From an uncultured Pseudomonadales bacterium (lineage in GTDB: Bacteria; Patescibacteriota; Microgenomatia; UBA1400; PJMF01), in the NCBI GenBank assembly GCA_964455555.1, contig CAYVXV010000001.1, positions 31,499 through 95,498 of the forward strand: a stretch of 64,000 bases of DNA. Reading direction: 5' to 3'. Position 1 is the stretch's first letter. Every line of letters begins with the position of its first letter. The translations under genes and the position numbers were made by a program. The notes beneath the pieces were generated by a model that did no database searches, was not told where the DNA came from, and saw only the letters and a list, made by a program, of their open reading frames with translations. Shown here piece by piece: positions 1 through 64,000 of the stretch.

Positions 1-620
1 TGGGGAAATTCTCCCAGAGCAGTCCCGATAGCTATAGCCGGCTCCCCTACTCTAACCTGGTCAGAATCTCCAAGCGGCAGCGCCCTAAGATTGAGGTTCT
101 CCACCCTAACAATAGCAAGGTCAACAGTCGGATCCCGGTAAATATCGGTAATTCGGTATTCATTATTATCCTGATCAACCACAAAGTACTCTGCTTGCGC
201 ATCTGCCACCACATGTCTGTTGGTTACAACCAAGCCGGAATCATCTACCACAAAGCCGGTTCCGATATCCCGCTGCACTTCTTCCAGCTCTCCGGGCATT
301 CCCAAGCCAAATAAGCCAAAGGCAAAGGGGTCAATGCGCCTTTCTTGTCGCCGGATAGAAACTGTCAAAACAGATGGCGATGCATCTTCAACCACTGCTG
401 CTGCTGAAAATAGTTCTCCTCCTCCGAGGCGCAATAAAGCTGATCTGTTGTTTTCAGGATCGAGGCCTGGTAGATTAAATGAACCCCGGTTGCGCTCTAT
501 TAAATAATCCAGAGGTTTAACAACGAATACCCTATCTGACAAAGCGCCAAGAAAAAAGCTAGTTAAGACTAAAACTGAAACTAGTGTACCTAACAAAAAA
601 GCCCTGAAAGTGTTTTTCAT
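1..620 (-). CDS. Trypsin-like serine protease, HtrA/DegP (S1C) family; N-terminal part only, gene continues past the window start
   Basis: Hand translation of the minus strand from the ATG at 618-620 gives MKNTFRAFLLGTLVSVLVLTSFF... containing GTGFVVDDSGLVVTNRHVV (catalytic His context), DLAIVRV (Asp) and LGDSDQVRVGEPAIAIGTALGE. It is absent from the ORF track because it runs off the window edge. N-terminal signal/TM segment. Confidence 0.6.
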   Translation of the reverse strand, partial: MKNTFRAFLLGTLVSVLVLTSFFLGALSDRVFVVKPLDYLIERNRGSFNLPGLDPENNRSALLRLGGGELFSAAAVVEDASPSVLTVSIRRQERRIDPFAFGLFGLGMPGELEEVQRDIGTGFVVDDSGLVVTNRHVVADAQAEYFVVDQDNNEYRITDIYRDPTVDLAIVRVENLNLRALPLGDSDQVRVGEPAIAIGTALGEFP

Positions 621-705
621 GCAGATCAATAGTACCAATTTTCAACGTATTTAGCAAGAAAGTTATTTGAGTGCTAATTACCACCCAAAGTGTCAGAGAC
701 CAGTT

Positions 706-1965
706 TTAAAATTCTTCAATAGCCCTGAGCAGCTGTTCATCGACATCAGAATCCGGGTTGTTGGCAACTTCTATGTCAACAGGAATTCCTTCATCATGAA
801 TCCAATCTCCCTTAGGAAGCAGCCAACGAGCAATAGTTACGTGCAGTCCGCCGCCGTTGTTAAGTTCACGGCGGTCCTGAACAGTACCTTTGCCGAAAGT
901 TTGCTCTCCAATTAGCTTTGAACCCAATCGGTCCCTGAGGGCGCCGGCTACAATTTCTGAAGCTGAAGCGCTGCCCCGATTCACCAAAACTTCAACAGGA
1001 ATACTGGCAAATCTTGCCCTGCCGCGGACTGAAAAGTCTTGCTCCAAGAATTGGCCCTTTTGCGTCACGATTAAGCCGGAAGATATAAATTCACTGGCTA
1101 CTTTGATGGCTCCATCAAAGTAGCCGCCGGGATTATTGCGCATATCAAGGACAATTCCATTAATGTTGGGCCGATTTTTCAGCACCTCGGTGACTACTGT
1201 CTCCCATTCCCTATCAGTTCGCTCACCAAACCGAGAAAGCATAATATGCGCCACCCGTTTGCCATTGTGCTCCACAAACTCCACTTCAACAGATTGGACA
1301 ACTATTTCACCGCGGGTAAGTGCCACCTCCATGGGATCAGTCGCTCCATCACGGTACAGGGTTAGGGTTACCTGTGAGCCCCGCGGCCCCCTGATGGCGT
1401 CTACCGCCTCATTCAGCGGCCAGCGCGAGGAGTCGTCATCAATCCCCTTGGCATCGTCCTTCACCCGGATAATTAAGTCTCCCGCTTGAACACCGGCTTG
1501 TTCTGCTGGTGTGTTTTTCAACGGCGCAACTACTGCCAAAATCCCATCAATGTATCCGAGTTCAATGCCAACACCATAAAAGCTGCCAGCCAGATCTTCC
1601 CCGCTGCGCTGGTTATCAGCCGGAGGTAGATAAATTGTGTAGGGGTCGCCTATGGCCGAAGTCATGCCACCGATAGCGCCGTTAACCATCTTCTCTGCAT
1701 TTAAGGAATCAGGCTCTATATAGTCGCGCTCGAGGTAATTCCAAACCTCCCAAAATGTGTCAAAGCTAACTTCCTGTTGGCGCTCAATGGGGATATCAGT
1801 ATTGGTAACCAGTGATTTTGCTGACTTTCTTGATAAAAATTGAATACCTGGATTTTCTTTGGCAAAATTATTGACAATGCCATACCGGTACTCAGCAAAA
1901 AGACCTGAGACTACCAAAAGCAATCCTATTGAAACATTTTGAAAATGGCTGAGCTTAAGTTTCAT
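706..1965 (-). CDS. Carboxyl-terminal processing protease (S41 family, PDZ-containing)
   Basis: 419 aa ORF with an N-terminal hydrophobic anchor and a PDZ-like region. S41 signature GSASASEIVAGAL and GGLHVTIARWLLP are present. Confidence 0.8.
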   Translation of the reverse strand: MKLKLSHFQNVSIGLLLVVSGLFAEYRYGIVNNFAKENPGIQFLSRKSAKSLVTNTDIPIERQQEVSFDTFWEVWNYLERDYIEPDSLNAEKMVNGAIGGMTSAIGDPYTIYLPPADNQRSGEDLAGSFYGVGIELGYIDGILAVVAPLKNTPAEQAGVQAGDLIIRVKDDAKGIDDDSSRWPLNEAVDAIRGPRGSQVTLTLYRDGATDPMEVALTRGEIVVQSVEVEFVEHNGKRVAHIMLSRFGERTDREWETVVTEVLKNRPNINGIVLDMRNNPGGYFDGAIKVASEFISSGLIVTQKGQFLEQDFSVRGRARFASIPVEVLVNRGSASASEIVAGALRDRLGSKLIGEQTFGKGTVQDRRELNNGGGLHVTIARWLLPKGDWIHDEGIPVDIEVANNPDSDVDEQLLRAIEEF

Positions 1966-2059
1966 CAGGGTTTTATTGTACTGAGAATAGCCATGTTTAG
2001 CAAACCAACAAAATACCCCGCTGTATGCGGGGTATTTCTAATGTTAAACCAAAGTTAGT

Positions 2060-2278
2060 TTAAAGAGTCTGGGTGAATGGCAAAAGAGCCAAATGGCGGG
2101 CGCGCTTAACCTCGCGGGCCAACTGATTTTGCTGCTTTCTCAGTAGGTTCGTTTCCTCACGGGAGATTATTGAACCCTGTTCGTTGAGAAATCTAGACAG
2201 AAATTCGACTTTCTTGTATGAAAAAGTCATGTCTGGATTGGTAGCCATTTTTCGCTTAACGCGTTTTCTTCTTTGCAT
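2060..2278 (-). CDS. rpsR: 30S ribosomal protein bS18
   Basis: 72 aa. ...FSYKKVEFLSRFLNEQGSIISREETNLLRKQQNQLAREVKRARHLALLPF matches the bS18 core. Conserved rpsF-ssb-rpsR synteny. Confidence 0.85.
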   Translation of the reverse strand: MQRRKRVKRKMATNPDMTFSYKKVEFLSRFLNEQGSIISREETNLLRKQQNQLAREVKRARHLALLPFTQTL

Positions 2279-2309
2279 AATATTTTTCCTTTCAGATTTG
2301 TTTTAATCC

Positions 2310-2753
2310 CTAAAAGGGAACGTCATCGGCTACATCCTCAGCCTCTGTTCCCTCATCCGGCTCTGGTGACGGCATGTCTTCTTCATCGATTTCGTCTCCA
2401 TAACCAGCGCTGCTGGAAGACTTAAGCAAGATCATGTTATCTATTACTACTTCAGTAGTTTTCTTTTCCTGGCCGTCATCACTTTTCCAGTCTCTGGTTT
2501 GCAGGCGTCCTTCTACATAAACTTTGTCGCCTTTGTGAAGTAGTTGGCCGCAAATTTCGGCAAGTTTGGACCAGGCAACAATGTTGTGGTACTCAACCCT
2601 CTCTTGCTTGTCACCTCCCTCTGCAGGAGTCCATGAGCGGTTGGTAGCTATGCCGAATGAACAGACGGCAGTGTTGTTTGGTGTAAACCTAAGATTTGGG
2701 TCTCGGGTCAAATTGCCGATAAGCATTACTTTGTTTAATGAGCGGACTGACAT
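2310..2753 (-). CDS. ssb: Single-stranded DNA-binding protein
   Basis: 147 aa with an OB-fold N-terminus (MLIGNLTRDPNLRFTPNNTAVCSFGIATNRSW) and an acidic C-terminal tail ending DDVPF. Flanked by rpsF and rpsR. Confidence 0.9.
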   Translation of the reverse strand: MSVRSLNKVMLIGNLTRDPNLRFTPNNTAVCSFGIATNRSWTPAEGGDKQERVEYHNIVAWSKLAEICGQLLHKGDKVYVEGRLQTRDWKSDDGQEKKTTEVVIDNMILLKSSSSAGYGDEIDEEDMPSPEPDEGTEAEDVADDVPF

Positions 2754-2842
2754 TTAATCCTTTCTTGATCGCTGTATTGAGCTGTTTTAAAACTTATACT
2801 AATCAGTACTTTACGATTTCTCGCTTGCTTTAAGTGTAGCAC

Positions 2843-3211
2843 TTATTCTGATTCTTCCTCACTTTCAACAGGTTCAACATCTTCAGTGTCTTCTTCTGCC
2901 AAGACCAAAAGATGGCGCATAATGCCTTGGTGAAGATTTAAGCCTCGGTCCAGCTCGGCAATTTTGTCGGGAGAAACGTCAATTACCAAGTGGTGGTAGA
3001 AGCCTTCGCGCTGGTTTTCTCCTTCATGGCGGATGGCATAAGCCAAATCACGCTTGCCCCAATCCTCTTCCTTGAGAACTGTTGCTTTATTCTTTTTGGC
3101 TAAAGCTTTAACAGCTTCAGCGATCTCGGAAATTTGAACACTAGTGCGGTTGCCGGGGATGACATAAGTCAACTCATAACTACGCACCAGTTTCTTTGGC
3201 GGTATTTTCAT
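2843..3211 (-). CDS. rpsF: 30S ribosomal protein bS6
   Basis: 122 aa. YELTYVIPGN... start and an acidic C-terminal tail typical of bS6. Position upstream of ssb-rpsR. Confidence 0.8.
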   Translation of the reverse strand: MKIPPKKLVRSYELTYVIPGNRTSVQISEIAEAVKALAKKNKATVLKEEDWGKRDLAYAIRHEGENQREGFYHHLVIDVSPDKIAELDRGLNLHQGIMRHLLVLAEEDTEDVEPVESEEESE

Positions 3212-3331
3212 TTACTGCTCCTTCTGCCTTGCTTTAGAGCTTGGGAATCCTTTGTTGCCAGCAAGCCGGCTAAAAGGATAAGCAAAGCGTTAATTATTAT
3301 TCGGGTATTATAGCACACCTCAAGAAAAAGC

Positions 3332-4417
3332 TTAGGCTGATCCAATCATGAATTCGACTACATCGCCTTCCTGCATTAAATAGTCTTTTCCTTCCAGCCG
3401 AAGCTTGCCGGCTTCGCGGATAGCTTTCCAACCTTTCAGCTGGACAAAATCTTGGTAGCTGGCAACTTTAGCCTTAATAAAATGTTTTTCAAAATCGGTA
3501 TGGATCACACCGGCTGCCTCAGGTGCTGTTGTGCCCTTGCGGATAGTCCAAGCCCTGACCTCCTGTTCGCCAGCCGTTAAAAAACTCTGCAAGCCGAGCC
3601 GGCTGTAGGTTTTTTTAATTAAACGCTCAAGGCCACTCTGCTCCAAGCCTAAATCTTTCAAATATAGTTTCTGGTCTTCATCTGACAGCGATGAGAGTTC
3701 GCTCTCAATTTTGGCGCTGATAATTACTACGCTGTCTTGATCTATCCCAAGGCTACTGCCTATCTCTGCACTCAATTCCTGTTGGCTGCCGGCTTTTTCT
3801 TCATCAACATTAACTACATACAACATTGGTTTTGCAGTCAGCAAACCCAACTCCCTGCCGACTTTTTGTTCGATCGGTGTGGCCAGCACCTCTATGATAG
3901 GCTGGCCGTTTCTGGCAGCCTCCAGCATTTTTTGAATAATTTCCCACCGCTCAAGTTCTTGCTTGTCCTTGCTGGCTTTAGGCTGCTTTTGCTTCTCCAA
4001 AGTTGAAATATCTGCCAGCAGCAGCTCCATTTCAATGGTGTCCCGGTCAGACTTAGGGTCGACGCTGCCTTCGCGAAGTACAGAATCATCAGTAAAACCC
4101 CTAACTACATGGCAAATTAAATCCACCTCACGGATGTGAGACAGAAACTTGTTGCCCAGTCCCTCACCCTCGCTCGCGCCTTTGACCAAGCCGGCAATAT
4201 CAACAAAGGTAACCGCGGCTGGTTTAATAACTGAGGTGTTCACAATGCCAGCCAGCACTTCAAGTCGTTCATCGGGCACGGGCACGATGCCGGTATTTGG
4301 GTCGATAGTGGCAAAAGGGTAATTAGCTGCCAGCGCAACCTGGCGCTTGAGGAGCGCATTAAAAAGCGTAGATTTGCCTACATTCGGCAGGCCGACAATT
4401 CCGACTGAGAGTGACAT
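3332..4417 (-). CDS. ychF: Ribosome-binding ATPase YchF (Obg-family GTPase with TGS domain)
   Basis: 361 aa. P-loop [17 protein letters not shown], the G4 region, and a C-terminal TGS-like segment ([26 protein letters not shown]). Confidence 0.9.
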
Positions 4418-4496
4418 GAGGTGTATTGTATCAGGAAAAGTATGGCATCAGGCATCGCTGTCCTGCCAGCCTGCATTAACAGCTTTTTTTTCGTAG

Positions 4497-5084
4497 CTAT
4501 TTTTCGAGCAAATCCCTTAGCCAATTGGAAAACCGCTGCCAAATAGTGTTTACTTCCTGCTTAGTTTCCTGAAGCACAAGGTTGGCTGGTTCAGAATTTT
4601 CATTGATCCTCTTCTCTGCCCTTTCCATCACTTGATTGGTTTCTTGTTTTGCCTCCTCAAGTTTTGTGGAAATTTGATCTCTCTTGGCTTCCCTCTCTCT
4701 TTTCAACTTCAAGAACTCTTCCTCCGTCATCAGCCTTATCACTCTCCTGGTGCTAATTTGATCTTGATTGTTTGGATGAGTTATTTTGCCGTTGCGGATA
4801 ACGATCCGCTCGCCCTCACTTCCTTTCACAACATATCGTTTGTTGATGACCTCTTTGCCATTCTCAGAGCGGTATTCCCGCACCACGGTTTCACCATTTG
4901 AGGAGCTGGTAAACTCCTGTTTCACGACTATTTTGCTACTCCCAGAACCGGAAACATTGCTACTGACATTGGAACTAACGGAGTTAGTAGAAATCACGGA
5001 TATATGTGCTGCCTGAACACCGGCTCTCGCCAAAAAAAGCCCACTCAACACAAGTAAGCCTATCGTTAGGTGTTGCTTTGGCAT
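4497..5084 (-). CDS. Hypothetical secreted protein with signal peptide, Ser/Val-rich repeat and C-terminal coiled coil
   Basis: 195 aa. N-terminal signal peptide (LLVLSGLFLARAGVQAA), a short SNVSSNVS repeat, and a K/E-rich heptad-like C-terminus. No recognisable family. Confidence 0.45.
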   Translation of the reverse strand: MPKQHLTIGLLVLSGLFLARAGVQAAHISVISTNSVSSNVSSNVSGSGSSKIVVKQEFTSSSNGETVVREYRSENGKEVINKRYVVKGSEGERIVIRNGKITHPNNQDQISTRRVIRLMTEEEFLKLKREREAKRDQISTKLEEAKQETNQVMERAEKRINENSEPANLVLQETKQEVNTIWQRFSNWLRDLLEK

Positions 5085-5158
5085 ATTAGCAAAAGTCTAA
5101 TCGTGGTTTGCAAAAAGTATAAGAAAAACTTGCAAGAAGACAGTAAAAAGGGAGTGTT

Positions 5159-5764
5159 TTAATTAAAAAGTGACGGATCACAGCCATTGCTCTCGAGCGG
5201 GCAGCTTAGCTGCATCCATTCGTAAAATAACGAAGGATTGCCTTCGATAGCGTAAATAACTTCATTTACCTCCCCAAATTGCCTCAGGGTGGTGCCAACC
5301 TCAGACATAAATTCACTACTGCCACAGCTGGTTGAAGCGTTGGGGATGATCTCCCGAATGTCTGCAAAATTTACATATGCCGTCCCGCCTTCAATCTTTA
5401 TGCTCCAGAGAGAACCCTCTGTATCAGCTGAAAAAAATGAGCTGAATCCAGCTTTCTGCTCCTCCAGCGTCGGCCCTTTTAACAACTCAGAAAGCAGTTG
5501 AAAATAACCGGCATTTCTGGGCAGGTCCCTCGGTACGCCAATTACCTCACTACAATCATTGGGATCAGTTGAAAGATCAATGTTGGCAAAATAAACCTTC
5601 GCGGCAGCGGTTTGTTCTTGCGGAATCTCTGAACCCTGAGGCAATGAGTTCATTTTTTGCTGATTTACCGGAGCATCCATAGTAAACCTCAAAAACATCA
5701 CTGACGTTGCTATCACAATAAAAAATCCTAGGATTACGAGTGAGATAAGACGCGACACTGCCAT
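5159..5764 (-). CDS. Hypothetical membrane-anchored protein (possible GerMN-like domain)
   Basis: 201 aa with a single N-terminal TM helix followed by a Cys-containing soluble domain. The GerMN assignment is a weak guess from overall pattern. Confidence 0.4.
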   Translation of the reverse strand: MAVSRLISLVILGFFIVIATSVMFLRFTMDAPVNQQKMNSLPQGSEIPQEQTAAAKVYFANIDLSTDPNDCSEVIGVPRDLPRNAGYFQLLSELLKGPTLEEQKAGFSSFFSADTEGSLWSIKIEGGTAYVNFADIREIIPNASTSCGSSEFMSEVGTTLRQFGEVNEVIYAIEGNPSLFYEWMQLSCPLESNGCDPSLFN

Positions 5765-5862
5765 AATGATGACTCCCTTAGCATCATTATACTCTACAGC
5801 AGGAGAAAACCAATTAAATTTAAGGTTAATATCCAGACTCCTAGTGCTGGGTTCAAAAAAAT

Positions 5863-6516
5863 TTACAAATGCCTGGCTCGGACTTCATCCAACAAGTGGA
5901 TTACCTGTTCATCAGACGTCTGAGGGAACGAGCGATACCAGGAACCAACACCATAGAATGGCTCCGGCATTCTCAGGCAAATTACCTCATCTGCCTCCGA
6001 CAAAATTTCTTGGCAAGTCTCCTTGGCGCCCACCGGTGCTGCAATTACGATGCGCCTTGGGTGTTTGACCTTAACCGCCCTGATGGCAGCCAGCATAGTG
6101 GCCCCTGTTGCCAAGCCGTCATCAACAATAATGACTGTTTTGCCGGTTACTTCAGGAATATCTTTGCCTTCCCGGTAAGTAGAAATTCTCCGCTCAAGCT
6201 CTAACTGCTCCCGAGCAACAACTTGCGACCAATCCCGCCTTGGAATCCTTTCGCGCACCTCTTCATTTGTCACATGCGTACCACCCTCGGCTAATGCCCC
6301 AACTGCATATTCCTCATGACCTGGAAAACCAAGTTTTCTAACTACGATCACATCCAATGAAATATTTAAGGCTTTTGCCACCTCATAAGCCACTGGCACT
6401 CCACCCCTAGGCAAAGCTAATACCATAGCGTTCTTGGCATCAACTGATGCAGCTACCTCTCTGGCCAATCTTTTACCTGCATCAGCCCGGTCAATGAATT
6501 GCCTGGTTCGGTTCAT
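5863..6516 (-). CDS. Phosphoribosyltransferase family protein (COG1926-like)
   Basis: 217 aa. PRPP-binding motif VIIVDDGLATGATMLAAIRAV and N-terminal ALPRGGVPVAYEVAKAL, typical of the type I PRTase fold. Confidence 0.7.
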   Translation of the reverse strand: MNRTRQFIDRADAGKRLAREVAASVDAKNAMVLALPRGGVPVAYEVAKALNISLDVIVVRKLGFPGHEEYAVGALAEGGTHVTNEEVRERIPRRDWSQVVAREQLELERRISTYREGKDIPEVTGKTVIIVDDGLATGATMLAAIRAVKVKHPRRIVIAAPVGAKETCQEILSEADEVICLRMPEPFYGVGSWYRSFPQTSDEQVIHLLDEVRARHL

Positions 6517-6631
6517 AATTCTTTCCTTTCAGTCATATTAGAACAAGCTGAGTTCTTATAAAAATGTGAGGAAAGTAAGAGTTGAATGTGGCGGAGATTT
6601 TCGTCCAATAAATTCCGGTATTTTTGTCTGT

Positions 6632-6937
6632 TTATTCTTTAGTATTTTGTTCAGGGTTGACTATCATCATAATGAGAAAACCGAAGATGAAGATTAACAG
6701 CAAGGCGGATAATACAGACAGCAAAATTGAACCGAAGAAAACATAGGGTATGGCAAATAATCCTGACTGAGAGGCCAAAAATCCACCAGCAAGTGAGCCG
6801 ATGGTAGCCAAAATAAAAATACCCCAAGGATCATAGACTCTTGCCTCCGGCACCACCAAAAGATGAGCCAGGTATCCCGTCAGCCAGCCGGCCAGCAAAA
6901 AAATTACCAATTGAACTAATGTCGATTGAATTTCCAT
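6632..6937 (-). CDS. GlsB/YeaQ/YmgE-family small membrane protein
   Basis: 101 aa with three predicted TM helices. Gly-rich helices (GWLTGYLA, GSLAGGFLA) resemble the transglycosylase-associated family. Confidence 0.6.
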   Translation of the reverse strand: MEIQSTLVQLVIFLLAGWLTGYLAHLLVVPEARVYDPWGIFILATIGSLAGGFLASQSGLFAIPYVFFGSILLSVLSALLLIFIFGFLIMMIVNPEQNTKE

Positions 6938-7050
6938 ACAATCATCAAATCATTTCACCTTAAGAAATATTAGAGGATATTGTTAGCAGCTTGTAAGAAG
7001 CTTTTCCGCCTGGCAGCGCGGTGTTCCAGACCGCCGCCCATATAAGCTGC

Positions 7051-8220
7051 TTACCCGATAATGAACAGCTCTGCTTCTGCTCTTGTCACTGCTGTATAAA
7101 GCCAGCGGCGCCACATTTCGTCATTCATCTGCTTAAATCTCTCTTCAAATAAAACCACCCGCTTAGCTTGGCTGCCCTGGGCTTTATGAACCGTTAAAGC
7201 GTAGCCAAAATCAAACAAATCGCCCTTTAGAGTTTTGCTGCGCTCCTTGCTGAAGTTTTTTGGGTTGGCTGCATTGAACTGCTCAACAGAAATTAAACCC
7301 TTAAAAGGTTCGGGCTCTTCATCCAGCTCTATTTCGGAAAAGTACCACTCATCACTGTCTTTTTGAAGCGAAATGATAGTTCCTAACATACCGTTGTATA
7401 TGTTCTTTTTGTGGTTATTGCGCAAACAAATTACCCTATCTCCAGGCGTTGGTGCAGGGTCCTCAAAACCCAAAGTTGTCCTGACAAAATTATTCAGCCG
7501 GACACGGGTGTTGTTGTAGCCGCACATAATCAAAGTTTCGGTGGTGTAGTTTCTCAGCAGATGCTCCACCTGATCCTGCGACTCGTAATCCTCACGGGAC
7601 AATTTCTTGACACTGGGTCCATAATCGCCGACTGGAATCTCCCCTGTCTCCCTGGCAAGCATCGAAAGCTTAATAATTGGGTTATCCTCAGCCTGTCGGT
7701 GAATTTTTTCCAGCTTCAGCTGAGGGTCTTCTACTAAATTAAAATTTCCCTGAATCGGGGGCAGCTGGCCATGATCCCCGATGGCAATGATCGGAATGCC
7801 ATAGCGCTTTAAATCATTCCAGATCATATAATCAACCATCGAAGCCTCGTCGATGATAATCAGGTCGTAGTCGAGGGATTCTTTCCTGTCCCAGCTGATA
7901 ATTTCCTGGTTGCTATTAACAACTGGAGAATAAATCAGTGAGTGAATCGTGCCGATAAAATCGCCTTTATAAACAGCTTTAGATTTTTGCAGCGTGGTTT
8001 TGAGCACTCGGGCTGCCTTGCCGGTAAAGCTGATAAAAGCCACTTTTTTCTTTGGGTATGCTTTGTGAAGATGGCTGCGAAAAGCTGAAATTGAAGTTGT
8101 TTTTCCAGTTCCGGCATAGCCGCCTACAGTAATATATTGCTCAGCTGCACTGTCATTTTTCAGCCATTTCCAGAGGGAATTTAGGACCAGCCGTTGGTCT
8201 TGAGAAAGTTCAAATTTCAT
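7051..8220 (-). CDS. RecD/Dda-like SF1 DNA helicase (short form)
   Basis: 389 aa. Walker A GGYAGTGKTT, motif II IIIDEASMVD, and the C-terminal helicase motif ALTVHKAQGSQ. The length suggests Dda/RecD2 core domains only. Confidence 0.75.
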   Translation of the reverse strand: MKFELSQDQRLVLNSLWKWLKNDSAAEQYITVGGYAGTGKTTSISAFRSHLHKAYPKKKVAFISFTGKAARVLKTTLQKSKAVYKGDFIGTIHSLIYSPVVNSNQEIISWDRKESLDYDLIIIDEASMVDYMIWNDLKRYGIPIIAIGDHGQLPPIQGNFNLVEDPQLKLEKIHRQAEDNPIIKLSMLARETGEIPVGDYGPSVKKLSREDYESQDQVEHLLRNYTTETLIMCGYNNTRVRLNNFVRTTLGFEDPAPTPGDRVICLRNNHKKNIYNGMLGTIISLQKDSDEWYFSEIELDEEPEPFKGLISVEQFNAANPKNFSKERSKTLKGDLFDFGYALTVHKAQGSQAKRVVLFEERFKQMNDEMWRRWLYTAVTRAEAELFIIG

Positions 8221-8318
8221 CTAGCCTGCATTGTATCAAATCAGCTTGATATTAGTTGAGAATGCCCAAGCTAATATTAACGCATATTTAACGCTTTATT
8301 ACCGCAACACCTGGATAT

Positions 8319-9677
8319 TTAGCTTTCAAAGCGGATTTCTGCCCCGCGCTCAGGCCCGGTGGTAATCATAAAAACCGGCAGCCCTACCTCTTTTTCGATA
8401 TATGACAAAAACCGCCTTGCTTCCGCCGGCAAAGACTGCCTGTTTTTGGCTTTTCTTAACGCTTTTAAATCCCAAGGCTGCATCTCCCGGTAACGAGGCT
8501 GAACAGTATTCAGGTAATCCTGATCAGGTTTAAATCCGGCTTTTTTCTTTCCCTGCAAATAGGCATCGCAAATTTTTACCGGCTGGCCAGGGTAAACAAT
8601 ATCCATGTGGGTCAAAACCAGGTGAGTTAACTTCCCCACCCTGGCATAGTACTTGATTGCAGGCAAGTCCAAATAAACTACATCCCGAGGTCTGCCAGTA
8701 GTTGCTCCATACTCGTGGGCATCTTCCCTGATACGAGATGCTAGCTCCTCTTCCATAATGGTCGGCAGCTTCCTAACCCCCACGCTTGACATGTATGTGG
8801 CTTTAATCACTCCTGCTCTTAGCGGAATTTGCTCCGGATCAACCACACCTTCACTCGAGGCATATATGCCTGCAGGAGTTGTATCTGAAGAAGTTACATC
8901 CGGATAAACTCCCCATCTAGCATCAAGGCCAATTGCCTGGGACTTCTCGAAAATATAACTATATTCCTCGTCACTCCAGGTGGTTTCAATAAAACCGCGC
9001 ACATCTTGAATCATCGGTTTGAGCTGAGCAACCTGCCGTTTTAGATTGGCTAAAAACTCCTGCTCGGAGGCAACTTGATGTTTGCTGCCATCCAGTGCCG
9101 CCACCCTCATCGTTTCTATCTCAAAACCCAAACCTCTCACAAGTTTTTGGTAAAGTTTGTAGTGCCGGCGCAGCTTGTTAATTTGCCAAGTTTTGATATC
9201 CCTCATCCTAAGAGGATGGCCGTAAAGGATATCTGCATAAGCCGGTGAAATACCTCTGCCAGTAGAAGCCTGATTACCTGATTTCAAGGCTTTCACTGCT
9301 CCTTCGAATGCCCTGTGTGTATCCAAAGACAAAACAGCCATTTCATCAATTTTGATTTCCGCTGGAATTTCTTGGCCGGCTACTTCCTTGACTAATTCCA
9401 TCTCCAGCAGCAGATCCGCCGGGTGTAAAACCATGCCTTTACCAAGCACCACGGCAGCATTCTTAAAGAACACCCCTGAAGGCAGCTGGTGTAAAGCAAT
9501 GCGCTTATCGCCAAACTCAACCGTGTGACCGGCATTGGAGCCGCCATTATCCCTATAAACGACAATTTTTCCTTTTTGGGCAAATTCAGCGACCAGAGCA
9601 TCAACTATCCGTCCTTTGCCCTCGTCTCCGTAAGCGCCGCCGCAAATGACCGCACTGTTCTTCCGAATTTTTGCCAT
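8319..9677 (-). CDS. purA: Adenylosuccinate synthetase
   Basis: 452 aa. GDEGKGRIVD P-loop, GGSNAGHTV, STGRGISPAY, YPDVTSSDTTPAG, GATTGRPRDVVYLD and ITTGPER all align with E. coli PurA signature blocks, with one insertion. Confidence 0.9.
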   Translation of the reverse strand: MAKIRKNSAVICGGAYGDEGKGRIVDALVAEFAQKGKIVVYRDNGGSNAGHTVEFGDKRIALHQLPSGVFFKNAAVVLGKGMVLHPADLLLEMELVKEVAGQEIPAEIKIDEMAVLSLDTHRAFEGAVKALKSGNQASTGRGISPAYADILYGHPLRMRDIKTWQINKLRRHYKLYQKLVRGLGFEIETMRVAALDGSKHQVASEQEFLANLKRQVAQLKPMIQDVRGFIETTWSDEEYSYIFEKSQAIGLDARWGVYPDVTSSDTTPAGIYASSEGVVDPEQIPLRAGVIKATYMSSVGVRKLPTIMEEELASRIREDAHEYGATTGRPRDVVYLDLPAIKYYARVGKLTHLVLTHMDIVYPGQPVKICDAYLQGKKKAGFKPDQDYLNTVQPRYREMQPWDLKALRKAKNRQSLPAEARRFLSYIEKEVGLPVFMITTGPERGAEIRFES

Positions 9678-9681
9678 ATTC

Positions 9682-9882
9682 TTAGTCTTCTTTTGGAATA
9701 AGCAGCCACATTACAATATAAGGCACTAATCCAGGTAATCCGCCAGGCAGCAGCAGCAATACCCAGATAATCCTGATCAAAGTGACATCAATATTGAAAT
9801 AGTTGGACAGCGCCATTGAAACGCCGCCGATTTTGCCACCTTTTTTGGGCAAAATAAGTTTTTTATGCTCCTGCTTTGACAT
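9682..9882 (-). CDS. PspC-domain small membrane protein
   Basis: 66 aa. GGVSMALSNYFNIDVTLIRIIWVLLLLPGGLPGLVPYIVMWLLIP matches the PspC domain pattern. Confidence 0.6.
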   Translation of the reverse strand: MSKQEHKKLILPKKGGKIGGVSMALSNYFNIDVTLIRIIWVLLLLPGGLPGLVPYIVMWLLIPKED

Positions 9883-9911
9883 AATTATGAGTTAATGGCT
9901 GAGGGCCAAAC

Positions 9912-10232
9912 TTAGGCGGCTGCGCTATTCTGAGAAGCCGGCTGGTAATTTTTAAGAAATTCTTCAGCGAATGACTCTTGGTATTCTTCTATGGCAGCAG
10001 CGGGAGTTTTGCCGGTATTCAGCTCATAAAATGAGTCAATCAGTGCATTAGCCACCTCTTCATTGTCGGCTGCGCTAAGGGCTGATTGCTGCTCTTCACT
10101 GAAGGTTGCTAAACCCTGAGTATAAAGCATCATTGATGCTGCCTTAATAATCTCAGTGAGCAAAATTGCAATATCTTCCTCCGGAGTATTGTTTTCCTCA
10201 AGAACCTGAATCATTTGTTGGAATTTACTCAT
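9912..10232 (-). CDS. Hypothetical acidic protein
   Basis: 106 aa, strongly acidic. Lies immediately downstream of the giant ORF in the same orientation. No recognisable motif. Confidence 0.4.
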   Translation of the reverse strand: MSKFQQMIQVLEENNTPEEDIAILLTEIIKAASMMLYTQGLATFSEEQQSALSAADNEEVANALIDSFYELNTGKTPAAAIEEYQESFAEEFLKNYQPASQNSAAA

Positions 10233-10240
10233 AGATGCTC

Positions 10241-13200
10241 CTATTGCAAGTTATTATTTGCAGCTGCTTCAATAAGTTTTTGTACATCAGCCGGGTCAAT
10301 CTGTCGCAGAACTTCCTGCGAGGTATTCGGGCCTAAGCGCAACAACAGCTCTTGCAGTTCGTTGCTGGCTCCATTGTTCATGGCAGCTTCCATAGCCTGG
10401 TCTATATTGCGGATAACCGCATCACTGAGGAAGGTTCCTTCCTGCCCTACCTGAGCCCCAGTTTCAAAAAGGCCAAAGTGCTGATGGATGTTTTTAAGCG
10501 CATTAACCGTCGGATTGTCTGCACTTAGGTTCATGCTTCTTAATTGATTGGCATAGTAGCTCCAAGGATAATCACCGGCTTCAACAATCACGTTTGTGGT
10601 GGCTTCGGCTGCGGCCTGCGCTGTTCCCTCAGCGGCATTGCTGGCGGCATCGGTTGCAGCCCCCGAACCCTCAAGACCGCGCAAGGTTTCCCGGACATCA
10701 TCGACAGTCGCTTCTGCACCGGAGGCTGCTTCGGCTGCGCCTTCTGCAGCAGCCTCATCTATGCCGGATTGGAAACCCATGCCTTCTAAGTCCTCCAGTG
10801 AGGTTGCTTCCCCTGGAACCGGAGTTCTAAGAGATGGAGTTAATTCATCAGCCGCTCCAGCATCAGCCGTTTGGTCGATCCCCTGCTCCAGCGGCAGGGC
10901 GGTGCCTGCCTCATCGCCGGAAGCAGTCTCAAACGCCGGTGTGCCGGCTGCCTCAGACCCCTGTCCTTGAGCTAAGTTTCTAATCTGGTCGCCGGCTAAT
11001 AAGTCTAATAAATTAGCCAACAAGACTACTCTGGCAGCATCAGAAAGGCCTTCTCCGGCTAACCGGGCTTGCTCACCAAATTTTGAGTCAGCAATCTTGG
11101 CAGCGTGCTCAGATGCTCTCTTGAGGATTTTAACGGCATTCTGGCCTCTGTCCCGATTTGCTTCCCAATAATCAAGCAGTTCATCAAAAGACCGCGCTTC
11201 GCCCTTGGTAGCGATTTTCGCTCCCTGCTCAATGGCAAATGAGGATGTAGCAAAACCGATCCTGGCAGCAGCCACCAATGGGCCGCCCAGACTCAGCAGA
11301 ACGACTCCCGGAAAGTAGGCAGCCCGCTTCATGGCGCCCTCTTGAACAAAGATGGTCCTTTTAAGACGCTCCCGGACTCCTTCAAAATCAAATTCGCCTT
11401 TTACCTCACCGTATATCTGCCGTTCTCCATACCGGTTGACCGGAACTTTATATGGATTGGCAGATTGCAGGACGGCAAACAGAGTCGCGTTAAACCATTT
11501 GCCTTTTTTGTCACCTTCCCATAAGCCAACGCGGAATTTGCGATTTTTGTATTTGACAATATCTGCCATCAGCTTGTTTGGCAGTTCATTAGCTTTCCAA
11601 TAATCCTGCAGCCTCCGGTTGTAGCCAATTCTGTCTGTGAGCAGCAAGGCCACAACCTGTTCGTGCCCGATTTCGTCTGCACCGCTGACAAAATTGCGCC
11701 TCCATTCATCCAGGATGCTGTGCACTTCAGTTTCACCGGCATGGTACTTTTCAATTGCTTCCTTTACCTCTTGGCTTTCAATGCCTTCCATAAAGTCGGC
11801 TAGGCTTTGTTCCAGTGACCGCTTGGCATTGCCTTGGATCCTTTCAACAAAAGCCTCAGACTTTTCCCCCGGTTTGCGCATAGCTTCTCCAAGGCGCTGG
11901 CGGAGACTGGGGCCGGTTTCCGTCAAATCAAAGTACTCTGCTGTCATCTCACGGAAAGTGATTTCCTGGCCATCAATTTCATATTTAAATTGATCCTGCC
12001 CGTCAGTCTTGGCAGCAATTTCATCCAAAATTCTTTGCCTGCTTTCACCACTCGGCCTATCTTTGGCAAACAACAAATAGGCAGCCAGATCCTGGGGGCT
12101 GAATTGGTCTAAGTTCTGGCTTTCGTCCTCAAGGGCAGCTGTAATTCTTGCTGATAGCTCAGCATCATGAATGGCGGAAACTCCCTTGCTCTCCAGGAAA
12201 GTCTTCAACTGCTCAGTCCGAACCCTTTTAGCCTCAGCCTCAGCAGCGGACTGCTCTCTTCTTTCTTTGATTTCGCGTGATTTAGCCCTCGCTGCATCTA
12301 AGGGGTGCGGCCTATTCTGCCATTTTTCACTCATCCGCTCTCTAAACCCAGGTCCGGGCTCAGCAATTCCCTCCGGCTCTCCGGCCAGGTCAAAATATTC
12401 CTTTAAAATCTCACTAAGTGGGGTGCTGACCCCATCCTCCAACTCATATGCGGGCATTGGGCTGAGGTCGTTTTCTATATAAGCCATCACAGTACCGACC
12501 TGCTCTTCTGAAAGCCCGGTCTCTGTTGCATAAAGAAGCACGCTGACCAGTTCGTGGACTTCCACTTCAGCGATATTGCCGGCGCTAATTTTCTCTCTGG
12601 CGGCTTCAATAATCTCTTGGTCATAAATGCGGCTATAGCCATGATCGCCGAGGAAATCCTTGAGCTGCTGCTGCCGCTCCTGGCGTTCTCTGAGGGCTGA
12701 GCGCCTCTCCTTGATTCTATTTAACTGACTGCGAGCTGAGTCAATCGGCCTGGGGCGGTTGCTCCAAGCCTCAGTGGCACCCTTCCTGGCCCTGGCTAAA
12801 ACTCCAGGTTGAAATTGCCGGCCGATTTCAACCAACTCATCCACATTCCATCCCTGATTTTCTAAAATAGGTGCATATTCCCTAAAGTCAGCAGGCGACA
12901 TTTTTCCGTACATATACATTGCCACCACCTGATAAACTTGCGGGCCAAGGGCATCCATAGGCTGATTGTCAAAATTGCTTTTCCACCCATTTAACTGAGC
13001 CTCATTGATGTCTGCCAAATTTTGACCATTTGACTGCTCATTGAACTTTGCGGCAACTCCCCACATCTTTACAATATCCGGGTTAGCCTCACTCATCTCT
13101 TCACTAAGCCTTCTGGCGTCACGCTCAGATTTTGCAGTTTTCAACCTGCCCCAAATTTCGTGGGCGGTCTGAAAACGGGCATTCTCTTCCTTGTTTTTCA

Positions 13201-13897
13201 ACCGAAGGTAATCCTGAACTGCCTCAAGTGAATTTTCTCCTTGTTCTCCGAAGCGCTTGTCTTGCTGGAGGTATGTCTGTACCTCGGAAAAACGAGCATG
13301 CTGTTCATCGATTTTGCCGGCTAGATAGAGCTGAATAAGTTTGGCGGCAGTTTCGGGGTTTATTGAACCATCCTCTGCCACTTCAAGATCCATAGTATCG
13401 AGCTCTGATGCATACACCCCCAGAGTGTCTGCCGGAGCCGTAGCATAAACCTTTAATGCCTCTTTTAAGCTTTCCAGCTTTTCCTGCTCTTCTTGGGTAA
13501 GTGGTGCATGATTATCAATTGCTTCTCTAGCTCTGCTGCGAACTCTTTCTGCCACACCGGGGCGGGCCTCACCATCCTCAGTTGCATCTGCCTCATCCTC
13601 ACGTGAGGGGACAATCCTTGAGCGGAGCTCGGCGGCTTTTGCTTTAGCCTTGGAGCCTTGTTCTTTAATAAAACTGGTGAACCTGCCCAGGTTTTGGCCA
13701 ATTCTACCTTCCCTGCTAAAAAACTGGCGGGTTGAACTGAGAAAATTCTTGAGCCTGGATGGCCTTTCAGGGGCCTCTTCTTCTGGGTCGCGCGGGGCAA
13801 ATTCAGGCAGCGGCTGCGGTGTATCAGGTACTGCTGGTGTTTCCGTTCCAAAGTTTTGCACTTCTTCTTCTCTTGGACCTTGAAATTCTCCAGACAT
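10241..13897 (-). CDS. Giant low-complexity, coiled-coil-rich protein of about 1218 aa, function unknown
   Basis: Continuous ORF 10241..13969. The likely start is the Met at 13897, which has an AAAGGAG SD upstream (MSGEFQGP...). Glu/Ala/Arg-rich with an internal ~95-aa duplication (WSNRPRPIDSARSQLNRIKERR... vs WQNRPHPLDAARAKSREIKERR...). One hydrophobic segment (AAYFPGVVLLSLGGPLVAAARIGFA) and an Ala/Gly/Glu-rich C-terminus. Confidence 0.65.
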   Translation of the reverse strand: MSGEFQGPREEEVQNFGTETPAVPDTPQPLPEFAPRDPEEEAPERPSRLKNFLSSTRQFFSREGRIGQNLGRFTSFIKEQGSKAKAKAAELRSRIVPSREDEADATEDGEARPGVAERVRSRAREAIDNHAPLTQEEQEKLESLKEALKVYATAPADTLGVYASELDTMDLEVAEDGSINPETAAKLIQLYLAGKIDEQHARFSEVQTYLQQDKRFGEQGENSLEAVQDYLRLKNKEENARFQTAHEIWGRLKTAKSERDARRLSEEMSEANPDIVKMWGVAAKFNEQSNGQNLADINEAQLNGWKSNFDNQPMDALGPQVYQVVAMYMYGKMSPADFREYAPILENQGWNVDELVEIGRQFQPGVLARARKGATEAWSNRPRPIDSARSQLNRIKERRSALRERQERQQQLKDFLGDHGYSRIYDQEIIEAAREKISAGNIAEVEVHELVSVLLYATETGLSEEQVGTVMAYIENDLSPMPAYELEDGVSTPLSEILKEYFDLAGEPEGIAEPGPGFRERMSEKWQNRPHPLDAARAKSREIKERREQSAAEAEAKRVRTEQLKTFLESKGVSAIHDAELSARITAALEDESQNLDQFSPQDLAAYLLFAKDRPSGESRQRILDEIAAKTDGQDQFKYEIDGQEITFREMTAEYFDLTETGPSLRQRLGEAMRKPGEKSEAFVERIQGNAKRSLEQSLADFMEGIESQEVKEAIEKYHAGETEVHSILDEWRRNFVSGADEIGHEQVVALLLTDRIGYNRRLQDYWKANELPNKLMADIVKYKNRKFRVGLWEGDKKGKWFNATLFAVLQSANPYKVPVNRYGERQIYGEVKGEFDFEGVRERLKRTIFVQEGAMKRAAYFPGVVLLSLGGPLVAAARIGFATSSFAIEQGAKIATKGEARSFDELLDYWEANRDRGQNAVKILKRASEHAAKIADSKFGEQARLAGEGLSDAARVVLLANLLDLLAGDQIRNLAQGQGSEAAGTPAFETASGDEAGTALPLEQGIDQTADAGAADELTPSLRTPVPGEATSLEDLEGMGFQSGIDEAAAEGAAEAASGAEATVDDVRETLRGLEGSGAATDAASNAAEGTAQAAAEATTNVIVEAGDYPWSYYANQLRSMNLSADNPTVNALKNIHQHFGLFETGAQVGQEGTFLSDAVIRNIDQAMEAAMNNGASNELQELLLRLGPNTSQEVLRQIDPADVQKLIEAAANNNLQ

Positions 13898-14037
13898 ATT
13901 CTCCTTTGCAGGTGCTTTGTTGCTTAGACAATAATACAAAAACCTAACGCATGGCGCGCCTTGTTCCATTATGTCAATTTTAGAAGGGATTTACAAGTAG
14001 TTGCTACCAAGAAACCTCTATATTATTCCAACTCAAA

Positions 14038-15468
14038 TTAAACTTTTTTTAATTGCTGGGTGCCGTCAACATCTACAACCTGATAGCCAAGCTCCTCAAT
14101 TTGGCTACGAAGCTCATCGGCCCGCTGCCAATCCTTGCTAGAACGGGCAGTTTGGCGCTCATCCAAAAGGGTTTGAATTTCTGCAGGATAGGAATCTACC
14201 GGCAGTTCTGTTTCTTTTAGATGTGTGTGAGCATTTTCCAAGTCCAACCCCAGGATTTGGTCAAATTCATAGAGCAGCTCCAGTTTGACTGCCTGAGGCA
14301 AGCCCGACTTCACCACTTCCCAAACCACGGTCACTGCCTCTGATGTTGAGAGGTCATTCTCAAGGTGTTCATAAAAAGCCTGCCTGAATTGTGCCTCTTC
14401 CTGAGTGGCTTCTCCACTCGTTGAGTTGCCTTCAGCCTTCTCCTGCAAATCGGCAACAACTTTAACCAATTTTACATATGCTTTCTGCGTACCCTCTAGA
14501 GAATCCCAAGTAAAGTTCATTTCACTGCGGTAATGAGAGGTCAAAAACAACAGCCGCAGCGCCATTGGGTCAAAGCCGCGCTCCAAAATATCATCTATAG
14601 TAAAAAAGTTGCCCAAAGATTTGCTCATTTTCTCACCCTCAACCTGAAGGAAGTTGTGATGAACCCAATAGCGGACAAACGGCCGGTCCCCCGTGGCCGC
14701 TTCGGCTTGGGCGATTTCATTGGTGTGATGGACGGGGATGTGGTCGATGCCGCCTGTATGGATATCCAACTGGCTGCCAAGATATTGATTAGCCATGGCT
14801 GAGCACTCAATATGCCAACCCGGAAAACCGCGCTCGCTCCAAGGGCTGGGCCACACCATGGCCCTGTTTTCACCTTCGCGCTCAAATTTCCAAAGTGCAA
14901 AATCGGTAGGGCTGCGCTTGCCTTCGACAATACCAATGCGGGCACCCTCCTGCAATTCTTCGGCCTTCAAGCGGGCCAGCTCACCGTAACCGTCAAGTTT
15001 AGCAGTATCAAAATAGATGCCGTCCCCTGGAATTTCATAGGTAAAGCCTTTTTCTTCCAAAGCTTTTACCATATCTATTTGTGCCTCAATATGTTCTGTG
15101 GCTCTGCAGCTAACATCAGGCCTCTTATTGCCCATTAAGTCCATACTCCTGAAAAAATATGTTTCAAATTCACGGGCAACATCCCAAACCGATTTGCCGT
15201 ATTTGCGCGCACCTTTTTCCAGCTTGTCTTCACCTGTGTCTGCGTCCGAGGTAAGATGGCCGACGTCAGTCACATTTTGGATAAACCTAACCTGATAACC
15301 TGCGTGTTCAAGTGTACGCACTAAAATGTCATCCATGGTGTATTTTCGCAAATGGCCCAGATGGGTAAAATCATAGACGGTAAAACCGCAGGCATAAAGT
15401 TTAACCTCAGGCGGATTGATCGGCTGAAATTCTTCAACCTCGCGGCTCATGGTGTTATATAAACGCAT
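14038..15468 (-). CDS. cysS: Cysteinyl-tRNA synthetase
   Basis: 476 aa. Class I HIGH-type motif (THLGHLRKY), KMSKSLGN motif, and a Cys/His zinc site (CGFTVYD ... HIECS). Confidence 0.9.
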   Translation of the reverse strand: MRLYNTMSREVEEFQPINPPEVKLYACGFTVYDFTHLGHLRKYTMDDILVRTLEHAGYQVRFIQNVTDVGHLTSDADTGEDKLEKGARKYGKSVWDVAREFETYFFRSMDLMGNKRPDVSCRATEHIEAQIDMVKALEEKGFTYEIPGDGIYFDTAKLDGYGELARLKAEELQEGARIGIVEGKRSPTDFALWKFEREGENRAMVWPSPWSERGFPGWHIECSAMANQYLGSQLDIHTGGIDHIPVHHTNEIAQAEAATGDRPFVRYWVHHNFLQVEGEKMSKSLGNFFTIDDILERGFDPMALRLLFLTSHYRSEMNFTWDSLEGTQKAYVKLVKVVADLQEKAEGNSTSGEATQEEAQFRQAFYEHLENDLSTSEAVTVVWEVVKSGLPQAVKLELLYEFDQILGLDLENAHTHLKETELPVDSYPAEIQTLLDERQTARSSKDWQRADELRSQIEELGYQVVDVDGTQQLKKV

Positions 15469-15558
15469 AACTGTATCCTAACAAAAATTACCAGACTTTG
15501 TGCCGGGAATTTGGGTTGCCGTTTTTAAAAAATCTGCTGTGAAATTTTGCTGGGCTGC

Positions 15559-16167
15559 CTAATTGGCGCCGCTTGGCCCGCGGATAGTTTTCCGGTCGCG
15601 CTCAATCTTCTGGGCAGCCTTCTGTTTGCCTGAACCAGCGGGTCCAACCGGACCTTTTTGCGGTCCTGATGGAATCACATATTCCTCAGACCGCTGGGCC
15701 TCAAGCTGCTTTCTCTGCTCAGTCTCTTCTTCGGCTGCCTGCCTTTTTTTTAGCTCTGCCTCGTACATTTGCTGAGCCACTGCCCGCTCGTCCGCCGTCA
15801 GCTTCTCGTAGCGGCTGTGAGCCTGCTTTCTCTTTGACATCTCCTCCGGGTCTTTGGCTTCCTGATTTAGGCCAAGCCAGTTAGTAATGTTTAAAAGGTT
15901 TTTGGTTTCGTCTAAAATATCTTTGGGTATAAGTTTAAGCTCATCCGAAACCGTGCCGATCGGGCGGGGCTCCTTTGGCGTGCTGGTTTGACCAACAGAC
16001 TGGCTGGCTGGCACCGGACCGGAAGAACCGGCCTGCTGCTGCGAAAGAGCCTTTTGCTGCAGAGCCTGCTCCATTGCCCTCTCTTCCATATGCTCGCCAA
16101 AGTCGCTGTTTGCTCGGTTAAAACCACCTCCTTGCCGGGGAACCGCTGATTGCTTGGGGCTTGGCAT
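15559..16167 (-). CDS. Hypothetical Gln/Glu-rich, probably disordered protein
   Basis: 202 aa low-complexity ORF on the same strand as its neighbours. No family recognised. Confidence 0.4.
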   Translation of the reverse strand: MPSPKQSAVPRQGGGFNRANSDFGEHMEERAMEQALQQKALSQQQAGSSGPVPASQSVGQTSTPKEPRPIGTVSDELKLIPKDILDETKNLLNITNWLGLNQEAKDPEEMSKRKQAHSRYEKLTADERAVAQQMYEAELKKRQAAEEETEQRKQLEAQRSEEYVIPSGPQKGPVGPAGSGKQKAAQKIERDRKTIRGPSGAN

Positions 16168-16178
16168 AATTGTCTTTA

Positions 16179-16613
16179 TTAAACCTTGGTGTGTTTTAAC
16201 TGCTCAATCTGATATCCGTCCTGCTGCTGTTTCTGCTGCTCTTCTTCAGACGCTTCTTCCTGCTGCTGTTCACTGCGGGCTTGATACTCCGGAGATGATT
16301 GAATCGAGGCGATTTCCTGGCGCTGCTTCTCAAGCTCTTCAAGATCGGCGGCTTCGTTCTGTTGAGACAACTGCTGATACTCAGCTTGTTCCTGGGCTTT
16401 TCGGGCAGCCTCTGCCTCTGTATGTGCTTGATCTACCAAAACAGCTTCAGCTGCTGCTTCAACCACCGGTCCCGGAGCCTGGGCATCAACCCCTGCTTCT
16501 GCTTTTCTTTTTTTGGCTGATTCCAACAGTTTTTCCAGTTCAGAAAGAGGGTTGTTTTCAGCGGATGAATCTTGTTGATCTTGAAGATCTTGGTTTTGCG
16601 AAGGGTCACTCAT
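16179..16613 (-). CDS. Hypothetical acidic Gln/Glu-rich protein
   Basis: 144 aa, very acidic and Q/E-rich, directly upstream of the previous ORF. Confidence 0.4.
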   Translation of the reverse strand: MSDPSQNQDLQDQQDSSAENNPLSELEKLLESAKKRKAEAGVDAQAPGPVVEAAAEAVLVDQAHTEAEAARKAQEQAEYQQLSQQNEAADLEELEKQRQEIASIQSSPEYQARSEQQQEEASEEEQQKQQQDGYQIEQLKHTKV

Positions 16614-16707
16614 ACTGCCTTTTAGGTGTTAATAGATAAACTACACGATACTAGAACCCAGCCCAACGGGCAAGCCTGCCGGCTGGCTCAACCAAGCTGC
16701 TGGAACT

Positions 16708-17046
16708 TTACGCCCGCTGCAGCTTGAGGCGGCTGTTGCGTTTCAGCGTGCGGCGTTTTTCGTAGTTTTTCCTGAGTTGCCTCATAGCTACGCTCGTAGC
16801 GTCGACAACTGCTTCATACATATCCACTGCCGTTTTGCGGACTACCACATCTTTGCCGGGAATGGATATGTGGAAAGTAACGGAGTTGGCTCCGGGGTCG
16901 TTGGTTTTTTTTGGAATGTTTTCCAAATGAACCCTAATTTGTGTAACACCTTTGCCAAGCTTAGAAAGCTTAGTGGCTTGCTGCTCAATATAGGAGCGCA
17001 AAGCCTGTGTTACTTTGAGACGCTTAGACTCGACAATTACTGTCAT
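16708..17046 (-). CDS. hpf: Ribosome hibernation promoting factor / RaiA family (short form)
   Basis: 112 aa. KVTQALRSYIEQQATKLSK...SVTFHISIPGKDVVV...DMYEAVDATS matches the sigma-54 modulation / S30EA family pattern. AAAGGAG SD 7 nt upstream. Confidence 0.8.
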   Translation of the reverse strand: MTVIVESKRLKVTQALRSYIEQQATKLSKLGKGVTQIRVHLENIPKKTNDPGANSVTFHISIPGKDVVVRKTAVDMYEAVVDATSVAMRQLRKNYEKRRTLKRNSRLKLQRA

Positions 17047-17063
17047 GAGTCTCCTTTCTATAC

Positions 17064-17097
17064 AAAAAACCGCTCTCCCTTTAACAGGGCTGAGCGG
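17064..17097 (-). terminator. Second hairpin plus U-run immediately upstream of the hpf SD (terminator or attenuator)
   Basis: Minus-strand CCGCUC-AGCCCUGUUAAAGGGA-GAGCGG-UUUUUU, then GUAUAGAAAGGAGACUC-AUG (hpf start). Confidence 0.4.
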
Positions 17098-17142
17098 CTA
17101 TAACTTGTATGCGCAGTTGCCTCATCGACAGGCTCAATATAA

Positions 17143-17170
17143 CAAAAAAACCCGCCGGTGTCAGCGGGCA
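17143..17170 (-). terminator. Rho-independent terminator downstream of recR
   Basis: Minus-strand CCCGC-UGACACCG-GCGGG followed by UUUUUUU, 40 nt after the recR stop. Confidence 0.6.
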
Positions 17171-17208
17171 AATTTTCAGGCTAAAGTTAATATTTTACGG
17201 ATACATGG

Positions 17209-17817
17209 CTACATTTTTCTTCTGCCTTCAAGAGCGCGGGTCAGGGTGACACCGTCTGCATACTCAATATCAGCGCCTATTGGCAAGCCGTGGCCGATCC
17301 GGGTAATAGTAAGGTTTTTGCGACCTTCAGACTGCCTGAGATACTCTGTAATGTAGAGTGCGGTCGCCTCACCTTCCATGGTGGGATTGGTAGCTACAAT
17401 CAGCTCGTCAACACCTTCCAAGCGCTTAGAAATATCATAGAGAAAGAGCTGTTCGGGGCCAATATTGTTTAAAGGTGCAATGGAGCCATGCAAAACGTGA
17501 TAGCGGCCATGAAACGCGCCGGAGTTTTCTATGGCAATAACATCCAGCGGCTGCTCTACGATGCATAGCGAATTAAGGTCGCGGCTTGGATCATCACAAA
17601 TTGGGCAGGGATCAACCTCACTAACATTGTGGCAGCGGCTGCAAAGCACAGTGTTCTTCTTCAACTCCAGCAGGTGTTTGGAGAACTCTTCCAACTGGTG
17701 GTCAGGATTATGGAGTAGATAAAAAACCAAGCGCTGCGCTGACTTCGGACCGATGCCGGGAAGCTTTTCAAAACTTTCAATTAATTGCTGAACTGAACGG
17801 GGTAGTTTCATTGCCAA
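17209..17817 (-). CDS. recR: Recombination protein RecR
   Basis: 202 aa. HhH (LPGIGPKSAQRL), C4 zinc finger (CSRCHNVSEVDPCPIC) and Toprim region. Confidence 0.9.
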   Translation of the reverse strand: MAMKLPRSVQQLIESFEKLPGIGPKSAQRLVFYLLHNPDHQLEEFSKHLLELKKNTVLCSRCHNVSEVDPCPICDDPSRDLNSLCIVEQPLDVIAIENSGAFHGRYHVLHGSIAPLNNIGPEQLFLYDISKRLEGVDELIVATNPTMEGEATALYITEYLRQSEGRKNLTITRIGHGLPIGADIEYADGVTLTRALEGRRKM

Positions 17818-17884
17818 CCAATAGTACTAGGTTACTTCCGGGTTGTCTACAGGTCTGTAGGTTGTGAATTATTGAACAGATATT

Positions 17885-18514
17885 TCAGATTTTGAGCTTA
17901 GCAGAGACTACTTCCCAGACCTCATCATCCACTTCATCGATAGTCTTGGAAGCATCAATTTTGTGCCAGCGGTTTTCCGAACCGCCAGCCAACTCTAGAT
18001 AGGCTTCTCTGACCCGTTGATGGAAATCCGTATCCTCCATCTCAAACCGGTTGGAGCCGCCATCGAGCTCCCTTCTCTTTAGGCCGGTTTCCACGGGAAC
18101 ATCTAGCAATAGCGTGAGATCAGGATAAGTGTCTTTTGTAGAAATATTGTTGAGCTGTTCAATCATATCCTTGCCAAAACCTCTGACCATACCTTGATAA
18201 ACCACAGAGCTATCCCTCGACCGGTCCATGAGCACGATCTTGCCAACTTCCAAAGACGGCAGGACAAGCTCCCGATAAATTTGCGCGCGGGCTGCCTGAA
18301 ACAATAAGACCTCGGTGGTATATGCCATACCGACATTTTTTGATGACAGCACCACTTCGCGGATTTTCTCGCTAATCACCGTTCCACCCGGCTCCCTGAG
18401 CACCAACACATCTTTGCCGACCTTGGTCAGCTTATCGCGCAGCCGGACAATCTGGGTGGTTTTACCACTGCCTTCTCCGCCTTCAAAAGTAATTAAGAAA
18501 CCTTTATCTGCCAT
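17885..18514 (-). CDS. tmk: Thymidylate kinase
   Basis: 209 aa. P-loop FEGGEGSGKTTQ, DRSRDSSVVYQG lid region, and the LID motif. Confidence 0.9.
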   Translation of the reverse strand: MADKGFLITFEGGEGSGKTTQIVRLRDKLTKVGKDVLVLREPGGTVISEKIREVVLSSKNVGMAYTTEVLLFQAARAQIYRELVLPSLEVGKIVLMDRSRDSSVVYQGMVRGFGKDMIEQLNNISTKDTYPDLTLLLDVPVETGLKRRELDGGSNRFEMEDTDFHQRVREAYLELAGGSENRWHKIDASKTIDEVDDEVWEVVSAKLKI

Positions 18515-18525
18515 ATTAAAGTGAG

Positions 18526-19596
18526 CTAATCAGCTGCTCCTGCAAATATTAATACTTCCCGGCCAGGATTAATGCGCTTAACCTGAAACTCTCGCAGGCC
18601 GGCTTCGCTTAAATTACCTATAAGATCACTATAAACTATTTCAGCCACTCTATCATCATCTTCAAAAACTTGCAGCATCAACCAAGCTTGATAGGCCTCA
18701 TACCAATCACCTCCCAATTCTTTGGGCTCGTCTACATCCACAACCTCAGCAGGACTATAAAATCTGCGTGTGCCGAATTGGCCACGCTTGCCCTTGTTTG
18801 GCCCACTGACTACTGCCGGCCCATCAAATTGAGATTTGCAGGCTTCAATTGCTTTATCATAACGCTCAGCGATAGCTTTGTTTTTCATTTCATCGGTCAA
18901 GCTCGGGTCATTAAGAATATCTTCATAGCGATCTTGCAGCAATGACGGGGGGTAGCGCAGGTTGTTGCGGGCTATCTTTTCCATAGAAGACTTGACCGGA
19001 TGCCTTCCCAAAATGCCAAACAGTACATATACATGAGCTACAACAGTTTCAAGAATTGCCATTTTTTCTGCTGGATTCAGTGCTTTCCACTCTTCCTGAT
19101 TCTCCGGGTTCAGCAACCTTGCTTCATAATTAAGTTGATCGCGGAAATGCTTAAAAGTTTTTTCTTCGTGTGCTGTTAAATCCTTTTTCTCATTATTGTG
19201 GCCCAGGTGAGAAACCAACGAAACTCGGCTGGCTTCAGCTAAAGCCGCTGCCTGCTGCTCTACCCCGGCCTCATCAATCGCCAATTCTTCACCAAACTCG
19301 AGAGAAATTGCATTCAAAACATCTTGAAGGAATATTAAAACATCAGCCAATTCCTGATGGCGATACTCTGACCTTCTGGAAACATCAGCAAAATAGCCAT
19401 ACTTATCAGAGCCATTAAGCTCCTCAATCTCACCCCAAAGAAGGTGAAAGGTTTGTTCAGGAATTCGTTCATGGGCAATTGACAAGGTCGGCCGGTCAGC
19501 GCGGAAAGCTTGAGATCCAAGCCTCACTAAAGCCAACGAAGACTGACTTAGAAGCTCACGAGAAAAATAGTAGCAGCCGGATTCCTCATTAGTCAC
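18526..19596 (-). CDS. Hypothetical protein with putative tandem MazG-like NTP pyrophosphohydrolase domains and an unknown C-terminal extension
   Basis: 356 aa. EExxE...ELADVLIFL and a second EKMAILETVVAHVYVLFGILG...KIARN block resemble the MazG all-alpha NTP-PPase EExx(E/D) helices. Sits in the tmk-dut nucleotide cluster. The assignment is tentative. Confidence 0.4.
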   Translation of the reverse strand: MTNEESGCYYFSRELLSQSSLALVRLGSQAFRADRPTLSIAHERIPEQTFHLLWGEIEELNGSDKYGYFADVSRRSEYRHQELADVLIFLQDVLNAISLEFGEELAIDEAGVEQQAAALAEASRVSLVSHLGHNNEKKDLTAHEEKTFKHFRDQLNYEARLLNPENQEEWKALNPAEKMAILETVVAHVYVLFGILGRHPVKSSMEKIARNNLRYPPSLLQDRYEDILNDPSLTDEMKNKAIAERYDKAIEACKSQFDGPAVVSGPNKGKRGQFGTRRFYSPAEVVDVDEPKELGGDWYEAYQAWLMLQVFEDDDRVAEIVYSDLIGNLSEAGLREFQVKRINPGREVLIFAGAAD

Positions 19597-19737
19597 AATG
19601 AAAATAAAACCACAACATGTTGTATGCGCACAAGGACTAAATTACAAACTATTGTGTTGTAAGAGAAATAATTTCCGAGGCAATCAGTCTAAAAAGCAAC
19701 TTTGAGTAAGATATTTTTGGACAAGCAGTTTCGCTAA

Positions 19738-20187
19738 TTATTTGCGGCCTGTGCTGCCAAAACCGCCCCTGTTCACAGTTTCAAAGGTTTCCAGTTCGAC
19801 AAACTCAACCTTGTCCCGCTTCAGGATAATCATCTGGACTATCCGCTCACCCTTCTCAATAACAACGTCCTGATCTGTAAAATTATAAAGAGCGGCCAGG
19901 TACTCATCATCATCGCCGCGGTAGTCATAATCACCAACACCAATGCCGTTGGCCAACATCACTCCGCGCTTATGCAGTGAACTTCGGGCGCTTACCAAAG
20001 CCCAATAACCTTCCGGCAGCTGCAAGGCTACATTCAGCGGAACATACCCGATGCCCCTGGCAGGGATATTTGTATCTTCCCTGGCATAAAGATCAAAAGC
20101 AGCTGCACCTTCGGTTTTATATTCGGGATGAGGCAGCGCTGGCTCAAACAATTTAATTTTGACTTGTATTTTGCCTTTACTGCTCAT
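19738..20187 (-). CDS. dut: dUTP diphosphatase
   Basis: 149 aa. AAAFDLYA, SARSSLHKRGVMLANGIGVGDYDYRGD and C-terminal GGFGSTG correspond to trimeric dUTPase motifs I to V. Confidence 0.85.
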   Translation of the reverse strand: MSSKGKIQVKIKLFEPALPHPEYKTEGAAAFDLYAREDTNIPARGIGYVPLNVALQLPEGYWALVSARSSLHKRGVMLANGIGVGDYDYRGDDDEYLAALYNFTDQDVVIEKGERIVQMIILKRDKVEFVELETFETVNRGGFGSTGRK

Positions 20188-20193
20188 TTGTTC

Positions 20194-20739
20194 CTACCTG
20201 TTTTTTAACTTGTATTCCAACATTAATACCTGGTCTGATAAGTTTTTAGTTGCTTTAAGAATCATCCGTTGATTTATCGGCTCGGTAAATAAGCTAACTC
20301 CCCGGCCAAAAACTACCGGCTCAATGGTGAGATAAAGCGACTCAACTAATCCGGACTTCATAAACATGGTGTAAATGCTCGCTCCACCCGAGACGGCTAG
20401 TTCAGTGTAGCCTTCTTTAGCTGCTTTCTTAACCAATTCTTCAGGGGGCATATTTACCGGTTCAACTTCGTCCGGATTAAAGGTGGCCAATGCCTCCGGA
20501 TTTCGGGTATAAACATAGATTTTTCTGCCAGGCAGAGGTTTGTTTATTGTCTTGAAAGTGGTTAAACCCATAACCAAAGCGCGGGCTGCCTTGGTCCGCT
20601 CTACAAAAAACTGCAAATCTTCTTTGCTGGTCCAGCTTGTGGAGACATCATCTGTCTCTTCAGCAATATATCCATCTGCAGTTAAAGCAACAATAATAAA
20701 GACGTGCATATGAGAGCATCCTAACAAGAAGTGGTTCAA
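20194..20739 (-). CDS. Dihydrofolate reductase-like (DHFR / RibD C-terminal family)
   Basis: 181 aa. IIVALTADGYIAEE... and KPLPGRKIYVYTR parallel the DHFR IAAL...GRPLPGRKNIIL blocks. Genomic context with thyA, dut and tmk. Confidence 0.6.
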   Translation of the reverse strand: MNHFLLGCSHMHVFIIVALTADGYIAEETDDVSTSWTSKEDLQFFVERTKAARALVMGLTTFKTINKPLPGRKIYVYTRNPEALATFNPDEVEPVNMPPEELVKKAAKEGYTELAVSGGASIYTMFMKSGLVESLYLTIEPVVFGRGVSLFTEPINQRMILKATKNLSDQVLMLEYKLKNR

Positions 20740-20789
20740 AAAACCAGGTGCCAGAACAACCCAAACTCTGCTATTAAGAAGGTGCTACA

Positions 20790-21371
20790 ATGCAAACTAG
20801 TATGAGCAACGCTGACAAAGTTATCTTAGATTATTCCGCGATCTCTCCCCTTGTCGATCAATACCGTCGCGCCGGCAAAAGCATTGTCCTTACTCAGGGT
20901 TCGTTTGACATGATCCACATTGGCCATGGCCGGTACCTTGAGGAAGCCAAAAAACATGGTGAGGTGCTTTTTGTTGGTGTTGACTGTGATGACAAGATCC
21001 GCCACCGAAAAGGCCCCGACCGCCCTATTGTCCCAGAGGAAGAGCGCTTAGAGATGCTTACCTATATGACAGCCGTAGATCACGCCGTGCTCAAACCGCT
21101 TAAAAAACCCAAGTGGGAGCTTATTAAAATCATCAAACCGGATGTACTAATCACTACCAAAGAAACCTACTCACCGGAGAAGATCAAGGAATTGGAAGAA
21201 ATCTGCGGCAAAGTGGTGGTTCTGGACCCCATGGCCACCACCTCCACCAGTGCAAAAATCCGCTTGGTTCAAATGGGTGCAGCCAGAAAATTAAGCACTA
21301 CCCTCACAGATAAGCTGATTGCCACTATTGAGGAAGTGCTGGACGAAGTAAAAGCCAGCGAAAAAGCCTGA
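20790..21371 (+). CDS. Cytidylyltransferase-fold nucleotidyltransferase (TagD / RfaE domain II-like)
   Basis: 193 aa. GSFDMIHIGHGRYLEEAKKHG is the (H/T)xGH nucleotidyltransferase motif, with the same spacing as glycerol-3-phosphate cytidylyltransferase and heptose-1-P adenylyltransferase. GAAGGTG SD upstream. Substrate unknown. Confidence 0.6.
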   Translation: MQTSMSNADKVILDYSAISPLVDQYRRAGKSIVLTQGSFDMIHIGHGRYLEEAKKHGEVLFVGVDCDDKIRHRKGPDRPIVPEEERLEMLTYMTAVDHAVLKPLKKPKWELIKIIKPDVLITTKETYSPEKIKELEEICGKVVVLDPMATTSTSAKIRLVQMGAARKLSTTLTDKLIATIEEVLDEVKASEKA

Positions 21372-21373
21372 AC

Positions 21374-22210
21374 ATGAAACCAGTTATCATTGCCTATATC
21401 CCGGTTCTCCACCGCGGCTACAAAAATTTTCTAGAGAAACATAAAAAAGCGGAATCGCTTTTCCTAATTACCTCCGAGCTGGATAGCGGGCTCGATTACC
21501 TAAACAAAGAAATCCGCGCCCTCAGCGCAGATGATGTAAAAACCGCCATCAATTCTTGGGGGCTGGGCTTTAAGACTCAAGCTCTCACTCTTCAGATTCT
21601 TAAGAACCTCGCCCAAAATAAACAACCAATAATTATCCCCCGCGAAGATATATCCGACCTGGTGGCCAAACGCTTTCTTCCTGAAAACCCTGTTGAAATT
21701 GATGAGATTTTTCTCAGATGGGACCGGAATAATACGCTGGAAGAAAGATCCATTGCCACCGATAAAACCATTCGGGCGATTGACTTTGGCAAGCATATTG
21801 CTGAAGCAGGCAACAAAGAAGCAGAACTCAGCTCAGATTGGTGGCGGCAGGTCGGCGCCGTTGCCTTTAAAGGAAGCCAAATACTCCTTTCCGGGCACAA
21901 CCGCCATCTTCCCACAGATCACCAGCCTTACTTTGACGGAGACCCTAGAAATGCATTTTCAAAAGGCACTAACATTGAGCTCTCCATCGCCATCCATGCC
22001 GAAGCCAGCGTGATAGCCCAAGCTGCCAAAGAAGGAATAAGCCTAAACGGCACGGAAATGTATGTCACCACTTTCCCATGCCCTCCCTGCGCCAAACTCA
22101 TCGCGGAAAGCGGAATTAAAACACTTTACTTCTCAGATGGGTATGGCGTGCTGGACGGTCAAAATGTCCTTAAAAACGCCGGAGTAAAACTGGTAAAAGT
22201 TGAGCCTTAA
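21374..22210 (+). CDS. dCMP/CMP deaminase-family zinc deaminase with about 150-aa N-terminal domain of unknown function
   Basis: 278 aa. C-terminal HAEASVI...PCPPCAKLI is the cytidine/deoxycytidylate deaminase H-A-E / P-C-x-x-C zinc motif. The first ~150 aa match nothing I recognise. Start is 3 nt after the upstream gene stop. Confidence 0.7.
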   Translation: MKPVIIAYIPVLHRGYKNFLEKHKKAESLFLITSELDSGLDYLNKEIRALSADDVKTAINSWGLGFKTQALTLQILKNLAQNKQPIIIPREDISDLVAKRFLPENPVEIDEIFLRWDRNNTLEERSIATDKTIRAIDFGKHIAEAGNKEAELSSDWWRQVGAVAFKGSQILLSGHNRHLPTDHQPYFDGDPRNAFSKGTNIELSIAIHAEASVIAQAAKEGISLNGTEMYVTTFPCPPCAKLIAESGIKTLYFSDGYGVLDGQNVLKNAGVKLVKVEP

Positions 22211-22275
22211 TGTTTAACGCCCTATCGGCTTAACGCACTTGCGCTTTGTACCCTGGTATTTTTCGCCCCAACAGA

Positions 22276-22743
22276 CTATCTGCCAAGTTTTTCGGGTGAT
22301 TTTCCCAGAGTCACTTTAACCGAACGGTATCCGTCCGCCTCAAGATCAGGCGAGATTAATTGAGCATGTATGTGCTGGACACTGCCGGCAGAATGATTGG
22401 TATCACCAAAGCGCATGATTAAGCCCCCTCCGGGAATCTCAAATTTATCCTGAGCCCACTGCGCCAATTTCAACAATTCTTTGCCCGATTCAGGATCCAT
22501 CTCCCGCAGGTCTTCAGCGTGTGATTTGTAGATAAGAAGAAAGTGCGCTCTGGTAAATTCATATGGCCACTGGTTGGTGGTTAAGAGCCAGTGCTCTCCC
22601 TCTTTCAAAATTTCCTGTTTGTTGTACTTTTGAAAGTTCTCCGGGCAAAAGGGGCAGCCGCCATCCTCAACGATTTGCCTCATCACATCTGCCTGGTCAG
22701 CTTCGCGGGCATTGTCCAAGTCTACATGTTTCTTGCTGTTCAT
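22276..22743 (-). CDS. HIT-family (histidine triad) nucleotide hydrolase/transferase
   Basis: 155 aa. N-terminal CPFC, and the HIT motif SVQHIHAQLI (H-x-H-x-H-x-x). Confidence 0.7.
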   Translation of the reverse strand: MNSKKHVDLDNAREADQADVMRQIVEDGGCPFCPENFQKYNKQEILKEGEHWLLTTNQWPYEFTRAHFLLIYKSHAEDLREMDPESGKELLKLAQWAQDKFEIPGGGLIMRFGDTNHSAGSVQHIHAQLISPDLEADGYRSVKVTLGKSPEKLGR

Positions 22744-22752
22744 TATTTGCTC

Positions 22753-23667
22753 CTAAATTGCTACCGGTATTGCCGCTATACCAGGATGCGGGTCATAATC
22801 GCTGAGTTCAAAGTCTTCATGCCTAAATGCGAATAAATCATCTTTTTTGTCAGCATTTAACTTCATGGTTGGGAAAGGCCTGGGATCGCGGCTAAGCATC
22901 TTCTCAACCGCCGGAACCTGGTCTACGTAAATATGCGCGTCAGAAAAACTATGAACATACTCATATGGTTCCAAACCCGTTAATTGAGCAATCATCATTA
23001 GCAAAGCTGAATATTGTGTGATGTTGGCTGGCACGCCTATCGGCACATCAGCCGAGCGCTGAATCATATGCAAAGTAAGCTTGTTATCAATCACCCTGAG
23101 ATGCACCCAGCCATGGCACGGGCAAACCACCACTTTCTGCTGTTTGCCTTTGCCCCGGATAGTGTATTGGGGAATCCATGGTGTAATGAAATGAGTTCTT
23201 AAGTGCGGCAGCTCCATGATCTGCTCAACAATATTTTTAAATTGATTATAGGTGTCGCCGTCGGCGGTCGGAAAATCATGAAAGGCCGCGCCATAAGAAC
23301 CGGGACCAAGGTCTCCGGTTTCAAGACCTCGTTTTTTGCACTTAGCCTCTGTTCCCCAGGGCTCCCACCAGTAACAACCATATTCTTCCAATTGTTCCAA
23401 AGTGCGGGCACCATTGATAAAACCAATAATTTCAGCGATTGCCTGACGCCAAACCGTCACCGGCAGCCGCTCGGATTCTTTGGGAGCCATATTGCGTTCA
23501 GTTATAAGAGGAAAGCCGTTTTCCAGCTTAAAATGCAAAGGCTTGGGGCCAATCAATGTTAAAGCATCAACGCCTTGTTGGCTTTTGACTCTGACGCCGT
23601 TTTCCAAAATGTCACGAAGCAAATCCTGGTACTGAGTGTCGGGGGTTCGTTTTGCAAATGTCTTCAC
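22753..23667 (-). CDS. thyA: Thymidylate synthase (ThyA type), with insertions
   Basis: 304 aa. FPLITERNMA, catalytic CPCH, RSADVPIGVPANITQYSALL, DAHIYVDQ, and C-terminal FRHEDFELSDYDPHPGIAAIPVAI align closely to E. coli ThyA blocks. Confidence 0.85.
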   Translation of the reverse strand: MKTFAKRTPDTQYQDLLRDILENGVRVKSQQGVDALTLIGPKPLHFKLENGFPLITERNMAPKESERLPVTVWRQAIAEIIGFINGARTLEQLEEYGCYWWEPWGTEAKCKKRGLETGDLGPGSYGAAFHDFPTADGDTYNQFKNIVEQIMELPHLRTHFITPWIPQYTIRGKGKQQKVVVCPCHGWVHLRVIDNKLTLHMIQRSADVPIGVPANITQYSALLMMIAQLTGLEPYEYVHSFSDAHIYVDQVPAVEKMLSRDPRPFPTMKLNADKKDDLFAFRHEDFELSDYDPHPGIAAIPVAI

Positions 23668-23728
23668 CTGCTCCTTTCGGTATTTAGATTATCAGCAAAA
23701 ACCTAGCTGTCCATGGCAGAGCGAATCG

Positions 23729-24289
23729 CTAGCCTAGGTACAACTCCTGTGCTTCAATATAATCTAAGACACGCTCATCTACAAGCCCGCTAATATCCTC
23801 GCCTGACCGGTGTTTTTCTCTGACCTCTGTAGAGGAAATTTTAACAGTCGGCACATCTTCCAAAGCTGTCATGTGCGGATAAACAGGTTCCATGGGAAAG
23901 CCCTCGCGCGGATAAATTAAAAAAGGGAAATCCAGCAACAGCGGATGGCCTTTAAGAAAATCGTCAAACTTCGGCAGGTATTCTGAACCCATTACCCAAA
24001 AAATTTGATCATCCGGATTTTGCTTAGAGAAGTGAATTAAGGTGTCGTAGGTATAGCTAACCTGTTTAAAGTGAACGACTTTTTGATTTTCGCCCACTAT
24101 TCTCTCAAGCATTGCAACCCGGTGGTCGTAAGCAGAAAATTGTTTGCCCAAACGGGCTGCCCAGGGGTGTTCGAAGACGGGGACAAACCACAGTTCATCC
24201 AAGTATCCCTGTTCAAGCAAAGCTGAAGCAACCTGCTGATGGCCGAGGTGCGGCGGGTCAAAGGTGCCTCCGAATAAACCTATTTTCAT
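23729..24289 (-). CDS. nadD: Nicotinate-nucleotide adenylyltransferase
   Basis: 186 aa. GLFGGTFDPPHLGH nucleotidyltransferase motif and the SSTEVR ATP-binding motif near the C-terminus. Confidence 0.85.
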   Translation of the reverse strand: MKIGLFGGTFDPPHLGHQQVASALLEQGYLDELWFVPVFEHPWAARLGKQFSAYDHRVAMLERIVGENQKVVHFKQVSYTYDTLIHFSKQNPDDQIFWVMGSEYLPKFDDFLKGHPLLLDFPFLIYPREGFPMEPVYPHMTALEDVPTVKISSTEVREKHRSGEDISGLVDERVLDYIEAQELYLG

Positions 24290-24330
24290 ATGGAGTTAAT
24301 GCAGCATTTTCCTAGCTGTTGCCTGACGTG

Positions 24331-26547
24331 TTATTTTTTTGTTTTCCGCGCGGTTTTTTTGGCAGCGGTTTTCTTTTTGGCAGTGGCTTTTTTCTTTTTT
24401 ACTGACGCCTTGGCATCTGCGTTTTTAGCCCTGCTGGCCAGCCACTTTTTCTTTTTTTCTTCGCGGGCTTTTTGTGAGATGGCCCACTCTTCTTTAGTGA
24501 TTGTATCTCCTGGTTTTGGCTCCTGCCAGCTGGCCCAGTCGCATTTGGGGTAAAGGCTGCAGCCATAGAACTGTTTGCCCCAGCGGGTGTTCTTGACAAT
24601 GACTTCTCCATCTTTGCAGAGAGGGCATTTAACCCCTTCTACCGTCTGAACAATATTCTCGGTAAACTTGCACTCCGGGAAGCGGCTGCAGCTTTTAAAC
24701 TTGCCGAACCTGCCTGAACGGATGACAATTTCACCTTTCTCAGTCTGGCCGCACTCCGGGCAGATTTCCCCGGTTTTCTCTACAGGGACTTGCATTCTTA
24801 CGGCATCTTCGGACACTGTCTCCACCCGCTTGTGGAACGGTTTGTAAAATTTAGCCACAACCTTGGTCCACTCGTTTTCTCCCCTGGCAATGCTGTCCAA
24901 GTCATCTTCCATGCCTGCGGTAAATTCATATTCCATAAAAGTGTCAAAGTGCTTCATCAGGAAGTCAGTAACGGTCATACCGATAGGTGTGGCAAAGAAA
25001 CGCTTCTGCTGCTTTTCGACATAGCCCCGGTCTTCAATAACTGAAATGATTGAGGCATAAGTGCTCGGCCTGCCGATATCCATTTTTTCCAAAGTTTTAA
25101 TTAATGATGCATCGTTGTAGCGTGCTGGCGGCTGGGTAAATTTCTGCTGGAAGTTTTGATCCACATATTCAAGCACTTGCCTTGGCTCTACCGGAGGGAT
25201 AAGGACATCGTCGCCGTCCTTGAACAACTTCATCCAGCCATCAAAAGTTAAAATTGAACCCACGGTTTTTAATGCAACTATTTTGATGGCTCCTGATTTT
25301 TTGGGGGTGCACTCAGTTAGAACGACAGTCTGATCATAAACGGCTGCCTCCATCTGGCTGGCCACAAATCGCCTCCAGATAAGATCGTACAGTTGTACAT
25401 GCCTTTTGGTGAAACGCTTGCTCTTGGCTAAAATGCTTTCAGCCTTTTCCATCACCTCGGTTACCCGGATGGCCTCATGGGCTTCTTGTGCATTCTTGCT
25501 CTTGGAACTGAATGCTCTTGGCTTGGAAGGCAGATACTTGCTGCCAAAATTCTGTTCTACGTAATTTCTGGCCATCTCGATTGATGACGATGATAGTGAA
25601 ACCGAATCAGTCCGGTGATAGGTGATCAAACCCTCTTCATAAAGGTCTTGAGCCAACCTCATGGTTTGCTTACCGCTCATACCCAAGCTGGTGGCAGCCT
25701 TCTGCTGCAAAGTTGAGGTTGTGAAGGGAGGCAGGCTCACGCGCCGGCGCTCCTTTTTATCTACCTGAGCAACAACATATTTTCCCTCAGACAACACGTC
25801 CTTGAGCGGAGCAACATCGGCCGCTTTTTTAGGTTCAAATTTGCCCTTGTTTACTTCTATCACTCTGCCAATCAAGATTGATGGCGGCAAATCTTCTAAA
25901 AGCGAACCCTCCTTGAAGGCTTTTTGGGCAGCTTTGACCGGGTCGACCGACATCGCTACATCTACTTCCCAATATTCCTCTGGTACAAATGCTTCAATTT
26001 CCCGCTCACGTTCAACAATCAGCCGCAGAGCAACTGACTGCACTCTGCCGGCAGAGAGGCCCCGCCTGATTTTTTTCCAGAGCACCGGGGAAACTTCATA
26101 TCCTACCAACCGATCAACCACCCGGCGGGCCTGCTGGGCATCAACCAAATCCATGTTTATTTTTCCGGGAGATTCAATAGCTCTGGAAACCGCCGGCTTG
26201 GTTATCTCATGAAAAGATGCCCTGAAGAAATCTTTGTTTTTTACGGACTTATTATTTTCCAGGATATGCTGAACATGCCAAGCAATAGCCTCACCTTCTC
26301 GGTCGGGGTCAGTTGCCAGATAGATTTTCTCTGCTTTTTTGGCTTCTGCAACCAGCTTATCAACCACCTTCTGTTTACCGGGTGAGACCGCATAAGTAGG
26401 TTCAAAATTTTTCTCTATGTCGATATTGAGGCCGCTTTTTGGCAAATCACGGATATGGCCGACTGATGCCTCTACCTGAAAGCCGTCGCCCAAGTATTGC
26501 TTGAGCTTTCTAGCTTTAGTTGGAGACTCTACTACTACTAAGTTCAT
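24331..26547 (-). CDS. topA: DNA topoisomerase I
   Basis: 738 aa. Toprim start MNLVVVESPTKARKL, active-site region, three C-terminal C4 zinc-ribbon motifs, and a Lys-rich tail. Confidence 0.9.
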   Translation of the reverse strand: MNLVVVESPTKARKLKQYLGDGFQVEASVGHIRDLPKSGLNIDIEKNFEPTYAVSPGKQKVVDKLVAEAKKAEKIYLATDPDREGEAIAWHVQHILENNKSVKNKDFFRASFHEITKPAVSRAIESPGKINMDLVDAQQARRVVDRLVGYEVSPVLWKKIRRGLSAGRVQSVALRLIVEREREIEAFVPEEYWEVDVAMSVDPVKAAQKAFKEGSLLEDLPPSILIGRVIEVNKGKFEPKKAADVAPLKDVLSEGKYVVAQVDKKERRRVSLPPFTTSTLQQKAATSLGMSGKQTMRLAQDLYEEGLITYHRTDSVSLSSSSIEMARNYVEQNFGSKYLPSKPRAFSSKSKNAQEAHEAIRVTEVMEKAESILAKSKRFTKRHVQLYDLIWRRFVASQMEAAVYDQTVVLTECTPKKSGAIKIVALKTVGSILTFDGWMKLFKDGDDVLIPPVEPRQVLEYVDQNFQQKFTQPPARYNDASLIKTLEKMDIGRPSTYASIISVIEDRGYVEKQQKRFFATPIGMTVTDFLMKHFDTFMEYEFTAGMEDDLDSIARGENEWTKVVAKFYKPFHKRVETVSEDAVRMQVPVEKTGEICPECGQTEKGEIVIRSGRFGKFKSCSRFPECKFTENIVQTVEGVKCPLCKDGEVIVKNTRWGKQFYGCSLYPKCDWASWQEPKPGDTITKEEWAISQKAREEKKKKWLASRAKNADAKASVKKKKATAKKKTAAKKTARKTKK

Positions 26548-26571
26548 AATTTCTTTCTCGTTTTTTCTGCA

Positions 26572-27720
26572 TTAAGATGCGGCTACAGTCCACAGCACGC
26601 CATCTTTTCTTAATAAGCCGCGCAGCTCCAAATCTGTCAGCAATGTGTTTAATTTTACAACAGAGAGCTGAACTTGTTGATGCAATGCTTCGCTGTCCAG
26701 CGGTTGAGCCATTAGCATATCATATATGATTTTTTCTATTTCGCTATGGAAAAGCGGCCATTTTTCAACTTTTCCTCCTGAATCTCCATTGGTATTCGTC
26801 CATTCTGCACCGCTGTTTTGCAAAGCTTCTATCACTTCCCGGCCTGAGGTAACTAGCTGAGAGCCCTCGTTGATTAACCACTTAGTCCCCTCGCTATACG
26901 GACTGGTAAAAGGGCCAGGCACTGCAAATACTAGCCGGCTTTCATCGAGAGCTGCTTGAGCAGTGATATGTGATCCGCTTTTGCGGGCAGCTTCGATCAC
27001 CACCACTCCTTGCGCCATCCCGGCTACTATACGGTTGCGAACGGGAAAATGCCCCGGCATCGGCCCAACATGCGGGGCAAACTCGGAAATAATGGTGCCG
27101 CCACCGGCTAAGATTTCATCAAAAAGCTGCTGGTTAGAACGGGGAAACAAAAAATTAAAACCATATCCCAAGATACCAACCGTTAATCCTTGCCCCTCAA
27201 GCGCCGCTCTATGCGCCTCACTATCTATTCCATACATAAATCCCGAAACTATTGTGGCATTTTGGCTAACTAAGTCCGAAACAATTTGGCTTACTGCCAA
27301 CTTTCCATATGCTGTTGCCCGACGCGTGCCCACTACCGCAATTGAGGTTGTAGTTTTTAATGCTTTTAAACTGCCTTTAACAAACAACAAAACAGGCCGG
27401 TCGGCCGTTTCTAAAAGCAGCGGCGGATAAGACCGGCTGAACTCGTTTACTAAAAATATGTCCTGCGACAATAGGTACTCTTTATATGAGTTTATTGTGT
27501 ATTCATTTTTAAAGGTTTTTATGCCATCTATCTGCTTATTATTAAAGACCAAGTTTGTCACTTTTACCGGTAGTTCAGCCCAAAATTCACTAAAGTCAAT
27601 TTCGTATTTTTGTAGGGTGATTGCCAGCTTTCGGATGGTGCTTCTGCCTATGCCATTTACCGCGGTTAAAGCAGCTGTTTGGGCTGCAGTTAAATTCATA
27701 GTACTATTATTTTTACTCAT
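26572..27720 (-). CDS. dprA: DNA processing protein DprA (Smf)
   Basis: 382 aa. Rossmann-like DprA core with VVGTRRATAYG and GFMYGIDSEAHRAAL, plus an N-terminal SAM-like domain. Confidence 0.85.
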   Translation of the reverse strand: MSKNNSTMNLTAAQTAALTAVNGIGRSTIRKLAITLQKYEIDFSEFWAELPVKVTNLVFNNKQIDGIKTFKNEYTINSYKEYLLSQDIFLVNEFSRSYPPLLLETADRPVLLFVKGSLKALKTTTSIAVVGTRRATAYGKLAVSQIVSDLVSQNATIVSGFMYGIDSEAHRAALEGQGLTVGILGYGFNFLFPRSNQQLFDEILAGGGTIISEFAPHVGPMPGHFPVRNRIVAGMAQGVVVIEAARKSGSHITAQAALDESRLVFAVPGPFTSPYSEGTKWLINEGSQLVTSGREVIEALQNSGAEWTNTNGDSGGKVEKWPLFHSEIEKIIYDMLMAQPLDSEALHQQVQLSVVKLNTLLTDLELRGLLRKDGVLWTVAAS

Positions 27721-27770
27721 TGCCCTACCCTAACAGCCGACTCTGTCCTGAACTGTAGTACAATTGAAAT

Positions 27771-29117
27771 ATGTTCAAGCAATCCCTGTCATTAGCGGTT
27801 CTCTGGTATTTAAAAGCATTGGCTAAGATCCAGCTTAAGAAAGTCTCCCCTCAAATTATAGGAATAACTGGTACAGCCGGTAAAACAAGCACCCAAGCAG
27901 CAGCAGCCGCTGTCCTCAAAGATGCTCAAAAAATTAAGATCGGCCACAAAGCCAACTCGGAGAGCGGCATCCCGCTGAATATTTTAGGGCTGGGCATCCA
28001 AACTTATAAACCATTGGAATGGCTGAAACTGCTCATCCAAGCTCCGATTGCTTTAGTTTTTAACTGGGATAAGTACGACACTTATATAGTAGAAATGGCT
28101 ATAGACAGCCCGGAACCGCCAAAAAATATGACTTACCTGCTGAGCATTATTCAGCCTCATATAGGAGTTTTTCTCAATGCTAAGCCGATGCACAGCCTGC
28201 AGTTTGATCATTTAGCCAAAGCCACTAAGCCAGGTGAACGCTCCAAAGAAATAGCCGGGTTAATTGCTGAAGAAAAAGGCAAATTAATAACATCTCTGCC
28301 AAATAACGGTTTTGCCATACTCAATATTGATGATCCGGAGGTAGCTCCCTTTCAGAAAAGAACCAAAGCCAAAGTTATCACTTTTGGCGTGAGTGAAAAA
28401 GCTGATATTCAAATCAAATCAGTCAAACCAAGCTTAAAAGGAACTGAGTTTAAATTTGCCTACGATGGAAACAATTTGACGCTGAGGTTATCCAATTATG
28501 TGCTGCCAAACTATTTTGGGCATACTTTTGCTGCTGCACTAGCGGTGGCTGTCAGCCAAAATATTCCGCCGGAGGCTGCAATCCGCTCAATCAGCAAAAA
28601 TTTAGCACTGCCTCCAGGCAGGTCCTCACTCATTGCCGCCAAAAACGGCTCTTTTATAATTGACAGCTCCTACAATTCGTCCGCAGACCCCACAATTGGT
28701 GCGCTGGAGCTGCTAAACAGCATCGCTCCCAAAAAGAAATATGCGCTATTGGGTGATATCCGTGAATTGGGTTCAGCGGCGGCTTATGAACACCAAAGGG
28801 TGGCTAAGAAAGCAGCTGAGGTTTGTGACGCAGTGGCTTTGGTTGGCCCGCAGATGAAAGAGTATGTGCTGCCGATTTTAGAAGCAGCCGGCAAGGAGGC
28901 GCATTGGTTTCCCAATGCTTCGGCTGCTGCAGTATTTTTTCAAGACAAACTTAGTAAAGATGATGTGCTGTTAGTTAAAGGTTCGCAGAACACCCTGCTT
29001 TTGGAAATTGCAGTAGAAAAACTTATGCTTCACCCTGAGGATGCTGAAAAATTGCTCTGCCGCCGCGGGGGCTACTGGAATGATCAGCGGGACTTGCTTC
29101 TGGCAAATAAAAATTAA
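27771..29117 (+). CDS. Mur ligase family protein (MurF-like, short N-terminus)
   Basis: 448 aa. P-loop IIGITGTAGKTST near the N-terminus, plus Mur ligase central and C-terminal domain patterns (DSSYNSSADP...LLGDIRELG). Exact Mur paralog not assignable. Confidence 0.6.
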   Translation: MFKQSLSLAVLWYLKALAKIQLKKVSPQIIGITGTAGKTSTQAAAAAVLKDAQKIKIGHKANSESGIPLNILGLGIQTYKPLEWLKLLIQAPIALVFNWDKYDTYIVEMAIDSPEPPKNMTYLLSIIQPHIGVFLNAKPMHSLQFDHLAKATKPGERSKEIAGLIAEEKGKLITSLPNNGFAILNIDDPEVAPFQKRTKAKVITFGVSEKADIQIKSVKPSLKGTEFKFAYDGNNLTLRLSNYVLPNYFGHTFAAALAVAVSQNIPPEAAIRSISKNLALPPGRSSLIAAKNGSFIIDSSYNSSADPTIGALELLNSIAPKKKYALLGDIRELGSAAAYEHQRVAKKAAEVCDAVALVGPQMKEYVLPILEAAGKEAHWFPNASAAAVFFQDKLSKDDVLLVKGSQNTLLLEIAVEKLMLHPEDAEKLLCRRGGYWNDQRDLLLANKN

Positions 29118-31141
29118 TCTCCTACCCCATCCGCAGGAGCGTCTGCTACTTCACCATTTATCCAGTCAAGAATTTTTTTAACAACCGGCGCCGCGTCCCG
29201 AGATCCTTCTTTATATGGGTTGGCCTCGTCGCTCTCAACCAAGGCAACAAGCACTAGTTCTCTTAAAAAACCATGCTCAGCCACTTGGGCCAACCATTCA
29301 CCTCTCAGCTCTCGAAGGTCTCTAGACAAGGATGAATCTCCCGGAGCCGCCTTAGGCTGTTCGAGTGTGACTTGATCCATAAGCTCGCCTACAGCTTCAT
29401 CTTCAGCTGGGGAGGTGTCTGTATTGCCGGGTTGTCTGCCCAAATTTAGCGAAGCAGCTTCTGCCTTAAGCTTCTCTGTTTGAATGCCGGTAATAGCTAC
29501 AAACCAACCGTGAGTGTTGCGGTAGCCTCGGCTGTCAGCACCACCAAACTCAGAAGTTCCGGTTTTACAAGCTACTGCCCCATTTTGAATTTCTTCCTGG
29601 GCACTTTTATCCGGCCGCCGCTTTTGCTCGTTGTACATAAAGAAAGGAAAACCTGTTCCTCCGGATGTACAAGCATCCAACATGCCTTTGAGGACTAACT
29701 CGACATGCTCACTGTTAAGGCCAATTTCAGAGCAGTGCCGCTGATCATTTTCTGACAAGAGCGGGTCATAATCCACTAATGTGGGGGGACAGAGTGTGCC
29801 TTTTTTCGCCATTGCTTGAATCACTTGAGCCATCTGAACCGGGCTTACCAACAAATTTCCCTGGCCAATTCCCAAGTGATAAGTATTGCCCAGGAACCAT
29901 TTTTCCCCGAGCTCCAGTTCCTTCCAAGCAGGATCAGGCACCAAGCCGCTGATCTCTGAACCCAGTTCGATACCGGTCTGTTTTCCTAAGCCAAAGAGAC
30001 GCGACATTTGAGCAACGCTGGTTGGCCCCGTCCACTCTGCTGCCTTATAAAAAAAAATATCATTACTTCTGGCAATGGCCCGCTGCAGCGAAATCGCACC
30101 CTCAACTCCCCCATATTGCGTGTAATACCAGTTGGCATAGGAGTACTCTCCAACTTTCAGCACTCCCTCATCCACTACTGTTTTGCCGGCATCAATTGCG
30201 CCTGAATCCAATCCTGCCAGAGCTGTGATAAGTTTAAAAACAGAACCAGGTGGATAAGCACCGCTAACTGCCCTGTTAAAAAATAGTTTTTGGGGATGAG
30301 TGAAAAAATCCATCACTTCCTGGCGCCGCTGTCGCTCAGCCTCCTCATCCAGATAAGAAGTACTCAAAATGCTAGCATCAAAAGTTGGAGAACTGACTAG
30401 ACTAAGAACCTCACCAGTGTCAGCATCCATAACCACTACCGCGCCGCGCTGACCATCCATCGCCCGCAATGCAACTTCAGAAATATAGGGATCAATCGTA
30501 GTTTTAATATCGATGCCGGTCTGGCCAGCGCGCTCCGCGACTTGCCGTTGCCGCTGGCCTAAAGCATTGACCTCATAAATTTTTGCCTCAGCCGCACCCC
30601 TAAGGATTTCATCGTAGCGCTTTTCCAAACCAAGTTTGCCGGTTAAATCACCAATCCTTAGGCGGTTGTCCTTCTCCAATTCTTCCAAGCTAGCCTCACC
30701 AATATAGCCGGTGATATGTGCCAGTGATTTTGGGTATCGGTACAAGCGGTCAAGGTCATATTGGATAACCCCGCTTGAAGTAGCCATGCGGTATAGCGCA
30801 GCCTCCTGCGAAATAGGCTCTTTTGAGCTATAGAGTGCCTCTGGATTTAAAAGCTCAAAATATTTTGGTTGGTTATAGACCAAAGGATCTCCATAACGGT
30901 CAAGCAGCACACCCCTTTCTACCGGCTTTCTTTCAGTAAACAAACGATTGGCTTCAGCCAATTGCCGGTAAAAATTCCCTCTCAATACCTGCAAATCTGC
31001 CAGTCTCCACACCAGCAAAGAAAAAAAGAGCAGACCTGACCCTAGAAATAAAGTCAGTTTAAAAATTGTTTGGTTACGATCGGTACTCATGCCTGCCCAA
31101 CTGCAATAAGGTATGTCTTTTGAAAAGCAGCGGCACACCAA
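29114..31141 (-). CDS. mrdA: Peptidoglycan D,D-transpeptidase, class B PBP (PBP2/MrdA-like) with C-terminal extension
   Basis: 675 aa. N-terminal TM, SxxK (PGSVFKLITA), SxN (ARSNDIFF), KTG (CKTGTSEF), and an acidic ~100-aa C-terminal tail. Follows mreBCD. True start may be the Met at 31087 (MSTDRNQTIF). Confidence 0.8.
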   Translation of the reverse strand: MVCRCFSKDIPYCSWAGMSTDRNQTIFKLTLFLGSGLLFFSLLVWRLADLQVLRGNFYRQLAEANRLFTERKPVERGVLLDRYGDPLVYNQPKYFELLNPEALYSSKEPISQEAALYRMATSSGVIQYDLDRLYRYPKSLAHITGYIGEASLEELEKDNRLRIGDLTGKLGLEKRYDEILRGAAEAKIYEVNALGQRQRQVAERAGQTGIDIKTTIDPYISEVALRAMDGQRGAVVVMDADTGEVLSLVSSPTFDASILSTSYLDEEAERQRRQEVMDFFTHPQKLFFNRAVSGAYPPGSVFKLITALAGLDSGAIDAGKTVVDEGVLKVGEYSYANWYYTQYGGVEGAISLQRAIARSNDIFFYKAAEWTGPTSVAQMSRLFGLGKQTGIELGSEISGLVPDPAWKELELGEKWFLGNTYHLGIGQGNLLVSPVQMAQVIQAMAKKGTLCPPTLVDYDPLLSENDQRHCSEIGLNSEHVELVLKGMLDACTSGGTGFPFFMYNEQKRRPDKSAQEEIQNGAVACKTGTSEFGGADSRGYRNTHGWFVAITGIQTEKLKAEAASLNLGRQPGNTDTSPAEDEAVGELMDQVTLEQPKAAPGDSSLSRDLRELRGEWLAQVAEHGFLRELVLVALVESDEANPYKEGSRDAAPVVKKILDWINGEVADAPADGVGD

Positions 31142-31577
31142 AAACTCTCCAAAAGATTAGCACGCTCATGGCAGTCCCAATTATTAGGTAATATTTATCG
31201 ATATCTCCAAAAGCTACAGGGGAAAAAAGCACAGTCGCTGCAGCCAGCAGCATTACTCCTGCTAATATCACAGCCAAACTCTTTTCTGCCGTCCGCAAAT
31301 TTTTTCTTAGGTATACCGTTACAGCCAAGAGGCTGATAAAAGTTAGTACGATATATAAATTAAATAAAGTTCCCAATAGTAAGCTGAAAAACAGTAAAAT
31401 CGGCACAAACTCAATTATGGCTGTTTCCTTTTTTCTGGAGACTATCATTAAGAACAGAAAAGAAAAAGATAGTACTGGCCAGCCCACCACTGATTCCAGA
31501 GAAAGCAGCAACACCAAAAATAAAGCCTGGACTGTAAAAGCTAAAAATAATCTAAGCATAGTTCCACTCCCTACCAC
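31074..31577 (-). CDS. mreD: Rod shape-determining protein MreD (polytopic membrane protein)
   Basis: 167 aa, all hydrophobic helices, positioned between mreC and the PBP2 gene. Call is by context and topology. Confidence 0.5.
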   Translation of the reverse strand: MVGSGTMLRLFLAFTVQALFLVLLLSLESVVGWPVLSFSFLFLMIVSRKKETAIIEFVPILLFFSLLLGTLFNLYIVLTFISLLAVTVYLRKNLRTAEKSLAVILAGVMLLAAATVLFSPVAFGDIDKYYLIIGTAMSVLIFWRVFGVPLLFKRHTLLQLGRHEYRS

Positions 31578-32353
31578 ACCTCTACAATTGGTGCCTCGTA
31601 AAAAGATACGAGCTGTTCGACGACTGCAGTTTGAGTTGGCGCGGAAGCCCTGGTGTCAATCCTGCTGATTGTGCCGATAAAAACCTGGCGTCTTATTCCC
31701 TGCTGTCCCAAAGTGACTACCTTTTCTCCGACAGTTAAAGCAGCTTCCCTAGGTACTTCTGTTAACAATGTCCGCTTGCCATCTCCGCGGATTAATCCCT
31801 GCACCCCAGAATCAGTTGTTGCCAAAACCGGCACACTGTCTCTGCTTACCAATAAAGAAACCCGTGATTGGTGAGGTGATACCTCCCTCACAACACCCAA
31901 GAGAGTGTCTTGGTAGGTCACCATTGAACCTTCTATAATCCCCTCTTCTTCTCCTGCAGATACTGCCGGATAGGAAAGCGAAACAACCGGGGCGGCGACA
32001 CGCCTCTCACCCAAGGTGCGGTTGGTATTTTCCAACAGCGCCCGGAGCGCCTCATTTTCTTTTCTCAGATATTGGAGCTCAGATAATTCAGATAAGGCCA
32101 AAGTGTACCTTTTTTCCAGTTCAACCTGATGTTCTGCGCGCTCAAAACTCCTGGAAAATGCCCTGGCCGGCCTCTGGACAAGCCTGACAGCCTCCACCTC
32201 AAATGCCAGAAGCGGCTGCAGTTGTTTTTCAACTGCAGCCCGGAGAGGATTAAACCAGCCGACATATTCCATTAATCCCAGGAAAACTATCAAGGCAAAA
32301 AGAATGACCCCATCCCGGCGGGCAGAACTTTGATTGAAACCTGTAACTTGCAC
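31571..32353 (-). CDS. mreC: Rod shape-determining protein MreC
   Basis: 260 aa. N-terminal TM, coiled coil (LSELSELQYLRKENEALRALLEN), then a beta-rich domain. Order is mreB-mreC-mreD-pbp2. Confidence 0.7.
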   Translation of the reverse strand: MQVTGFNQSSARRDGVILFALIVFLGLMEYVGWFNPLRAAVEKQLQPLLAFEVEAVRLVQRPARAFSRSFERAEHQVELEKRYTLALSELSELQYLRKENEALRALLENTNRTLGERRVAAPVVSLSYPAVSAGEEEGIIEGSMVTYQDTLLGVVREVSPHQSRVSLLVSRDSVPVLATTDSGVQGLIRGDGKRTLLTEVPREAALTVGEKVVTLGQQGIRRQVFIGTISRIDTRASAPTQTAVVEQLVSFYEAPIVEVW

Positions 32354-32364
32354 TAGCCTCTCCT

Positions 32365-33438
32365 TTAAGCCGCGCTGGCTTTGGCATACTTTTGCATACC
32401 CTGAATGACATCTAAATCAGGTTGAGGTGAATAATGGACTGCGCTTTTTAATTTTGTGGCCAAATATTCACCAAGGCCATCTAGCTTACTTGTACCGCCG
32501 GTAAGATACAACCCCTGCTCAAGGGTACTAGTCACTAATTCCGAAGGCAAACCGGCAAAAAACGCCTCAAGCTGGTCAGTTAGCTCCTGAGCCAAGCTCT
32601 CGAAACCGACAACCAACACTTGATCAGTCACGATTTCAGTTTGTGATACCTGAGTTAACAAGTTTTTTCCCCTGACTGAGGTTTTACGCGCCTTGTTCTT
32701 ATGATCATTGTTCTGCAACGTACCCAGGTCTATTTTCACTTGCTCGGCAGCATGCCAACCAATACTGCATGAATAAGCCTCTCTGAGAGCTTCCTGCACC
32801 AATGAGGTAAACTCGACTCCACCCCATTTAAAAGATGAGCCTGAAACCAACTCTCCAGCAGAAAATATCCCTATCTCGGCTGTCTGGCCGCCTAAATTTA
32901 AAATTCCATAACTTTGGGTGGGAGAACTTTCTGACACAAGATTATGATAAGCACACTCGATCCCGGTTGCTAATTTTAAGCCGCTAAGCCCAACAGCCTG
33001 CAGCACTTCCCTCAGTGTCTGTTGCTCTACCGGTGAGGCTCCAGCAGGAATTGAAATATACCCCTTTAGACCAACTAGGTTTTTGACCGGTGAAACCGAA
33101 GGTGACGCCCGTTTGAGCAGTGTTTTTAAAAAGATTTCAAATGCTGTCGGCTCCGCTACTACACCATGCTCAATGGGAAAGCTGACGCCGATGTTATCCG
33201 CCGTCTTGCCCAACAAACCGGCAGCCTTTTTGCCTACTGCTACAACTGAATCTGTAGCCTGGTGAATGGCGATGCAGGTCGGCTCTACGAAAATCTGCCT
33301 GCTGCCGACGAACACCCTAGTGTTGCTTGAGCCTGCATCAATAAATAAAAGATCTTCAACCTGATATTTGTCAAAAAAATTTCCAGACAACCACTGGGGC
33401 ATTCTAATCATGCGCTCAGTATAGCGCATCACTCTCAA
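32365..33438 (-). CDS. mreB: MreB-like actin homolog (divergent)
   Basis: 357 aa. LLFIDAGSSNTRVFVGS...VEPTCIAI...VVAVGKKAAGLLGKTADNIGVSFPIEHGVVAEP parallels MreB GIDLGTANTLIYV...NEPSVVA...AVGHDAKQMLGRTP...PMKDGVIAD. Phosphate-1 motif altered (DAGSSNT). Start likely at a downstream Met. Confidence 0.6.
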   Translation of the reverse strand: MRVMRYTERMIRMPQWLSGNFFDKYQVEDLLFIDAGSSNTRVFVGSRQIFVEPTCIAIHQATDSVVAVGKKAAGLLGKTADNIGVSFPIEHGVVAEPTAFEIFLKTLLKRASPSVSPVKNLVGLKGYISIPAGASPVEQQTLREVLQAVGLSGLKLATGIECAYHNLVSESSPTQSYGILNLGGQTAEIGIFSAGELVSGSSFKWGGVEFTSLVQEALREAYSCSIGWHAAEQVKIDLGTLQNNDHKNKARKTSVRGKNLLTQVSQTEIVTDQVLVVGFESLAQELTDQLEAFFAGLPSELVTSTLEQGLYLTGGTSKLDGLGEYLATKLKSAVHYSPQPDLDVIQGMQKYAKASAA

Positions 33439-33510
33439 GAGCTGTAGAGGTAGGGAAATTTATCAACAAAAAACCACAACAGCCAAAAACAAAGCCTGAA
33501 GCAGTTGGCC

Positions 33511-34083
33511 TTATTCTATTTCATTGAGCAGGCTGGCTGAGGAATGCCAGCGCTCCTGCATTAAGAGTTCTTCTGCCCGCTGAAGTTTCTGAAGTTGTTC
33601 ATCCTTGCCGCTGAAAAATTCCTTCATGCCGGCAATTCTTTCCCTAAAGAGATCTGCTTTTAGCTCTAACGCTTTCTCCAGCATAATCTCTTCAAGTTCT
33701 GGGATCAATTTTTCTAGATAGACTACTAATTCCTCCTGTTGTTCCAGGCTGCTGCCCTGCTGCTTATCGAGCAGTTTCTGAAATTCTCCATATTCATCCT
33801 GAGTTAGCAGTAACTTGACATCATATTCAAGAAAATCTTCCCAAATTACCTGCTGAAGCTCATCGAGAAATTCTTCACGTTGAGGGTCGGTGCCATCAGT
33901 GACGCCAAGTAGGTAAAAAACATTTTGATCCTCAAGTTTTTCGGATTGCTGAGTGGGTTGAGCTGCCCCGGGTGTTTCCAGTATGGCAGCATTTTGGTCA
34001 TGAGAAGGTTGGGGTTGGGCAGTTTGGGTATTCATGATTATTTCCTCATTTATAAGTATATACATTTTAAATTTATATAGCAA
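33511..34083 (-). CDS. Hypothetical acidic protein
   Basis: 190 aa (likely starts at the internal MNTQTAQ), E/Q/L-rich. No motif recognised. Confidence 0.35.
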   Translation of the reverse strand: MLYKFKMYILINEEIIMNTQTAQPQPSHDQNAAILETPGAAQPTQQSEKLEDQNVFYLLGVTDGTDPQREEFLDELQQVIWEDFLEYDVKLLLTQDEYGEFQKLLDKQQGSSLEQQEELVVYLEKLIPELEEIMLEKALELKADLFRERIAGMKEFFSGKDEQLQKLQRAEELLMQERWHSSASLLNEIE

Positions 34084-34160
34084 AAGTGGTTTGCCTAACT
34101 TCTTTAGTTTTCATAAAATTCAACTCGAATAGGCATTCCTATTCGAGTATACTCAACCAT

Positions 34161-36326
34161 ATGGAAGCTAGATTTGGACCACGGCAGATTATCCTGGTGC
34201 TATACCATTTTTTAGTGCTGTCTGCTCCGCTTTTCTTCTATTTTCAAACTGAAGAACTCTTTGAGTTTAATAAAATAATCCTAGTTTATGCTCTGACCAT
34301 TTTGATTAGCGGCGCTTGGCTCTGGCGGATGATTGTGCAGAAACGCCTGATTTTTCAAAGAACTTTCTTGGACATCCCGCTTGCCCTGTTTTTCATTTCA
34401 CAATTGGCAGCCACATTACTCTCAATGCATCCAAGAACCTCTTTCTTGGGCTATTACACCCGGTTCCACGGTGGGCTGCTCTCGATGATTGCATACTATG
34501 TCCTCTACTATGCATTTGTCAGTAACTTTAGAAAAAAAGATATCCGCCCGTTGTTTTTGTCAGTGTTCGGTTCAGCCCTTTTAGTTTCGATCTATGGAAT
34601 TCTTGAGCATTTCGGCCGTTCTTTCAGCTGTTATCTGATAACCGGCGGCCAATCTTTTGGTGTCGATTGCTGGGTGCAAAAGGTTCAGGAAAGAGTTTTT
34701 GCAACCTTTGGCCAGCCCAACTGGCTGGCAGCTTATGCCATCATGCTTATACCCCCAGGCATGGCACTGAGCGCTGACAATAAATCTTCGCTGCTCAAAA
34801 GAAGTTTTTTTGCCCTAACCACTGTTCTGTTGTTTGCCACACTGCTTTTTACCAGGTCGAGGTCGGGCATGCTGGGAATTGCCGGAGGTTTATTGATCTT
34901 TTATGCCGGCTTATTTTTAATTCCCTGGATTAACAAACATAAACAAACTTTCGGAAACAAACTGCTGAAAACCGGCCTGCTTAAGTGGTCAATCGGTTTC
35001 ACGGCCGTATTTTTGCTGCTGGCTTTGGTTTTTGGCACACCCTATTCTCCTAAATTGACAGAGATTGGCAGCAGCAATGGCCAAGAGGAACCAGCCAACC
35101 AAGCCGAGCAGCCTGCGGTAAACCGCCTGGACATTGGCGGTACTGACTCTGGTGAAATCAGAAAAATTGTCTGGGAGGGCGCCCTGGGTGTCTGGAAACG
35201 GTATCCTTTGACCGGCTCCGGGGTTGAGACTTTTGCCTACAGCTACTACTTAGACCGTCCGGCCGAACACAACCTGGTTTCTGAATGGGATTTTCTATAC
35301 AACAAAGCACATAATGAGTTTCTCAATTACCTGGCTACAACCGGTGCGTTCGGCCTCTTTGCCTACACTTTTCTCCTTATCTCATTTGGGGCTGGCTTAC
35401 TAACCGCCCTCAAAAAATTGAGGGGGGATGAGCGGTCGCAATATTTGTTAATCAGCCTTCTGGCAAGTGTTGCAGCCTTGTCGATCTCAAATTTCTTTGG
35501 TTTTTCAACTGTGGTGGTCACTGCTCTAATGTTCCTCTTTTTGGCCATGACAGCCAAAGAAAAACTCCCTGACGACGCCCTTTCGGAAAAAGCCATTCCT
35601 AAAAAACAAGAGCTGCAAAGTTGGCAGTATGGGGCACTGACTGTCATTACATTAGTAGTACTGATGCTGCTTTCCCAAACTTACCGGTATTGGTCTGCTG
35701 ACATAGCATACAGCTACGGCAAAGGTCTGATGGCGGCCGGCAGGCCTCAGGAAGGCATTCTCTATTTCTCTCAAGCGATAGATCTATCGCCCAATGAAGC
35801 ACTTTTTTATGATGAGTTAGCCAGCAACTATGCCTCATTGTCGGTTGCTTTGGCTCAACAGGAAAACACTACTGCTGCGGCTGAACTCGCGGCATCTGCC
35901 ATAGAACTGAGCAACAAAACCCTAGAGCTTAACTCCTCCCACCTAAATTTCTATAAAACCAGGGCAAGAATGTTCATCACCCTCTCGCAGTTAAACGACG
36001 CCTTCTTAAAGGAAGCACGGGACACTCTGCTGGTGGCCTTGAGCAAAGCCCCCACTGACGCAAAACTTTGGTACAACATTGGTGTTGTAGAACTAAGTCA
36101 GGGCTATACCGACAAGGGCATCGAGCACCTTGAAAAAGCTGTTGATCTTAAGCCTGATTATGAATCCGCCCGCATGCAACTGGCAGCTCAATATCAGCTT
36201 AAAGAGAATTTTGAAAAAGCAGAAGAGCAATACCGATATATCCTTGAGGAAATTAATCCTCAGAGTACTGAGGCTATTGAAAATCTTGAAGCAATAAGGG
36301 CTTTGAATGCCGATACAACTCGTTAA
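34161..36326 (+). CDS. O-antigen ligase (Wzy_C/WaaL-like) polytopic membrane protein fused to C-terminal TPR repeats
   Basis: ORF 34086..36326; probable start MEARFGPRQ at 34161. Over 10 TM helices, a periplasmic loop pattern (FGQPNWLAAYAIM...TRSRSGMLG) like O-antigen polymerase/ligase, then TPR-like repeats (AIDLSPNEALFYDELASNY...KLWYNIGVVELSQGYTDKGIEHLEKAVDLKPDY). Confidence 0.6.
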   Translation: MEARFGPRQIILVLYHFLVLSAPLFFYFQTEELFEFNKIILVYALTILISGAWLWRMIVQKRLIFQRTFLDIPLALFFISQLAATLLSMHPRTSFLGYYTRFHGGLLSMIAYYVLYYAFVSNFRKKDIRPLFLSVFGSALLVSIYGILEHFGRSFSCYLITGGQSFGVDCWVQKVQERVFATFGQPNWLAAYAIMLIPPGMALSADNKSSLLKRSFFALTTVLLFATLLFTRSRSGMLGIAGGLLIFYAGLFLIPWINKHKQTFGNKLLKTGLLKWSIGFTAVFLLLALVFGTPYSPKLTEIGSSNGQEEPANQAEQPAVNRLDIGGTDSGEIRKIVWEGALGVWKRYPLTGSGVETFAYSYYLDRPAEHNLVSEWDFLYNKAHNEFLNYLATTGAFGLFAYTFLLISFGAGLLTALKKLRGDERSQYLLISLLASVAALSISNFFGFSTVVVTALMFLFLAMTAKEKLPDDALSEKAIPKKQELQSWQYGALTVITLVVLMLLSQTYRYWSADIAYSYGKGLMAAGRPQEGILYFSQAIDLSPNEALFYDELASNYASLSVALAQQENTTAAAELAASAIELSNKTLELNSSHLNFYKTRARMFITLSQLNDAFLKEARDTLLVALSKAPTDAKLWYNIGVVELSQGYTDKGIEHLEKAVDLKPDYESARMQLAAQYQLKENFEKAEEQYRYILEEINPQSTEAIENLEAIRALNADTTR

Positions 36327-36840
36327 ACCCCATCCGCGCTATGAAACAAGCTTTCTGGAAGCTTTGGAGGAAACGGAGAGACTTGAACCAGAGCGGATTT
36401 ACATGTTTGTAAAACAGCATGAGGAAACCGCTAAAGTTAGGGCTGATTTTCCCGCTTACGTTAAAAAAATCCTATGTTTTTCCAGGGGTCAAAACCTTCC
36501 GCCCGGCTATGTTCCCAGTTCAATTTTTTGGCTAGTAGACGGTCAAGAATTTATTGGCCAAACGTCAATCCGCCATACCCTGAATGATTTTTTGTTTAGT
36601 TTTGGCGGACATATCGGTTACTTTATCAGGCCCACCAGAAGGTTTCAGGGCTACGGCTCAATAATCTTGTCACTCGCACTTGAAGAGGCGAAAAAACTAG
36701 GCATCAACCCTGTGCTGGTTACCTGTGATGCCGACAATGCAGGCTCCAAGAAAATTATTGAAAAAAACGGAAGCATATTTGAAAATGCCCTCCGTCAGGA
36801 AAACCTTCCCGAGAAGCTTAGATACTGGTTTCACATTTAG
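36307..36840 (+). CDS. GNAT-family N-acetyltransferase (putative)
   Basis: 177 aa. FRGYGSIILSLALEEAKKLGINPVLVTCDADNAGSKKIIEKNG resembles the GNAT acetyl-CoA binding motif A (R/Q-x-x-G-x-G/A). Confidence 0.5.
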   Translation: MPIQLVKPHPRYETSFLEALEETERLEPERIYMFVKQHEETAKVRADFPAYVKKILCFSRGQNLPPGYVPSSIFWLVDGQEFIGQTSIRHTLNDFLFSFGGHIGYFIRPTRRFQGYGSIILSLALEEAKKLGINPVLVTCDADNAGSKKIIEKNGSIFENALRQENLPEKLRYWFHI

Positions 36841-36890
36841 TTTCATTTGCAGGCAGGCAGCTGTCCAGAAAGCGGTATAATACACAGGTT

Positions 36891-37436
36891 ATGGAAATAA
36901 TTGAAATTCCGCATCCCAGCTTAAGAAAGACTTCAAAAGAAGTTTTAAGTGCGGATACAAAACTAGCTAATTTTGTCCGAGAATTGAGTGAAACCTTGGA
37001 AAATAAACGAAATCCCAAAGGTGTTGGTCTGGCTGCACCCCAGGTAAATAAACTTTGGCGGGTTTTTGCCGCACAGGTGGAAGGCCTGGAAATTTTTATC
37101 AATCCAGTAATTACTAATCACTCATCCGGTTACACTTTGGGCCCAGACGAGGAAGACCCAATCCTGGAGGGCTGCTTGTCGATGCCAAAAATTTACGGTG
37201 CTGTCCCCCGCTGGGAATGGGTGCTGGTGGAATATGACGCACTAGTAAACGGCGAGCTGGAAAAGCGCGAGGAGCGGTTTGATGATTTCTATGCCAGGGT
37301 CATTCAGCATGAGATTGACCATCTGGACGGCATCTTATTTACAGATCACTCTCTCAAGTATGACTTGCCGGTTTACCAAGAATACGAAAAAGAAAAATAC
37401 CGCGAGGTCAATAAAGAGTTTTTGGAGATAATTTAA
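36891..37436 (+). CDS. def: Peptide deformylase
   Basis: 181 aa. Motif 1 GVGLAAPQV, motif 2 EGCLSMP, motif 3 HEIDHLDG. Confidence 0.9.
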   Translation: MEIIEIPHPSLRKTSKEVLSADTKLANFVRELSETLENKRNPKGVGLAAPQVNKLWRVFAAQVEGLEIFINPVITNHSSGYTLGPDEEDPILEGCLSMPKIYGAVPRWEWVLVEYDALVNGELEKREERFDDFYARVIQHEIDHLDGILFTDHSLKYDLPVYQEYEKEKYREVNKEFLEII

Positions 37437-38399
37437 ATGCCATACTCTGTTGTTGCGGCCGGCACCACTCACAACTCGGTCTCAGCGTTCACTGCCCTTC
37501 TGGATGACAGGAGATTTAATCTTGAAGCAGTGATCACACCATCTCCAAAACCAGTCGGGCGCAAACAAATACTCACAAAAAATCCGGCTCACACCTTTGC
37601 TGAAAAGTTGGGGATTCCAGCCGCTCTGGTCAGCAAAAAAATCAGCCTCAGCCTTAAGTCCAGCCTTGATCAACTGCTCAATCAGCCTCCTGACTTTCTC
37701 TTGGTCGTAGATTTTGGCTATATCATTCCGGATTGGCTTCTGGCTCTGCCCAAAGTTGCCCCCATCAACATACATCCTTCAGACCTTCCGAGGTGGCGCG
37801 GCAGCTCCCCAGGACAATTTACCTTGCTTTATGGAGAAACTGAATCAGCAGTCACAATTATCGAAATGAACGAAAAATTGGATCATGGGCCAATTATTGC
37901 CCAAAAAACGTTCGCCGTTGTACCAAATTGGAGCAGCAGCGATTATTACACACATAGTTTTGAGCTGGTGAAGCAGCTTCTGCCCGATAGCTTAGTAGAA
38001 TTGGCAGAAGGAAAAATTAAACCCCAAGCTCAACCAGATGACTCTCCCACTCCCATAGCCGCCAAACTCAAAAAACAAGATGCTTTTATTGAATGGGAGG
38101 CTGTTGAAGCCGCGATGACCGGAGAAACTGTTGGTTCAGCAATCTTTTCATCATCTGTAATCCGGGCAGTATCAGAACAGAAGCAAAACCTGCCAGAGGT
38201 AATAGAAAGTGCTTCCAGAGCTTTTAGCCCGTGGCCACAACTTTGGACACTAGTGCCGACTGCCAGCGGCAAGAAAAGAATGAAAATTATCGAGGCGGCG
38301 GCGGAAGATGGTGTCTTTCAGTTGAAAACTGTTCAAATTGAAGGACAAAACCCGGCGCAGTGGAATCAGGTAAAGAACGGCATTCAGGTAAGAGATTAG
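37437..38399 (+). CDS. fmt: Methionyl-tRNA formyltransferase
   Basis: 320 aa. Formyltransferase N-domain with INIHPSDLPRWRGSSP (SLLP...RG motif). Immediately after def, start overlapping def stop. Confidence 0.85.
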   Translation: MPYSVVAAGTTHNSVSAFTALLDDRRFNLEAVITPSPKPVGRKQILTKNPAHTFAEKLGIPAALVSKKISLSLKSSLDQLLNQPPDFLLVVDFGYIIPDWLLALPKVAPINIHPSDLPRWRGSSPGQFTLLYGETESAVTIIEMNEKLDHGPIIAQKTFAVVPNWSSSDYYTHSFELVKQLLPDSLVELAEGKIKPQAQPDDSPTPIAAKLKKQDAFIEWEAVEAAMTGETVGSAIFSSSVIRAVSEQKQNLPEVIESASRAFSPWPQLWTLVPTASGKKRMKIIEAAAEDGVFQLKTVQIEGQNPAQWNQVKNGIQVRD

Positions 38400-38444
38400 G
38401 CAAGTAAGAGATTAGTCGAGCAAAGGCTTGGAGCAACCTCCAAA

Positions 38445-38666
38445 TTACTCAGATTTTTGAGTGTTTTGATAGTGAGTGGTCACACCGGCTTTTTTGAGCT
38501 GGCGGAGGACTTTTGTAGGCACTCGCATGCGCTGTTTTACCCCATCAATGACCACCGTCACAGTGTGAAGGTTGTATTTAAAGCTGCGCTTAGTCCGGTT
38601 CTTGGCGTGAGACACCTTGTTGCCGATGTGCGCAGTTCGCGGGTATTTAAATGAATAACTTGCCAT
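38445..38666 (-). CDS. rpmB: 50S ribosomal protein bL28
   Basis: 73 aa. FKYPRTAHIGNKVSHAKNRTKRSFKYNLHTV matches the bL28 core. Confidence 0.85.
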   Translation of the reverse strand: MASYSFKYPRTAHIGNKVSHAKNRTKRSFKYNLHTVTVVIDGVKQRMRVPTKVLRQLKKAGVTTHYQNTQKSE

Positions 38667-38773
38667 AACGAATTGTGATTATAACACCAGCCTCCAGAGA
38701 GAGCAAATGTTAATTGAAAAACCTCAGAAAAAGCAGGTAGGCTGCCTCGCTCTTATTTGCCCAATCAGCTATA

Positions 38774-39424
38774 ATGGCTTCTATGCTACTTAGTTTGCTT
38801 TTTTTAAATCCAACTATTTTTATAATTCTGTCAGGATCACTGTTAATTTCAATTACTATTCATGAGTTCGCCCATGCATGGCTTGCTGACAGACTCGGTG
38901 ACCCCACAGCCAGGTATCAAGGCAGGGTTACTCTTGACCCAAGGTCGCATTTAGACCCTCTGGGGACAATAGCAATTTTGGTTATTGGCTTTGGTTGGGG
39001 CAAACCAGTTCCTTTTGATCCCTACAATTTAAAAAACCCAGTGCGTGATGCTGCTTTGATTGCACTGGCTGGGCCTGCTTCAAATATAATCCTGGCTTTT
39101 GTGATATCCATCTTATTCGGCGCTGCCAATAGCCTTCTCACTCTCCCCGATCTTTCACTTATAGTTGTTCAGACAGTAGTTTTCATAAATGTGATGCTGG
39201 CAATCTTCAACCTCATGCCTGTTTACCCCTTGGATGGCAGTAAAATTGCTTTGGCTCTGCTCCCCCGCCAGCTAGCAGCTGAGTTTGAGTTCTTTATGCA
39301 GCGCTATGGAACACTGGTGCTCATAGCCCTAATTGTGCCTTGGACAGGCGGCCAGTCGCCGGTCTCATTGCTTGTTTTGCCGATCATTCAATTTGTGACA
39401 GGGCTTTTTTCGTTGCTCTGGTAA
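38774..39424 (+). CDS. Site-2 protease family (peptidase M50) membrane metalloprotease, minimal form
   Basis: 216 aa. HEFAHAWLADRLGD (HExxH) in the first TM region, second zinc ligand region NLMPVYPLDGSKI (LDG motif). Multi-TM. Confidence 0.7.
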   Translation: MASMLLSLLFLNPTIFIILSGSLLISITIHEFAHAWLADRLGDPTARYQGRVTLDPRSHLDPLGTIAILVIGFGWGKPVPFDPYNLKNPVRDAALIALAGPASNIILAFVISILFGAANSLLTLPDLSLIVVQTVVFINVMLAIFNLMPVYPLDGSKIALALLPRQLAAEFEFFMQRYGTLVLIALIVPWTGGQSPVSLLVLPIIQFVTGLFSLLW

Positions 39425-39465
39425 ACTGTTGAGTCCTATTTAAAAATATTGTCTAAAGTCAGAAT

Positions 39466-40095
39466 ATGGCAAATCCCCTAGAAGTGACTTCTTTAACTCT
39501 CGGAGAGCTGCAGACAAACTGCTACCTAGCCTGGTGCAGCAGCACGCGCGAGGCCTTGATTATTGATCCCGCAGACAGCGGCGACACTATCTCACAGATG
39601 ATTCTTGACCTTGAGCTGAAACCGCTAGCAATTGTACTCACACATGGCCACTTTGACCATGTATTAGCCACCTTGGAGACAAAAATTAATTTTGATATAC
39701 CGGTTTTAATGCATCAGGCCGATCTTTTTCTGATTAAAGCCGCCCAGTCAAGCACGCGCCATTGGCTGAAGAGGGAAACTGATCCGGTGCCAAAACCCGA
39801 TTCTTTCTTAAAAGACGGGCTAGTGCTTGACGTTGGTGAACATAAGATTACGGTTATGGAAACCCCCGGGCATACTCCGGGAAGCATTGCCCTCTATGAT
39901 AAGTCCAGTGCAGTTCTTTTTACCGGCGACACCTTGTTTCAGGCAGGAGTTGGCAGGACTGACTTTAGCTACTCCAGTCCAAAGGATCTGGAAAAATCAG
40001 TTAGAAAACTTTTCACCCTCCCAGAAGATACAATTTGTTATCCCGGCCATGGGCCGTCTACTACCATCGGGCAAGAGCAATCACCACAAGAATAA
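39466..40095 (+). CDS. MBL-fold metallo-hydrolase (glyoxalase II-like)
   Basis: 209 aa. LTHGHFDHV binuclear metal motif, downstream TPGHTPGS and GDTLF. Confidence 0.75.
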   Translation: MANPLEVTSLTLGELQTNCYLAWCSSTREALIIDPADSGDTISQMILDLELKPLAIVLTHGHFDHVLATLETKINFDIPVLMHQADLFLIKAAQSSTRHWLKRETDPVPKPDSFLKDGLVLDVGEHKITVMETPGHTPGSIALYDKSSAVLFTGDTLFQAGVGRTDFSYSSPKDLEKSVRKLFTLPEDTICYPGHGPSTTIGQEQSPQE

Positions 40096-40137
40096 CCAAC
40101 AGATAGTTGCTATACTACAAAAACTGTAACAGATATT

Positions 40138-41055
40138 TTGTGTATTATGACTAACTCAGAAACTAACAAATCAGCTGAACCAATCAAAAGAGCTATTATT
40201 ACCGCCGCTGGCTTTGGTTCCCGCTTTCTACCGATAACTAAAACTTTTCCCAAGGAAATGCTGCCGATTATTGATAAGCCGATTATTCAATACCTGGTTG
40301 AAGAGTGCGCCGAGGCCGGTATTGAAGAGGTCATCATTGTTGTTTCTCCGGGTGAGGTAACCAAATTTGAGGATTATTTTTACGGCAGCGCCACCAACAT
40401 CCGCACCCTGATGATCCGTCAAGGCAAGTTTGATCGCTGGGACAAAGTTGACCAGGTTTTTAAGCTGCCCAAAATAACCATCATGCCCCAAGACGAGCGC
40501 CTGCCTTATGGCAACGGCCGGCCTATCCTGACAGCCAAGCAGCTAGTGGAAAATGATCCGGCTTTTGTAGTGATGTGGGGTGATGATTTAGTGTTGAGCA
40601 AGGTTAGCGCAGTTAAACAAATTGTAGATTTTTATTATCAAAACCCTGACTCCGACGGAGTTTTGGCTGTTCAAGAAGTCCCGGATGAAGAAGTAGACAG
40701 ATATGGTGTAGTCAAACTGAAAGCAGGCTCTGATGATGCTGTGGAAATGATTATTGAGAAACCAAAGCGCGAGGATGCTCCTTCCAACCTAGTGTCATAC
40801 GGGCGCTATGTGCTTACGCCAAAAGTTTTTGAGTTTTTGGATGCTGAAGCCACTGGACTTGACGGTGAATTGTGGCTGCAGGATGCCAACCATCAGGTGG
40901 CCAAGAATGGCAAAGTCCGGATTAAGGTAGTCGACGGCGAGTGGTTGACCACCGGCGACCCACTCCGATACATGAAAGCCCATGTTAAATTTATGATGGC
41001 TCAAGAGAGTTATAGAAAAGATCTAATACCTTTCCTAAAAGAATTAACTGATTAA
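40138..41055 (+). CDS. galU: UTP--glucose-1-phosphate uridylyltransferase
   Basis: 305 aa. AAGFGSRFLPITKTFPKEMLPIIDKPIIQY is the GalU G-x-G-T-R-x-L-P-x-T-K signature. Paralog at 51596..52489. Confidence 0.8.
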   Translation: MCIMTNSETNKSAEPIKRAIITAAGFGSRFLPITKTFPKEMLPIIDKPIIQYLVEECAEAGIEEVIIVVSPGEVTKFEDYFYGSATNIRTLMIRQGKFDRWDKVDQVFKLPKITIMPQDERLPYGNGRPILTAKQLVENDPAFVVMWGDDLVLSKVSAVKQIVDFYYQNPDSDGVLAVQEVPDEEVDRYGVVKLKAGSDDAVEMIIEKPKREDAPSNLVSYGRYVLTPKVFEFLDAEATGLDGELWLQDANHQVAKNGKVRIKVVDGEWLTTGDPLRYMKAHVKFMMAQESYRKDLIPFLKELTD

Positions 41056-41352
41056 AATCCCAGCAAGCTTTCAAAGCCAAAATTCAAAGTTTTGTAAGAG
41101 TTTTGGAGATTGCGAAGCGTCCGGAACTTCAGCAGCGGCCAAATAATTCTCAAATTTTTTTGTCTGGAAAAAAGAGGCCATGAAAAAATTTTATCAGGCT
41201 CATACTCTATCAAAATTGCCTTGTTTCCTCTGGAAATGATGGGCATTATTTGGGTATTTCTTTACTGATATAGTTTCATAGCATTTAGCTGCATTCTGAT
41301 GTGATTTTTGCCCTTGCATTCATAAGAGCCATGTAATAAGATTCACGCTCTT

Positions 41353-42189
41353 ATGAAACCAAACGCCTGCCCGCGAACGGTTAAGCCGTTCAAACTTTAT
41401 ACTAGTATTGTTGGCATCCTGCTAATGCTGGGTGTCGGACAAGCCGCCACCCCGGAAGCGGAAATTTCTCCCCAATCAGACATCAAGGGTATGTTTCAGC
41501 AACAGCTGCGCAATTTGAGTGAATCAGCGCTCGGAACTGAATCTCAAAATCCTTCTGATAATCCGCAGTTTGCCACAATCAAAGACTTGCCTGACTTTTC
41601 GGAAAAAAATATCCGTGTTGGCCTGCAAGTCGGTCACTGGCAAAACGACAATCCTCCAGCCGAACTATCTTGGATCAAGAGAAACACCGGCGCCAACGGC
41701 GGCGGCAAATGGGAATCTGAGATAGCCTTGGATATTGTCAATCACGCCAAAGACATTCTTGAGCGCCAAGGCATTGCGGTCGATATCATTCCTGCTGTCG
41801 TTCCACCAGGCTATAGGGCTGATGTCTTTGTTTCCGTTCATGCGGACGGCAGCGACAAAAATCCCAATGCCTCCGGTTACAAAATAGCCCCATCTGCCAG
41901 AGATCAAAGCGGCCAAGCCGGCAATCTTTTCCAAGCTGTCTCTGCTGCTTATGCCGAAGAAACTCATATGCGCTGGGATAACAATATTACAACCAACATG
42001 ACTCATTACTACTCCTTCGCTGATCATAAATACACTCACTCTATATCACCTGAAACACCTGCAATTCTATTGGAAACCGGTTTTCTGACGAACAGTGCCG
42101 ACCGCTATTTCCTGGTAGATCACCCAGAAATTCCGGGAAGAGGTTTGGCATACGGCATTGTTGACTACCTGGTTCAAGCCGGCAAGTAA
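41353..42189 (+). CDS. N-acetylmuramoyl-L-alanine amidase, Amidase_3 family (cell-wall hydrolase), membrane-anchored
   Basis: 278 aa. N-terminal TM/signal, VGLQVGHW (GH motif), IALDIVNHAKDILERQGIAVDI, ADVFVSVHADGSD...NASGYKIA parallel the Amidase_3 blocks (DxGHGG ... SIHAD ... G). Confidence 0.6.
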   Translation: MKPNACPRTVKPFKLYTSIVGILLMLGVGQAATPEAEISPQSDIKGMFQQQLRNLSESALGTESQNPSDNPQFATIKDLPDFSEKNIRVGLQVGHWQNDNPPAELSWIKRNTGANGGGKWESEIALDIVNHAKDILERQGIAVDIIPAVVPPGYRADVFVSVHADGSDKNPNASGYKIAPSARDQSGQAGNLFQAVSAAYAEETHMRWDNNITTNMTHYYSFADHKYTHSISPETPAILLETGFLTNSADRYFLVDHPEIPGRGLAYGIVDYLVQAGK

Positions 42190-42325
42190 TCCACCGCTAA
42201 CCGGCCGGATCAGCTCTCTTACCCTCTTCTCATTTCACTTTTACTAACCTTTCAACTGCCCTGCCTATACTCCTTTCATAAGTTTATGCAACACTCCATA
42301 AAAAATACTGTTAGGAAAGGCAAAT

Positions 42326-42760
42326 ATGACCACCACCGGGTTAGATACCTTTGACACCACGGTGCAGCAGACAAATGAACTATTAAACAAAGTGGAAGAA
42401 AAACTAGGTTGGGAAAAGCGGCGCGACCAATCGTATGCACTGTTGCGCATTAGCCTGCAGGCTTTGCGGGATAGATTGCCTGTACACCATGCTGTCCATC
42501 TGGGGGCAGAACTGCCCATGCTGGTTCGCGGCTTTTATTATGAAGGTTGGGAACCAGACAAAGTGCCGGTTAAAATTAATAAAGAATCATTTATTGAAAA
42601 TATCCGGAGGGAATTTCAATACTCATCTACTCAAGGCATCACGCAGCTTGTTAATATTGCCCTATCCACAGTCCTTGATTCAGTTTCTGAGGGAACAAAA
42701 CAGCAAATAAAAGAGGTTTTGCCGGAAGCAATAGCTAAGCTGGTAACCTCCAAAGATTAA
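42326..42760 (+). CDS. Hypothetical protein (possible DUF2267-like)
   Basis: 144 aa soluble protein with AGGAAAGG SD upstream. No catalytic motif. The DUF suggestion is weak. Confidence 0.4.
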   Translation: MTTTGLDTFDTTVQQTNELLNKVEEKLGWEKRRDQSYALLRISLQALRDRLPVHHAVHLGAELPMLVRGFYYEGWEPDKVPVKINKESFIENIRREFQYSSTQGITQLVNIALSTVLDSVSEGTKQQIKEVLPEAIAKLVTSKD

Positions 42761-42811
42761 TCTCTAATTGTGACAAGGCAATTAAGCTGCCGAACAGCAT
42801 AAAGTCTCAAT

Positions 42812-44050
42812 TTAGCCGGCTTTTTTAACTGCTTCAACAAAATATTCAATATCTTCCCTGGTATGTGAGGCACTAATCTGCACCCTAATTTCATCACGCC
42901 CCGGAGAAACAACCGGATAGCTAATTGTGGTAACCAAAATTCCCTGGTTAAACAAAGCCTGCGAAAGCTCCTTGGCCTTCCTGGGGTCACCAATTAAAAT
43001 CGGCTGAATTGGATGAATTGATTCTGCTGCAAACGAATAGGCGGTGCCGTTCATTAATTTTTTGAAATAAGCTACATTTTCCCGGGATTTGTGCAGCAAA
43101 GCCTTGCCAGCATCACTCTCAAGCAACTCAACAGCAGCCAAGGCTGCCCCGGCAGTTCCGGGTGAAATGGAATTTGAGTAAATATAGGTAGCCGCTGCCT
43201 CCCTGAGGTAATCAATCACCGCCTTGTCAGCTACTACGTAGCCGCCATCAGCACCAAAGGCTTTGCCGAGTGTACCCACTAAAACGTCGCAGCTGCCACC
43301 GCTGGCTTCCTCCGTACCCCGCCCTGTTTCACCAAAAGCACCGATGCCGTGAGCATCATCTACAACCAAGAGCACGCCTTCTTCATACTGTTTGTCAAAA
43401 GCATCAATTACTGCACCGATAGCACTCAAATCCTGATACTCACCCAACATGCTAAAGATGCCGTCAGTAACCACCAGGGCCCGTTTATGCTTGCCCAGGC
43501 CTGCATTTAGTCTGTCCTCCAGGTCTTTAGCATCAAGGTGTTTGAAAATCTGGCGCATTTCCTTGGGGTGATTGGCAATCCTAATTCCGTCAATAATACT
43601 GCGGTGATTGAGTTCGTCAGAAATTACCAAAACATCGTTGTGCACCAAAGAGTCGCGGCTTTGGCCGGTGATCAGGGAAAACAAAACCGCAATATTGGCG
43701 GCAAAAGCAGAAGAAAAGACCATGGCAGCTTCCCTCTTATGAAAACGCGCCAAAGCCTGCTCCAGGTCATTGTGAACCTTGAGCGTTCCGGAGATAAACC
43801 TTACCGCTCCGGGGCCCGTACCAAATTTTTCTGAAGCCTCCTGCTCAGCTTTTTTTAACTCAGGATGAAACCGCAGGCCCAAATAATCATTGGAGTTAAA
43901 AACATGATAGTCCTTGCCGCCGATGACAGCTTTGGGAGAAGGTTCATCGGTAAAAGTTTCGATGATATTTTCAGCCCGCTTGCTGGTTTTAGCTTCATCT
44001 ACCCTAATCACTTCCTGCTTCAACAAATCATAGAATGCTGATTTTGGCAT
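42812..44050 (-). CDS. kbl: Glycine C-acetyltransferase (2-amino-3-ketobutyrate CoA ligase) / 8-amino-7-oxononanoate synthase family, PLP-dependent
   Basis: 412 aa class-II aminotransferase fold. NSNDYLGL, GTLGKAFG (PLP-Lys region), DDAHGIGAFG. The adjacent SDR-type threonine dehydrogenase makes the Kbl role most likely. Confidence 0.75.
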   Translation of the reverse strand: MPKSAFYDLLKQEVIRVDEAKTSKRAENIIETFTDEPSPKAVIGGKDYHVFNSNDYLGLRFHPELKKAEQEASEKFGTGPGAVRFISGTLKVHNDLEQALARFHKREAAMVFSSAFAANIAVLFSLITGQSRDSLVHNDVLVISDELNHRSIIDGIRIANHPKEMRQIFKHLDAKDLEDRLNAGLGKHKRALVVTDGIFSMLGEYQDLSAIGAVIDAFDKQYEEGVLLVVDDAHGIGAFGETGRGTEEASGGSCDVLVGTLGKAFGADGGYVVADKAVIDYLREAAATYIYSNSISPGTAGAALAAVELLESDAGKALLHKSRENVAYFKKLMNGTAYSFAAESIHPIQPILIGDPRKAKELSQALFNQGILVTTISYPVVSPGRDEIRVQISASHTREDIEYFVEAVKKAG

Positions 44051-44071
44051 TTTTCTCCTTTAAAAATTTAT

Positions 44072-45010
44072 TTAAAGACCAAACTTTTCTGAGAGTTTTT
44101 CAATCATGACTTCAGTCATTTTACTAAGGTCAAACTCATGTTCCCAACCCCAGTCGCGACGGGCTACAGAGTCATCGATGGAATTCGGCCATGAATCGGC
44201 AATATTCTGCCGGTGGTCCGGTGCATAAGTTACCTCCACCGGCAAGTGCTTGTTGATTTCAGCGGCCAACTCTGCAGCGGTAAAACTAAATGCGGCAAAG
44301 TTGTAACTCGTCCGGACGGAAAGGCTGGTGGGGTCGGCTTCCATCAAATCGATAGTGCCTTTTACCGCATCATCCATATACATCATTGGCAAAGTAGTTT
44401 CCTCGTTCACAAAACAGGTGTACCGGCCGGTTTGCAGGCCATCATAAAAAATTGCCACAGCATAGTCGCTGGTGCCGCCACCCGGCTCAGCTTTCCAGCT
44501 GATTAAACCCGGATAACGGATACTCCTGACATCAACACCATATTTAAGGAAATAGTAGTGGCAAAGGTTTTCGCCGGTGACTTTGGTAACGCCATACATA
44601 GTGGTTGGTTCGAGCACTGTTTGCTGAGGAGTATTGTCGCGGGGTGTGGTCGGGCCAAAAGCAGCAATTGAGCTTGGCCAAAAAACCTTGAGCTGATATT
44701 CCTTGGCTAAATCCAAAACGTCTTTGAGGCTCTGGACATTTATTTCCCAAGTTATACTGGGATTTTCTTCACCTTTGGCTGATAGCAGAGAAACCATGTG
44801 ATAAATAGTGCCGACATTGTGTTTTTCAATCAAGGTTTTCAAACCCTCAAGGTTTGGTAGCTCCAGCGTTTCAACAATTCCTTCAAAATCTGCTGGCACA
44901 TTCCGGTTGCCCATGGCAACAATGTTTTCTTGGCCGTATTTCTTTTGAAGAGCCGGCACAAGTTCGCTTCCAATCTGTCCAAAGGCACCGGTTACAAGGA
45001 TTTTTTTCAT
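44072..45010 (-). CDS. tdh: L-threonine 3-dehydrogenase, NAD-dependent epimerase/dehydratase (SDR) type
   Basis: 312 aa. ILVTGAFGQIGSELVPAL Rossmann motif and YxxxK (YGVTKVTGE) as in UDP-glucose-epimerase-like TDH. Directly upstream of kbl. Confidence 0.75.
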   Translation of the reverse strand: MKKILVTGAFGQIGSELVPALQKKYGQENIVAMGNRNVPADFEGIVETLELPNLEGLKTLIEKHNVGTIYHMVSLLSAKGEENPSITWEINVQSLKDVLDLAKEYQLKVFWPSSIAAFGPTTPRDNTPQQTVLEPTTMYGVTKVTGENLCHYYFLKYGVDVRSIRYPGLISWKAEPGGGTSDYAVAIFYDGLQTGRYTCFVNEETTLPMMYMDDAVKGTIDLMEADPTSLSVRTSYNFAAFSFTAAELAAEINKHLPVEVTYAPDHRQNIADSWPNSIDDSVARRDWGWEHEFDLSKMTEVMIEKLSEKFGL

Positions 45011-45099
45011 GATACTCCCGACTACACTTACTAAAAGTAGTGTACACCAAATTTTTTTAAAGGGGTTAATGTCAAAGGCTGACCGGCGATCACGGCTTG

Positions 45100-46425
45100 T
45101 TATTGAACCCTGACAACTTGGCAGGTAAAGCCGCCACCGGCGCCAAAGGACAAGAACATAACATAATCATCCGGTTCGATATTTTCAAGTTGCCGGCCAA
45201 AAGCAATCGGGATGGTAGTGGCCGGCGCATTTCCTTCGCTGATCACCCACTGGATTTGATCGTTGGAGAAACCTAGACCCGGCCTTCTAGCCCCCCTTCC
45301 AACAAGTTTGTGCCTTAGATGATTGAAAATAGTTTTGCTGGGATGGTGTACAACAACCCGCTTGATTTTTTGGGCAGCCTGTTCAAGTGAAATTGTTTCG
45401 CCTTCAATTTCCTCCAGTTCATAGCGGAAATCCTCCAAAACTTCCTGGGCTAACTGAGCCGCATTATCCCTAAAATAAAATGCCGTCGCCTCCGGATCCA
45501 TTTGAACCAGCTGCCCGCCGGTTGTCGGTGCCATAAAGGGCGATTTCTTGGCATCATCCACCTGATCTCTTGGCCAAAAATCAGTGGTGTCTAAATACCG
45601 CAGACAAGAAGCGCCCTCCTGAACCGATTTTTGCCTGCCGGCAACTTTGACAAAAGTCGAAAGCTCGGGGTTGTCCGGATGATAAAAAAATGTCCATGCC
45701 GCAGCTCCGGAAGAAAACAATTGCCCTGAATTGGTGTCACCGCCAAGATGGCTCAAGCGTAAACCATCCTCATAGGCAAAAATGGTTACAACCACTGGCT
45801 CTCTCCTGTCCAACTGAGGGCAGTTTTCCCGCAAAACCTGATCGTACTCACCACTGAGGAGGGCATAAAAAAGGGCTCCTGCTGAATCACATGCCCTTAA
45901 TCGGTAATCCACCAGCTCAGGGTTCACAACACCCACTGCCCTGCCAATCCGTAGGTGAAAGTCCGGGGCATGGTTTGGCGGCACGCTGGTTGCCACCAAC
46001 AGCAAATCAGACTTCTCTAGGCCAAACGGCTGCAATGATTCCTGGCACAGCTCCTTCGCCACTAAGGTTGTTGCCATTAGGTAAGACTCTTCCGGCAACC
46101 CAGAGGTAATCTGATAAATTTTGTTAAAACCGGAGGTCGGCGTAATGTCTATTATGTTTTCCCGGCCGCTTAACTCAACTGTCCGGGCGAATATTTGGCT
46201 GCCCTGATATTTTTCGCCATAAAAGGCCAAAGAAACGCTGGAGCCGATTTTTTCATTGAGGTGACCTTCTTGGTCATACTCCCAGCCCCCGACCACAGCA
46301 GCCAATGCTTCCAGGCTGTCGGCTAGATGTGAAATTGCTTCCGGGGCAACCTTAGAACGGCGTGCTTTTTCAATTTCAGCAGAAAGATTGTAGAGTTGAG
46401 GAAATTCGCTAGAAAAGTTGGGCAT
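45100..46425 (-). CDS. Thiolase-fold condensing enzyme, divergent FabH (KAS III)-like, with N-terminal extension
   Basis: 441 aa. RACDSAGALFYALLSG aligns with FabH active-site AACAGFTYAL (Cys retained), HHPSKTIFNH sits where FabH has HQAN, and C-terminal FLSFGAGGGFTCQVVRV aligns with FabH LLEAFGGGFTWGSALVRF. The N-terminal ~100 aa are extra. Confidence 0.5.
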   Translation of the reverse strand: MPNFSSEFPQLYNLSAEIEKARRSKVAPEAISHLADSLEALAAVVGGWEYDQEGHLNEKIGSSVSLAFYGEKYQGSQIFARTVELSGRENIIDITPTSGFNKIYQITSGLPEESYLMATTLVAKELCQESLQPFGLEKSDLLLVATSVPPNHAPDFHLRIGRAVGVVNPELVDYRLRACDSAGALFYALLSGEYDQVLRENCPQLDRREPVVVTIFAYEDGLRLSHLGGDTNSGQLFSSGAAAWTFFYHPDNPELSTFVKVAGRQKSVQEGASCLRYLDTTDFWPRDQVDDAKKSPFMAPTTGGQLVQMDPEATAFYFRDNAAQLAQEVLEDFRYELEEIEGETISLEQAAQKIKRVVVHHPSKTIFNHLRHKLVGRGARRPGLGFSNDQIQWVISEGNAPATTIPIAFGRQLENIEPDDYVMFLSFGAGGGFTCQVVRVQ

Positions 46426-46488
46426 ATTTTCAGCTTTTGTCTTTTAAACCAAGCTTAATTCTATGCCACAACCGCTTTTTCAGCAATT

Positions 46489-47130
46489 CTAGTTTGTGAC
46501 TTCAGTCACACGCCGAATGTTGCCGGCTTCGTCCCAATTTATTTGATTCTTTGAGAGCCTGCTATAGCCGAATCCGGTTGTTTCGATCATTCTAATTAAA
46601 GACAAAGTAAAATTACTTAATCCCCTGTTGTTTGCAGACAATTTTGCCAGCATAAGCACTGTAAGCCGGCTCACAGCCTCCCTTGAGTATGAATAAGGCA
46701 AATCCAGCTGCCTGCAGAGATACCTGGAAAGCTGCCAACAAAACTTTTCCTCCTGCCTGAAATCGCTCAGGTACTCATCATTGGTCCTGCCCATCGAAGA
46801 AAGGAGTTTATGAGCACATTCGTGAAAAAGTATGGAAAAATAATCTGCCGCAGATGAATAATAGCCGACCTTAATCCTCTTCCCAGATCCCCAATGATCC
46901 GATCGCTCTGCACCTAATATCGACTCAGTGAGCAGATCTTGGAGGTCGTGACTGCCGTTTATGGCAAAAAAGCTGTTGACCCGGTAGGCTAGCCGGTCTT
47001 TTTCCTCTTCATCCATCGCTGCCACGCGCTCGAGGGCTAAAGCCCTTAAATCGCCTTCGGTGGGCACATCATTAGACCGTGGTTTATCCGGAGCAAATGA
47101 AAGTAACTCTCCTTTGTTTATGTTCTGCAT
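46489..47130 (-). CDS. Hypothetical protein with HExxH zincin-like motif
   Basis: 213 aa. FHECAHKLL could be a zinc-metallopeptidase HExxH. Otherwise no family recognised. Confidence 0.4.
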   Translation of the reverse strand: MQNINKGELLSFAPDKPRSNDVPTEGDLRALALERVAAMDEEEKDRLAYRVNSFFAINGSHDLQDLLTESILGAERSDHWGSGKRIKVGYYSSAADYFSILFHECAHKLLSSMGRTNDEYLSDFRQEEKFCWQLSRYLCRQLDLPYSYSREAVSRLTVLMLAKLSANNRGLSNFTLSLIRMIETTGFGYSRLSKNQINWDEAGNIRRVTEVTN

Positions 47131-47180
47131 AGCACATTATTTTCCAAAAATAGCTGACTTAACTACTTTCTGGTAAATTA

Positions 47181-47963
47181 CTAAGAGGTGGCTCGGGTAA
47201 AGCACATTTTCCGTGCATCCAAGGGCAGGTTTAGCTGCGCAGCCAGCGCTTGCATGATTTCCGTTAAATAAAAGTTGGGCCTGACAATTTTTCCGTTATT
47301 GAATTCCGGCATCCAATCCAGCAGTTCAGCCACTGACATCTGGGTGGTATCTATGCCAGCCATATCATAAACTAGCTTAAGATAGCTGTAATGAAACCAC
47401 TTCTCAACTTTTTTTCTTAAAGCAATGTTTTCCTGGTCGGATAAGTCCGGGTCAGGAAAAACGTCCGGCATATAGGGAAGAATGTGGGGATGAAAAACCT
47501 CATCATTAAGCAGACGGATAGCCCTAACCTGATCACACATTCTCTTGCCGCGGTATGAGCGGACCAACAAGCCAGCATACGGCCCTTCTATTACCAAGCC
47601 TACTTTATCTCCCGGACTGTGTTTAACTAAAACTGCATCGCAGGTGTCGCCAAAATCCTGAAACTCAACAGCATGCGGGTGTTTTGGAGCCATCAGCGGT
47701 ACATCCGGGATAATTTCAACCGGATATCTAACCTCAACAGGCAGTGCAGCTCCGCTAGTCTTGTAAATTTCTTGAAGTTCTTCTGATCTCAGTTTTAAAA
47801 ATAGAGCTCCGGTAATATTATTCACTGATGCTTCGCAGATTTCTCCTGTTTCAGCAGTTAAATCTGGAACCAGTCGTGATAAGGCCTGAAGCTCCTGTGT
47901 CAACGGACGGGAAAGAGTCCTCTCTTGAAAATATGACGGTAGCCGCTCACTTCTAAAGCTCAT
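47181..47963 (-). CDS. Hypothetical protein
   Basis: 260 aa ORF co-oriented with the HExxH gene. No motif recognised. Confidence 0.4.
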   Translation of the reverse strand: MSFRSERLPSYFQERTLSRPLTQELQALSRLVPDLTAETGEICEASVNNITGALFLKLRSEELQEIYKTSGAALPVEVRYPVEIIPDVPLMAPKHPHAVEFQDFGDTCDAVLVKHSPGDKVGLVIEGPYAGLLVRSYRGKRMCDQVRAIRLLNDEVFHPHILPYMPDVFPDPDLSDQENIALRKKVEKWFHYSYLKLVYDMAGIDTTQMSVAELLDWMPEFNNGKIVRPNFYLTEIMQALAAQLNLPLDARKMCFTRATS

Positions 47964-48071
47964 AATAACGTATTATACCCGAATAATTTCCTTGGGGAGA
48001 ATTAAATTTTTCTTCTGGCCTCTTCACTTGTCAAAAACACTATAACTTTAGGCTGAAATAAATAATTATAT

Positions 48072-48464
48072 GTGTTATTATGTGGCATCATGACAAATTC
48101 CCTAGAAAACGCAGTACGAATGAGCCCCTCTCATCCAGAATATAAAAAAGTTGATTATCTCCTTGCACTATTGGCAGCGATAATCAATCCGGAAGCACAT
48201 TTTAATTTCAATAAGATTTCAGAGAAAGTTAAAGAACTTCCTAAACCCGAGAGATCACTGGAAGAAGAAAGACGGCAGAACTTCATCCTGGCAACCAAAA
48301 GGGAGCTGCAAAAAATTTTTGATGAGATTCAGGCAACTCCTCCTATCTGGTTTGAATGTATCAGAGATTTTGAGATGGATGACATGAATGAGTCAGCCGA
48401 TATAGAGCTGCTGAACGAAATTTTCGACGAAGCTGCTGAAAATCCTGATAATTACGTTAATTAA
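48072..48464 (+). CDS. Hypothetical acidic protein
   Basis: 130 aa with an acidic C-terminal half. No motif. Confidence 0.35.
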   Translation: MLLCGIMTNSLENAVRMSPSHPEYKKVDYLLALLAAIINPEAHFNFNKISEKVKELPKPERSLEEERRQNFILATKRELQKIFDEIQATPPIWFECIRDFEMDDMNESADIELLNEIFDEAAENPDNYVN

Positions 48465-48465
48465 A

Positions 48466-48858
48466 CTATCTTACAACTTCGTAAGTCAGGCCTCCCCTGA
48501 CTCCAACTTCTGCATATCCAACATTAATAAATAGGTTGAGCACTCTCGATCCTTTCACATCATCGTGAAACATCACAACAGAATTCAGCCTAGTGCCATT
48601 AACATAGCCATTAATCCACTTCCGCTCCGAAAACTCGACATTTCTGTTTTCCGCTGCTGGGGGAAACAACTGCTTAACACTGCCTATTTCTAAAATTGCA
48701 TCCGGTCCGTTTTCCTCATAAAGCCTTAGCTCATAGTTTGAGATGGTGCCGGAATAATTCCAGACATCGTTTCCATGGACTAGTGATTTTGGAATCTGAT
48801 GGTTGTCCAAAGACCATCCAATGGCAGCAGCAATCCTCTGCTTCTCTTGAGAAGTCAT
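48466..48858 (-). CDS. Hypothetical protein
   Basis: 130 aa, convergent with the previous ORF and ending 2 nt from its stop. No motif. Confidence 0.35.
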   Translation of the reverse strand: MTSQEKQRIAAAIGWSLDNHQIPKSLVHGNDVWNYSGTISNYELRLYEENGPDAILEIGSVKQLFPPAAENRNVEFSERKWINGYVNGTRLNSVVMFHDDVKGSRVLNLFINVGYAEVGVRGGLTYEVVR

Positions 48859-48926
48859 GCAAATATTATATCATCGTGAGGAATGCGCTTGGTTTGGAGT
48901 ATGCTGGATGAAATGTGGGAAATTTG

Positions 48927-48999
48927 CAGGGCCGGAGGGATTCGAACCCCCACGAGAGGTTTTGGAGACCCCCATGCTAGCCATTAACATCACGGCCCT
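48927..48999 (-). tRNA. tRNA-Trp (anticodon CCA)
   Basis: Minus-strand read gives AGGGCCG-UG-AUGUUAAUGGCUAGCAU-G-GGGGU-CUCCAAA-ACCUC-UCGUG-GGGGG-UUCGAAU-CCCUC-CGGCCCU-g. A 7-bp acceptor pairs perfectly, T-loop TTCGAAT, anticodon loop CU-CCA-AA. CCA end not encoded. Confidence 0.85.
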
Positions 49000-49062
49000 A
49001 GGATTAATATTGTAACATGCTGCCACTAGACCTGGCTTCTTGTGTTGCGCTATTCTTAATGC

Positions 49063-50379
49063 ATGTCCAACCTCTTCGACCCCCATTTAACAAAAACTTA
49101 CCAGCAGGACAAGAAATTCCTCGAGCTTTCAAAAATTCCCATCGTCACCGTCTCTTCCAGTTATCAGGAAGACCTCAAGCGGATGCATGGCCTGCCCAAC
49201 AATGAAACTGACCGCGACGTGGTTTTTTCCCGCGCCCACTACTCGATGGCGCTGGGTGTAGCAACCTATGCCTGGAAGGAAAAAGTTGACCCCCAAAAAG
49301 CCTGGGTAGTCGACCCCACCAACTATGTTTCCAAAGATAAATGGTTTTCCATTCAATTAACAGAAATTATCGGTAAAACCATTGCCCGCAACTCTATACT
49401 GAAAACAGCCAAGGATTTTATAGACCGGTTTGCCCGAAAAAAGCTACCGATTTTGGACAGTATCACACCACCGCTGCTTTACCTGACTGAACATATTAAA
49501 AAACCTATCCTCTCTTTTCATATTGCTGCCGGAAATATCCTGGCTGGACAAGGAAAAACAGTTGTTCAGGTGGTGACTGATCCGCATGTCCGCGCTGAAT
49601 ATGTAACATATGCTGACAAAAAAAATATTAGTTTTTGTGTTTTTGATGAAGCCACCAAAGTGGATTTTCTGGAACAGGCGGCTAAACTGGATATCAAAGC
49701 CGATCCAGACCGGGTGATCGTGACCGGCCCGCCAATTGACCCAAGGATTATCGCTGCAAAAAATGAGAAAAACCCCTGGAGAAGCGGCATCCTGCGGCTT
49801 TGCATCACTACCGGAGGCCTAGGAACGAACAAGGAAGAAATTCTGAAGATGCTCAGGCAATTTCTACCTGAATTGCGCAAGCGCTCGCTGGAATACCAGC
49901 TGCTGGTCTACGCCGGCACCCAGCATGATATTGCCGATGAAGTTGAAAAACTGGCTCAGGAAAACAGGATTGCAATTGGCGGTCTTAATGATAAAAAAGC
50001 CAAGCTCAGGCTGATTTACCATCCTCAAATTGTTGATGCCAATGAAATGCTGATTAAGCATGGTTTCCCTTGGGCTCACGGTTTTATAACCAAACCATCA
50101 GGAGATATGGCTTATGACGCAGCCGCATCGGGCAGCTTCATCCTCACCATGGCAGAATGGGGTGAATGGGAGGAACGGATTCGGGTTATTTTTGAGCAGA
50201 AGAATATAGGCCGTACTGCCGACACCAACTCGATTATTTCTCAGCTGGAAGTCCTCCGCTCGGCTCAAAGAAAGTCGCAATCCTGGATTGAGCAAGCCAT
50301 GCACAATGCCCAAAAACTCGAGCCGCTCTATCTGAATGGGGCTAAAGGCATTTTAAATGCCGTTAAACAAGCCGGCTAA
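49063..50379 (+). CDS. Hypothetical protein, possible GT-B fold glycosyltransferase (MurG/MGDG-synthase-like)
   Basis: 438 aa. LRLCITTGGLGTNKEEI resembles the C-terminal-domain G-rich loop of GT28-type transferases (VTGGSxGA). Weak, overall-pattern call. Confidence 0.4.
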   Translation: MSNLFDPHLTKTYQQDKKFLELSKIPIVTVSSSYQEDLKRMHGLPNNETDRDVVFSRAHYSMALGVATYAWKEKVDPQKAWVVDPTNYVSKDKWFSIQLTEIIGKTIARNSILKTAKDFIDRFARKKLPILDSITPPLLYLTEHIKKPILSFHIAAGNILAGQGKTVVQVVTDPHVRAEYVTYADKKNISFCVFDEATKVDFLEQAAKLDIKADPDRVIVTGPPIDPRIIAAKNEKNPWRSGILRLCITTGGLGTNKEEILKMLRQFLPELRKRSLEYQLLVYAGTQHDIADEVEKLAQENRIAIGGLNDKKAKLRLIYHPQIVDANEMLIKHGFPWAHGFITKPSGDMAYDAAASGSFILTMAEWGEWEERIRVIFEQKNIGRTADTNSIISQLEVLRSAQRKSQSWIEQAMHNAQKLEPLYLNGAKGILNAVKQAG

Positions 50380-50395
50380 GCACAAAATTCAGCAG

Positions 50396-50427
50396 TAAAA
50401 ATCCCCCTTTTTCAGGGGGATTTCTGC
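50396..50427. terminator. Bidirectional rho-independent terminator between convergent genes (glycosyltransferase-like ORF and rpmG)
   Basis: AAAAATCCCCC-TTTTTCA-GGGGGATTTCT: 7-bp G/C stem flanked by an A-run and a T-run. Confidence 0.65.
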
Positions 50428-50448
50428 TTTGAATTTGCGAGACAGATA

Positions 50449-50652
50449 TTATTTCAGCTTTTTAGCCATTTTATGCTCTGAATGCTTGTGGCAAACATTA
50501 CAGTACTTGTTGAGCGGGAAAGTGCTCACGTTTTTGGTCTGCTTCATTAAGAGTTCATTGTTTTTGTTGTATTCAGTAACGTAATTAAATGAATTACAAA
50601 CAGAACATTGCAAACCAGCTATCTGTCTTGGTCCTTTTTTTGCTTTTGCCAT
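50449..50652 (-). CDS. rpmG: 50S ribosomal protein bL33
   Basis: ORF 50449..50679; probable start at the internal Met at 50652. MAKAKKGPRQIAGLQCSVCNSFNYVTEYNKNN...KYCNVCHKHSEHK has the two CxxC pairs and spacing of bL33. Confidence 0.8.
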   Translation of the reverse strand: MAKAKKGPRQIAGLQCSVCNSFNYVTEYNKNNELLMKQTKNVSTFPLNKYCNVCHKHSEHKMAKKLK

Positions 50653-50726
50653 ATATTCCTTTTTCTTTTTGTGTTTCAAAATCGCTTAATTTAAGAGATG
50701 TAGTATACCATACCAGGCAATTACTG

Positions 50727-50800
50727 AGCCATCTCGGGGATTCGAACCCCGGACCTACGGTTTACAAAACCGTCGCTCTAACCAACTGAGCTAAGATGGC
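50727..50800 (-). tRNA. tRNA-Thr (anticodon UGU)
   Basis: Minus-strand read: GCCAUCU-UA-GCUC-AGUUGGUUA-GAGC-G-ACGGU-UUUGUAA-ACCGU-AGGUC-CGGGG-UUCGAAU-CCCCG-AGAUGGC-u. Perfect acceptor and anticodon stems; loop UU-UGU-AA. Confidence 0.85.
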
Positions 50801-50968
50801 GTGCGTTTGACATTAGCTCATTGAGCACGGCTGGCGCCTTCTCCAGCCTCCTTGAGCTATCTACCCAGACTAATTATAACCTGAAAACTTCAATGACGGC
50901 AGCTCAAAGGGCTCAATTCACTAATATCTTATCGCTGCCTTAGTGAAAAATTTGCTCACTATTCTATG

Positions 50969-51051
50969 TGCCAGGTGTAGGATTCGAACCTACGAAGGCG
51001 TAAACCAGCAGATTTACAGTCTGCCCCCGTTGACCGCTTGGGTAACCTGGC
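50969..51051 (-). tRNA. tRNA-Tyr (anticodon GUA), long variable arm
   Basis: Minus-strand read: GCCAGGU...GCAGA-CUGUAAA-UCUGC-UGGUUUACGCCUUCG (long variable arm)-GUAGG-UUCGAAU-CCUAC-ACCUGGC-a. Anticodon loop CU-GUA-AA. 83 nt, consistent with bacterial type II tRNA-Tyr. Confidence 0.85.
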
Positions 51052-51111
51052 GAGTCTGCCCCAAGCAAGCTTGAGGCATGGCACAGTATAACAAATTTTC
51101 CTGAATTTGCC

Positions 51112-51186
51112 TGGAGCCCAGAGAGGGAATTGAACCCTCGACCTCTTTCTTACCAAGAAAGCGTTCCACCACTGAACTATCTGGGC
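51112..51186 (-). tRNA. tRNA-Thr (anticodon GGU), 3-prime CCA encoded
   Basis: Minus-strand read: GCCCAGA-UA-GUUC-AGUGGUG-GAAC-G-CUUUC-UUGGUAA-GAAAG-AGGUC-GAGGG-UUCAAUU-CCCUC-UCUGGGC-U-CCA. Perfect acceptor; anticodon loop UU-GGU-AA. Confidence 0.85.
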
Positions 51187-51372
51187 GCTCAATTTTAAAG
51201 GACTTGGCCTTAGTTAATTATTCTTTGAAAAAAAGAATGCCCTCCTAAAAGCCATCAGTTCGCATGCGAGGATTTTATCATTTTGCACCCCTGAAATGCA
51301 AAGACAAATAAGGAATTTCCTTGGGAAAAAGGTGTTTAAGTTTGCCAAAGCCCATTTTTTGCGTAATTTAAC

Positions 51373-51510
51373 CGCCCGGTGTGAGAGACACTCATGTTCC
51401 CGCGATATTGCAGGTGGGTAGGAAGCATCCAGCACCACGGTGCTGAGTGACAGTCCATAGCCCTTTCGTAAAGTGTTCAGGAAAATTACCTGTGCCCCTC
51501 ACATCCGGCG
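51373..51510. ncRNA. Candidate structured RNA element in a 410-nt non-coding gap (long-range terminal helix); identity unknown
   Basis: CCGCCCGGTGTGAG (51373-51386) is complementary to CTCACATCCGGCGG (51497-51510) at 12 of 14 positions. An internal hairpin AGCAC-CACG-GTGCT also forms. No protein-coding signal. Strand undetermined. Confidence 0.2.
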
Positions 51511-51595
51511 GTCAAATTAAAGAGCTTTTTAGCCTCTAAATTATAGCATTTTGAGCCACTGTGTTTGTAAGAGTTCTGTTACACGATGGCTGTAG

Positions 51596-52489
51596 TTAGC
51601 CTTGAGAGGCCGTCATTTTCTCGACCCACTCCGCTATTTTGCTGCCATAATCCTCATACTCCAATGCGAATTTTAAATGAGCCTTAAAATAGTTTTCCGG
51701 ATCGCCGGTGGTCATCCAATGGCCTTCGCTTTTGCCAACCATAACTTTACTTTTCTTGGCGATCTGAGTAATGGCGTCAACGGTCCAAAGCTCACCGTCT
51801 TTGCCGGTATTGGTTGGGTTCAAATACTCAAAAACCTCTGGTGTAAGCAGGTAGCGGCCATATGAAGCGAGCCTGGAAGGCTCAGTCCCTTTATCTGGTT
51901 TCTCTACAATATTATCCAAGTACTGATCTGAACCAGATTGGAAACTAATAATTCCATACTTGTCCACTACTTCTGCGCTGACTTCCTGAGACATAATAAT
52001 GCCGGAAACATCGGGGTTTTGCTCATAAAGGTCCACCATTATTTTGGCATCGCCGGGATTGCCAAAAACCACGTCATCACTATAGAGGACCAGAAAGGCT
52101 TTCTCCTTATCTATAAATTTTTCTGCCGAAGCTACCGGTGACCCATTGCCGTAAGGCAAACTAGGGTCTTGGGTAATGACGACTATTTTTGGAAAGTCTA
52201 AGACATGCTGAACCGGTTCATAGCGATCCGATTTGCCTTGTGCCTGGAGCTGCTTGCGGATCCGGTTGACGTTGTTGTTGAAATAATCTTCGTAGATTGG
52301 CTTGCCCTCAGGTGTGGCAACGATAATGATTTCTTCAATGCCGGCTTCCGCACACTCCTCGACTATAAATTGCATAATCGGCCGGTTGCCGAATGGCAGC
52401 ATAGCTTTGGGCACAGTCTTGGTAATAGGCAGGTAGCGGCTGGCAAAACCAGCGTCAGTGACTATTGCTTTGCGGACTAACTTTTCCAT
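51596..52489 (-). CDS. galU: UTP--glucose-1-phosphate uridylyltransferase, second paralog
   Basis: 297 aa. KAIVTDAGFASRYLPITKTVPKAMLPFGNRPIMQFIVEECAEAGIEEIIIV is near-identical in motif layout to the GalU at 40138..41055 (also shares ...ECAEAGIEE...). Confidence 0.75.
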   Translation of the reverse strand: MEKLVRKAIVTDAGFASRYLPITKTVPKAMLPFGNRPIMQFIVEECAEAGIEEIIIVATPEGKPIYEDYFNNNVNRIRKQLQAQGKSDRYEPVQHVLDFPKIVVITQDPSLPYGNGSPVASAEKFIDKEKAFLVLYSDDVVFGNPGDAKIMVDLYEQNPDVSGIIMSQEVSAEVVDKYGIISFQSGSDQYLDNIVEKPDKGTEPSRLASYGRYLLTPEVFEYLNPTNTGKDGELWTVDAITQIAKKSKVMVGKSEGHWMTTGDPENYFKAHLKFALEYEDYGSKIAEWVEKMTASQG

Positions 52490-52599
52490 GGCATCTCCTC
52501 GATCTACGCCTTATGCTGCTTCATACAATTTCATACATAATACCGTAATTCTTTCTCTGTCTACAATCAGCAAAAAAAATCATGTACTATTGTATATAG

Positions 52600-54189
52600 A
52601 TGAAACCTGCTCTAAAGCGTGTAGTTTTTAGCGTCCCCAATTTACTGCCTTTTGCCGGCCTATTACTAGTCATTTCCGGAGTGATTGGTATCTTTTACAC
52701 TCAGGAAGCCCTTCAGGAATCTCAAGAAATCCGGTCAAGCGCTTCCGGCGAAAGCGGCCAGGTTTTAATTGCTCCCCTCACCTCTCCAAGCACGACTATC
52801 AAAGGCTTAGTCCAAGAGCAGGTGATTTCTTTAGGAATTAACACTCAAAATCTGCCGCTTAAAGAATTTTCGGTGGTATTTAATGCCATTACTGATGTTG
52901 CAGACACGCTTGAGTTAGTGCCAAGCAACCTAGTTGGTTTTGAAGTTACCGCAGAAACACAAAAAACAGCCGACGGCTTCCTGGCTACCGCCGTTTTTAC
53001 CAGGACCAGCCAGAATTTCCTATCCAACTACAACCAAAAATTTTTGGAAATTCATTTTGAACCTGCTAAAGCCGGAACAATCGAACTTAATTTTGACCGC
53101 GAGCTTTCCGTAGCGCTTCACGCTGACAACAGCTCTGATATTCTTAAACACATTGCCGATGCTACTTTTACCATCGCCGCCAGTGAAGCTGACCCCACTT
53201 ACAAAGCCTGCAACGAAACCTGCAGCTCCAACGCCGAATGCCAATCTGGTTTCCGCTGCTTTAATACCGGCAGTGAATCGCGCTGCCGCCTGGTAACCAA
53301 CCCATCGAGCTCCACCTGCAGCTCAGAAAGCACTTTAAAATCCTGCAATCAAAGCTGCGGCGGCAGCGCTGAATGCCAAAGTGGCCTGAGCTGCATTAAC
53401 AGCATCTGCAGAAACCCGAATAATCCCGAAAGCTCCAGCTGCAGCAACCCAACTCAACAAGCAGAAACTCAAGCAGCCAGCTGCAATGAAGCCTGCACCA
53501 CCAATGCTGACTGCGCGGTAAATTTCCGCTGCTACTACAATCAATGCCGGCTGGCTACCAATCCTTCAAGTACCAGCTGCAGTGCAGATACGACTTCCAC
53601 TGTGTCTTCGCTCTACCAAAAGGAACCAGTAGAAACCGCTACACCATCTGCCCTGCCAACCTCACCGGCTCCTGAAACCAGCACAGAAAATGAAGAAACC
53701 CCAGAAGAATTTCAGCCAGAGGAGTCAGAACCAGTGACCCAACCCCAGGAACAACCTTTGGATCCGGATGAAACTTCACTTCAAGCCCTGCTGAGCGTCC
53801 TCGGCAGCTCAACTTTCCGCCTGCCCAGCACAGTCTTGGTTGCTGGAGCCATCTTGCTGCTTGTCGGCGGAGCAGTCTTTGTTGCCGCCTCCTCCAGAAA
53901 GAAACCGACCACTGTAGCTATGACAAAAACCGGCGTACCGCCTGCTCCACCTCCCAGAGAAACACCGCCTCCTTATGGGGCACCTCCTCAACCTCCGTCG
54001 CCGCAAACAGCACCTCCGCTAGCACCACCTTCGCAGTCAGCGCCTCCACAAGCAGCACCGCCGCAACCCGTACCTCCGCCTAACCAATCAGTTCCAATGG
54101 CTGAACGGTCATCTTCGATGGTTGAACGGCTCAAACAAAAAGGGATTACGCCGCCAAGCACAGGCAATCAGCAGCCAAAAGACCAATAG
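52600..54189 (+). CDS. Membrane-anchored protein with three tandem Cys-rich modules, Ser/Thr/Pro linker, C-terminal TM helix and Pro-rich tail (contains PPPY)
   Basis: 529 aa. N-terminal signal/anchor (VVFSVPNLLPFAGLLLVISGVIGIF). Three ~40-aa repeats, each C-x3-C-x5-C-x5-C-x4-6-C-x9-11-C (CNETCSSNAECQSGFRCFNTGSESRC... / CNQSCGGSAECQSGLSCINSICRN... / CNEACTTNADCAVNFRCYYNQCRL...). TM LPSTVLVAGAILLLVGGAVFVAASS followed by RKK. Tail PPAPPPRETPPPYGAPPQPPSPQTAPPLAPP... Confidence 0.6.
   Translation: MKPALKRVVFSVPNLLPFAGLLLVISGVIGIFYTQEALQESQEIRSSASGESGQVLIAPLTSPSTTIKGLVQEQVISLGINTQNLPLKEFSVVFNAITDVADTLELVPSNLVGFEVTAETQKTADGFLATAVFTRTSQNFLSNYNQKFLEIHFEPAKAGTIELNFDRELSVALHADNSSDILKHIADATFTIAASEADPTYKACNETCSSNAECQSGFRCFNTGSESRCRLVTNPSSSTCSSESTLKSCNQSCGGSAECQSGLSCINSICRNPNNPESSSCSNPTQQAETQAASCNEACTTNADCAVNFRCYYNQCRLATNPSSTSCSADTTSTVSSLYQKEPVETATPSALPTSPAPETSTENEETPEEFQPEESEPVTQPQEQPLDPDETSLQALLSVLGSSTFRLPSTVLVAGAILLLVGGAVFVAASSRKKPTTVAMTKTGVPPAPPPRETPPPYGAPPQPPSPQTAPPLAPPSQSAPPQAAPPQPVPPPNQSVPMAERSSSMVERLKQKGITPPSTGNQQPKDQ
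53206..53570 (+). repeat. Intragenic tandem repeat: three ~120-nt units encoding Cys-rich modules
   Basis: Recurring tgcagctc / gaatgccaa / agctgc words in DNA. The protein-level 6-Cys spacing is conserved across three consecutive units. Confidence 0.5.
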
Positions 54190-54271
54190 GTCCTAAAAAT
54201 ATTAAAATACCGTTCAGAGGAGCACTAGAGGAACAGCTATTCCCTATTCTATTTGCTTTTGCTACAATACC

Positions 54272-54457
54272 ATGTCTATGGTTAGCCCAACTTCTTACTT
54301 ACAACAGGTTGCTCGTGAACTTAAAAAAGTTACCTGGCCCAGCAGAGCCCAAACCACTGAAATGACTATTTTGGTAATAATAGTAAGTTTGATAGTTGGA
54401 GCATACCTCGGTATACTTGACTACATTTTTCAAACACTAATGGCAGTCATTCTATAA
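54272..54457 (+). CDS. secE: Preprotein translocase subunit SecE
   Basis: 61 aa. VARELKKVTWPSRAQTTEMTILVIIVSLIVGAYLGILD is the single-TM SecE core. Immediately upstream of nusG. Confidence 0.8.
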   Translation: MSMVSPTSYLQQVARELKKVTWPSRAQTTEMTILVIIVSLIVGAYLGILDYIFQTLMAVIL

Positions 54458-54478
54458 AATAAGGATTAGTTTTAGCAT

Positions 54479-55117
54479 ATGGCAGACTCAAACGACCAAA
54501 ACCAACTCGACGGCGAAGCACTGACCCCTCCTGAAGTTCAGGAAGTTAAGGTTGATTCACCAAACATTATTGCAATTTCCGATAGCGAAAACAAAAAAGC
54601 CCGCTGGTATGTGGTACACACTTACTCCGGCCATGAAAATAAAGTAGCGGAAACTTTAAAGCAGCGCGCTGAAACACTGAATTTAACCGACAAAATTCTT
54701 AAGGTGCTCATTCCCACCCAAGAAAAAATCCAGATCAAGCGCGGCCAACGCAAAACCGTTAACGAAAAGATTTTCCCGGGATACATGCTGGTTCAGATGG
54801 AGCTGACTGATGATTCCTGGCTGGCCGTGAGGACAACCCAGGGCGTTACGGGCTTCGTCGGGGTCGGCAACAAGCCCACTCCCCTGCCTAAACATGAGGT
54901 CGAAGCCATCAAAAAATACATGAGCCAAGCTGCGCCTTCGTACAAAGCAGACTATGTTGAAGGTGAAGCTGTCAGAATTGTTGACGGCCCATTCAACGAC
55001 TTCCTTGGTACGGTTAATTCAATTGATGAAGAAAAAGGCCAAGTAGAAGTGTTGGTCAACATCTTTGGCCGCGAAACTCCGGTGACACTAGACTTCCTTC
55101 AAGTGAAAAAAGTTTAG
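54479..55117 (+). CDS. nusG: Transcription termination/antitermination factor NusG
   Basis: 212 aa. NGN domain (KARWYVVHTYSGHENKV), KOW motif (GEAVRIVDGPFNDFLGTV). secE-nusG-rplK-rplA order. Confidence 0.9.
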   Translation: MADSNDQNQLDGEALTPPEVQEVKVDSPNIIAISDSENKKARWYVVHTYSGHENKVAETLKQRAETLNLTDKILKVLIPTQEKIQIKRGQRKTVNEKIFPGYMLVQMELTDDSWLAVRTTQGVTGFVGVGNKPTPLPKHEVEAIKKYMSQAAPSYKADYVEGEAVRIVDGPFNDFLGTVNSIDEEKGQVEVLVNIFGRETPVTLDFLQVKKV

Positions 55118-55192
55118 CATATGATATAATTTCGCTTTTGCAGAGGCAAAAAATAAGACAGCGAAACACAAGCAGCAAACACAGAAAGCAAT

Positions 55193-55615
55193 ATGGCAAA
55201 AAAAGTACTTCAAGTTTTAAAACTAAATTTACCGGCAGGCTCTGCCACCCCAGCGCCTCCAGTCGGCCCTATTCTTGGCCAAGCCGGAATCAACATGATG
55301 GACTTCATCAAGCAGTACAATGACCGGACCGCCGATCAGCGCGGCCAAGTCATCCCTGCTGAAATTACCGTTTATCAGGACAGGTCTTTTACTTTCGAAC
55401 TTAAGCTGCCTCCAGTTTCTGCCATGATTATGCAAACCCTTAAGCTCAAATCCGGCAGTCAAAAAACCGGCCGCGAGACTGTGGGCACCCTAACCATGGA
55501 TCAAGCCAGGGAAATTGCAGAAAAGAAACTGCCTGACCTAAACACAGAAGACGTTGAGAAAGCTTTAAACACCGTTATCGGCACAGCCGAGAGCATGGGT
55601 GTAAAAGTTGAATAA
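55193..55615 (+). CDS. rplK: 50S ribosomal protein uL11
   Basis: 140 aa. PAGSATPAPPVGPILGQAGINMMDFIKQYN... is the uL11 N-domain signature. Confidence 0.9.
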   Translation: MAKKVLQVLKLNLPAGSATPAPPVGPILGQAGINMMDFIKQYNDRTADQRGQVIPAEITVYQDRSFTFELKLPPVSAMIMQTLKLKSGSQKTGRETVGTLTMDQAREIAEKKLPDLNTEDVEKALNTVIGTAESMGVKVE

Positions 55616-55641
55616 TAAAAAGTAGTATCGTTTTTACTTAC

Positions 55642-55674
55642 CTTGGTGCGGACCCAATAAATCCGCCTAACCAA
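55642..55674 (+). promoter_or_regulatory. Two-tiered hairpin in the rplK-rplA intergenic leader (possible L1 autoregulatory site)
   Basis: CTTGGT-GCGGA-CCCAATAAA-TCCGC-CTA-ACCAAG: 6-bp plus 5-bp nested stems just upstream of the rplA SD (AAGGAG). Confidence 0.3.
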
Positions 55675-55690
55675 GATTAAGGAGATCAAA

Positions 55691-56410
55691 ATGGGATCAA
55701 AGAAAAACGTGGACATGTCGTCCACCACAGACACTGTAAAAATTGTGGAAGCAGAAGCAACTGCTCCCGAACAGCAGGAAGAGGCTAAAAAGCCAGCTGC
55801 CCCTAAAGTAAGCCGCAGCCAAAAATACCGCTCCGTCCGTTCCAAAATCGACAAAACCAAGGAATATTCTGCTAAAGAAGCAGTTGAGCTGGTCAAAAAG
55901 CTGTCATATTCCAACTTTACCGGCACAATTACTGCTGATGCTGTTGTAAAAGAAACCGGCATTGTCGGCTCACTCAGCCTCCCCCACTCAACCGGCAAAC
56001 AACTTAAAGTTGTGATTGTAGATGACAAAGTCCTTGGACAGCTGGAAGCTGGAAATATTGATTTTGACGCATTGGTCAGTTCACCGGAGTTCATGCCTAA
56101 ATTGGCAAAATACGCCAGAACCTTAGGCCCCAAAGGCTTAATGCCTAACCCCAAAATCGGCACCCTGACCCCCAACCCGGAAGCGAAGAAAAAAGAGCTT
56201 GAAAGTGGAAAAATTTCCCTGAGAACAGACAAAAAACAACCGCTTCTCCATGTTTCTATCGGCAAAACCGATCAAGAAACCGCTGAACTGGTGGAAAACC
56301 TGGAAGCGCTAATCCGTGAGCTGGGTACAAAACTGCAAAAACTTGCAATTTCAGCAACTATGAGTCCAGGCATCAGAGTCGACATCTCCGGCTACAAGAA
56401 AAAAGCCTAA
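55691..56410 (+). CDS. rplA: 50S ribosomal protein uL1
   Basis: 239 aa. ...YSAKEAVELVKKL...FTGTITADAVVKE...GKQLKVVIV...MPNPKIGT... matches uL1 blocks. Follows rplK. Confidence 0.85.
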   Translation: MGSKKNVDMSSTTDTVKIVEAEATAPEQQEEAKKPAAPKVSRSQKYRSVRSKIDKTKEYSAKEAVELVKKLSYSNFTGTITADAVVKETGIVGSLSLPHSTGKQLKVVIVDDKVLGQLEAGNIDFDALVSSPEFMPKLAKYARTLGPKGLMPNPKIGTLTPNPEAKKKELESGKISLRTDKKQPLLHVSIGKTDQETAELVENLEALIRELGTKLQKLAISATMSPGIRVDISGYKKKA

Positions 56411-56430
56411 GCAAACTTCATGAGAGAACT

Positions 56431-56458
56431 AAAACCCCGTAGAAATGCGGGGTTTTTA
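56431..56458. terminator. Bidirectional terminator between rplA (+) and thrS (-)
   Basis: AAAACCCCG-TAGAAAT-GCGGGGTTTTT. Confidence 0.65.
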
Positions 56459-56484
56459 ATTAAACTACAGCTGAAAATTTTCCT

Positions 56485-58269
56485 TTACTTCCGCTCCTCT
56501 ATTTCATCCTCCAACCGGTCGGCAAACTCCTCGGCATCAACAACTTCCTGCTCCCCGCTGTCGCGGCTGCGGACGGCAACTGTACCAGCTTCCTCTTCCT
56601 TGCCGCCGACTACGAGCATATAAGGCACTTTTTCATTCTGGGCATCGCGGATCTTTGCTGAGAGCCGTTCAGAGCGGTCGTCAAGCTCAACCCTAATCCC
56701 CTCTTCACGCAGAATCTCTGTAACTTTTTGGCCATACTCATTGAATTTGTCGGACACCGGCAGGACTTTTGCCTGCACTGGAGACAGCCAAGCCGGGAAC
56801 TTGCCAGCATAGTGCTCAATTAGGAAAGACATAAAACGCTCATGAACCGACAATGGCGCCCTGTGGATTACAAAAACCTCGTGGTTATGCTCGCCGGATT
56901 CATCAACGTAGCTCAGGCCAAAACGCTCCTTGGCGGCAAAGTCCAGCTGGATTGTGGACATCGTTTCCTCGCGGCCGATGGCTGACTTAAACTGAACATC
57001 TACTTTGGGCCCGTAGAAAGCTGCTTCATCCTCAGCCTCCACAAACGGCACTCCCATCTCCTCCAGCACTTCTCTCAAGACTTGCTCGGTGTAGTCCCAG
57101 TTTTCCGGTTCATTAAAATATTTGTCCGTATGTCCCGGACTCCACTTTGACAGCCGGAACCAGTAATCCTCAAGGCCAAAAATCTTGAAATAGTCCATGG
57201 TTAGCTCCATCACTGCCTTGAACTCATCCTTAACTTGGTCTTTGCGGCAGTAAATGTGGGCATCATTCATGGTCATGCTCCGGACCCGGAGCAGTCCTGC
57301 CAAGGTGCCGGACAACTCATTGCGGTAACAGGTGCCGTACTCAGCTATCCTGAGCGGAAGGTCTCGGTAGCTTTTGGGTGAATGCAGATAAATCTGATGA
57401 TGGTGCGGGCAGTTCATGGCCTTAAGATAATAAGCCGAATCATCCATTTCCATCCGCGGGTACATGCTGTCTGCATAGTAAGGCAAATGACCTGATTTGA
57501 GGAACAATTCTTCGCGAGCAATATGGGGTGTGCTCACCCTAACATAGCCTGCCGCCGCCTCTCTTTCTTTAGCCAGTTTTTCTATCTCATCCTTGATCAC
57601 TTGTCCTTTTGGCAGCCACATCACCAAGCCCTTGCCCACTGCTTCGTCAATAAAAAACAACTCCAACTCCTGGCCAATCTTGCGGTGATCCCGCTCTTTG
57701 GCTTCCTCGCGGAGCCTCAGGTGCTCTTCCAATTCTTCTTCACTAAAAAAGGCCGTGCCATAAATGCGGGTCAGCATGGTGTTCTTTTCGCTGCCGCGCC
57801 AATAAGCCCCCGCCAAAGACAACAACCTAAAGTGGTGCAGTGCCTCGGCAGGATTCTCAACATGACCGCCTCGGCAAAGGTCAACAAAACCGCCGGACTG
57901 GTAAAGCGTGATTTTCTCTCCCGCCTCGGCAAATTCATTTATTAACTCCTGTTTGTACTGATTGTTTTCATATCTGGAATCCGCCTCTTCCCTGCTGACT
58001 TCCAGCCTTTCAAAACCATGCCAGCCTTGGACCAACTCATGCATTTTGACCTCAATGGCAGGCAACTCACTGTCTGAGATTGGTTCGGCAAATTCAAAAT
58101 CATAATAGAAGCCGTCATCCGTGGCAGGGCCAATGGTTGGCTTTACCCCGGGATAAAGCTCGGTCACTGCCGCAGCCAAGAGGTGGGCGGCAGAATGCCT
58201 CAGCCGCTCCAGCCGGTCTTTTTCTTCCGGATTTTGCTGATGATGTAATTGATTTTCGTTGTCTGCCAT
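56485..58269 (-). CDS. thrS: Threonyl-tRNA synthetase lacking the N-terminal TGS (N1) domain
   Basis: ORF 56485..58296; the likely start is the second Met at 58269 (MADNENQL), which has an AAAGGA SD. Editing-domain HxxxH (RHSAAHLLAAAV), class II motifs (FRLSKW..., GTCYRNE, MNDAHIYC) and a C-terminal anticodon-binding domain. The protein begins where E. coli ThrRS residue ~62 aligns. Confidence 0.85.
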   Translation of the reverse strand: MADNENQLHHQQNPEEKDRLERLRHSAAHLLAAAVTELYPGVKPTIGPATDDGFYYDFEFAEPISDSELPAIEVKMHELVQGWHGFERLEVSREEADSRYENNQYKQELINEFAEAGEKITLYQSGGFVDLCRGGHVENPAEALHHFRLLSLAGAYWRGSEKNTMLTRIYGTAFFSEEELEEHLRLREEAKERDHRKIGQELELFFIDEAVGKGLVMWLPKGQVIKDEIEKLAKEREAAAGYVRVSTPHIAREELFLKSGHLPYYADSMYPRMEMDDSAYYLKAMNCPHHHQIYLHSPKSYRDLPLRIAEYGTCYRNELSGTLAGLLRVRSMTMNDAHIYCRKDQVKDEFKAVMELTMDYFKIFGLEDYWFRLSKWSPGHTDKYFNEPENWDYTEQVLREVLEEMGVPFVEAEDEAAFYGPKVDVQFKSAIGREETMSTIQLDFAAKERFGLSYVDESGEHNHEVFVIHRAPLSVHERFMSFLIEHYAGKFPAWLSPVQAKVLPVSDKFNEYGQKVTEILREEGIRVELDDRSERLSAKIRDAQNEKVPYMLVVGGKEEEAGTVAVRSRDSGEQEVVDAEEFADRLEDEIEERK

Positions 58270-58388
58270 AAATGTGTCCTTTCGGCTGTAATTCATTGTA
58301 ACATTGCAAAGTCTTTCGACGGGAATTGTTTTTGCCGATCCTGTTGATTTTTACCCACTTTCTCCTGCCTTTAGCAAAAAACTGCCCG

Positions 58389-58418
58389 GAAAACAAAAAG
58401 CCTCCCTGTTCAGGGAGG
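58389..58418 (-). terminator. Terminator/attenuator hairpin between the small ORF and thrS (minus strand)
   Basis: Minus-strand CCUCCCUG-AA-CAGGGAGG followed by CUUUUUGUUUU. Located ~140 nt downstream of the small ORF stop and ~95-125 nt upstream of the thrS start (exact distance depends on which thrS start is taken). Confidence 0.5.
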
Positions 58419-58560
58419 AAATCTGCAAGCCACGCAACTTCCCTCCCTAAACAGGGTTGGTAGTTGTAGTAATTTGCCTTAGGACTAGTTTCATTGCCAA
58501 GAAATTATAACACGGGAGTTGACCCAGTAATTTTTCCCAACAGAGTTTGCTTCAGATGAA

Positions 58561-58827
58561 CTACCGCTTCTTGCCAAGTTTTGCTTGAGGTTGCGAAGTA
58601 AGAATTTGCTTACCGCTGATCGCGCTGGTTGGATGGTCTACCCAAACCATGGACCGGTGAATTTTAAGTGTCTCTGCGAGGTCTTCCAACGACTCTCTGC
58701 TATAAGGTATGCTGGCTGCTTCTTCTTTCATGAATCCTTTCTGAATTCGGCGTATACTTTTTACTTTTAAGAGCAGGCTGGACGGTTTCTGCCGGCGGCG
58801 ATAACTAACCCCTGCTTTTTGCACCAT
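58561..58827 (-). CDS. Small hypothetical basic protein (88 aa) with a perfect SD
   Basis: AAAGGAGG SD 3 nt before the ATG at 58827; K/R-rich termini. No family recognised. Lies between thrS and the rplJ promoter region. Confidence 0.4.
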   Translation of the reverse strand: MVQKAGVSYRRRQKPSSLLLKVKSIRRIQKGFMKEEAASIPYSRESLEDLAETLKIHRSMVWVDHPTSAISGKQILTSQPQAKLGKKR

Positions 58828-58840
58828 AATCCTCCTTTAC

Positions 58841-58867
58841 TAAAAAACCTCCTGTTTAGAGGAGGTT
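58841..58867 (-). terminator. Terminator-like hairpin immediately 5-prime of the small ORF SD (minus strand): candidate attenuator / riboswitch expression platform
   Basis: Minus-strand AACCUCCU-CUAAAC-AGGAGGUU-UUUUAG-UAAAGGAGGAUU-AUG. Confidence 0.4.
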
Positions 58868-59061
58868 GTACTTGATACTGGTAGTGTGATGGCTACTCAA
58901 ATAAGCTACAACCCCGCTCGTTGCGAAGTTGAATGCACTTAATGGTGGCCACACACATGACTAACATTTGATAGAAATATAGCGCATGTGCAACTATTTT
59001 GCAATGAAGCACAGATATGTATATTCATTAAAAATCATGTAAATTTTTCGTATAGACACGA

Positions 59062-59089
59062 TTGCACTTTCCCCCAAGTATGCTATAAT
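59062..59089 (+). promoter_or_regulatory. Sigma70-like promoter for rplJ-rplL (TTGCAC-16 nt-TATAAT)
   Basis: Near-consensus -35 TTGCAC (59062-59067) and consensus -10 TATAAT (59084-59089), about 210 nt upstream of rplJ. This leaves room for a structured L10 leader. Confidence 0.45.
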
Positions 59090-59222
59090 CTCTCTGTTGT
59101 CCAAAGACAGCGTGCAGTCAGCCCAGGCAGACAGAAGCCACGCCGAGGATCAAAAAAGCGCCTTGCGAGCCTACCCTGCGTGTTCCGCGCTTTATCTTTA
59201 AGTCTTTGTACAACACAGTAAA

Positions 59223-59250
59223 CAGCTGTGTTTTTTCTTTTCATCACAGC
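59223..59250 (+). terminator. Attenuator-type terminator hairpin in the rplJ leader (ACACAG-loop-CTGTGT followed by TTTTTTCTTTT)
   Basis: 6-bp perfect stem with a 7-nt loop and a U-run, about 50 nt upstream of the rplJ start codon. Consistent with known L10(L12)4 leader attenuation. Confidence 0.45.
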
Positions 59251-59297
59251 TTCAAACACTAAGTAAAACAAGTTTATTTATAGGCAAGGAAATCATT

Positions 59298-59813
59298 ATG
59301 CCAAGCAAAAAAAACGAGCAGCAAGTAGAGATCATTAAAGAGAAGTTGGCCGGCGCCAAATCAGCTACCATTGTTGATTATTCCGGCACCACCGTGAACG
59401 ACCAAGTTAAGCTCCGCAGTGAGCTTAAAAAAGCCGGTGGAGAGATGTTTGTGACCAAGAACACCTTAATCGACTTAGCAGTCGGAAAAGGCAAGCTCAG
59501 CGAGTCGCTGACAGGCATGAATGCCCTAATCCTCTCATATGAAGATGCAGTTGCGGCGGTTAAAGCTCTTTTTGACTTCCAAAAGGAAACTGAGAAGCTT
59601 TCAATCAAGCAGGGCTGGATGGACAGCGAGGTCCTTTCCGCCGAGCAAGTTGAGGCCTTGAGCAAACTGCCGTCCAAGACTGAGCTTATCGGCATGTTGA
59701 TGTCGCGCCTTCAAGGCCCGGCATATGGCTTAGTCAACGTCCTTCAGGGTTCACAGCGCAATTTAGTCTATGCCCTCCAGGCTATTGCTGACAAAAAAGG
59801 ATCTGAAGCCTAA
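59298..59813 (+). CDS. rplJ: 50S ribosomal protein uL10
   Basis: 171 aa. ...[47 protein letters not shown] is typical uL10. Followed by rplL. Confidence 0.85.
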
Positions 59814-59876
59814 TTAATGTAGTTAAAAGTACAAAGTAGCCCCACCGGGAAGTAATAAATACAAGAAAGGAAATAT

Positions 59877-60281
59877 ATGGCAGACGAAGCAACAAAATTA
59901 TCTGGCAAAGTCCAGAAACTCGTCGACGCAGTCAAGGAACTTTCCCTTATGGAAGTTTCTGAGCTAGTCAAAGCCCTTGAAGAGGAATTCGGCGTCAGTG
60001 CCGCAGCCCCTATGATGGCCGCACCAGCAGCAGCCGCAGGCGAAGCAGCCGCAGCCGCTGAGGAAAAAGATGAGTTTGACGTCATCCTCAAAGATGCCGG
60101 CTCAAACAAAATCGGTGCTATCAAGGCTGTCCGCCAGCTCAAACCTGAGCTTGGTCTAGGTGAAGCCAAAACCTTCGTTGAGTCCACCCCCAAGACTGTT
60201 CTTGAAGGTGCCAAGAAGGAAGACGCAGAAGCCGCCAAGAAAACCCTCGAAGAGGCAGGCGCTGTTGTTGAGCTTAAATAA
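59877..60281 (+). CDS. rplL: 50S ribosomal protein bL12 (L7/L12)
   Basis: 134 aa. N-terminal dimerisation helix, Ala/Pro hinge ([23 protein letters not shown]), C-terminal domain ...[11 protein letters not shown]...[11 protein letters not shown]...VELK. Confidence 0.9.
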
Positions 60282-60336
60282 TCCCCCGCCACTTGGCGAC
60301 AGGCTTTTTAACTCAGCAAACTATTGCTAGAACATG

Positions 60337-60365
60337 AAACCCCCCGCTTGCGGGGGGTTTTTGTT
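60337..60365 (+). terminator. Rho-independent terminator after rplL
   Basis: AAACCCCCCGC-TTGC-GGGGGGTTTTTG, about 55 nt after the rplL stop. Confidence 0.7.
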
Positions 60366-60825
60366 GGTTTATAGCGCAAAAAACAAAAAAACAAGGCTCT
60401 AAAACAGCTCCTCATACTCCTAATTTGGGCTCTTACGGCTCATTTTTCAAACCGAAACAGTGTCATTTTGTCATACACTTGGCTATTTTAAAAAAGTTTT
60501 CCACACTATTTTTCTATAGGCTTTAACTTTATTTACTATAGGTTTTTTTTGTGGATATCTAGCTTTGACCAAGAACTTTATATTTGCTTTTTCCAGAGGA
60601 AAACCAGGAGAAAAACTGGCTCAAACAAGTGCATTTTCCCTATTGACCCACTTCATGACAGTCTGCTACGTTAAATACAACTTACAAGGTGTTTGAACTA
60701 ATTTAACTGGCTATTAGTCCGCCCTCTTTTAGCCAGTTTTTTAAAGAACCCAAGACTTTAGCCTGTAAGCCAAGTATCAGTATTAATTACTAACAATTTA
60801 TAAGTGCGGAAAGGAAAGTGCGCCC

Positions 60826-61140
60826 ATGTCTGACACAACTGCCATGACATCACCGGTAACCAACCAGTCGCTTGCTGACCAGCAGCGAGCAGCTTTAGCA
60901 GAAGACCAAAAGAGGACTGGACGGGCTGATGATGCTAACAGACTCGATATCAACAACCTTCCTGACCTGCTGACCGTCAGGGAAGTAGCTGACCTTCTCA
61001 GAGTCTCACCCCTGACCATCAAACGCTGGGGCAAACGAGGCAAGCTGCCTGCCATCAGGATCAATTCCCGAGGAGACAGGCGCTACAAGAAGGAATCCGT
61101 ACTCTGGCTGCTGGGCATTACGCCTGGGGATGACGAGTAA
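60826..61140 (+). CDS. Excisionase/MerR-type helix-turn-helix DNA-binding protein (HTH_17-like)
   Basis: 104 aa. LTVREVADLLRVSPLTIKRWGKRGKLPAIRINSRGDRRYKKESVLWL fits the excisionase-family HTH pattern (L-T-x-x-E-x-A-x-x-L-x-V-S-x-x-T-x-x-R-W...G-x-x-R-Y). Confidence 0.55.
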   Translation: MSDTTAMTSPVTNQSLADQQRAALAEDQKRTGRADDANRLDINNLPDLLTVREVADLLRVSPLTIKRWGKRGKLPAIRINSRGDRRYKKESVLWLLGITPGDDE

Positions 61141-61159
61141 GTTTCTTTAATTAAAACAG

Positions 61160-61188
61160 AAACCGCCCCTGAAACGGGGCGGTTTTTT
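61160..61188. terminator. Bidirectional terminator between the HTH gene (+) and the WecB/TagA gene (-)
   Basis: AAACCGCCCC-TGAAA-CGGGGCGGTTTTTT. Confidence 0.65.
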
Positions 61189-61200
61189 ATTTTTATAACT

Positions 61201-62034
61201 TCAGAGTTTAAATAATTCTTTTAATGTCAGCCAGCTAAACTTGACTAATTTTAACTGCCTTCTCCACCGCCAGGGTTCCTGCAGCAAACGGTACAGCCAT
61301 TCCAACCCTAACCGCCTGACAAATGCCGGCGCCCGGTTTAGTTTGCCAAAGAGCATATCAAAAGCGCCGCCTACGGCCATAACCACTAAAACTCCTTCTT
61401 TCTCGAGAAATGGTTTATTTTGGCAGATCCAATATTCCTGGTGCGGCGCGCCAAATGCAGCAAAAACAACCGCCGGCTTCAGCTGGCTGATTAAGCTATG
61501 AACTGCTTGCTGCTCGGCTTCTGCCGGCTGAGAAACTTGGCTAAAGCCAGGGGTCCAAACTATAGCTGCGTCCTTTCCGGCGGAAATCGGCAATTTTAGC
61601 TCGAACACCTCAATTTCTAGGTTGGGAAAGAGCCGGCGGCTTGCCGGCTGCAGTTTTTCATAGCCCCGGCCGCCCAAAATTAAGACGCTGCGATCATGCT
61701 GGTTGGCAATTTTCAAAATTTCAGCAGCTAAATCAACGCCAGCGATCCTCTTTTTTAGCGGTTTTGAGCCTTTTAAAGCGAGCAAACGGGAGGCAAAAAC
61801 CAGTCCAACACCGTCGGGAGCCAAAATATCGGCAGAACCCAAACAGGAAGCAAAAGTTTGAAGCTCTGAAGCGAGCGCAATTTGTTCAGGGTTGGGGGTA
61901 AAAATGGTCAGCGGAGTCCTTTTTTCAGAGGTGGAAGCTGATATTTGTTTCTCTATAATTTTTAGCAGAGCATTGCGTTGACTGCCAAAAATGCCTAGAT
62001 TGAATATTTTAGCCGATTTATAGGTATTTTTCAT
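61201..62034 (-). CDS. WecB/TagA/CpsF-family glycosyltransferase (N-acetylmannosaminyl/ManNAcA transferase family)
   Basis: 277 aa. ILAPDGVGLVFASRLL contains the family PDG(V/I)G motif. Length and layout are typical of TagA-like enzymes. Confidence 0.75.
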   Translation of the reverse strand: MKNTYKSAKIFNLGIFGSQRNALLKIIEKQISASTSEKRTPLTIFTPNPEQIALASELQTFASCLGSADILAPDGVGLVFASRLLALKGSKPLKKRIAGVDLAAEILKIANQHDRSVLILGGRGYEKLQPASRRLFPNLEIEVFELKLPISAGKDAAIVWTPGFSQVSQPAEAEQQAVHSLISQLKPAVVFAAFGAPHQEYWICQNKPFLEKEGVLVVMAVGGAFDMLFGKLNRAPAFVRRLGLEWLYRLLQEPWRWRRQLKLVKFSWLTLKELFKL

Positions 62035-62549
62035 GGTACCTTACCAAAAAACATTTTTTTATTAGTTTAATCAATTACCCAAAAGAAATCGTCGTTTTAT
62101 TCTGGTTTACAAGTTTCTTGCAAGTCTCACATGCTATTATGACACCTTCAAAGCTAAGTTGCCAATTTAGCTGCTCTCGCACGCCCCTCCGATTCGGTCT
62201 ATTTATGCTGAACTTAGGCTCTACCGTCCCTTGGGCAAAGAGAAGGCGAACATTGGCGCAGTTTGATGAACTGTTTTTTTCGCTTCCTGCCTCCAAATCA
62301 AAGTGAAATCTTTCACTTTTTTCAACATATTGAACACAGTTTTTTAAGGCATTTTACTCAAAATTTATCAATTCTTTATTCTTTCCGTTTCAAAATGTAC
62401 TCAGTCCCAAATTCCGCCTAATTTCTAACTATATCAGCGTGTCAAAAAGCGGCTTTTCCTGCAGTTTTGGAGCAGGAAAAATCAGCAATCTCCGGCTTAC
62501 GAAAACTGCGGTAAGATGCATATTGCGGGAGGATACATTATAATGATTT

Positions 62550-63983
62550 TTGATGCCTAATTTACGAGACCTAAGGGAACAGCACCCCCGTTTTTACTAC
62601 CGAGATTACTCCTGGGAACTCGAGCCTGAAGGTTTAAAATTATCCTTTCACTTCGAGCTGGAACCGGGCATTCATTTCCGGCCTACCATGACCATTCTAG
62701 GCGTAAGCCAGGATGTCATGGCCAGGCTTAACCCTAAAGAGATTGATCTGGCTGCATTTAACATTGGTATGGCTGAGCTTTTCAGCTACTGGAAAACTGC
62801 TGCTTCCCCGGAGATTATTATTGAAGCTGCTCCCCTCAGCAGCGAGCAGCTTGCCTGGTGGCACGACCTTTTAATCCAAGGCATGGGTGAGTATTTCTTT
62901 GTTAACCGGATTGACTTTACTGACCCCGGCTTTGTTAAATTTGTCAGCGCTTCAACAAAAGACCCGGCTGGCCAACCGCAAAACAGCCAGAGATCTACCC
63001 CAAGCCAGAATGTCCTTATACCCCTTGGAGGCGGCAAGGACTCAGTCACCACCCTAGAGCTTTATAGGGAAATAGCTGACGAGGGACGCAAACTGGCTTG
63101 TTTTTTTGTTAACCCAACCCAGGCTGCCAGGGATATAGCCAGGGAAAGCGGCGTCCAAGCAATCGAAGCCTCCAGAACACTAGACCTGAAAATGCTTGAG
63201 CTTAATAGTCAGGGCTACCTCAACGGCCACGTACCCATTTCTGCCCTATTTGCTTTTACCAGCGTCTTGGCCGCCAGGTTGTTTGGCTTTGGTTTTATAG
63301 CGATTTCCAATGAGCGCAGCTCCAATGAGGGCAATGTCTGGTTTCACGACAGGGAAATTAATCACCAATATTCCAAAACCTTCGAGTTCGAACAAAAGTT
63401 CCAACAATACATCAGGGATTACTATCCGCCTGATTCGCCTCTGTACTTTTCATACCTGCGCCCAATCTATGAATTGCAAATAGCCGGCATTTTTGCCGAC
63501 TACAAGAGCTATCACCACGACTTTCGCAGCTGTAATGCCGGCCAAAAAACCAACAGCTGGTGCGGCCAATGCCCCAAATGCCTTTTTGCCTACACAATCC
63601 TTTACCCTTTTCTCGAGACAAAACACCTTGATGGCTTATTTGGCAAAAACCTCTTCTCGGATGAAAACCTGCTGCCCCTAGCCTTAGAACTGGCAGGTGC
63701 CGGTGAACAAAAGCCGCTCGAGTGTGTCGGCACTCATGAAGAAACCATTGCCGCCTTTCATTTGTCCTGGAAAAAACATCAGGCTGACCCCTCAACCCAG
63801 CCCGTGCTTCTCAAGTTGGTGTATGAAACGGTTTTGGCCAACGAGGCTGGCCTGGATGCCAGGGCAGCTGCCATTTTATCTGCCTGGAATGACCAACATA
63901 CCATCCCGGAAAAAACCTGGGAAGAAAAGCTGAGGGAAAAAATAGCCGGACTTGACCAGAAAATTATCAATGGTGGCATTTGA
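62550..63983 (+). CDS. PP-loop (adenine nucleotide alpha-hydrolase superfamily) ATPase-like protein with N-terminal unknown domain and C-terminal Cys cluster
   Basis: 477 aa. VLIPLGGGKDSVTT resembles the SGGxDS PP-loop at ~residue 158. C-terminal FRSCNAGQKTNSWCGQCPKC (C-x10-C-x2-C-x2-C) resembles QueC/TtcA-type zinc sites. Confidence 0.45.
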   Translation: MMPNLRDLREQHPRFYYRDYSWELEPEGLKLSFHFELEPGIHFRPTMTILGVSQDVMARLNPKEIDLAAFNIGMAELFSYWKTAASPEIIIEAAPLSSEQLAWWHDLLIQGMGEYFFVNRIDFTDPGFVKFVSASTKDPAGQPQNSQRSTPSQNVLIPLGGGKDSVTTLELYREIADEGRKLACFFVNPTQAARDIARESGVQAIEASRTLDLKMLELNSQGYLNGHVPISALFAFTSVLAARLFGFGFIAISNERSSNEGNVWFHDREINHQYSKTFEFEQKFQQYIRDYYPPDSPLYFSYLRPIYELQIAGIFADYKSYHHDFRSCNAGQKTNSWCGQCPKCLFAYTILYPFLETKHLDGLFGKNLFSDENLLPLALELAGAGEQKPLECVGTHEETIAAFHLSWKKHQADPSTQPVLLKLVYETVLANEAGLDARAAAILSAWNDQHTIPEKTWEEKLREKIAGLDQKIINGGI

Positions 63984-64000
63984 ACTATGAAATTTGAACT

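Follow-up and report, generated by a model that had tools for sequence, protein, structure and literature searches.

The largest gene in the window, the 64,000-nucleotide stretch of DNA analyzed here, encodes a protein that is a series of alpha-helical modules and belongs to an orphan family restricted to a small Patescibacteria clade, near organisms labeled Pacebacteria/Microgenomates. Comparison of loci indicates that the gene forms, with a small acidic ORF that follows it, a conserved two-gene unit restricted to this clade. The best reading we can offer of the large protein is a membrane-associated structural scaffold; this is a tentative proposal, which rests largely on the absence of alternatives, and our confidence in it is low.

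Positions 10241-13969 of the minus strand, on which all of the features described below lie, form one uninterrupted ORF of 1,242 aa counted from the first ATG. The runners-up in the window encode 746 and 738 aa, in agreement with the original prediction that this is its largest gene. It is a genuine protein-coding gene, and two other lineages keep it as an ORF of 1,144-1,368 aa. The extent first assigned to it, 10241-13969, is correct for the ORF and probably too long for the protein: we place the likely translation start at the second ATG, at 13897, because a Shine-Dalgarno sequence, AAGGAG (13901-13906), can be read 4 nt upstream and the public gene call also gives 1,218 aa. The coding sequence would then run from 10241 to 13897 (1,218 aa and the stop codon). 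No Shine-Dalgarno sequence stands in front of the ATG at 13969, and the in-frame upstream extension of 24 codons (13898-13969) is probably untranslated. A consensus scan of the intergenic region between cysS and the large gene identified a promoter-like TTGTAA-17 nt-CATAAT with a TG extension (13968-13996), the -10 element of which overlaps this first ATG; the site is a consensus match only, in a region where the number of such sites is not above shuffle expectation. The composition of the protein (Ala 12.6%, Glu 11.4%, Arg 7.0%) bears out its description as Glu/Ala/Arg-rich.

Residue numbers of the parts follow the 1,218-aa version of the protein unless they are called full-ORF. The chain opens with an acidic region and a cationic amphipathic motif, continues through modules A, B (in two copies here), and C and then a segment of weak hydrophobicity, and ends with an acidic spacer of about 125 aa and a helical C-terminal domain, which is conserved and 118 aa long. 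The acidic, proline-rich N-terminal region (aa 1-42, 13772-13897) coincides in part with a low-entropy window (residues 17-48), and inspection of the N-terminal sequence found no signal peptide and no hydrophobic core. The cationic amphipathic motif (aa 45-78, 13664-13765), beginning RLxxFxxxxRxFFxxEG, is conserved in the three-homolog alignment, where E44, L49, F52, R57, and G64 of this region are invariant; its hydrophobic moment is 0.64, against a mean of 0.26 for the protein, and its net charge is +3. Module A (aa 132-365, 12803-13504) was delimited from the alignment, the conservation profile and the AlphaFold model, in which its pLDDT is mostly around 57-87; few blocks of the protein are as well conserved as its C-terminal part (LNGWKxNF...YQVVAxxMYGKISP...QGWDVD). 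Module C (aa 676-860, 11318-11872), recognized from invariant alignment columns and the AlphaFold model (pLDDT 62-87 for residues 687-791), carries the motifs that are conserved best, which are VxALLxTDRIG, a YK dipeptide, and P-K-V-G (VPV in two of three homologs). By hhalign (91%, E 1e-6), module C starts with a stretch similar to the one with which module A ends.

The two copies of module B are tandem units of 148 aa, B1 (aa 378-525, 12323-12766), which begins WSNRPRP at W378, and B2 (aa 526-673, 11879-12322), which begins WQNRPHP at W526; they are 34.6% identical from end to end over 156 columns. An internal duplication of about 95 aa had been predicted, with self-alignment proposed as its check. 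The segments then quoted are homologous, both by local Smith-Waterman alignment (score 141; shuffled sequences averaged 36, sd 5.7, z=18) and by self profile alignment with hhalign (96% probability, E 4.5e-9), but the repeated unit is longer than had been supposed. AlphaFold models B1 and B2 with the same order of elements, namely a long helix, three short helices, a beta-hairpin, and a helix. B2 is missing from the homologs P0006 and P0007 (three-homolog alignment A1), the single B module of P0006 is nearer to B1 (score 167) than to B2 (score 74), and B2 is the lineage-specific extra copy. In P0006 it is module A that is tandemly duplicated (score 537, z=75); tandem duplication has thus struck different modules in different lineages, B here and A in P0006.

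The protein had also been described as a low-complexity coiled coil, and neither half of this description is supported. Entropy below 3.0 bits is limited to five stretches, residues 17-48, 96-128, 533-565, 941-970, and 1033-1110; low-entropy sequence is thus confined to short stretches and the 125-aa acidic Ala/Gly spacer. A crude heptad scan of the protein returned no windows at all, and the AlphaFold models contain bundles of short helices, the longest of 31-40 residues, although the C-terminal half is modeled poorly (mean pLDDT 45.8). The models therefore favor helical bundles, and a coiled coil is not supported. Neither a catalytic family nor any other was matched in Pfam and NCBIfam at E up to 1, in line with the earlier failure to recognize a catalytic motif, and a sequence search of the PDB was likewise empty. 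Matches to SMC or S-layer proteins, named at the outset as those that would remove the novelty of the protein, were looked for and none appeared: Pfam and NCBIfam gave neither an SMC_N nor a hinge match at E up to 1, and the longest modeled helices are far from the arms of hundreds of residues found in SMC and other long coiled-coil ATPases, while an S-layer or Gram-positive surface protein finds no counterpart in a chain that lacks a signal peptide and for which Pfam returned neither an SLH nor an anchor domain.

Membership in one of the known families of coiled-coil or surface-layer proteins (SMC-like, S-layer, or akin to the Mycoplasma HMW cytadherence proteins) is hardly credible, as the case for it consists of size, acidic composition, and small-genome context only, against the lack of any SMC, SLH, EAGR, or other Pfam/NCBIfam match at E up to 1 or PDB sequence match, helices of no more than about 40 residues, and the empty heptad scan. 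The cytadherence and terminal-organelle proteins HMW1, HMW2, and P65 are structural proteins that are also large, acidic, and lineage-restricted, occur in a reduced genome, and carry an acidic proline-rich region at one end; they differ in that the large protein has no Pfam match to their domains and no extended coiled coil, and in that it comes from an unrelated organism, a member of the Patescibacteria.

The single hydrophobic stretch that had been noted is confirmed as FPGVVLLSLGGPLVAAARIGFATSSFAI (aa 862-889, full-ORF 886-913; 11231-11314), with a Kyte-Doolittle mean of 1.8 over 19 residues. The corresponding means in the homologs are 1.53 and 1.85, and the three values straddle 1.6, the classical Kyte-Doolittle threshold. 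Summed on the biological hydrophobicity scale, the segment gives a positive insertion free energy of +2.4 to +6.8 kcal/mol. The three homologs agree in its position, in an LLS motif, and in a basic residue (R/K) at its center; the segment contains Pro and Gly, and the charges on its flanks favor neither orientation clearly. On its sequence the segment would be a marginal membrane anchor. The region that follows (aa 890-975, 10973-11230) has a Kyte-Doolittle mean of 1.37 and is neutral to basic in all three homologs; it includes a conserved amphipathic helix, EAARxVLxAxxxDxL, with G950, A954, A955, R956, A961, and D965 invariant in the alignment.

Beyond this lies the acidic spacer (aa 976-1100, 10598-10972), rich in Ala, Gly, Pro, Ser, and Thr (together 59%), with a pI of 4.05, 2.4% Lys+Arg, and a pLDDT below 35. 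It is 120-135 aa long in all three homologs, and its sequence is unconserved. The Ala/Gly/Glu-rich tail of the original prediction corresponds to this region, except that it is internal and is followed by the conserved C-terminal domain (aa 1101-1218, 10244-10597). This domain is acidic and 47% identical to that of P0006, which places it among the best conserved parts of the protein, and it is predicted to be all-helical (pLDDT around 66-81 over most of its length, with two dips). It has no Pfam or PDB match. An IVEAGDxxW motif led us to consider LysM, for which there was no match at E up to 10 in any of the three C-terminal domains; the all-helical model is also unlike the beta-alpha-alpha-beta fold of LysM. 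The succession of hydrophobic segment, neutral or basic region, acidic spacer, and acidic head domain is the same in all three homologs.

We propose for the large protein a structural, non-enzymatic role as a scaffold at the cell membrane. Its helical N-terminal part of about 860 aa would stay in the cytoplasm as an interaction platform, with a length altered by module duplication, while the hydrophobic segment, perhaps together with the cationic amphipathic motif, would keep the protein at the membrane. The conserved C-terminal head domain may be held out to a partner on the acidic spacer, which would serve as a flexible stalk; should the segment really cross the membrane, the partner would be located in the wall or on the surface of the cell. 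The cell does have a wall that such a stalk could cross, since a PBP transpeptidase encoded in the window points to peptidoglycan. In being large, non-enzymatic, and all-helical, with repeated modules and one hydrophobic segment, and in plausibly serving as a platform for interactions at the membrane, the protein resembles membrane-anchored helical-repeat scaffolds such as EzrA of Firmicutes. Neither its sequence nor its fold matches EzrA or another family of this kind, however, and its hydrophobic segment is marginal and lies about 70% along the chain, not at the N-terminus, with the acidic spacer and head domain following.

The same layout can be read as that of a fully cytoplasmic, cytoskeleton-like scaffold, in which the hydrophobic segment is a buried core or oligomerization helix and the spacer and head act inside the cell. 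A segment that is non-inserting on the biological hydrophobicity scale and carries a conserved central basic residue, Pro, and Gly is consistent with this, as are the lack of a signal peptide, the acidic character of the large protein as a whole and of its partner, which is typical of cytoplasmic proteins, and the all-helical modules in variable copy number, which suit a scaffold. We regard this arrangement as a serious but rather unlikely one. A soluble helical protein would rarely show a Kyte-Doolittle mean as high as 1.8 over 19 residues, and all three homologs have the segment in the same place; the drop in Lys+Arg from about 12-14% to 2.4-9% in the spacer soon after the segment suggests a different compartment; and a disordered acidic spacer of conserved length with a head domain resembles wall-spanning stalks.

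The distribution of the family is narrow. An exhaustive phmmer search of 1.84 billion representative proteins returned only two relatives of the large protein, at 37% and 27% identity, and hence three clusters in all with the large protein itself included. No relative was found in the JGI metagenomes, in IMG/VR, or among phage records (INPHARED), and the gene was absent from all 80 of the related Patescibacteria loci fetched through CysS. The suggestion that the protein is lineage-specific is supported by these counts. The protein diverges about twice as fast as its housekeeping neighbors (39% identity compared with 60-83%); fast divergence is common among structural or surface proteins. Conclusions drawn from conservation are thin, because they come from only three lineages.

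In each of these lineages the large gene directly follows cysS, and an acidic ORF of 106-113 aa begins within 8-13 bp of its 3' end, the copies being 37-42% identical. The copy in the window (9912-10232, 106 aa, pI 4.05) begins 8 bp past the large gene and is followed on the same strand by PspC after 29 bp and purA after 4 bp, an arrangement that had been described correctly from the start. Among the 85 loci examined, the small ORF was seen only beside the large gene. Close relatives that lack the pair have PspC or purA within a few hundred bases of cysS, and because they keep this order the pair seems to have been either inserted at the cysS locus or, in this clade alone, retained there. Adjacency to PspC and purA is incidental, to judge from the loci compared: relatives without the large gene keep PspC or purA after cysS, and the P0007/P0009 lineage has the large gene and neither of them at the locus. 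A functional link with PspC and purA, or a place in a Psp (phage-shock) membrane-stress module, is not supported by these loci.

Absence of the pair from the same locus in close relatives also raises the question of a mobile-element remnant beside cysS, be it a protein of the phage tape-measure kind or a large toxin accompanied by its small acidic immunity protein. Phage tape-measure proteins are likewise long, helical, and rich in Ala, Glu, and Gly, vary in length through the tandem duplication of internal units, and have a hydrophobic segment in their C-terminal third, and the small acidic ORF a few bases on, found only with the large gene, recalls the toxin-immunity pairs of the LXG, Rhs, and CdiA types, although such an ORF alone does not define a polymorphic toxin family. 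We consider this origin very improbable. None of the three homologs, nor the partner, has a PHROGs match, there are no phage genes nearby and no relatives in the viral collections, and the neighbors (cysS, PspC, purA, and a RecD-like helicase) are housekeeping genes in an order conserved in three lineages, a stable chromosomal locus. The third-position GC of the large gene equals theirs, which fits long residence in this genome and does not point to a recent arrival. No trafficking or toxin domain was found, and the C-terminal domain is conserved and itself acidic, whereas polymorphic toxins have variable toxic tips. A PADLOC search for anti-phage defense systems matched neither the large protein, its homologs, nor the partner.

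Under the membrane-associated scaffold that we favor, the small acidic protein may be a dedicated binding partner or chaperone of the large protein. Small acidic helical partners encoded directly downstream are also known from many effector-chaperone pairs, and many Patescibacteria are epibionts. With an episymbiotic lifestyle assumed, the large protein could be an exported surface protein or effector for host-cell attachment and the small ORF its secretion chaperone, which would fit the fast evolution, restriction to one clade, and variable module copy number. This is improbable, given the lack of a signal peptide and of any known secretion or trafficking domain, the lack of secretion-system genes beside the large gene, and models that are almost wholly helical, with none of the beta-rich domains of adhesins. 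A more ambitious version of our own proposal, which we put forward as a long shot, is that the two proteins are the core of an undescribed envelope-spanning structure of one Patescibacteria clade, for host-cell attachment or communication, in which a cytoplasmic helical platform would be linked to a head domain at the surface by way of the membrane and of an acidic stalk across the wall.

A genome of about 1 Mb devotes 3.7 kb to the large gene and retains its partner, which implies a maintained, clade-specific function. The biology of the cell envelope and of host interaction in Patescibacteria is still poorly understood, and genes of this sort are candidates for a part in it. This family is one among very many uncharacterized orphan families in such genomes, and its immediate value is modest; it also provides a clear small case of length evolution, with different modules duplicated in sister lineages.

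The large gene is the longest open reading frame in the window (the runners-up encode 746 and 738 aa), and counted from its first ATG it forms a single ORF of 1,242 codons at 10241-13969 on the reverse strand. The original prediction, which read a protein of about 1220 aa from this ATG, was right about the ORF and its rank; its start is probably misplaced. The ATG at 13969 has no ribosome-binding site and is overrun by the -10 element of a promoter-like site upstream of the gene (TTGTAA-17-CATAAT, with a TG extension); AAGGAG lies 4 nt 5' of the ATG at 13897, which is also the start chosen in public gene calls. These features make a protein of 1,218 aa, encoded at 10241-13897 (-), the most likely product, and residues are numbered on this form. 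It is composed of 12.6% Ala, 11.4% Glu, 8.5% Leu, 7.3% Gly and 7.0% Arg. Near-identical variants of the gene are at most one substitution apart, or differ in the called start alone. A compositional test for foreign origin gave no sign of recent acquisition: the third-position GC of the gene (0.48) is no different from that of its neighbours (0.47-0.49).

An exhaustive single-sequence phmmer scan of 1.84 billion representative proteins returned only two relatives, each from another lineage: P0006 (1,368 aa, 37% identity, E 2e-180) and P0007 (1,144 aa, 27% identity, E 9e-25). Further relatives may lie beyond the reach of a single-sequence scan. Word-index searches with the whole protein, a three-sequence alignment and an alignment of module C returned the query only or nothing, probably having been swamped by common words. 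No match was found in Pfam, NCBIfam, PHROGs or PADLOC, nor in sequence and profile searches of the PDB, and Foldseek searches of the models against the PDB gave no match (best E 0.36-0.69). Pattern scans of GTDB genomes, JGI metagenomes and IMG/VR, and tblastn against phage records, likewise yielded no relative. With these phage and viral nulls and a base composition like that of its neighbours, it is very improbable that the gene is a mobile-element relic, even though a long helical protein might bring a tape-measure protein to mind, and a small companion gene a toxin-immunity pair. Literature searches by sample accession or topic found nothing relevant. Taken together, these data show that the gene is genuine and conserved and belongs to an orphan family, which the tools applied could link to no known family or fold. 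It is new inasmuch as it is undescribed and unmatched; Patescibacteria commonly carry large lineage-specific hypothetical proteins, and the protein gives no sign of an unprecedented mechanism.

The description of the protein as a low-complexity coiled coil is not supported. Entropy falls below 3.0 bits in five stretches only (windows 17-48, 96-128, 533-565, 941-970 and 1033-1110), a crude heptad scan returned no heptad windows, and the longest helix across both AlphaFold models is about 40 residues. The N-terminal half was modelled with a mean pLDDT of 70.5 and the C-terminal half with a mean of 45.8, the latter being confident at residues 687-791 and 1111-1218 alone. The models depict helical bundles strung together, in which short coiled segments may occur. 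Membership of a known coiled-coil or S-layer family, which the size and acidic composition might bring to mind, is scarcely credible beside the empty heptad scan and the null database searches.

A three-way alignment, combined with composition analysis, gives a common plan for all three homologs. The N-terminus (residues 1-42) is acidic and proline-rich, without a signal peptide, and is followed by an amphipathic motif, RLxxFxxxxRxFFxxEG (residues 45-78; hydrophobic moment 0.64 versus a mean of 0.26; net charge +3). Module A (residues 132-365) has the conserved end LNGWKxNF...YQVVAxxMYGKISP...QGWDVD; module B is present twice in the window protein (residues 378-525 and 526-673) and once in each homolog; and module C (residues 676-860) carries the most conserved motifs, VxALLxTDRIG, a YK dipeptide and P-K-V-G. 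A hydrophobic segment (residues 862-889), predicted as a marginal membrane helix, leads into a neutral or basic post-anchor region (residues 890-975) with a conserved amphipathic helix, EAARxVLxAxxxD. The acidic spacer beyond it (residues 976-1100; pI about 4.1) is 120-135 aa long in all three homologs and unconserved in sequence, with 2.4-8.9% Lys+Arg versus 12-14% upstream. The C-terminal domain (residues 1101-1218) is all-helical in the models (pLDDT about 66-81) and shares 47% identity with P0006. By eye, its motif IVEAGDYPWSYYANQL...VGQ resembled LysM; this reading was discarded, as neither Pfam (E up to 10) nor a PDB profile search gave a match and the model is all-helical. A SHOCT-like resemblance of YGKISPxEFxxY had no Pfam support. 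Within the spacers of the homologs, GEPGPLRD(V/I)TPEG(L/F)QP(D/E)(A/V)VDV occurs twice in tandem in P0006 (residues about 1157-1203) and RSYIAQGEAA twice in tandem in P0007 (residues about 922-951); spacer evolution seems to proceed through local duplication, with the length held at 120-135 aa.

The internal duplication proposed in the original prediction is real. The two quoted segments align with a Smith-Waterman score of 141 against 36 +/- 5.7 for shuffles (z=18), the family profile compared with itself gives 96% probability (E 4.5e-9), and units cut at W378 and W526 are 34.6% identical end to end over 156 columns. The repeat is longer than the 95 aa or so first suggested, comprising two tandem units of 148 aa, B1 and B2, which share one order of elements in the AlphaFold model: first a long helix (33-39 residues), then three short ones, a small beta-hairpin and a final helix. 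Module A ends, and module C begins, with a shared motif of about 45 aa, LxxWxxNF...QVVALLM (hhalign 91%, E 1e-6, values somewhat inflated because the windows were picked by the motif itself). In P0006 it is module A, not B, that is duplicated (score 537, z=75), and its single B module is nearer to B1 (score 167) than to B2 (74), which points to sister lineages having duplicated different modules. B-like modules suspected by eye in the N-terminal 215 aa of P0007 were not distinguishable from shuffles by Smith-Waterman (z<2).

By CysS similarity the organism groups with Patescibacteria labelled Pacebacteria/Microgenomates. The large gene comes straight after cysS in each of the three lineages, and 8-13 bp 3' of it begins an acidic ORF of 106-113 aa that is homologous between them (37-42% identity); in the window this is the 106-aa ORF at 9912-10232 (-). 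The analysis as a whole shows a modular, helical architecture, module duplications specific to lineages and a conserved partner ORF. In comparison with the P0006 genome, identity is 60-83% for housekeeping neighbours, 39% for the large protein and 42% for the partner. Among 80 related genomes obtained via CysS (55-71% identity), the locus holds no homolog of either gene; several (L028, L041, L048 and L068) have PspC within a few hundred bases 3' of cysS, and others (L007 and L008) have there first a small ORF, unrelated to the pair, and next purA. In the lineage of P0007 and P0009, on contigs of more than 1 Mb, the pair is followed by a RecD-like helicase and the locus lacks PspC and purA. On this distribution the pair is a two-gene unit limited to one clade, and PspC and purA are only incidental neighbours of it. 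Large ORFs after cysS in the relatives were considered as homologs and proved unrelated (a DUF5060/collagen-binding protein, ABC transporters, a type II/IV secretion ATPase and adenylosuccinate lyase). The closest genomes without the large gene have a cysS-trailing ORF of 131-144 codons stop-to-stop (L006 11457-11888; L007 and L008 11449-11841; all +), with conserved ends LQQILDxFGxxLQNYIREEV and MSDYDxMFGxLARxKN, a Gln/Glu/Pro-rich middle and no Pfam match; it resembles neither the large protein nor its partner.

In all three homologs the hydrophobic segment sits at an equivalent place and retains an LLS motif and a central Arg/Lys. Kyte-Doolittle means over 19 residues are 1.80, 1.53 and 1.85, summed biological hydrophobicities are +4.3, +6.8 and +2.4 kcal/mol, and the segment contains internal Pro and Gly; membrane insertion is plausible, with a marginal helix. 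We tentatively favour, at somewhat below even chances, a non-enzymatic structural scaffold kept at the membrane, in which the big helical part would form a platform in the cytoplasm, the acidic spacer a flexible stalk and the C-terminal domain a conserved head, with the small acidic protein binding or chaperoning the large one. A scaffold lying wholly in the cytoplasm, with which the unfavourable insertion energies are compatible and the conserved segment sits less easily, is rather unlikely. An exported host-interaction protein with its own chaperone would give the small partner a role, and is quite improbable for a protein without a signal peptide. We give similarly little credence to a clade-specific attachment structure spanning the envelope.

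Another large gene near the locus in the P0009 lineage encodes 1,150 aa (L086 19329-22781 (-); L088 12257-15709 (-)), with a weak ABC_tran match as its sole match, and lies between the genes for the YchF GTPase and ribosomal protein S6; no gene is listed in this gap in the P0006 genome. Uncharacterised proteins are abundant in the window, including four further ORFs of 356-529 aa without a Pfam match (E up to 1e-5) at 52600-54189 (+), 18526-19596 (-), 62550-63983 (+) and 49063-50379 (+). Two Gln/Glu-rich ORFs of 144 and 202 aa, also without a Pfam match, lie at 16179-16613 (-) and 15559-16167 (-) between a ribosome hibernation factor gene and cysS, and most of the 80 related Patescibacteria loci keep both at about this position (hmmsearch E down to 1e-27 and 1e-75, respectively). 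Both ends of the 202-aa protein are strongly conserved, the N-terminus as MPxPK...R.GGGFN and the C-terminus as PS.P.KG.VGP.GS.KQK..QK...DR; together the two make up a widespread pair of uncharacterised genes. Other products of the window are a Wzy_C (O-antigen ligase-like) protein carrying TPR repeats in its C-terminal part, at 34086-36326 (+), and a PBP transpeptidase at 29114-31141 (-), which indicate that the organism makes peptidoglycan and probably has a surface polysaccharide.

Follow-up and report, generated by a model that had tools for sequence, protein, structure and literature searches.

A dCMP deaminase of Patescibacteria combines its catalytic domain with an N-terminal domain (N-domain) that is a divergent HIGH-signature nucleotidyltransferase fold, and its gene is paired with that of a stand-alone nucleotidyltransferase (NTase). 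This NTase-like N-domain is undescribed, and its combination with an NTase partner is conserved lineage-wide in Patescibacteria. The pair belongs to the thymidine-nucleotide (thymidylate) supply island that a Patescibacteria (CPR) genome has inside the window of 64,000 nucleotides, which is the whole stretch of DNA analyzed here. The NTase and the NTase-like domain most likely form a nucleotide-binding pair controlling or feeding dUMP production.

Results

Organization of the thymidylate supply island

The original prediction described a nine-gene cluster, and all nine ORFs, namely tmk, a 356-aa orphan, dut, the reductase, the NTase, the deaminase, HIT, thyA and nadD, were found and assigned to families (Table 1). 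The complete route from dUMP through dTMP to dTDP proposed for it also holds, as the canonical genes are present and ThyA retains the catalytic Cys184 and the dUMP-type Asn215. In the ThyA family, an Asp at the Asn215 position would mark a dCMP-specific enzyme. Conservation reaches 95% or more at C184, R204, S205, D207, N215 and H245, and the ThyA insertions are conserved within the lineage.

Table 1. Features of the island, with positions in the window
Feature	Position	Strand	Profile matches
tmk, dTMP kinase, 209 aa	17885..18514	-	PF02223 1.6e-45; TIGR00041 171.7 bits vs cut-off 83
MazG/DCTPP1-like putative dNTP pyrophosphatase, 356 aa, internal insert and C-terminal extension	18526..19596	-	
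dut, dUTPase, 149 aa	19738..20187	-	PF00692 9.6e-23; TIGR00576 104.4 bits vs cut-off 102.6
DHFR/RibD_C-type reductase	20194..20739	-	PF00186 2.7e-16; PF01872 3.3e-15
HIGH-motif NTase, 193 aa, RfaE-domain-II/ECT-like, C-terminal helical tail	20790..21371	+	PF01467 9.3e-20
Deaminase N-terminal domain, residues 1-146, divergent HIGH-type nucleotidyltransferase fold	21374..21811	+	
dCMP-deaminase-type catalytic domain (HAE, PCPPC) of the 278-aa deaminase	21812..22210	+	PF00383 8e-16
HIT-family protein, 155 aa, CPFC motif and HxHxQ	22276..22743	-	PF01230 21.7 bits vs 21.5
thyA, thymidylate synthase, 304 aa, insertions	22753..23667	-	PF00303 3.1e-66; TIGR03284 185 bits vs 108
nadD, nicotinate-nucleotide adenylyltransferase	23729..24289	-	TIGR00482 119.9 bits vs 112.45

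The reductase scores 60 bits with DHFR_1 and 57 bits with RibD_C, and its true start is probably Met11, at about 20709. The HIT protein matches its Pfam model marginally and Bacillus subtilis Hit (1y23) with an E-value of 0.004; its family shows no variation at C30, C33, H124 and H126, while at the third position 50 members have H and 21 have Q, and the gene is frequently duplicated (167 HIT ORFs in 76 loci).

Searches of Pfam, NCBIfam and the PDB with phmmer gave no match for the 356-aa protein, and a word-index protein search returned the protein itself alone. The tandem MazG domains originally assigned to it find no support in these searches; the protein looks like a single MazG-like core, interrupted by an insert of ~85 aa and followed by a C-terminal extension of ~130 aa. 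An exhaustive HMMER search collected a family of 27 representatives, a small clade to which the gene is restricted, and the profile of this family reaches dCTP pyrophosphatase 1/RS21-C6 (2a3q, 6sqw) with an E-value of 9e-4. The metal-site pattern ExxE...QExxD...K..RN..(K/R)YP is conserved: E56, E59, Q81, E82 and D85 never vary, and K207, R210 and N211 hardly do. In all contexts read, tmk follows immediately downstream of the gene.

A lineage-wide NTase-deaminase module

The pairing of NTase and deaminase is a lineage-wide module and no local oddity. The deaminase is encoded in 496 GTDB species, and upwards of 1,700 homologues with a full length of ~277 aa were collected, the named ones being Patescibacteria. 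The NTase gene lies directly upstream in 80/80 genome loci, and downstream, convergent with the deaminase, are HIT (77/80) and thyA (75/80). When the search started from the NTase, the deaminase was present in 69 of 73 metagenome loci, so that the NTase almost never occurs without it. Among these loci, in those with at least 3 kb of downstream sequence, the deaminase was found in 42/43, HIT in 41/43 and thyA in 41/43. In two metagenome loci, L146 and L155, no deaminase adjoins the NTase. The linked pair spans deeply divergent classes (WWE3, Moran-, Uhr-, Kaiser-, Taylor-, Woese- and Pacebacteria). As originally noted, the NTase and the extended deaminase are the non-canonical members of the cluster, which is conserved across Patescibacteria and not peculiar to the window.

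The spacers between the two genes are mostly -4 to +10 nt across loci. In the studied locus, the NTase stop codon TGA (21369-21371) is followed by 'ac' and the deaminase ATG (21374), and this 2-nt spacer is compatible with the translational coupling suggested for the pair.

The conserved core is a four-gene unit, in which the NTase and then the deaminase converge with thyA(-folA)-HIT. A reductase match within ~8 kb of the deaminase occurs in 38/80 genome loci (tblastn, E <= 1e-5), and canonical folA replaces the RibD_C-type reductase in many loci. With nadD near the module in only 7/80 loci, this gene is a neighbor outside it. The further recurrent neighbors all belong to dTMP supply: glyA, folD, folA and a T4-type dNMP kinase (T4-gp1-type, PF21448, in ~20 related loci). 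No glycosyltransferase, kinase or DNA-modification gene recurs across the 80 loci; heptose, LPS, flavin and CoA genes are absent from the NTase-deaminase neighborhoods, and the 25 most recurrent ORF clusters of the loci, judged from reading their sequences, include no riboflavin-like genes.

Relatives that share the dut-p356-tmk-recR flank carry dCTP deaminase (DCD) and ThyX in place of the NTase-deaminase/HIT-thyA block. Neither NTase nor HIT is left at the swapped position; the swap was observed on short contigs that form two sets, probably of one lineage, and whose genomes may encode an NTase elsewhere. The block is interchangeable with DCD and ThyX at the same chromosomal position, which points to plain dUMP/dTMP supply.

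The catalytic domain of the deaminase

The nearest matches of the deaminase core are ordinary dCMP deaminases. PF00383 is confined to residues 154-253, the core matches 4p9c (5e-15) and T4 1vq2 (2.7e-13) in the PDB, and the top Foldseek matches are dCMP deaminases without exception. The core also aligns with defence models over ~75 residues, scoring 68 bits at full length against a cut-off of 400, and the PADLOC models matched nothing beyond it. Canonical dCMP deaminases have a dCTP/dTTP allosteric motif, G(Y/W)N(A/G), where their subunits meet (PMC12088426). This motif is lost from the catalytic domain here: the corresponding position reads GHNR in the studied deaminase and xHNx in the family. 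The domain also has an invariant basic loop, GDPR...K, as an insertion; the S-TIM5 enzyme is without it in the sequence alignment.

The N-terminal domain and the NTase

The N-domain of ~150 aa, noted earlier as unexplained, comprises ~146 residues with no sequence match. In a sample of 33 homologues, Pfam matched no N-domain, no viral homologues were found, and no known regulatory domain matched. Its fold, a point unforeseen in the original prediction, matches ECT, TagD, CCT and the RibL-like 3glv. The conserved motifs are HxGY, K45/R48, P89/D92 and FLRWD. The domain retains His13-x-Gly15, K45, R48 and R115, the positions holding nucleotide phosphates in such enzymes, and is without the second His of HxGH and an ISST-type motif. 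In the predicted model, invariant polar residues lie just past beta-strands 1, 2, 4 and 5, where this fold usually has its nucleotide crevice. An hhalign comparison with the NTase placed HxG in register with the HIGH motif, in an alignment that is not significant (probability 1%). The full-length deaminase model has a pTM of 0.61, and the relative orientation of its two domains is uncertain. From these features, we infer that the N-domain is a nucleotide-binding module and probably non-catalytic.

The strong conservation of H13, K45, R48, R115 and D117 would suit a catalytic as well as a regulatory site.

The stand-alone NTase carries a complete catalytic signature: the TSTSAK stretch and the residues H43, G45, H46, K74, G75, R78 and R158 do not vary. 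It scores 71.6 bits with PF01467, and its top PDB matches are ECT 3elb (3e-18) and HldC 5x9q (7e-14), with resemblance also to RibL-like 3glv, archaeal PPAT and TagD. The best NCBIfam model is rfaE_dom_II (105 bits, under the equivalog cut-off of 181); this strongest match is an adenylyltransferase, RfaE domain II. Residues 160-190 form an extra conserved C-terminal helical tail.

Discussion

The flux genes of the island are ordinary: the putative MazG/DCTPP1-like pyrophosphatase and Dut supply dNMPs, the deaminase turns deoxycytidine into deoxyuridine at the nucleotide level, ThyA and the DHFR-type reductase produce dTMP, and Tmk produces dTDP. We tentatively propose, at somewhat short of an even chance, that the NTase/N-domain pair gates the deaminase and that HIT clears a by-product. 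The N-domain may pair with the stand-alone NTase, much as cytidylyltransferase domains pair within ECT or within the GCT/CCT homodimer. Such a pair could take the place of the lost allosteric site and make deaminase activity depend on the (deoxy)nucleoside-triphosphate state or on the NTase reaction, whereby dUMP production for ThyA would be gated. HIT might clear or recycle a nucleotidylated by-product.

Another possibility, which we consider unlikely, would be a substrate-feeding cycle, in which the NTase uses (d)CTP to place (d)CMP on a phosphorylated acceptor, with (d)CDP-X and PPi as products, HIT releases (d)CMP from (d)CDP-X and the fused deaminase forms (d)UMP. The net conversion of dCTP to dUMP would need neither a dCTP deaminase nor a MazG enzyme, the N-domain might be catalytically active and, in a variant, the deaminase would work directly on the cytidylylated intermediate. 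The complete NTase signature and its best PDB match, the cytidylyltransferase ECT, are consistent with this cycle, as are the presence and duplication of HIT, HIT enzymes being known to release NMP from NMP-X. The swap of the whole unit for DCD, which starts from dCTP, and ThyX, the limitation of the alternative dCMP supplier, the MazG-like gene, to its 27-representative clade and the invariant basic loop of the deaminase point the same way. However, two enzymes and a recycled acceptor would be an uneconomical means of dCTP hydrolysis, no acceptor can be named, the adenylyltransferase match leaves the use of CTP in doubt, and neither the second His nor the ISST-type motif is present in the N-domain.

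It is also rather improbable that the linkage involves no shared chemistry, with the NTase serving another pathway, such as one of phosphopantetheine, FMN, glycerol-phosphate or a sugar phosphate, as a housekeeping adenylyl- or cytidylyltransferase that is merely co-transcribed, and the N-domain acting only as an oligomerisation scaffold. The similarity of the NTase to HldC/RfaE-II, 3glv, archaeal PPAT and TagD would suit this, together with L146 and L155 and the proximity of nadD, a second HIGH NTase, in the studied locus. Against it stand the adjacency and tight spacers over deeply divergent classes, the joint loss of NTase, deaminase, HIT and thyA from that position where DCD and ThyX take over, and the domain of the same fold on the partner deaminase, whose invariant polar residues a plain scaffold would not need.

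The nucleotide-modifying or nucleotide-sugar activity originally suggested, for instance a modified-pyrimidine pathway formed by the NTase and the extended deaminase, is highly doubtful, and nothing points to it beyond the strict linkage of two uncharacterized proteins and the lineage-specific, conserved ThyA insertions. ThyA keeps its dUMP-methylase residues including Asn215, the deaminase core is ordinary, no gene for glycosyl transfer, phosphorylation or DNA modification is a recurrent neighbor in the 80 loci, plain DCD and ThyX can stand in for the module, and the N-domain is without viral homologues, PADLOC matching the core alone. A remnant riboflavin/FAD cluster of RibD-N-like deaminase, RibD_C reductase and RibL-type FMN adenylyltransferase is very unlikely and the least credible reading, since the RibD_C score of the reductase, the 3glv matches of both NTase and N-domain and a weak TIGR00326 (RibD) match of the deaminase (22 bits vs cut-off 156) are set against much better scores with dCMP deaminases, canonical folA in many loci, invariant thyA and HIT partners, glyA, folD, dut and tmk close by and no recurrent riboflavin-like cluster.

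The phage T4 set of td, frd, cd, gp1 dNMP kinase and gp56 dCTPase/dUTPase presumably parallels the ThyA, DHFR, dCMP deaminase, dUTPase and MazG-like dNTPase of the island and the T4-gp1-type dNMP kinase of related loci; that set is not known to have an NTase or HIT component, or an N-terminal extension on Cd. dCMP deaminases of the DCTD/Cd/ComEB type (T4 Cd 1vq2, cyanophage S-TIM5 4p9c, S. mutans 2hvw, human DCTD 2w4l) are the best sequence and structure matches of the studied deaminase and share with it the fold of the C-terminal 130 residues, the HAE and PCxxC zinc motifs, the Arg before 'VGA' and the genomic role beside thyA. Known dCMP deaminases are single-domain proteins of ~20 kDa (PMC12088426). 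The studied deaminase differs from them by the absent allosteric motif, the GDPR...K loop, the fused 146-residue NTase-fold domain and the obligately linked NTase gene.

The anti-phage dCTP deaminase AvcD/DCD (NF041025, PADLOC dCTPase) and vertebrate CDADC1 likewise place an N-terminal nucleotide-binding or architectural domain before a dCMP-deaminase-type domain. In AvcD, this domain is P-loop kinase-like. In CDADC1, it is an inactive second deaminase domain, and the extra domain was proposed to render canonical allosteric regulation obsolete (PMC12088426). Both are unrelated to the N-domain studied here, whose context is housekeeping dTMP synthesis and not defence.

As for the NTase, HldE/RfaE domain II, HldC (ADP-heptose synthesis) and the small archaeal NTases of RibL/PPAT type share its signature 'HxGH ... 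KG..RP ... STS..R', whereas it falls below the equivalog cut-off, has the extra helical tail and has the deaminase as its invariable partner. Its best PDB match, ECT/Pcyt2 (3elb/4xsv), consists of two tandem cytidylyltransferase folds forming a pseudo-dimer. While both ECT domains carry HxGH in one chain, the second fold here is joined to a deaminase, carries HxGY and shows no ISST-type motif; if paired, the NTase and the NTase-like domain would recreate the pseudo-dimer over two polypeptides.

Organization of the island

An ORF listing together with family scans confirmed nine genes at 17885-24289, and these are collected in the table. In the window the island is flanked by cysS, recR, topA and dprA. 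These flanking genes, together with the names that homologues bear, assign the window to Patescibacteria/CPR, and the nearest genome by synteny is that of Patescibacteria bacterium UBA1370 (comparison locus L001). The TGA stop of the nucleotidyltransferase (NTase) gene is followed by "ac" and then by the ATG of the deaminase gene. Promoter and terminator scans returned sites no more numerous than in shuffled sequence, and an Rfam search of the region found no RNA elements. Between cysS and a 112-aa ORF (16708-17046), which by eye resembles a ribosome-hibernation factor, the reverse strand carries two adjacent low-complexity ORFs of 202 and 144 aa (15559-16167 and 16179-16613), rich in Gln, Glu, Ala and Lys.

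Genes of the thymidylate island in the window
Gene	Position	Strand	Basis
tmk	17885-18514	-	ORF listing, family scan
356-aa ORF (p356)	18526-19596	-	ORF listing; no Pfam/NCBIfam family
dut	19738-20187	-	ORF listing, family scan
DHFR_1/RibD_C reductase	20194-20739	-	ORF listing, family scan
NTase, 193 aa, HIGH motif	20790-21371	+	ORF listing, family scan
Deaminase, 278 aa	21374-22210	+	ORF listing, family scan
HIT protein, 155 aa	22276-22743	-	ORF listing, family scan
thyA	22753-23667	-	ORF listing, family scan
nadD	23729-24289	-	ORF listing, family scan

Conservation of the NTase-deaminase module

Over 1,700 homologues of the ~277-aa deaminase are present at full length in the protein collection, and 496 GTDB species genomes encode one. 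Linkage was counted in the best 80 genome loci. The NTase gene lies directly upstream of the deaminase gene on the same strand in all 80, most junctions measuring between -4 and +10 nt, while HIT (77/80) and thyA (75/80) follow downstream in convergent orientation. Counted from the NTase side, 73 metagenome loci extend far enough downstream, and 69 of them have the deaminase; in those with 3 kb or more of downstream sequence, the figures are 42/43 for the deaminase and 41/43 each for HIT and thyA. The original prediction had singled out the NTase and the extended deaminase as having no obvious role in the dUMP-to-dTDP route; in relatives the two are tightly linked. The NTase stands alone in two metagenome loci, L146 (1224-1796) and L155 (774-1346), where orthologues of ~60% identity have no deaminase downstream; the 2 kb that follow it in L155 hold no ORF of at least 80 aa. 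An apparent NTase-deaminase fusion in L067 proved to be an artefact, with a stop codon between the two genes.

Clustering of all ORFs from the 80 loci identified the other recurrent neighbours: extra HIT paralogues, canonical folA, glyA, folD, dut, tmk and a phage T4 gp1-type deoxynucleotide monophosphate kinase (PF21448). All of these are part of thymidylate supply. The kinase, a P-loop protein of ~188 aa, adjoins the module in about 20 of the 80 loci (for example L024 6519-7085, L004 6798-7367, L032 11502-12068 and L050 6712-7278), and the L024 protein scores 37.5 bits against PF21448 (cut-off 27.1).

NTase and deaminase catalytic domain

The NTase matches PF01467 (CTP_transf_like) with 71.6 bits (cut-off 21). 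It carries invariant H43-I-G45-H46 and T151-S-T-S-A-K-x-R158 motifs as well as K74-G-x-x-R78-P, so that every catalytic signature of the HIGH family is present, and its C-terminal helical tail is also conserved. Identity is 60-77% among its 120 best database matches and 42-76% across the best 80 genome loci. The best matches are ECT and HldC/RfaE domain II; the score against the RfaE domain II equivalog (TIGR02199, D-glycero-beta-D-manno-heptose 1-phosphate adenylyltransferase) is 105.4 bits, below the cut-off of 181.5 bits for that model.

In the deaminase, PF00383 covers residues 154-253 only (58 bits, cut-off 25). The zinc-binding motifs HAE and PCPPC are both retained in the window protein, and among 81 orthologues H[ASGCI]E and PCxxC occur in all, with HAE itself in 59. 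A phmmer search of PDB sequences retrieved the enzymes of S-TIM5 (4p9c, 5e-15), T4 (1vq2, 2.7e-13) and S. mutans (2hvv, 2.3e-12), the dCMP deaminase profile phrog_174 matches at 4e-30, and the top 13 PDB matches of the full-length model in Foldseek are all dCMP or dCMP/dCTP deaminases. The C-terminal half belongs to the dCMP deaminases, and the protein is predicted to work like them. The dCTP/dTTP allosteric site of dCMP deaminases is marked by a G(Y/W)N(A/G) motif (PMC12088426). This canonical motif is absent here: the window protein has GHNR and the family xHNx, the fourth position being almost never A or G. A loop inserted relative to the S-TIM5 enzyme contains an invariant GDPR and a nearly invariant Lys, in a part of the model where confidence is low.

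A role in anti-phage defence was considered and dropped. The dCTP deaminase family NF041025 (PADLOC dCTPase) matches residues 192-274 only, at 68 bits against a cut-off of 400 and without its N-terminal kinase-like domain; the match is thus confined to the core domain, and the context is a housekeeping one.

The N-terminal domain of the deaminase

The original prediction had allowed that the N-domain (residues 1-146) might turn out to be a known domain. Our profile and sequence searches do not support this, as it had no match in Pfam, NCBIfam, PHROGs or PADLOC, and none among PDB sequences either by phmmer or with a 33-sequence profile. A Pfam scan of each of 33 members (E <= 5) likewise gave no match for the N-domain and PF01467 in none, and a scan of viral contigs revealed no relative.

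The N-domain is five-stranded and Rossmann-like, and is most similar to nucleotidyltransferases of the cytidylyltransferase type. Its invariant residues (A-Y-x-P-V-L-H13-x-G15-Y16, K45/R48, P89/D92 and F-L-R115-W-D117) fall directly after strands 1, 2, 4 and 5, that is, in the nucleotide crevice of the fold. HxGY is found in 79 of the 81 orthologues and FLRWD occupies the ISST-type position; the full HxGH and ISST-type motifs of PF01467 members are missing. HxGH has thus become HxGY, with FLRWD in place of the ISST-type motif. We take the N-domain to be a divergent nucleotidyltransferase fold, by which a nucleotide or phosphate ligand is very probably still bound. An hhalign comparison with the NTase profile was not significant (probability 1%), although the HxG motifs were in register, and for this reason we do not claim a recent duplication of the NTase. 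One orthologue (L030) has QRSY in place of HxGY while keeping K45/R48 and FLRWD, and may be a degenerate variant.

A tblastn match in Thermobifida phage P318 (MK240575.1, L170 3911-4837), with 90% query coverage, was rejected as an N-domain homologue because it spans two distinct ORFs. The first (orf1), annotated as "ssDNA binding protein", encodes an unrelated protein of 142 aa that carries a GDCPTGAD motif; the unannotated 147-aa ORF after it encodes an ordinary, canonical GYNG-type dCMP deaminase near the phage ThyX.

HIT protein and ThyA

The HIT protein scores marginally against PF01230 (21.7 bits, cut-off 21.5). H124 and H126 are invariant in its orthologues, and the third position of the triad is His in 50 and Gln in 21, the window protein having Gln. 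At residue 41 (22621-22623) the window protein has Asn where 68 of 71 orthologues have His; the L001 protein has His at this position, yet Gln at 128 as in the window (22360-22362). Across 76 loci we counted 167 HIT ORFs. Two or three tandem paralogues between the deaminase and thyA are common (L003 8913-10100, L004 8918-11386, L078 8854-11231), and the window has one. In some loci an unannotated ORF of ~165-180 aa also lies between the deaminase and thyA, as in L032 (8895-9443) and L078 (9522-10013).

ThyA matches TIGR03284 with 185 bits (cut-off 108). Conservation reaches 95% or more at C184, R204, S205, D207, N215 and H245, and the catalytic Cys and dUMP-specific Asn are both present. Two insertions, at 23290-23367 (residues ~101-126) and ~23130-23170 (residues ~167-180), are strongly conserved across Patescibacteria; one of them reads W..W.T..KC.KRGLE.GDLGPGSYG, with many positions at least 95% identical. 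They could be lineage-specific interaction surfaces.

The 356-aa protein and the exchange for DCD and ThyX

The 356-aa protein has no match in Pfam, NCBIfam or PDB phmmer searches, and a word-index protein search retrieved only the protein itself; exhaustive HMMER searching yielded 27 representatives (50% clustering). In their alignment E56, E59, Q81, E82 and D85 are invariant and K207, R210 and N211 nearly so; E56, E59, E82 and D85 would correspond to the ExxE...ExxD pattern that binds metal in MazG-type domains. A profile of the family finds dCTP pyrophosphatase 1/RS21-C6 (E 9e-4) and 4qgp (6e-3). On the strength of these residues and of the DCTPP1 match, it is plausibly a putative dNTP pyrophosphatase of the MazG/DCTPP1 type that carries an internal insert and is extended at its C terminus, rather than the tandem MazG protein it had been taken for. 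An FDG...G.RP..GT..FY motif is conserved in the C-terminal part of the family. In all the contexts that we read, L161-L169 included, tmk has this gene directly upstream.

Three of these contexts (L161, L163 and L167) retain the window arrangement. In four others (L164-L166 and L169) the dut-p356-(tdk)-tmk-recR flank is retained, and identity to the window is 70% for recR and 75% for tmk. These loci have dCTP deaminase (DCD) and ThyX in place of the whole NTase-deaminase/HIT-thyA(-reductase) block. There nadD is the sole CTP_transf_like gene, on contigs so short that copies elsewhere in the genomes are possible. In L164 (1171-3337) and L169 (1166-3350) the replacement consists of DCD plus a 534-aa ThyX, about twice the usual length, and tmk is preceded by an inserted thymidine kinase gene.

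L167 has further features of its own. A gene for an HD-domain YfbR-like protein, a putative 5'-deoxynucleotidase, lies between thyA and the reductase gene (4676-5305), dut was not called on the stretch, and tmk is followed by dihydroorotase, DHODH, OPRT and OMP decarboxylase genes (7920-12966), a de novo pyrimidine set. Such a set is unusual, since Patescibacteria are commonly viewed as having no de novo nucleotide synthesis.

Discussion

The region is a housekeeping island whose core is a lineage-wide, strongly conserved module. No paper in the library that we searched describes the module or the N-domain. Tentatively, and with slightly less than an even chance in our estimate, we favour a role in regulating or feeding the deaminase. 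The N-domain would pair with the NTase, as cytidylyltransferase folds do in ECT or in GCT/CCT dimers, and the pair would bind a nucleoside triphosphate. It would stand in for the lost allosteric site, or deliver the substrate, and so gate the production of dUMP for ThyA, while HIT would remove or recycle a nucleotidylated product.

The main rival is a catalytic cycle in which the NTase, with its intact HIGH-family signatures, would convert (d)CTP to (d)CDP-X, HIT would release (d)CMP and the deaminase would form (d)UMP; we consider it doubtful. Equally unlikely, in our judgement, is the proposal that NTase, deaminase and HIT constitute a new enzymatic route, or a new regulatory device, confined to Patescibacteria. 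Here either dUMP would be made from cytidine nucleotides through a nucleotidylated intermediate ((d)CDP-X or a dinucleotide) processed by the deaminase complex, or a small NTase product would serve as an allosteric signal for thymidylate synthesis.

It is improbable that the NTase is an unrelated housekeeping enzyme in mere operon association, as its solitary occurrence in two loci might suggest. The exchange of the block for DCD and ThyX, seen on short contigs, argues for a functional tie of NTase and HIT to the dCMP-deaminase/ThyA route. The nucleotide-modifying or nucleotide-sugar activity of the original prediction appears very improbable; no sugar, lipid, CoA or heptose-pathway genes are recurrent in the 80 neighbourhoods. 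A riboflavin/FAD reading is rejected, as no flavin genes recur there either.

Patescibacteria account for a large part of the diversity of bacteria, and the common view is that they rely on nucleotide salvage. The module is placed at the single step where they make thymidine nucleotides, and it includes two or three strongly conserved uncharacterised proteins: the NTase, the N-domain and HIT. If NTase and deaminase act as a complex, this would be a new way to regulate or feed dCMP deaminase. It would also give functions to families that now carry the wrong annotations "heptose 1-phosphate adenylyltransferase" and simple "dCMP deaminase", and define a new domain family.

Known dCMP deaminases (DCTD, EC 3.5.4.12) are ~20-kDa single-domain protomers that assemble as homohexamers, whereas the protomer in the window has 278 aa and two domains. 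In Foldseek searches of the PDB and of the BFVD viral models all matches were dCMP deaminases of a single domain, with no two-domain analogue among them. The nearest architectural analogies are ECT, with its tandem cytidylyltransferase folds, and AvcD and CDADC1, which also bear an extra N-terminal domain on a deaminase, although their domains are unrelated to the N-domain described here.

What the first reader, a model, noticed from the sequence alone, without database searches (positions are those of the whole stretch)
52600..54189. Bitopic membrane protein with three tandem 6-Cys modules and a proline-rich cytoplasmic tail containing a PPxY motif
The architecture reads signal/anchor, ~170-aa N-domain, three ~40-aa Cys-rich repeats with fixed Cys spacing (C-x3-C-x5-C-x5-C-...), S/T/P/E linker, TM helix, RKK, then a ~100-aa tail that is roughly 40 percent Pro (PPAPPPRETPPPYGAPPQPPSPQ...). 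Disulfide-rich tandem modules and a PPxY are more typical of eukaryotic surface proteins and are unusual for a bacterium. In an epibiotic or small-genome lineage this could be an adhesin or host-interaction protein. It sits between a tRNA cluster with a galU paralog and the secE-nusG operon.
Basis: seen in the sequence. Interest (0 to 1): 0.6.

Follow-up and report, generated by a model that had tools for sequence, protein, structure and literature searches.

The report
Membrane-anchored cohesin scaffold of Patescibacteria
This gene encodes a cell-surface protein of an ultra-small (CPR/Patescibacteria) bacterium with a cohesin-like head on a stalk of three disulfide-rich mini-domains; in related species a gene for a dockerin-tagged secreted protein sits directly beside it, so it most likely holds partner proteins on the cell surface.

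Summary
The ORF (52600-54189, +, 529 aa) and its described architecture are real. All 18 Cys are invariant in 21 homologs, and about 133 cluster representatives keep exactly three modules. The PPxY is chance: 4 of 133 tails have one.

New findings:
- In 15 of 29 species-representative loci, the gene directly upstream on the same strand encodes a secreted protein ending in a Pfam dockerin. One such cargo domain is fused into the head of other family members.
- The 6-Cys module has no Pfam or NCBIfam model. It is knottin-like, related to the Dumpy DPY module, and occurs in 959 protein clusters.
- The gene lies directly upstream of secE-nusG in 27 of 29 loci, but secE has its own conserved promoter.
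- The cytoplasmic tail ends in a conserved peptide, SM[LMV][ED]R[LI]KxKG[IV], with no known partner.

Best reading: a membrane-anchored cohesin scaffoldin that displays dockerin-tagged proteins. For this genome that is inferred from orthologs, because no dockerin gene lies in the 64 kb. It is a new variant of a known kind.

The parts
52585..52590 (+). Possible -10 box (TACTAT) 9 nt upstream of the ATG of the gene, suggesting a leaderless or short-leader mRNA. Tentative.
   Evidence: Read from the sequence. A TAnnnT box 7-10 nt upstream of a candidate start codon was seen in 17 of 29 loci scanned (28 homologous loci plus the window). This is a weak pattern test only.
52600..54189 (+). Whole ORF, 529 aa plus stop: the cohesin-headed membrane protein, called 'X' in the report.
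   Evidence: P0001 is the identical protein in public data.
52600..52698 (+). N-terminal signal/anchor, residues 1-33: basic n-region (K2, K6, R7) followed by a hydrophobic segment of about 26 aa.
   Evidence: Hydropathy. The segment is conserved in all homologs.
52723..52743 (+). Post-TM motif QEIRSSA (residues 42-48), family consensus Q[DE]xRxxA with A48 invariant. Probably the c-region or processing site of a lineage-typical export signal.
   Evidence: A48 invariant, R45 at least 90% conserved. A loose regex finds the motif in 124 of 150 representatives. It also occurs in sortase-type Cys-module proteins (P0154, P0140) and in a neighbouring dockerin mini-protein (L014). Cleavage itself is inferred, not shown.
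52750..53193 (+). Cohesin-fold head domain, residues 51-198.
53209..53319 (+). 6-Cys module 1, residues 204-240 (CNETC...CRLVTNPSSSTC).
   Evidence: All Cys are invariant. Mean pairwise identity is 62%.
53344..53442 (+). 6-Cys module 2, residues 249-281.
   Evidence: Mean pairwise identity is 55%. The module keeps position-specific features (CNxYCAD..EC in most homologs).
53482..53580 (+). 6-Cys module 3, residues 295-327 (CN..C..NADCA.NLRCY.G.CRLATNPSSTSC type).
   Evidence: Mean pairwise identity is 67%. This is the module kept in minimal one-module relatives (P0032, P0035).
53581..53823 (+). Acidic S/T/P-rich stalk and juxtamembrane segment, residues 328-408, ending in ...DETSLQALL...RLP.
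   Evidence: Composition. Across 133 representatives the distance from the last Cys to the TM is tightly distributed (quartiles 79/87/95.5 aa) while sequence identity is only about 21%.
53824..53895 (+). Transmembrane helix, residues 409-432, followed by RKK.
   Evidence: Hydropathy maximum of 2.7. G416 is invariant. LPXTG-type models score below their cutoffs.
53896..54186 (+). Cytoplasmic Pro-rich tail, residues 433-529.
   Evidence: 31% Pro in the window protein. Across the family, tails are 30-283 aa with a median of 17% Pro.
53965..53976 (+). PPPY (residues 456-459). Not conserved; judged coincidental.
   Evidence: A PPxY occurs in 4 of 133 family tails.
54115..54156 (+). Conserved C-terminal peptide SMVERLKQKGITPP (residues 506-519), family consensus S-M-[LMV]-[ED]-R-[LI]-K-x-K-G-[IV]-x-x-P. 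Its partner is unknown.
   Evidence: Found in 98 of 133 representatives. It always lies 4-16 residues before the stop codon and appears nowhere else in about 415 kb of window plus loci.
54260..54268 (+). Extended -10 promoter element TGCTACAAT of secE, 9 nt upstream of the ATG at 54278. Predicts a leaderless secE mRNA and an independent transcription unit.
   Evidence: TGnTA[CA]AAT lies mostly 8-9 nt before the secE ATG in 28 of 32 loci by regex (26 of these read TACAAT). The other four carry TAGAAT or TATACT variants at the same spacing.

Best explanation
The gene encodes a Patescibacteria-specific surface protein that works as a membrane-anchored 'anchoring scaffoldin'.

Proposed mechanism, with shown and inferred steps marked:
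1. Export. The protein is exported through an N-terminal signal/anchor. Cleavage near the invariant Ala of the Q[DE]xRxxA motif is inferred, not shown.
2. Layout outside the cell. The ectodomain is extracytoplasmic (supported by charge distribution and by the module's occurrence in sortase-type proteins). It consists of a divergent cohesin head, three disulfide-stabilised knottin/DPY-like 6-Cys modules, and an S/T/P-rich stalk of about 85 residues. The modules and stalk together would hold the head away from the membrane, across the wall. The spacer role is inferred from the constant stalk length despite unconserved sequence.
3. Anchoring. A single TM helix anchors the protein.
4. Function of the head. 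The head binds the C-terminal dockerin of secreted proteins and so displays them on the cell surface. This is inferred from gene neighbourhood and a domain fusion in orthologs. Binding has not been shown.
5. Cytoplasmic side. The Pro-rich cytoplasmic tail ends in a conserved, partly amphipathic basic peptide that probably docks to an unknown cytoplasmic or membrane partner. This is inferred from conservation only.

In the window's own genome the dockerin partner is not in the 64 kb read, so the function here is inferred by orthology.
For: - Sequence-level link to cohesin: family member P0086 passes Pfam Cohesin (37.6 bits against a cutoff of 24.1) at the position equivalent to the window head.
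- Gene neighbourhood: in 15 of 29 GTDB species-representative loci, the ORF immediately upstream of the gene on the same strand ends in a dockerin (local HMM). All 13 neighbours scanned hit Pfam Dockerin_1 at their C-terminus. Ten are above the 22.9-bit cutoff and three are just below it. L031 has further dockerin ORFs just downstream.
- Domain fusion (Rosetta stone): the cargo domain of the L007 dockerin protein (residues 103-242) is 33% identical (E = 3e-25) to residues 260-408 of family member P0020, where it is fused into the ectodomain ahead of the Cys modules.
- Swappable heads on a constant chassis: heads range from 6 to 707 aa and include cohesin, CARDB and LRR domains, or no head at all. 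Three modules, the stalk, the TM and the tail stay constant.
- Extracellular location: positive-inside charges, and the same module occurs in LPxxG-terminated proteins.
- Orthology across loci: the position directly upstream of secE-nusG is fixed in 27 of 29 loci.
Against: - The window protein's head does not reach any Pfam Cohesin score, and a profile of the heads finds no cohesin among PDB sequences. Only the fold and one relative link it to cohesins.
- No dockerin is encoded in the 64-kb window (regex; HMM), nor next to the closest homolog P0002.
- 14 of 29 species loci lack an adjacent dockerin gene.
- Cohesin-like beta-sandwiches can bind other ligands.
- If the N-terminal anchor is not cleaved, the head stays close to the membrane rather than distal.
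- The model does not explain the conserved cytoplasmic tail.
Confidence: 0.6

Rival explanations
1. Direct adhesin or host-interaction receptor. The head and/or the Cys modules bind a host-cell surface ligand themselves, and the tail signals or anchors inside the epibiont.
For: - The head and stalk evolve fast (27% and 21% mean identity) while NusG next door is 78-93% identical. This is typical of exposed, diversifying surfaces.
- Heads are swapped for LRR or CARDB domains in relatives.
- Knottin-like modules are frequent ligand binders.
- Patescibacteria are described as largely epibiotic, with surface proteins predicted to act as adhesins (PMC11665869).
Against: - The most conserved parts, the three modules, are position-specifically invariant across species. 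That fits a structural chassis better than a host-specific binder.
- The dockerin neighbour and the domain-fusion evidence point to a protein partner from the same cell.
- Nothing here ties the protein to a host.
- This rival is not exclusive of the best explanation, because the cargo may be the adhesin.
Confidence: 0.2
2. Constitutive envelope strut. The protein is a membrane-to-wall or S-layer spacer or anchor whose head holds an envelope layer, and it does not display variable cargo.
For: - The stalk length is near-constant (quartiles 79/87/95.5 aa) despite an unconserved sequence.
- The core-genome position next to secE-nusG-rplKA is fixed in 27 of 29 loci.
- Minimal family members lack a head altogether (P0134, P0149, P0032).
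Against: - The dockerin neighbours carry diverse cargo domains ranging from 134 to about 600 aa.
- No SLH or S-layer-type domains were detected in the 13 neighbours scanned or in the window protein.
Confidence: 0.12
3. Secretion-monitoring (translation-arrest) protein that regulates secE, by analogy with SecM-secA, MifM-yidC2 and VemP-secDF2. The conserved C-terminal peptide (...KGITPP) would stall the ribosome until the protein is inserted into the membrane.
For: - The gene lies directly upstream of a Sec gene on the same strand, with gaps of mostly 8-116 nt.
- It has an N-terminal export signal and a conserved peptide 4-16 residues before the stop codon.
- Known monitoring substrates share these features (PMC7897499, listed; 10.1101/2023.09.02.556018).
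Against: - secE has its own conserved extended -10 element 8-9 nt before its ATG, predicting a leaderless mRNA with no Shine-Dalgarno site to sequester.
- The junction region shows no excess RNA structure (mean z = -0.1 over 29 junctions: the window plus 28 loci).
- The PP dipeptide is present in only 33 of 98 motifs, and a whole subfamily ends in ...KELLKTLENKQKD instead.
- TM-to-motif distances range widely, with tails of 30-283 aa.
- The protein is 500-1000 aa with a conserved ectodomain, unlike the small known monitors.
Confidence: 0.03
4. The Cys clusters are metal (Zn or Fe-S) ligands in a cytoplasmic domain rather than disulfides.
For: Only the high Cys density (18 Cys in 124 residues).
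Against: - The charge distribution places the domain outside the cell.
- The same module occurs in sortase-signal proteins.
- The AF2 model superposes on disulfide-knotted toxins at 0.6-2 A rmsd.
- The spacing equals that of the three-disulfide kissper domain and contains the core of the DPY module.
Confidence: 0.02

Closest known systems
Cellulosomal anchoring scaffoldins (for example C. thermocellum OlpA/OlpC/SdbA-type cohesin proteins) and non-cellulosomal cohesin-dockerin pairs
   Same: - The protein is attached to the cell.
- Partner proteins carry a C-terminal duplicated Ca-binding dockerin (Pfam Dockerin_1) and are encoded nearby.
   Different: - The anchor is a transmembrane helix with a long cytoplasmic tail, not SLH repeats or a sortase signal.
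- There is a single cohesin.
- The spacer is three 6-Cys modules plus an S/T/P stalk.
- The cargo proteins have no glycoside-hydrolase or any other Pfam domain.
- The organism is a roughly 1-Mb-genome Patescibacterium.
- The window protein itself does not match Pfam Cohesin.
Inhibitor cystine knot (knottin) mini-proteins and the Dickkopf/draxin Cys-rich domains
   Same: - Six Cys with loop lengths 3-5-5-4(8)-10 fall inside the commonly quoted ICK spacing ranges (from my own knowledge).
- Single modules of the AF2 model superpose on EETI-II, hanatoxin, psalmotoxin and lambda-MeuKTx-1 at 0.6-2 A over 24-34 residues, with target-normalised TM-scores of 0.6-0.77.
   Different: - The knotted connectivity could not be checked.
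- The modules are internal, tandem parts of a large membrane protein rather than free toxins or inhibitors, and they are bacterial.
Dumpy DPY module (Pfam PF21164; PDB 1OIG)
   Same: - The core C2-x5-C3-x5-C4-x4-C5-R of the module aligns with the DPY module. The single-module profile against PDB sequences gives E = 1.4e-4 at 25.2 bits.
- Relative P0086 passes the Pfam cutoff (28.6 bits against 27).
- Both are extracellular spacer-type modules.
   Different: - DPY has 4 Cys. This module adds an outer Cys pair (C1 and C6) and a conserved CRL-x-x-NP-x-S tail.
- The window protein scores only 11.7 bits.
- DPY is a metazoan extracellular-matrix module.
Kissper domain of plant kiwellins (PDB 4PMK, 2HLG)
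   Same: - My reading of the kiwellin N-terminus from memory gives identical six-Cys spacing (C-x3-C-x5-C-x5-C-x4-C-x10-C). The alignment itself shows C1 to C5 and a similar start (CNGPC...DC...L.C..G.C).
- Kissper is about 40 aa with 3 disulfides and is described as EGF- or toxin-like (PMC9813671).
   Different: - The match is not statistically significant (E = 0.075-0.3).
- Kissper is a single N-terminal domain of a plant defence protein.
- Kiwellins were reported as absent from bacteria (PMC9813671).
- The resemblance may be convergent.

Membership tests
Cohesin module (Pfam PF00963) | Flattened beta-sandwich (jelly-roll) cohesin fold of about 140 aa. | tested here: met
   [not shown]
Cohesin module (Pfam PF00963) | Sequence match to the family model above its gathering score. 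| tested here: not met
   The window protein has no hit even at E up to 10. None of the 21 heads matches. A profile of the heads finds no cohesin among PDB sequences. One family member, P0086, does pass: 37.6 bits against a cutoff of 24.1 at residues 61-181, positionally equivalent to the window head.
Cohesin module (Pfam PF00963) | Binds a dockerin module (Ca2+-dependent). | not testable with these tools
   Indirect evidence only. Dockerin-ending ORFs lie directly upstream in 15 of 29 species loci. All 13 neighbours scanned hit Pfam Dockerin_1. A cargo domain is fused into relative P0020.
Cellulosomal anchoring scaffoldin | Cell-wall anchoring by SLH repeats or a sortase (LPXTG) signal. | tested here: not met
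   No SLH hit in Pfam. LPXTG-type NCBIfam models score 8.7-14.3 bits, below their cutoffs, and the TM is followed by a 97-aa tail. The anchor is a TM helix instead.
Cellulosomal anchoring scaffoldin | Dockerin-bearing partners are carbohydrate-active enzymes. | tested here: not met
   The 13 neighbouring dockerin proteins have no Pfam domain other than Dockerin_1, apart from sub-threshold EF-hand and FG-GAP hits on the dockerin itself. PDB sequence searches hit only the dockerin part significantly.
Knottin / inhibitor cystine knot | Six Cys with ICK-compatible loop lengths in about 30-40 aa. | tested here: met
   Loop lengths are 3-5-5-8/4/4-10 in all three modules. The consensus ranges are taken from my own knowledge.
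Knottin / inhibitor cystine knot | Knottin fold by structure comparison. | tested here: inconclusive
   [not shown]
Knottin / inhibitor cystine knot | Knotted connectivity C1-C4, C2-C5, C3-C6. | not testable with these tools
A DPY-like alternative (C1-C6, C2-C4, C3-C5) is not excluded.
Dumpy DPY module (PF21164) | Match to the family model above its gathering score (27 bits). | tested here: not met
   The window protein scores 11.7 bits, E = 0.26. The 56-module profile matches the DPY structure sequence 1OIG at E = 1.4e-4. Relative P0086 scores 28.6 bits.
PPxY (WW-domain ligand) motif | Motif conserved in orthologs. | tested here: not met
   Present in 4 of 133 family tails. Absent from the closest homolog P0002.
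Sec/YidC monitoring substrates (SecM, MifM, VemP, RAPP-type) | Encoded directly upstream of a Sec/YidC gene, with an export signal and a conserved C-terminal motif. | tested here: met
Sec/YidC monitoring substrates (SecM, MifM, VemP, RAPP-type) | Translation of the downstream gene depends on an mRNA structure that the stalled ribosome opens. | tested here: not met
   secE has a conserved extended -10 element 8-9 nt before its ATG, predicting a leaderless mRNA. The junction shows no excess folding (mean z = -0.1).
Sec/YidC monitoring substrates (SecM, MifM, VemP, RAPP-type) | Ribosome stalling at the motif. | not testable with these tools
   This needs toeprinting or an in vitro translation system. 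The PP dipeptide is present in only 33 of 98 motifs.

The most novel reading that the evidence does not exclude
Patescibacteria (at least the Microgenomates-like clade sampled here) possess a minimal, core-genome-encoded cohesin-dockerin display system. A type-I membrane scaffoldin would carry interchangeable heads and use dockerin-tagged, so far uncharacterised cargo proteins to form the cell's interaction surface with hosts or substrates. Its conserved cytoplasmic C-terminal peptide would couple that surface to an intracellular partner. This would make it a bacterial counterpart of a receptor with a cytoplasmic docking motif.
Probability: 0.25. Interest if true: 0.75.

Novelty: new variant of a known kind. 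Interest (0 to 1): 0.6.

Why it matters
How ultra-small, host-dependent Patescibacteria build and use their cell surface is largely unknown, and most of their surface proteins are unannotated.

What this family offers:
- It is conserved, sits at a fixed position in the core genome, and is easily recognised by sequence.
- It links three things that can be tested directly. The first is a divergent cohesin with genetically adjacent dockerin cargo, for which binding pairs can be made recombinantly. The second is an undescribed bacterial 6-Cys extracellular module found in 959 protein clusters with no Pfam or NCBIfam model. The third is a conserved cytoplasmic peptide that can be used as bait.
- It would also extend cohesin-dockerin biology to a membrane-anchored, non-cellulolytic, minimal-genome setting.

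Tried and rejected
- PPxY as a functional motif: rejected. It occurs in 4 of 133 tails.
- Arrest-peptide regulation of secE: considered because of the position and the C-terminal motif. Rejected as unlikely after finding secE's own leaderless-type promoter, no junction RNA structure and a non-conserved PP.
- Sortase substrate: rejected. Scores are sub-threshold and the tail is long.
- Pfam and NCBIfam scans of the window protein gave nothing above cutoff.
- A Pfam scan of the 21 heads gave only chance-level hits.
- PDB sequence searches with profiles of the head and of the three-module region were uninformative, apart from a weak kiwellin hit.
- The search for homologous proteins with the 3-module alignment returned only 6 proteins, though these included useful minimal one-module relatives. 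The single-module alignment was too short for that tool.
- The afdb50 fold library was unavailable, so the taxonomic spread of the module by structure could not be assessed.
- Cluster look-up gave no useful names.
- Dockerin searches of the window (regex, HMM) and of the closest homolog's locus were negative.
- Rfam found only the four tRNAs around the gene.
- Literature searches for cohesin, dockerin, knottin or Cys-rich proteins in CPR bacteria found nothing describing this family.
- The cargo domains of the dockerin neighbours have no PDB or Pfam relatives.
Full report
**Observation.**
The ORF at 52600-54189 (+) encodes 529 aa. Hydropathy gives two hydrophobic segments, at residues ~8-33 and 409-432. 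Basic residues precede the first (K2, K6, R7) and follow the second (R433-K434-K435). This implies an N-in, ectodomain-out, C-in topology.

The 18 Cys form three modules, at residues 204-240, 249-281 and 295-327. Their spacing is C-x3-C-x5-C-x5-C-x8/4/4-C-x10-C.

The tail is 31% Pro overall and 43% Pro in its 60-aa core. It contains PPPY at residues 456-459. The window protein has no Pfam or NCBIfam hit above cutoff.

**The family.**
A first homology search found about 25 proteins with the same architecture at 28-44% identity, all unnamed or 'hypothetical'. In a 21-sequence alignment all 18 Cys are invariant. So are the R after the fifth Cys and an Asn in every module, the L following that R in modules 1 and 3, and A48, F165, D166 and G416.

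A profile of the single module was searched against 1.84 billion cluster representatives. It finds 959 clusters at E<=1e-3 and 285 at E<=1e-10. Of the 150 family-type sequences analysed (the top hits of that search plus the homologs), 133 share one layout:
- an N-terminal TM;
- usually a Q[DE]xRxxA motif;
- a head of variable size, from 6 to 707 aa;
- exactly three modules;
- a stalk of nearly constant length (quartiles 79/87/95.5 aa);
- one TM, with a mean net charge of +3 in the 12 residues after it;
- a tail of 30-283 aa.

In 98 of the 133, the tail ends with the peptide S-M-[LMV]-[ED]-R-[LI]-K-x-K-G-[IV]-x-x-P.

PPxY occurs in only 4 of 133 tails, so it is coincidental.

Conservation varies strongly by region. 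The modules show 55-67% mean identity, the head 27%, and the stalk and tail about 21%. Each module is position-specific, which suggests an old triplication with distinct roles.

Other proteins carry 4-9 copies of the module and end in LPxxG-type sortase signals (P0123, P0154, P0163, P0033, P0027). The module is therefore a general extracellular building block of this lineage.

**Organism and locus.**
All 30 related loci in GTDB species representatives are Patescibacteria MAGs. Their labels are Pacebacteria, Paceibacterota, Woesebacteria or 'Patescibacteria group'. Several TPA assemblies labelled 'Pseudomonadales' and one labelled 'Vitreimonas' look mislabelled.

In 27 of 29 species loci the gene lies directly upstream of secE-nusG-rplK-rplA on the same strand. 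A galU-like NTP-transferase gene usually lies upstream on the other strand.

NusG is 78-93% identical across these loci, while this protein is only 27-44% identical (52% over one short partial match). The gene is therefore positionally fixed but evolves fast.

**The head is a cohesin.**

At the sequence level neither the window head nor any of the 21 aligned heads reaches Pfam Cohesin. One family member does: P0086 scores 37.6 bits against a cutoff of 24.1 at residues 61-181, the equivalent position.

**Dockerin neighbours.**
A dockerin-pattern scan of the fetched loci, followed by a local HMM, gave the key result. In 15 of the 29 species loci (L014-16, L018-20, L026-27, L030-36), the ORF immediately upstream of the gene on the same strand ends in a duplicated Ca-binding dockerin. 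In the loci examined in detail this ORF stops 7-24 nt before the gene.

All 13 of these neighbours that were scanned hit Pfam Dockerin_1 at the C-terminus. Ten are above the 22.9-bit cutoff and three just below. None has any other Pfam domain. They have N-terminal export signals and unrelated 'cargo' parts of 134 to about 600 aa. L031 has two more dockerin ORFs just downstream.

There is also a domain-fusion link. The cargo domain of the L007 neighbour is 33% identical (E=3e-25) to a segment fused into the ectodomain (residues 260-408, ahead of the Cys modules) of family member P0020. By eye, the same segment is present in P0037, P0056, P0121, P0151 and P0160.

Together these observations argue that the head captures dockerin-tagged secreted proteins. 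The protein would then be a membrane-anchored anchoring scaffoldin.

The caveat is that the window itself has no dockerin gene in its 64 kb, and neither does the locus of the closest homolog. For this genome the function is inferred from orthologs.

**The Cys modules.**
The AF2 model of residues 200-332 has pLDDT 76. Each module forms a short turn plus a beta-hairpin.

Structure searches give weak but thematically consistent hits:
- Foldseek aligns single modules with ICK toxins and EETI-II at 0.6-2 A rmsd over 24-34 residues, with target-normalised TM-scores of 0.6-0.77.

By sequence, the module profile matches the Drosophila Dumpy DPY module 1OIG at E=1.4e-4. It also matches, non-significantly (E=0.075), the kissper domain of kiwellin. 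From my own recollection of the kiwellin N-terminal sequence, kissper has the identical six-Cys spacing; the alignment itself covers C1 to C5.

The simpler 4-Cys core hairpin (C-x5-C-x5-C-x4-C) recurs in unrelated long repeat proteins (P0104, P0159).

The disulfide connectivity, whether knotted or DPY-like with an outer staple, could not be determined.

**Relation to secE.**
I considered that the gene might be a secretion monitor, like SecM, MifM or VemP. The reasons were its position, its export signal and its conserved C-terminal peptide. The evidence argues against this:
- An extended -10 element, TGnTA[CA]AAT, lies mostly 8-9 nt before the secE ATG in 28 of 32 loci. The other four carry close variants at the same spacing.
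- That element predicts a leaderless secE mRNA with its own promoter. In L022-24 the stop codon of the gene supplies the TG of the element.
- The junction shows no excess RNA folding (mean z = -0.1).
- PP is present in only 33 of 98 motifs.
- One subfamily has a different C-terminus.

In the window the element is at 54260-54268. This suggests that secE starts at 54278 rather than 54272.

**Unexplained.**
- The cytoplasmic tail and its terminal peptide have no identified partner. The peptide occurs nowhere else in about 415 kb of window plus loci.
- Some family members also have a YExELQxKIxxLK segment after the TM, which the window protein lacks.
- The N-terminal Q[DE]xRxxA motif lies about 9-15 residues after the hydrophobic segment. 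From my own knowledge, this is too far for a canonical signal-peptidase-I site. The motif is shared by unrelated exported proteins of the lineage (P0028, P0029, P0035, P0140, P0154 and the L014 dockerin mini-protein). It is probably a lineage-typical processing signal, but this is not shown.

**Verdict.**
The protein is best described as a new architectural variant of a cohesin-type surface scaffold. It is built on an undescribed bacterial 6-Cys module, in a lineage where I found no description of it.

Noticed in passing
window 54260-54280; loci L002-L037 just upstream of secE: A conserved extended -10 element (TGnTACAAT; TAGAAT or TATACT in a few loci) lies mostly 8-9 nt before the secE ATG in essentially all loci. 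This predicts a leaderless secE mRNA. In the window it favours ATG 54278 over 54272 as the secE start. In L022-24 the stop codon of the upstream gene forms part of the element.
   Followed up: partly
window 52723-52743; P0028, P0029, P0035, P0140, P0154; L014 3559-3960: An N-terminal motif Q[DE]xRxxA lies about 9-15 residues after the signal/anchor helix. It is shared by otherwise unrelated exported proteins of this lineage, including sortase-type Cys-module proteins and a dockerin mini-protein. It may be an unusual signal-peptide processing site. No other ORF in the window has it.
   Followed up: partly
L007 4972-5976, L019 2353-3924, L034 3274-3933, L014 3559-3960 and equivalents in 15 loci: Secreted proteins with a C-terminal dockerin carry cargo domains that have no Pfam or PDB relatives. 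One cargo domain ('NWKTEHAFLQADSF...TLEVMWAENDQEMRFFAYFY') also occurs fused inside long family members. Its function is unknown.
   Followed up: partly
window 10241-13969 (-): A 1242-aa ORF with no Pfam hit. It is acidic and Ala/Glu-rich, has an internal duplication (around NRPRPIDSARSQLNRIKERR... and NRPHPLDAARAKSREIKERR...), and has a hydrophobic stretch near residues 885-915.
   Followed up: no
window 49063-50379 (+): A 438-aa ORF with no Pfam hit is syntenic in most related loci at 56-67% identity. It lies next to rpmG and the tRNA cluster. By eye it looks like a GT-B-type glycosyltransferase, but this was not tested.
   Followed up: no
window 40138-41055 (+) and 51596-52489 (-): There are two NTP_transferase (galU/rmlA-like) genes in one 64-kb window. 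Wzy_C/TPR (34086-36326), epimerase (44072-45010) and amidase_3 (41353-42189) genes lie nearby, so the region is rich in envelope-glycan genes. The S/T-rich stalk could be a glycosylation target, which is speculation.
   Followed up: no
loci L014, L017, L020, L021, L023, L024, L026, L028-L030, L032, L035, L036; L002: Many MAG records carrying this Patescibacteria-type locus are titled 'Pseudomonadales bacterium', and one is titled 'Vitreimonas sp.'. The gene content and roughly 1-Mb contigs indicate that these taxon labels are wrong.
   Followed up: no
P0032 (238 aa), P0035 (249 aa), P0134, P0149: Minimal family members keep only the anchor, one or three Cys modules, the stalk, the TM and the tail with its C-terminal peptide, and have no head. 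The chassis therefore appears to have a function of its own.
   Followed up: no
window 50449-50679 (-), 48926-51186: rpmG (L33) and the tRNA-Trp/Thr/Tyr/Thr genes lie on the opposite strand from secE-nusG. From general knowledge, many bacteria have a co-directional rpmG-secE-nusG arrangement. The studied gene and the galU-like gene occupy the gap.
   Followed up: no
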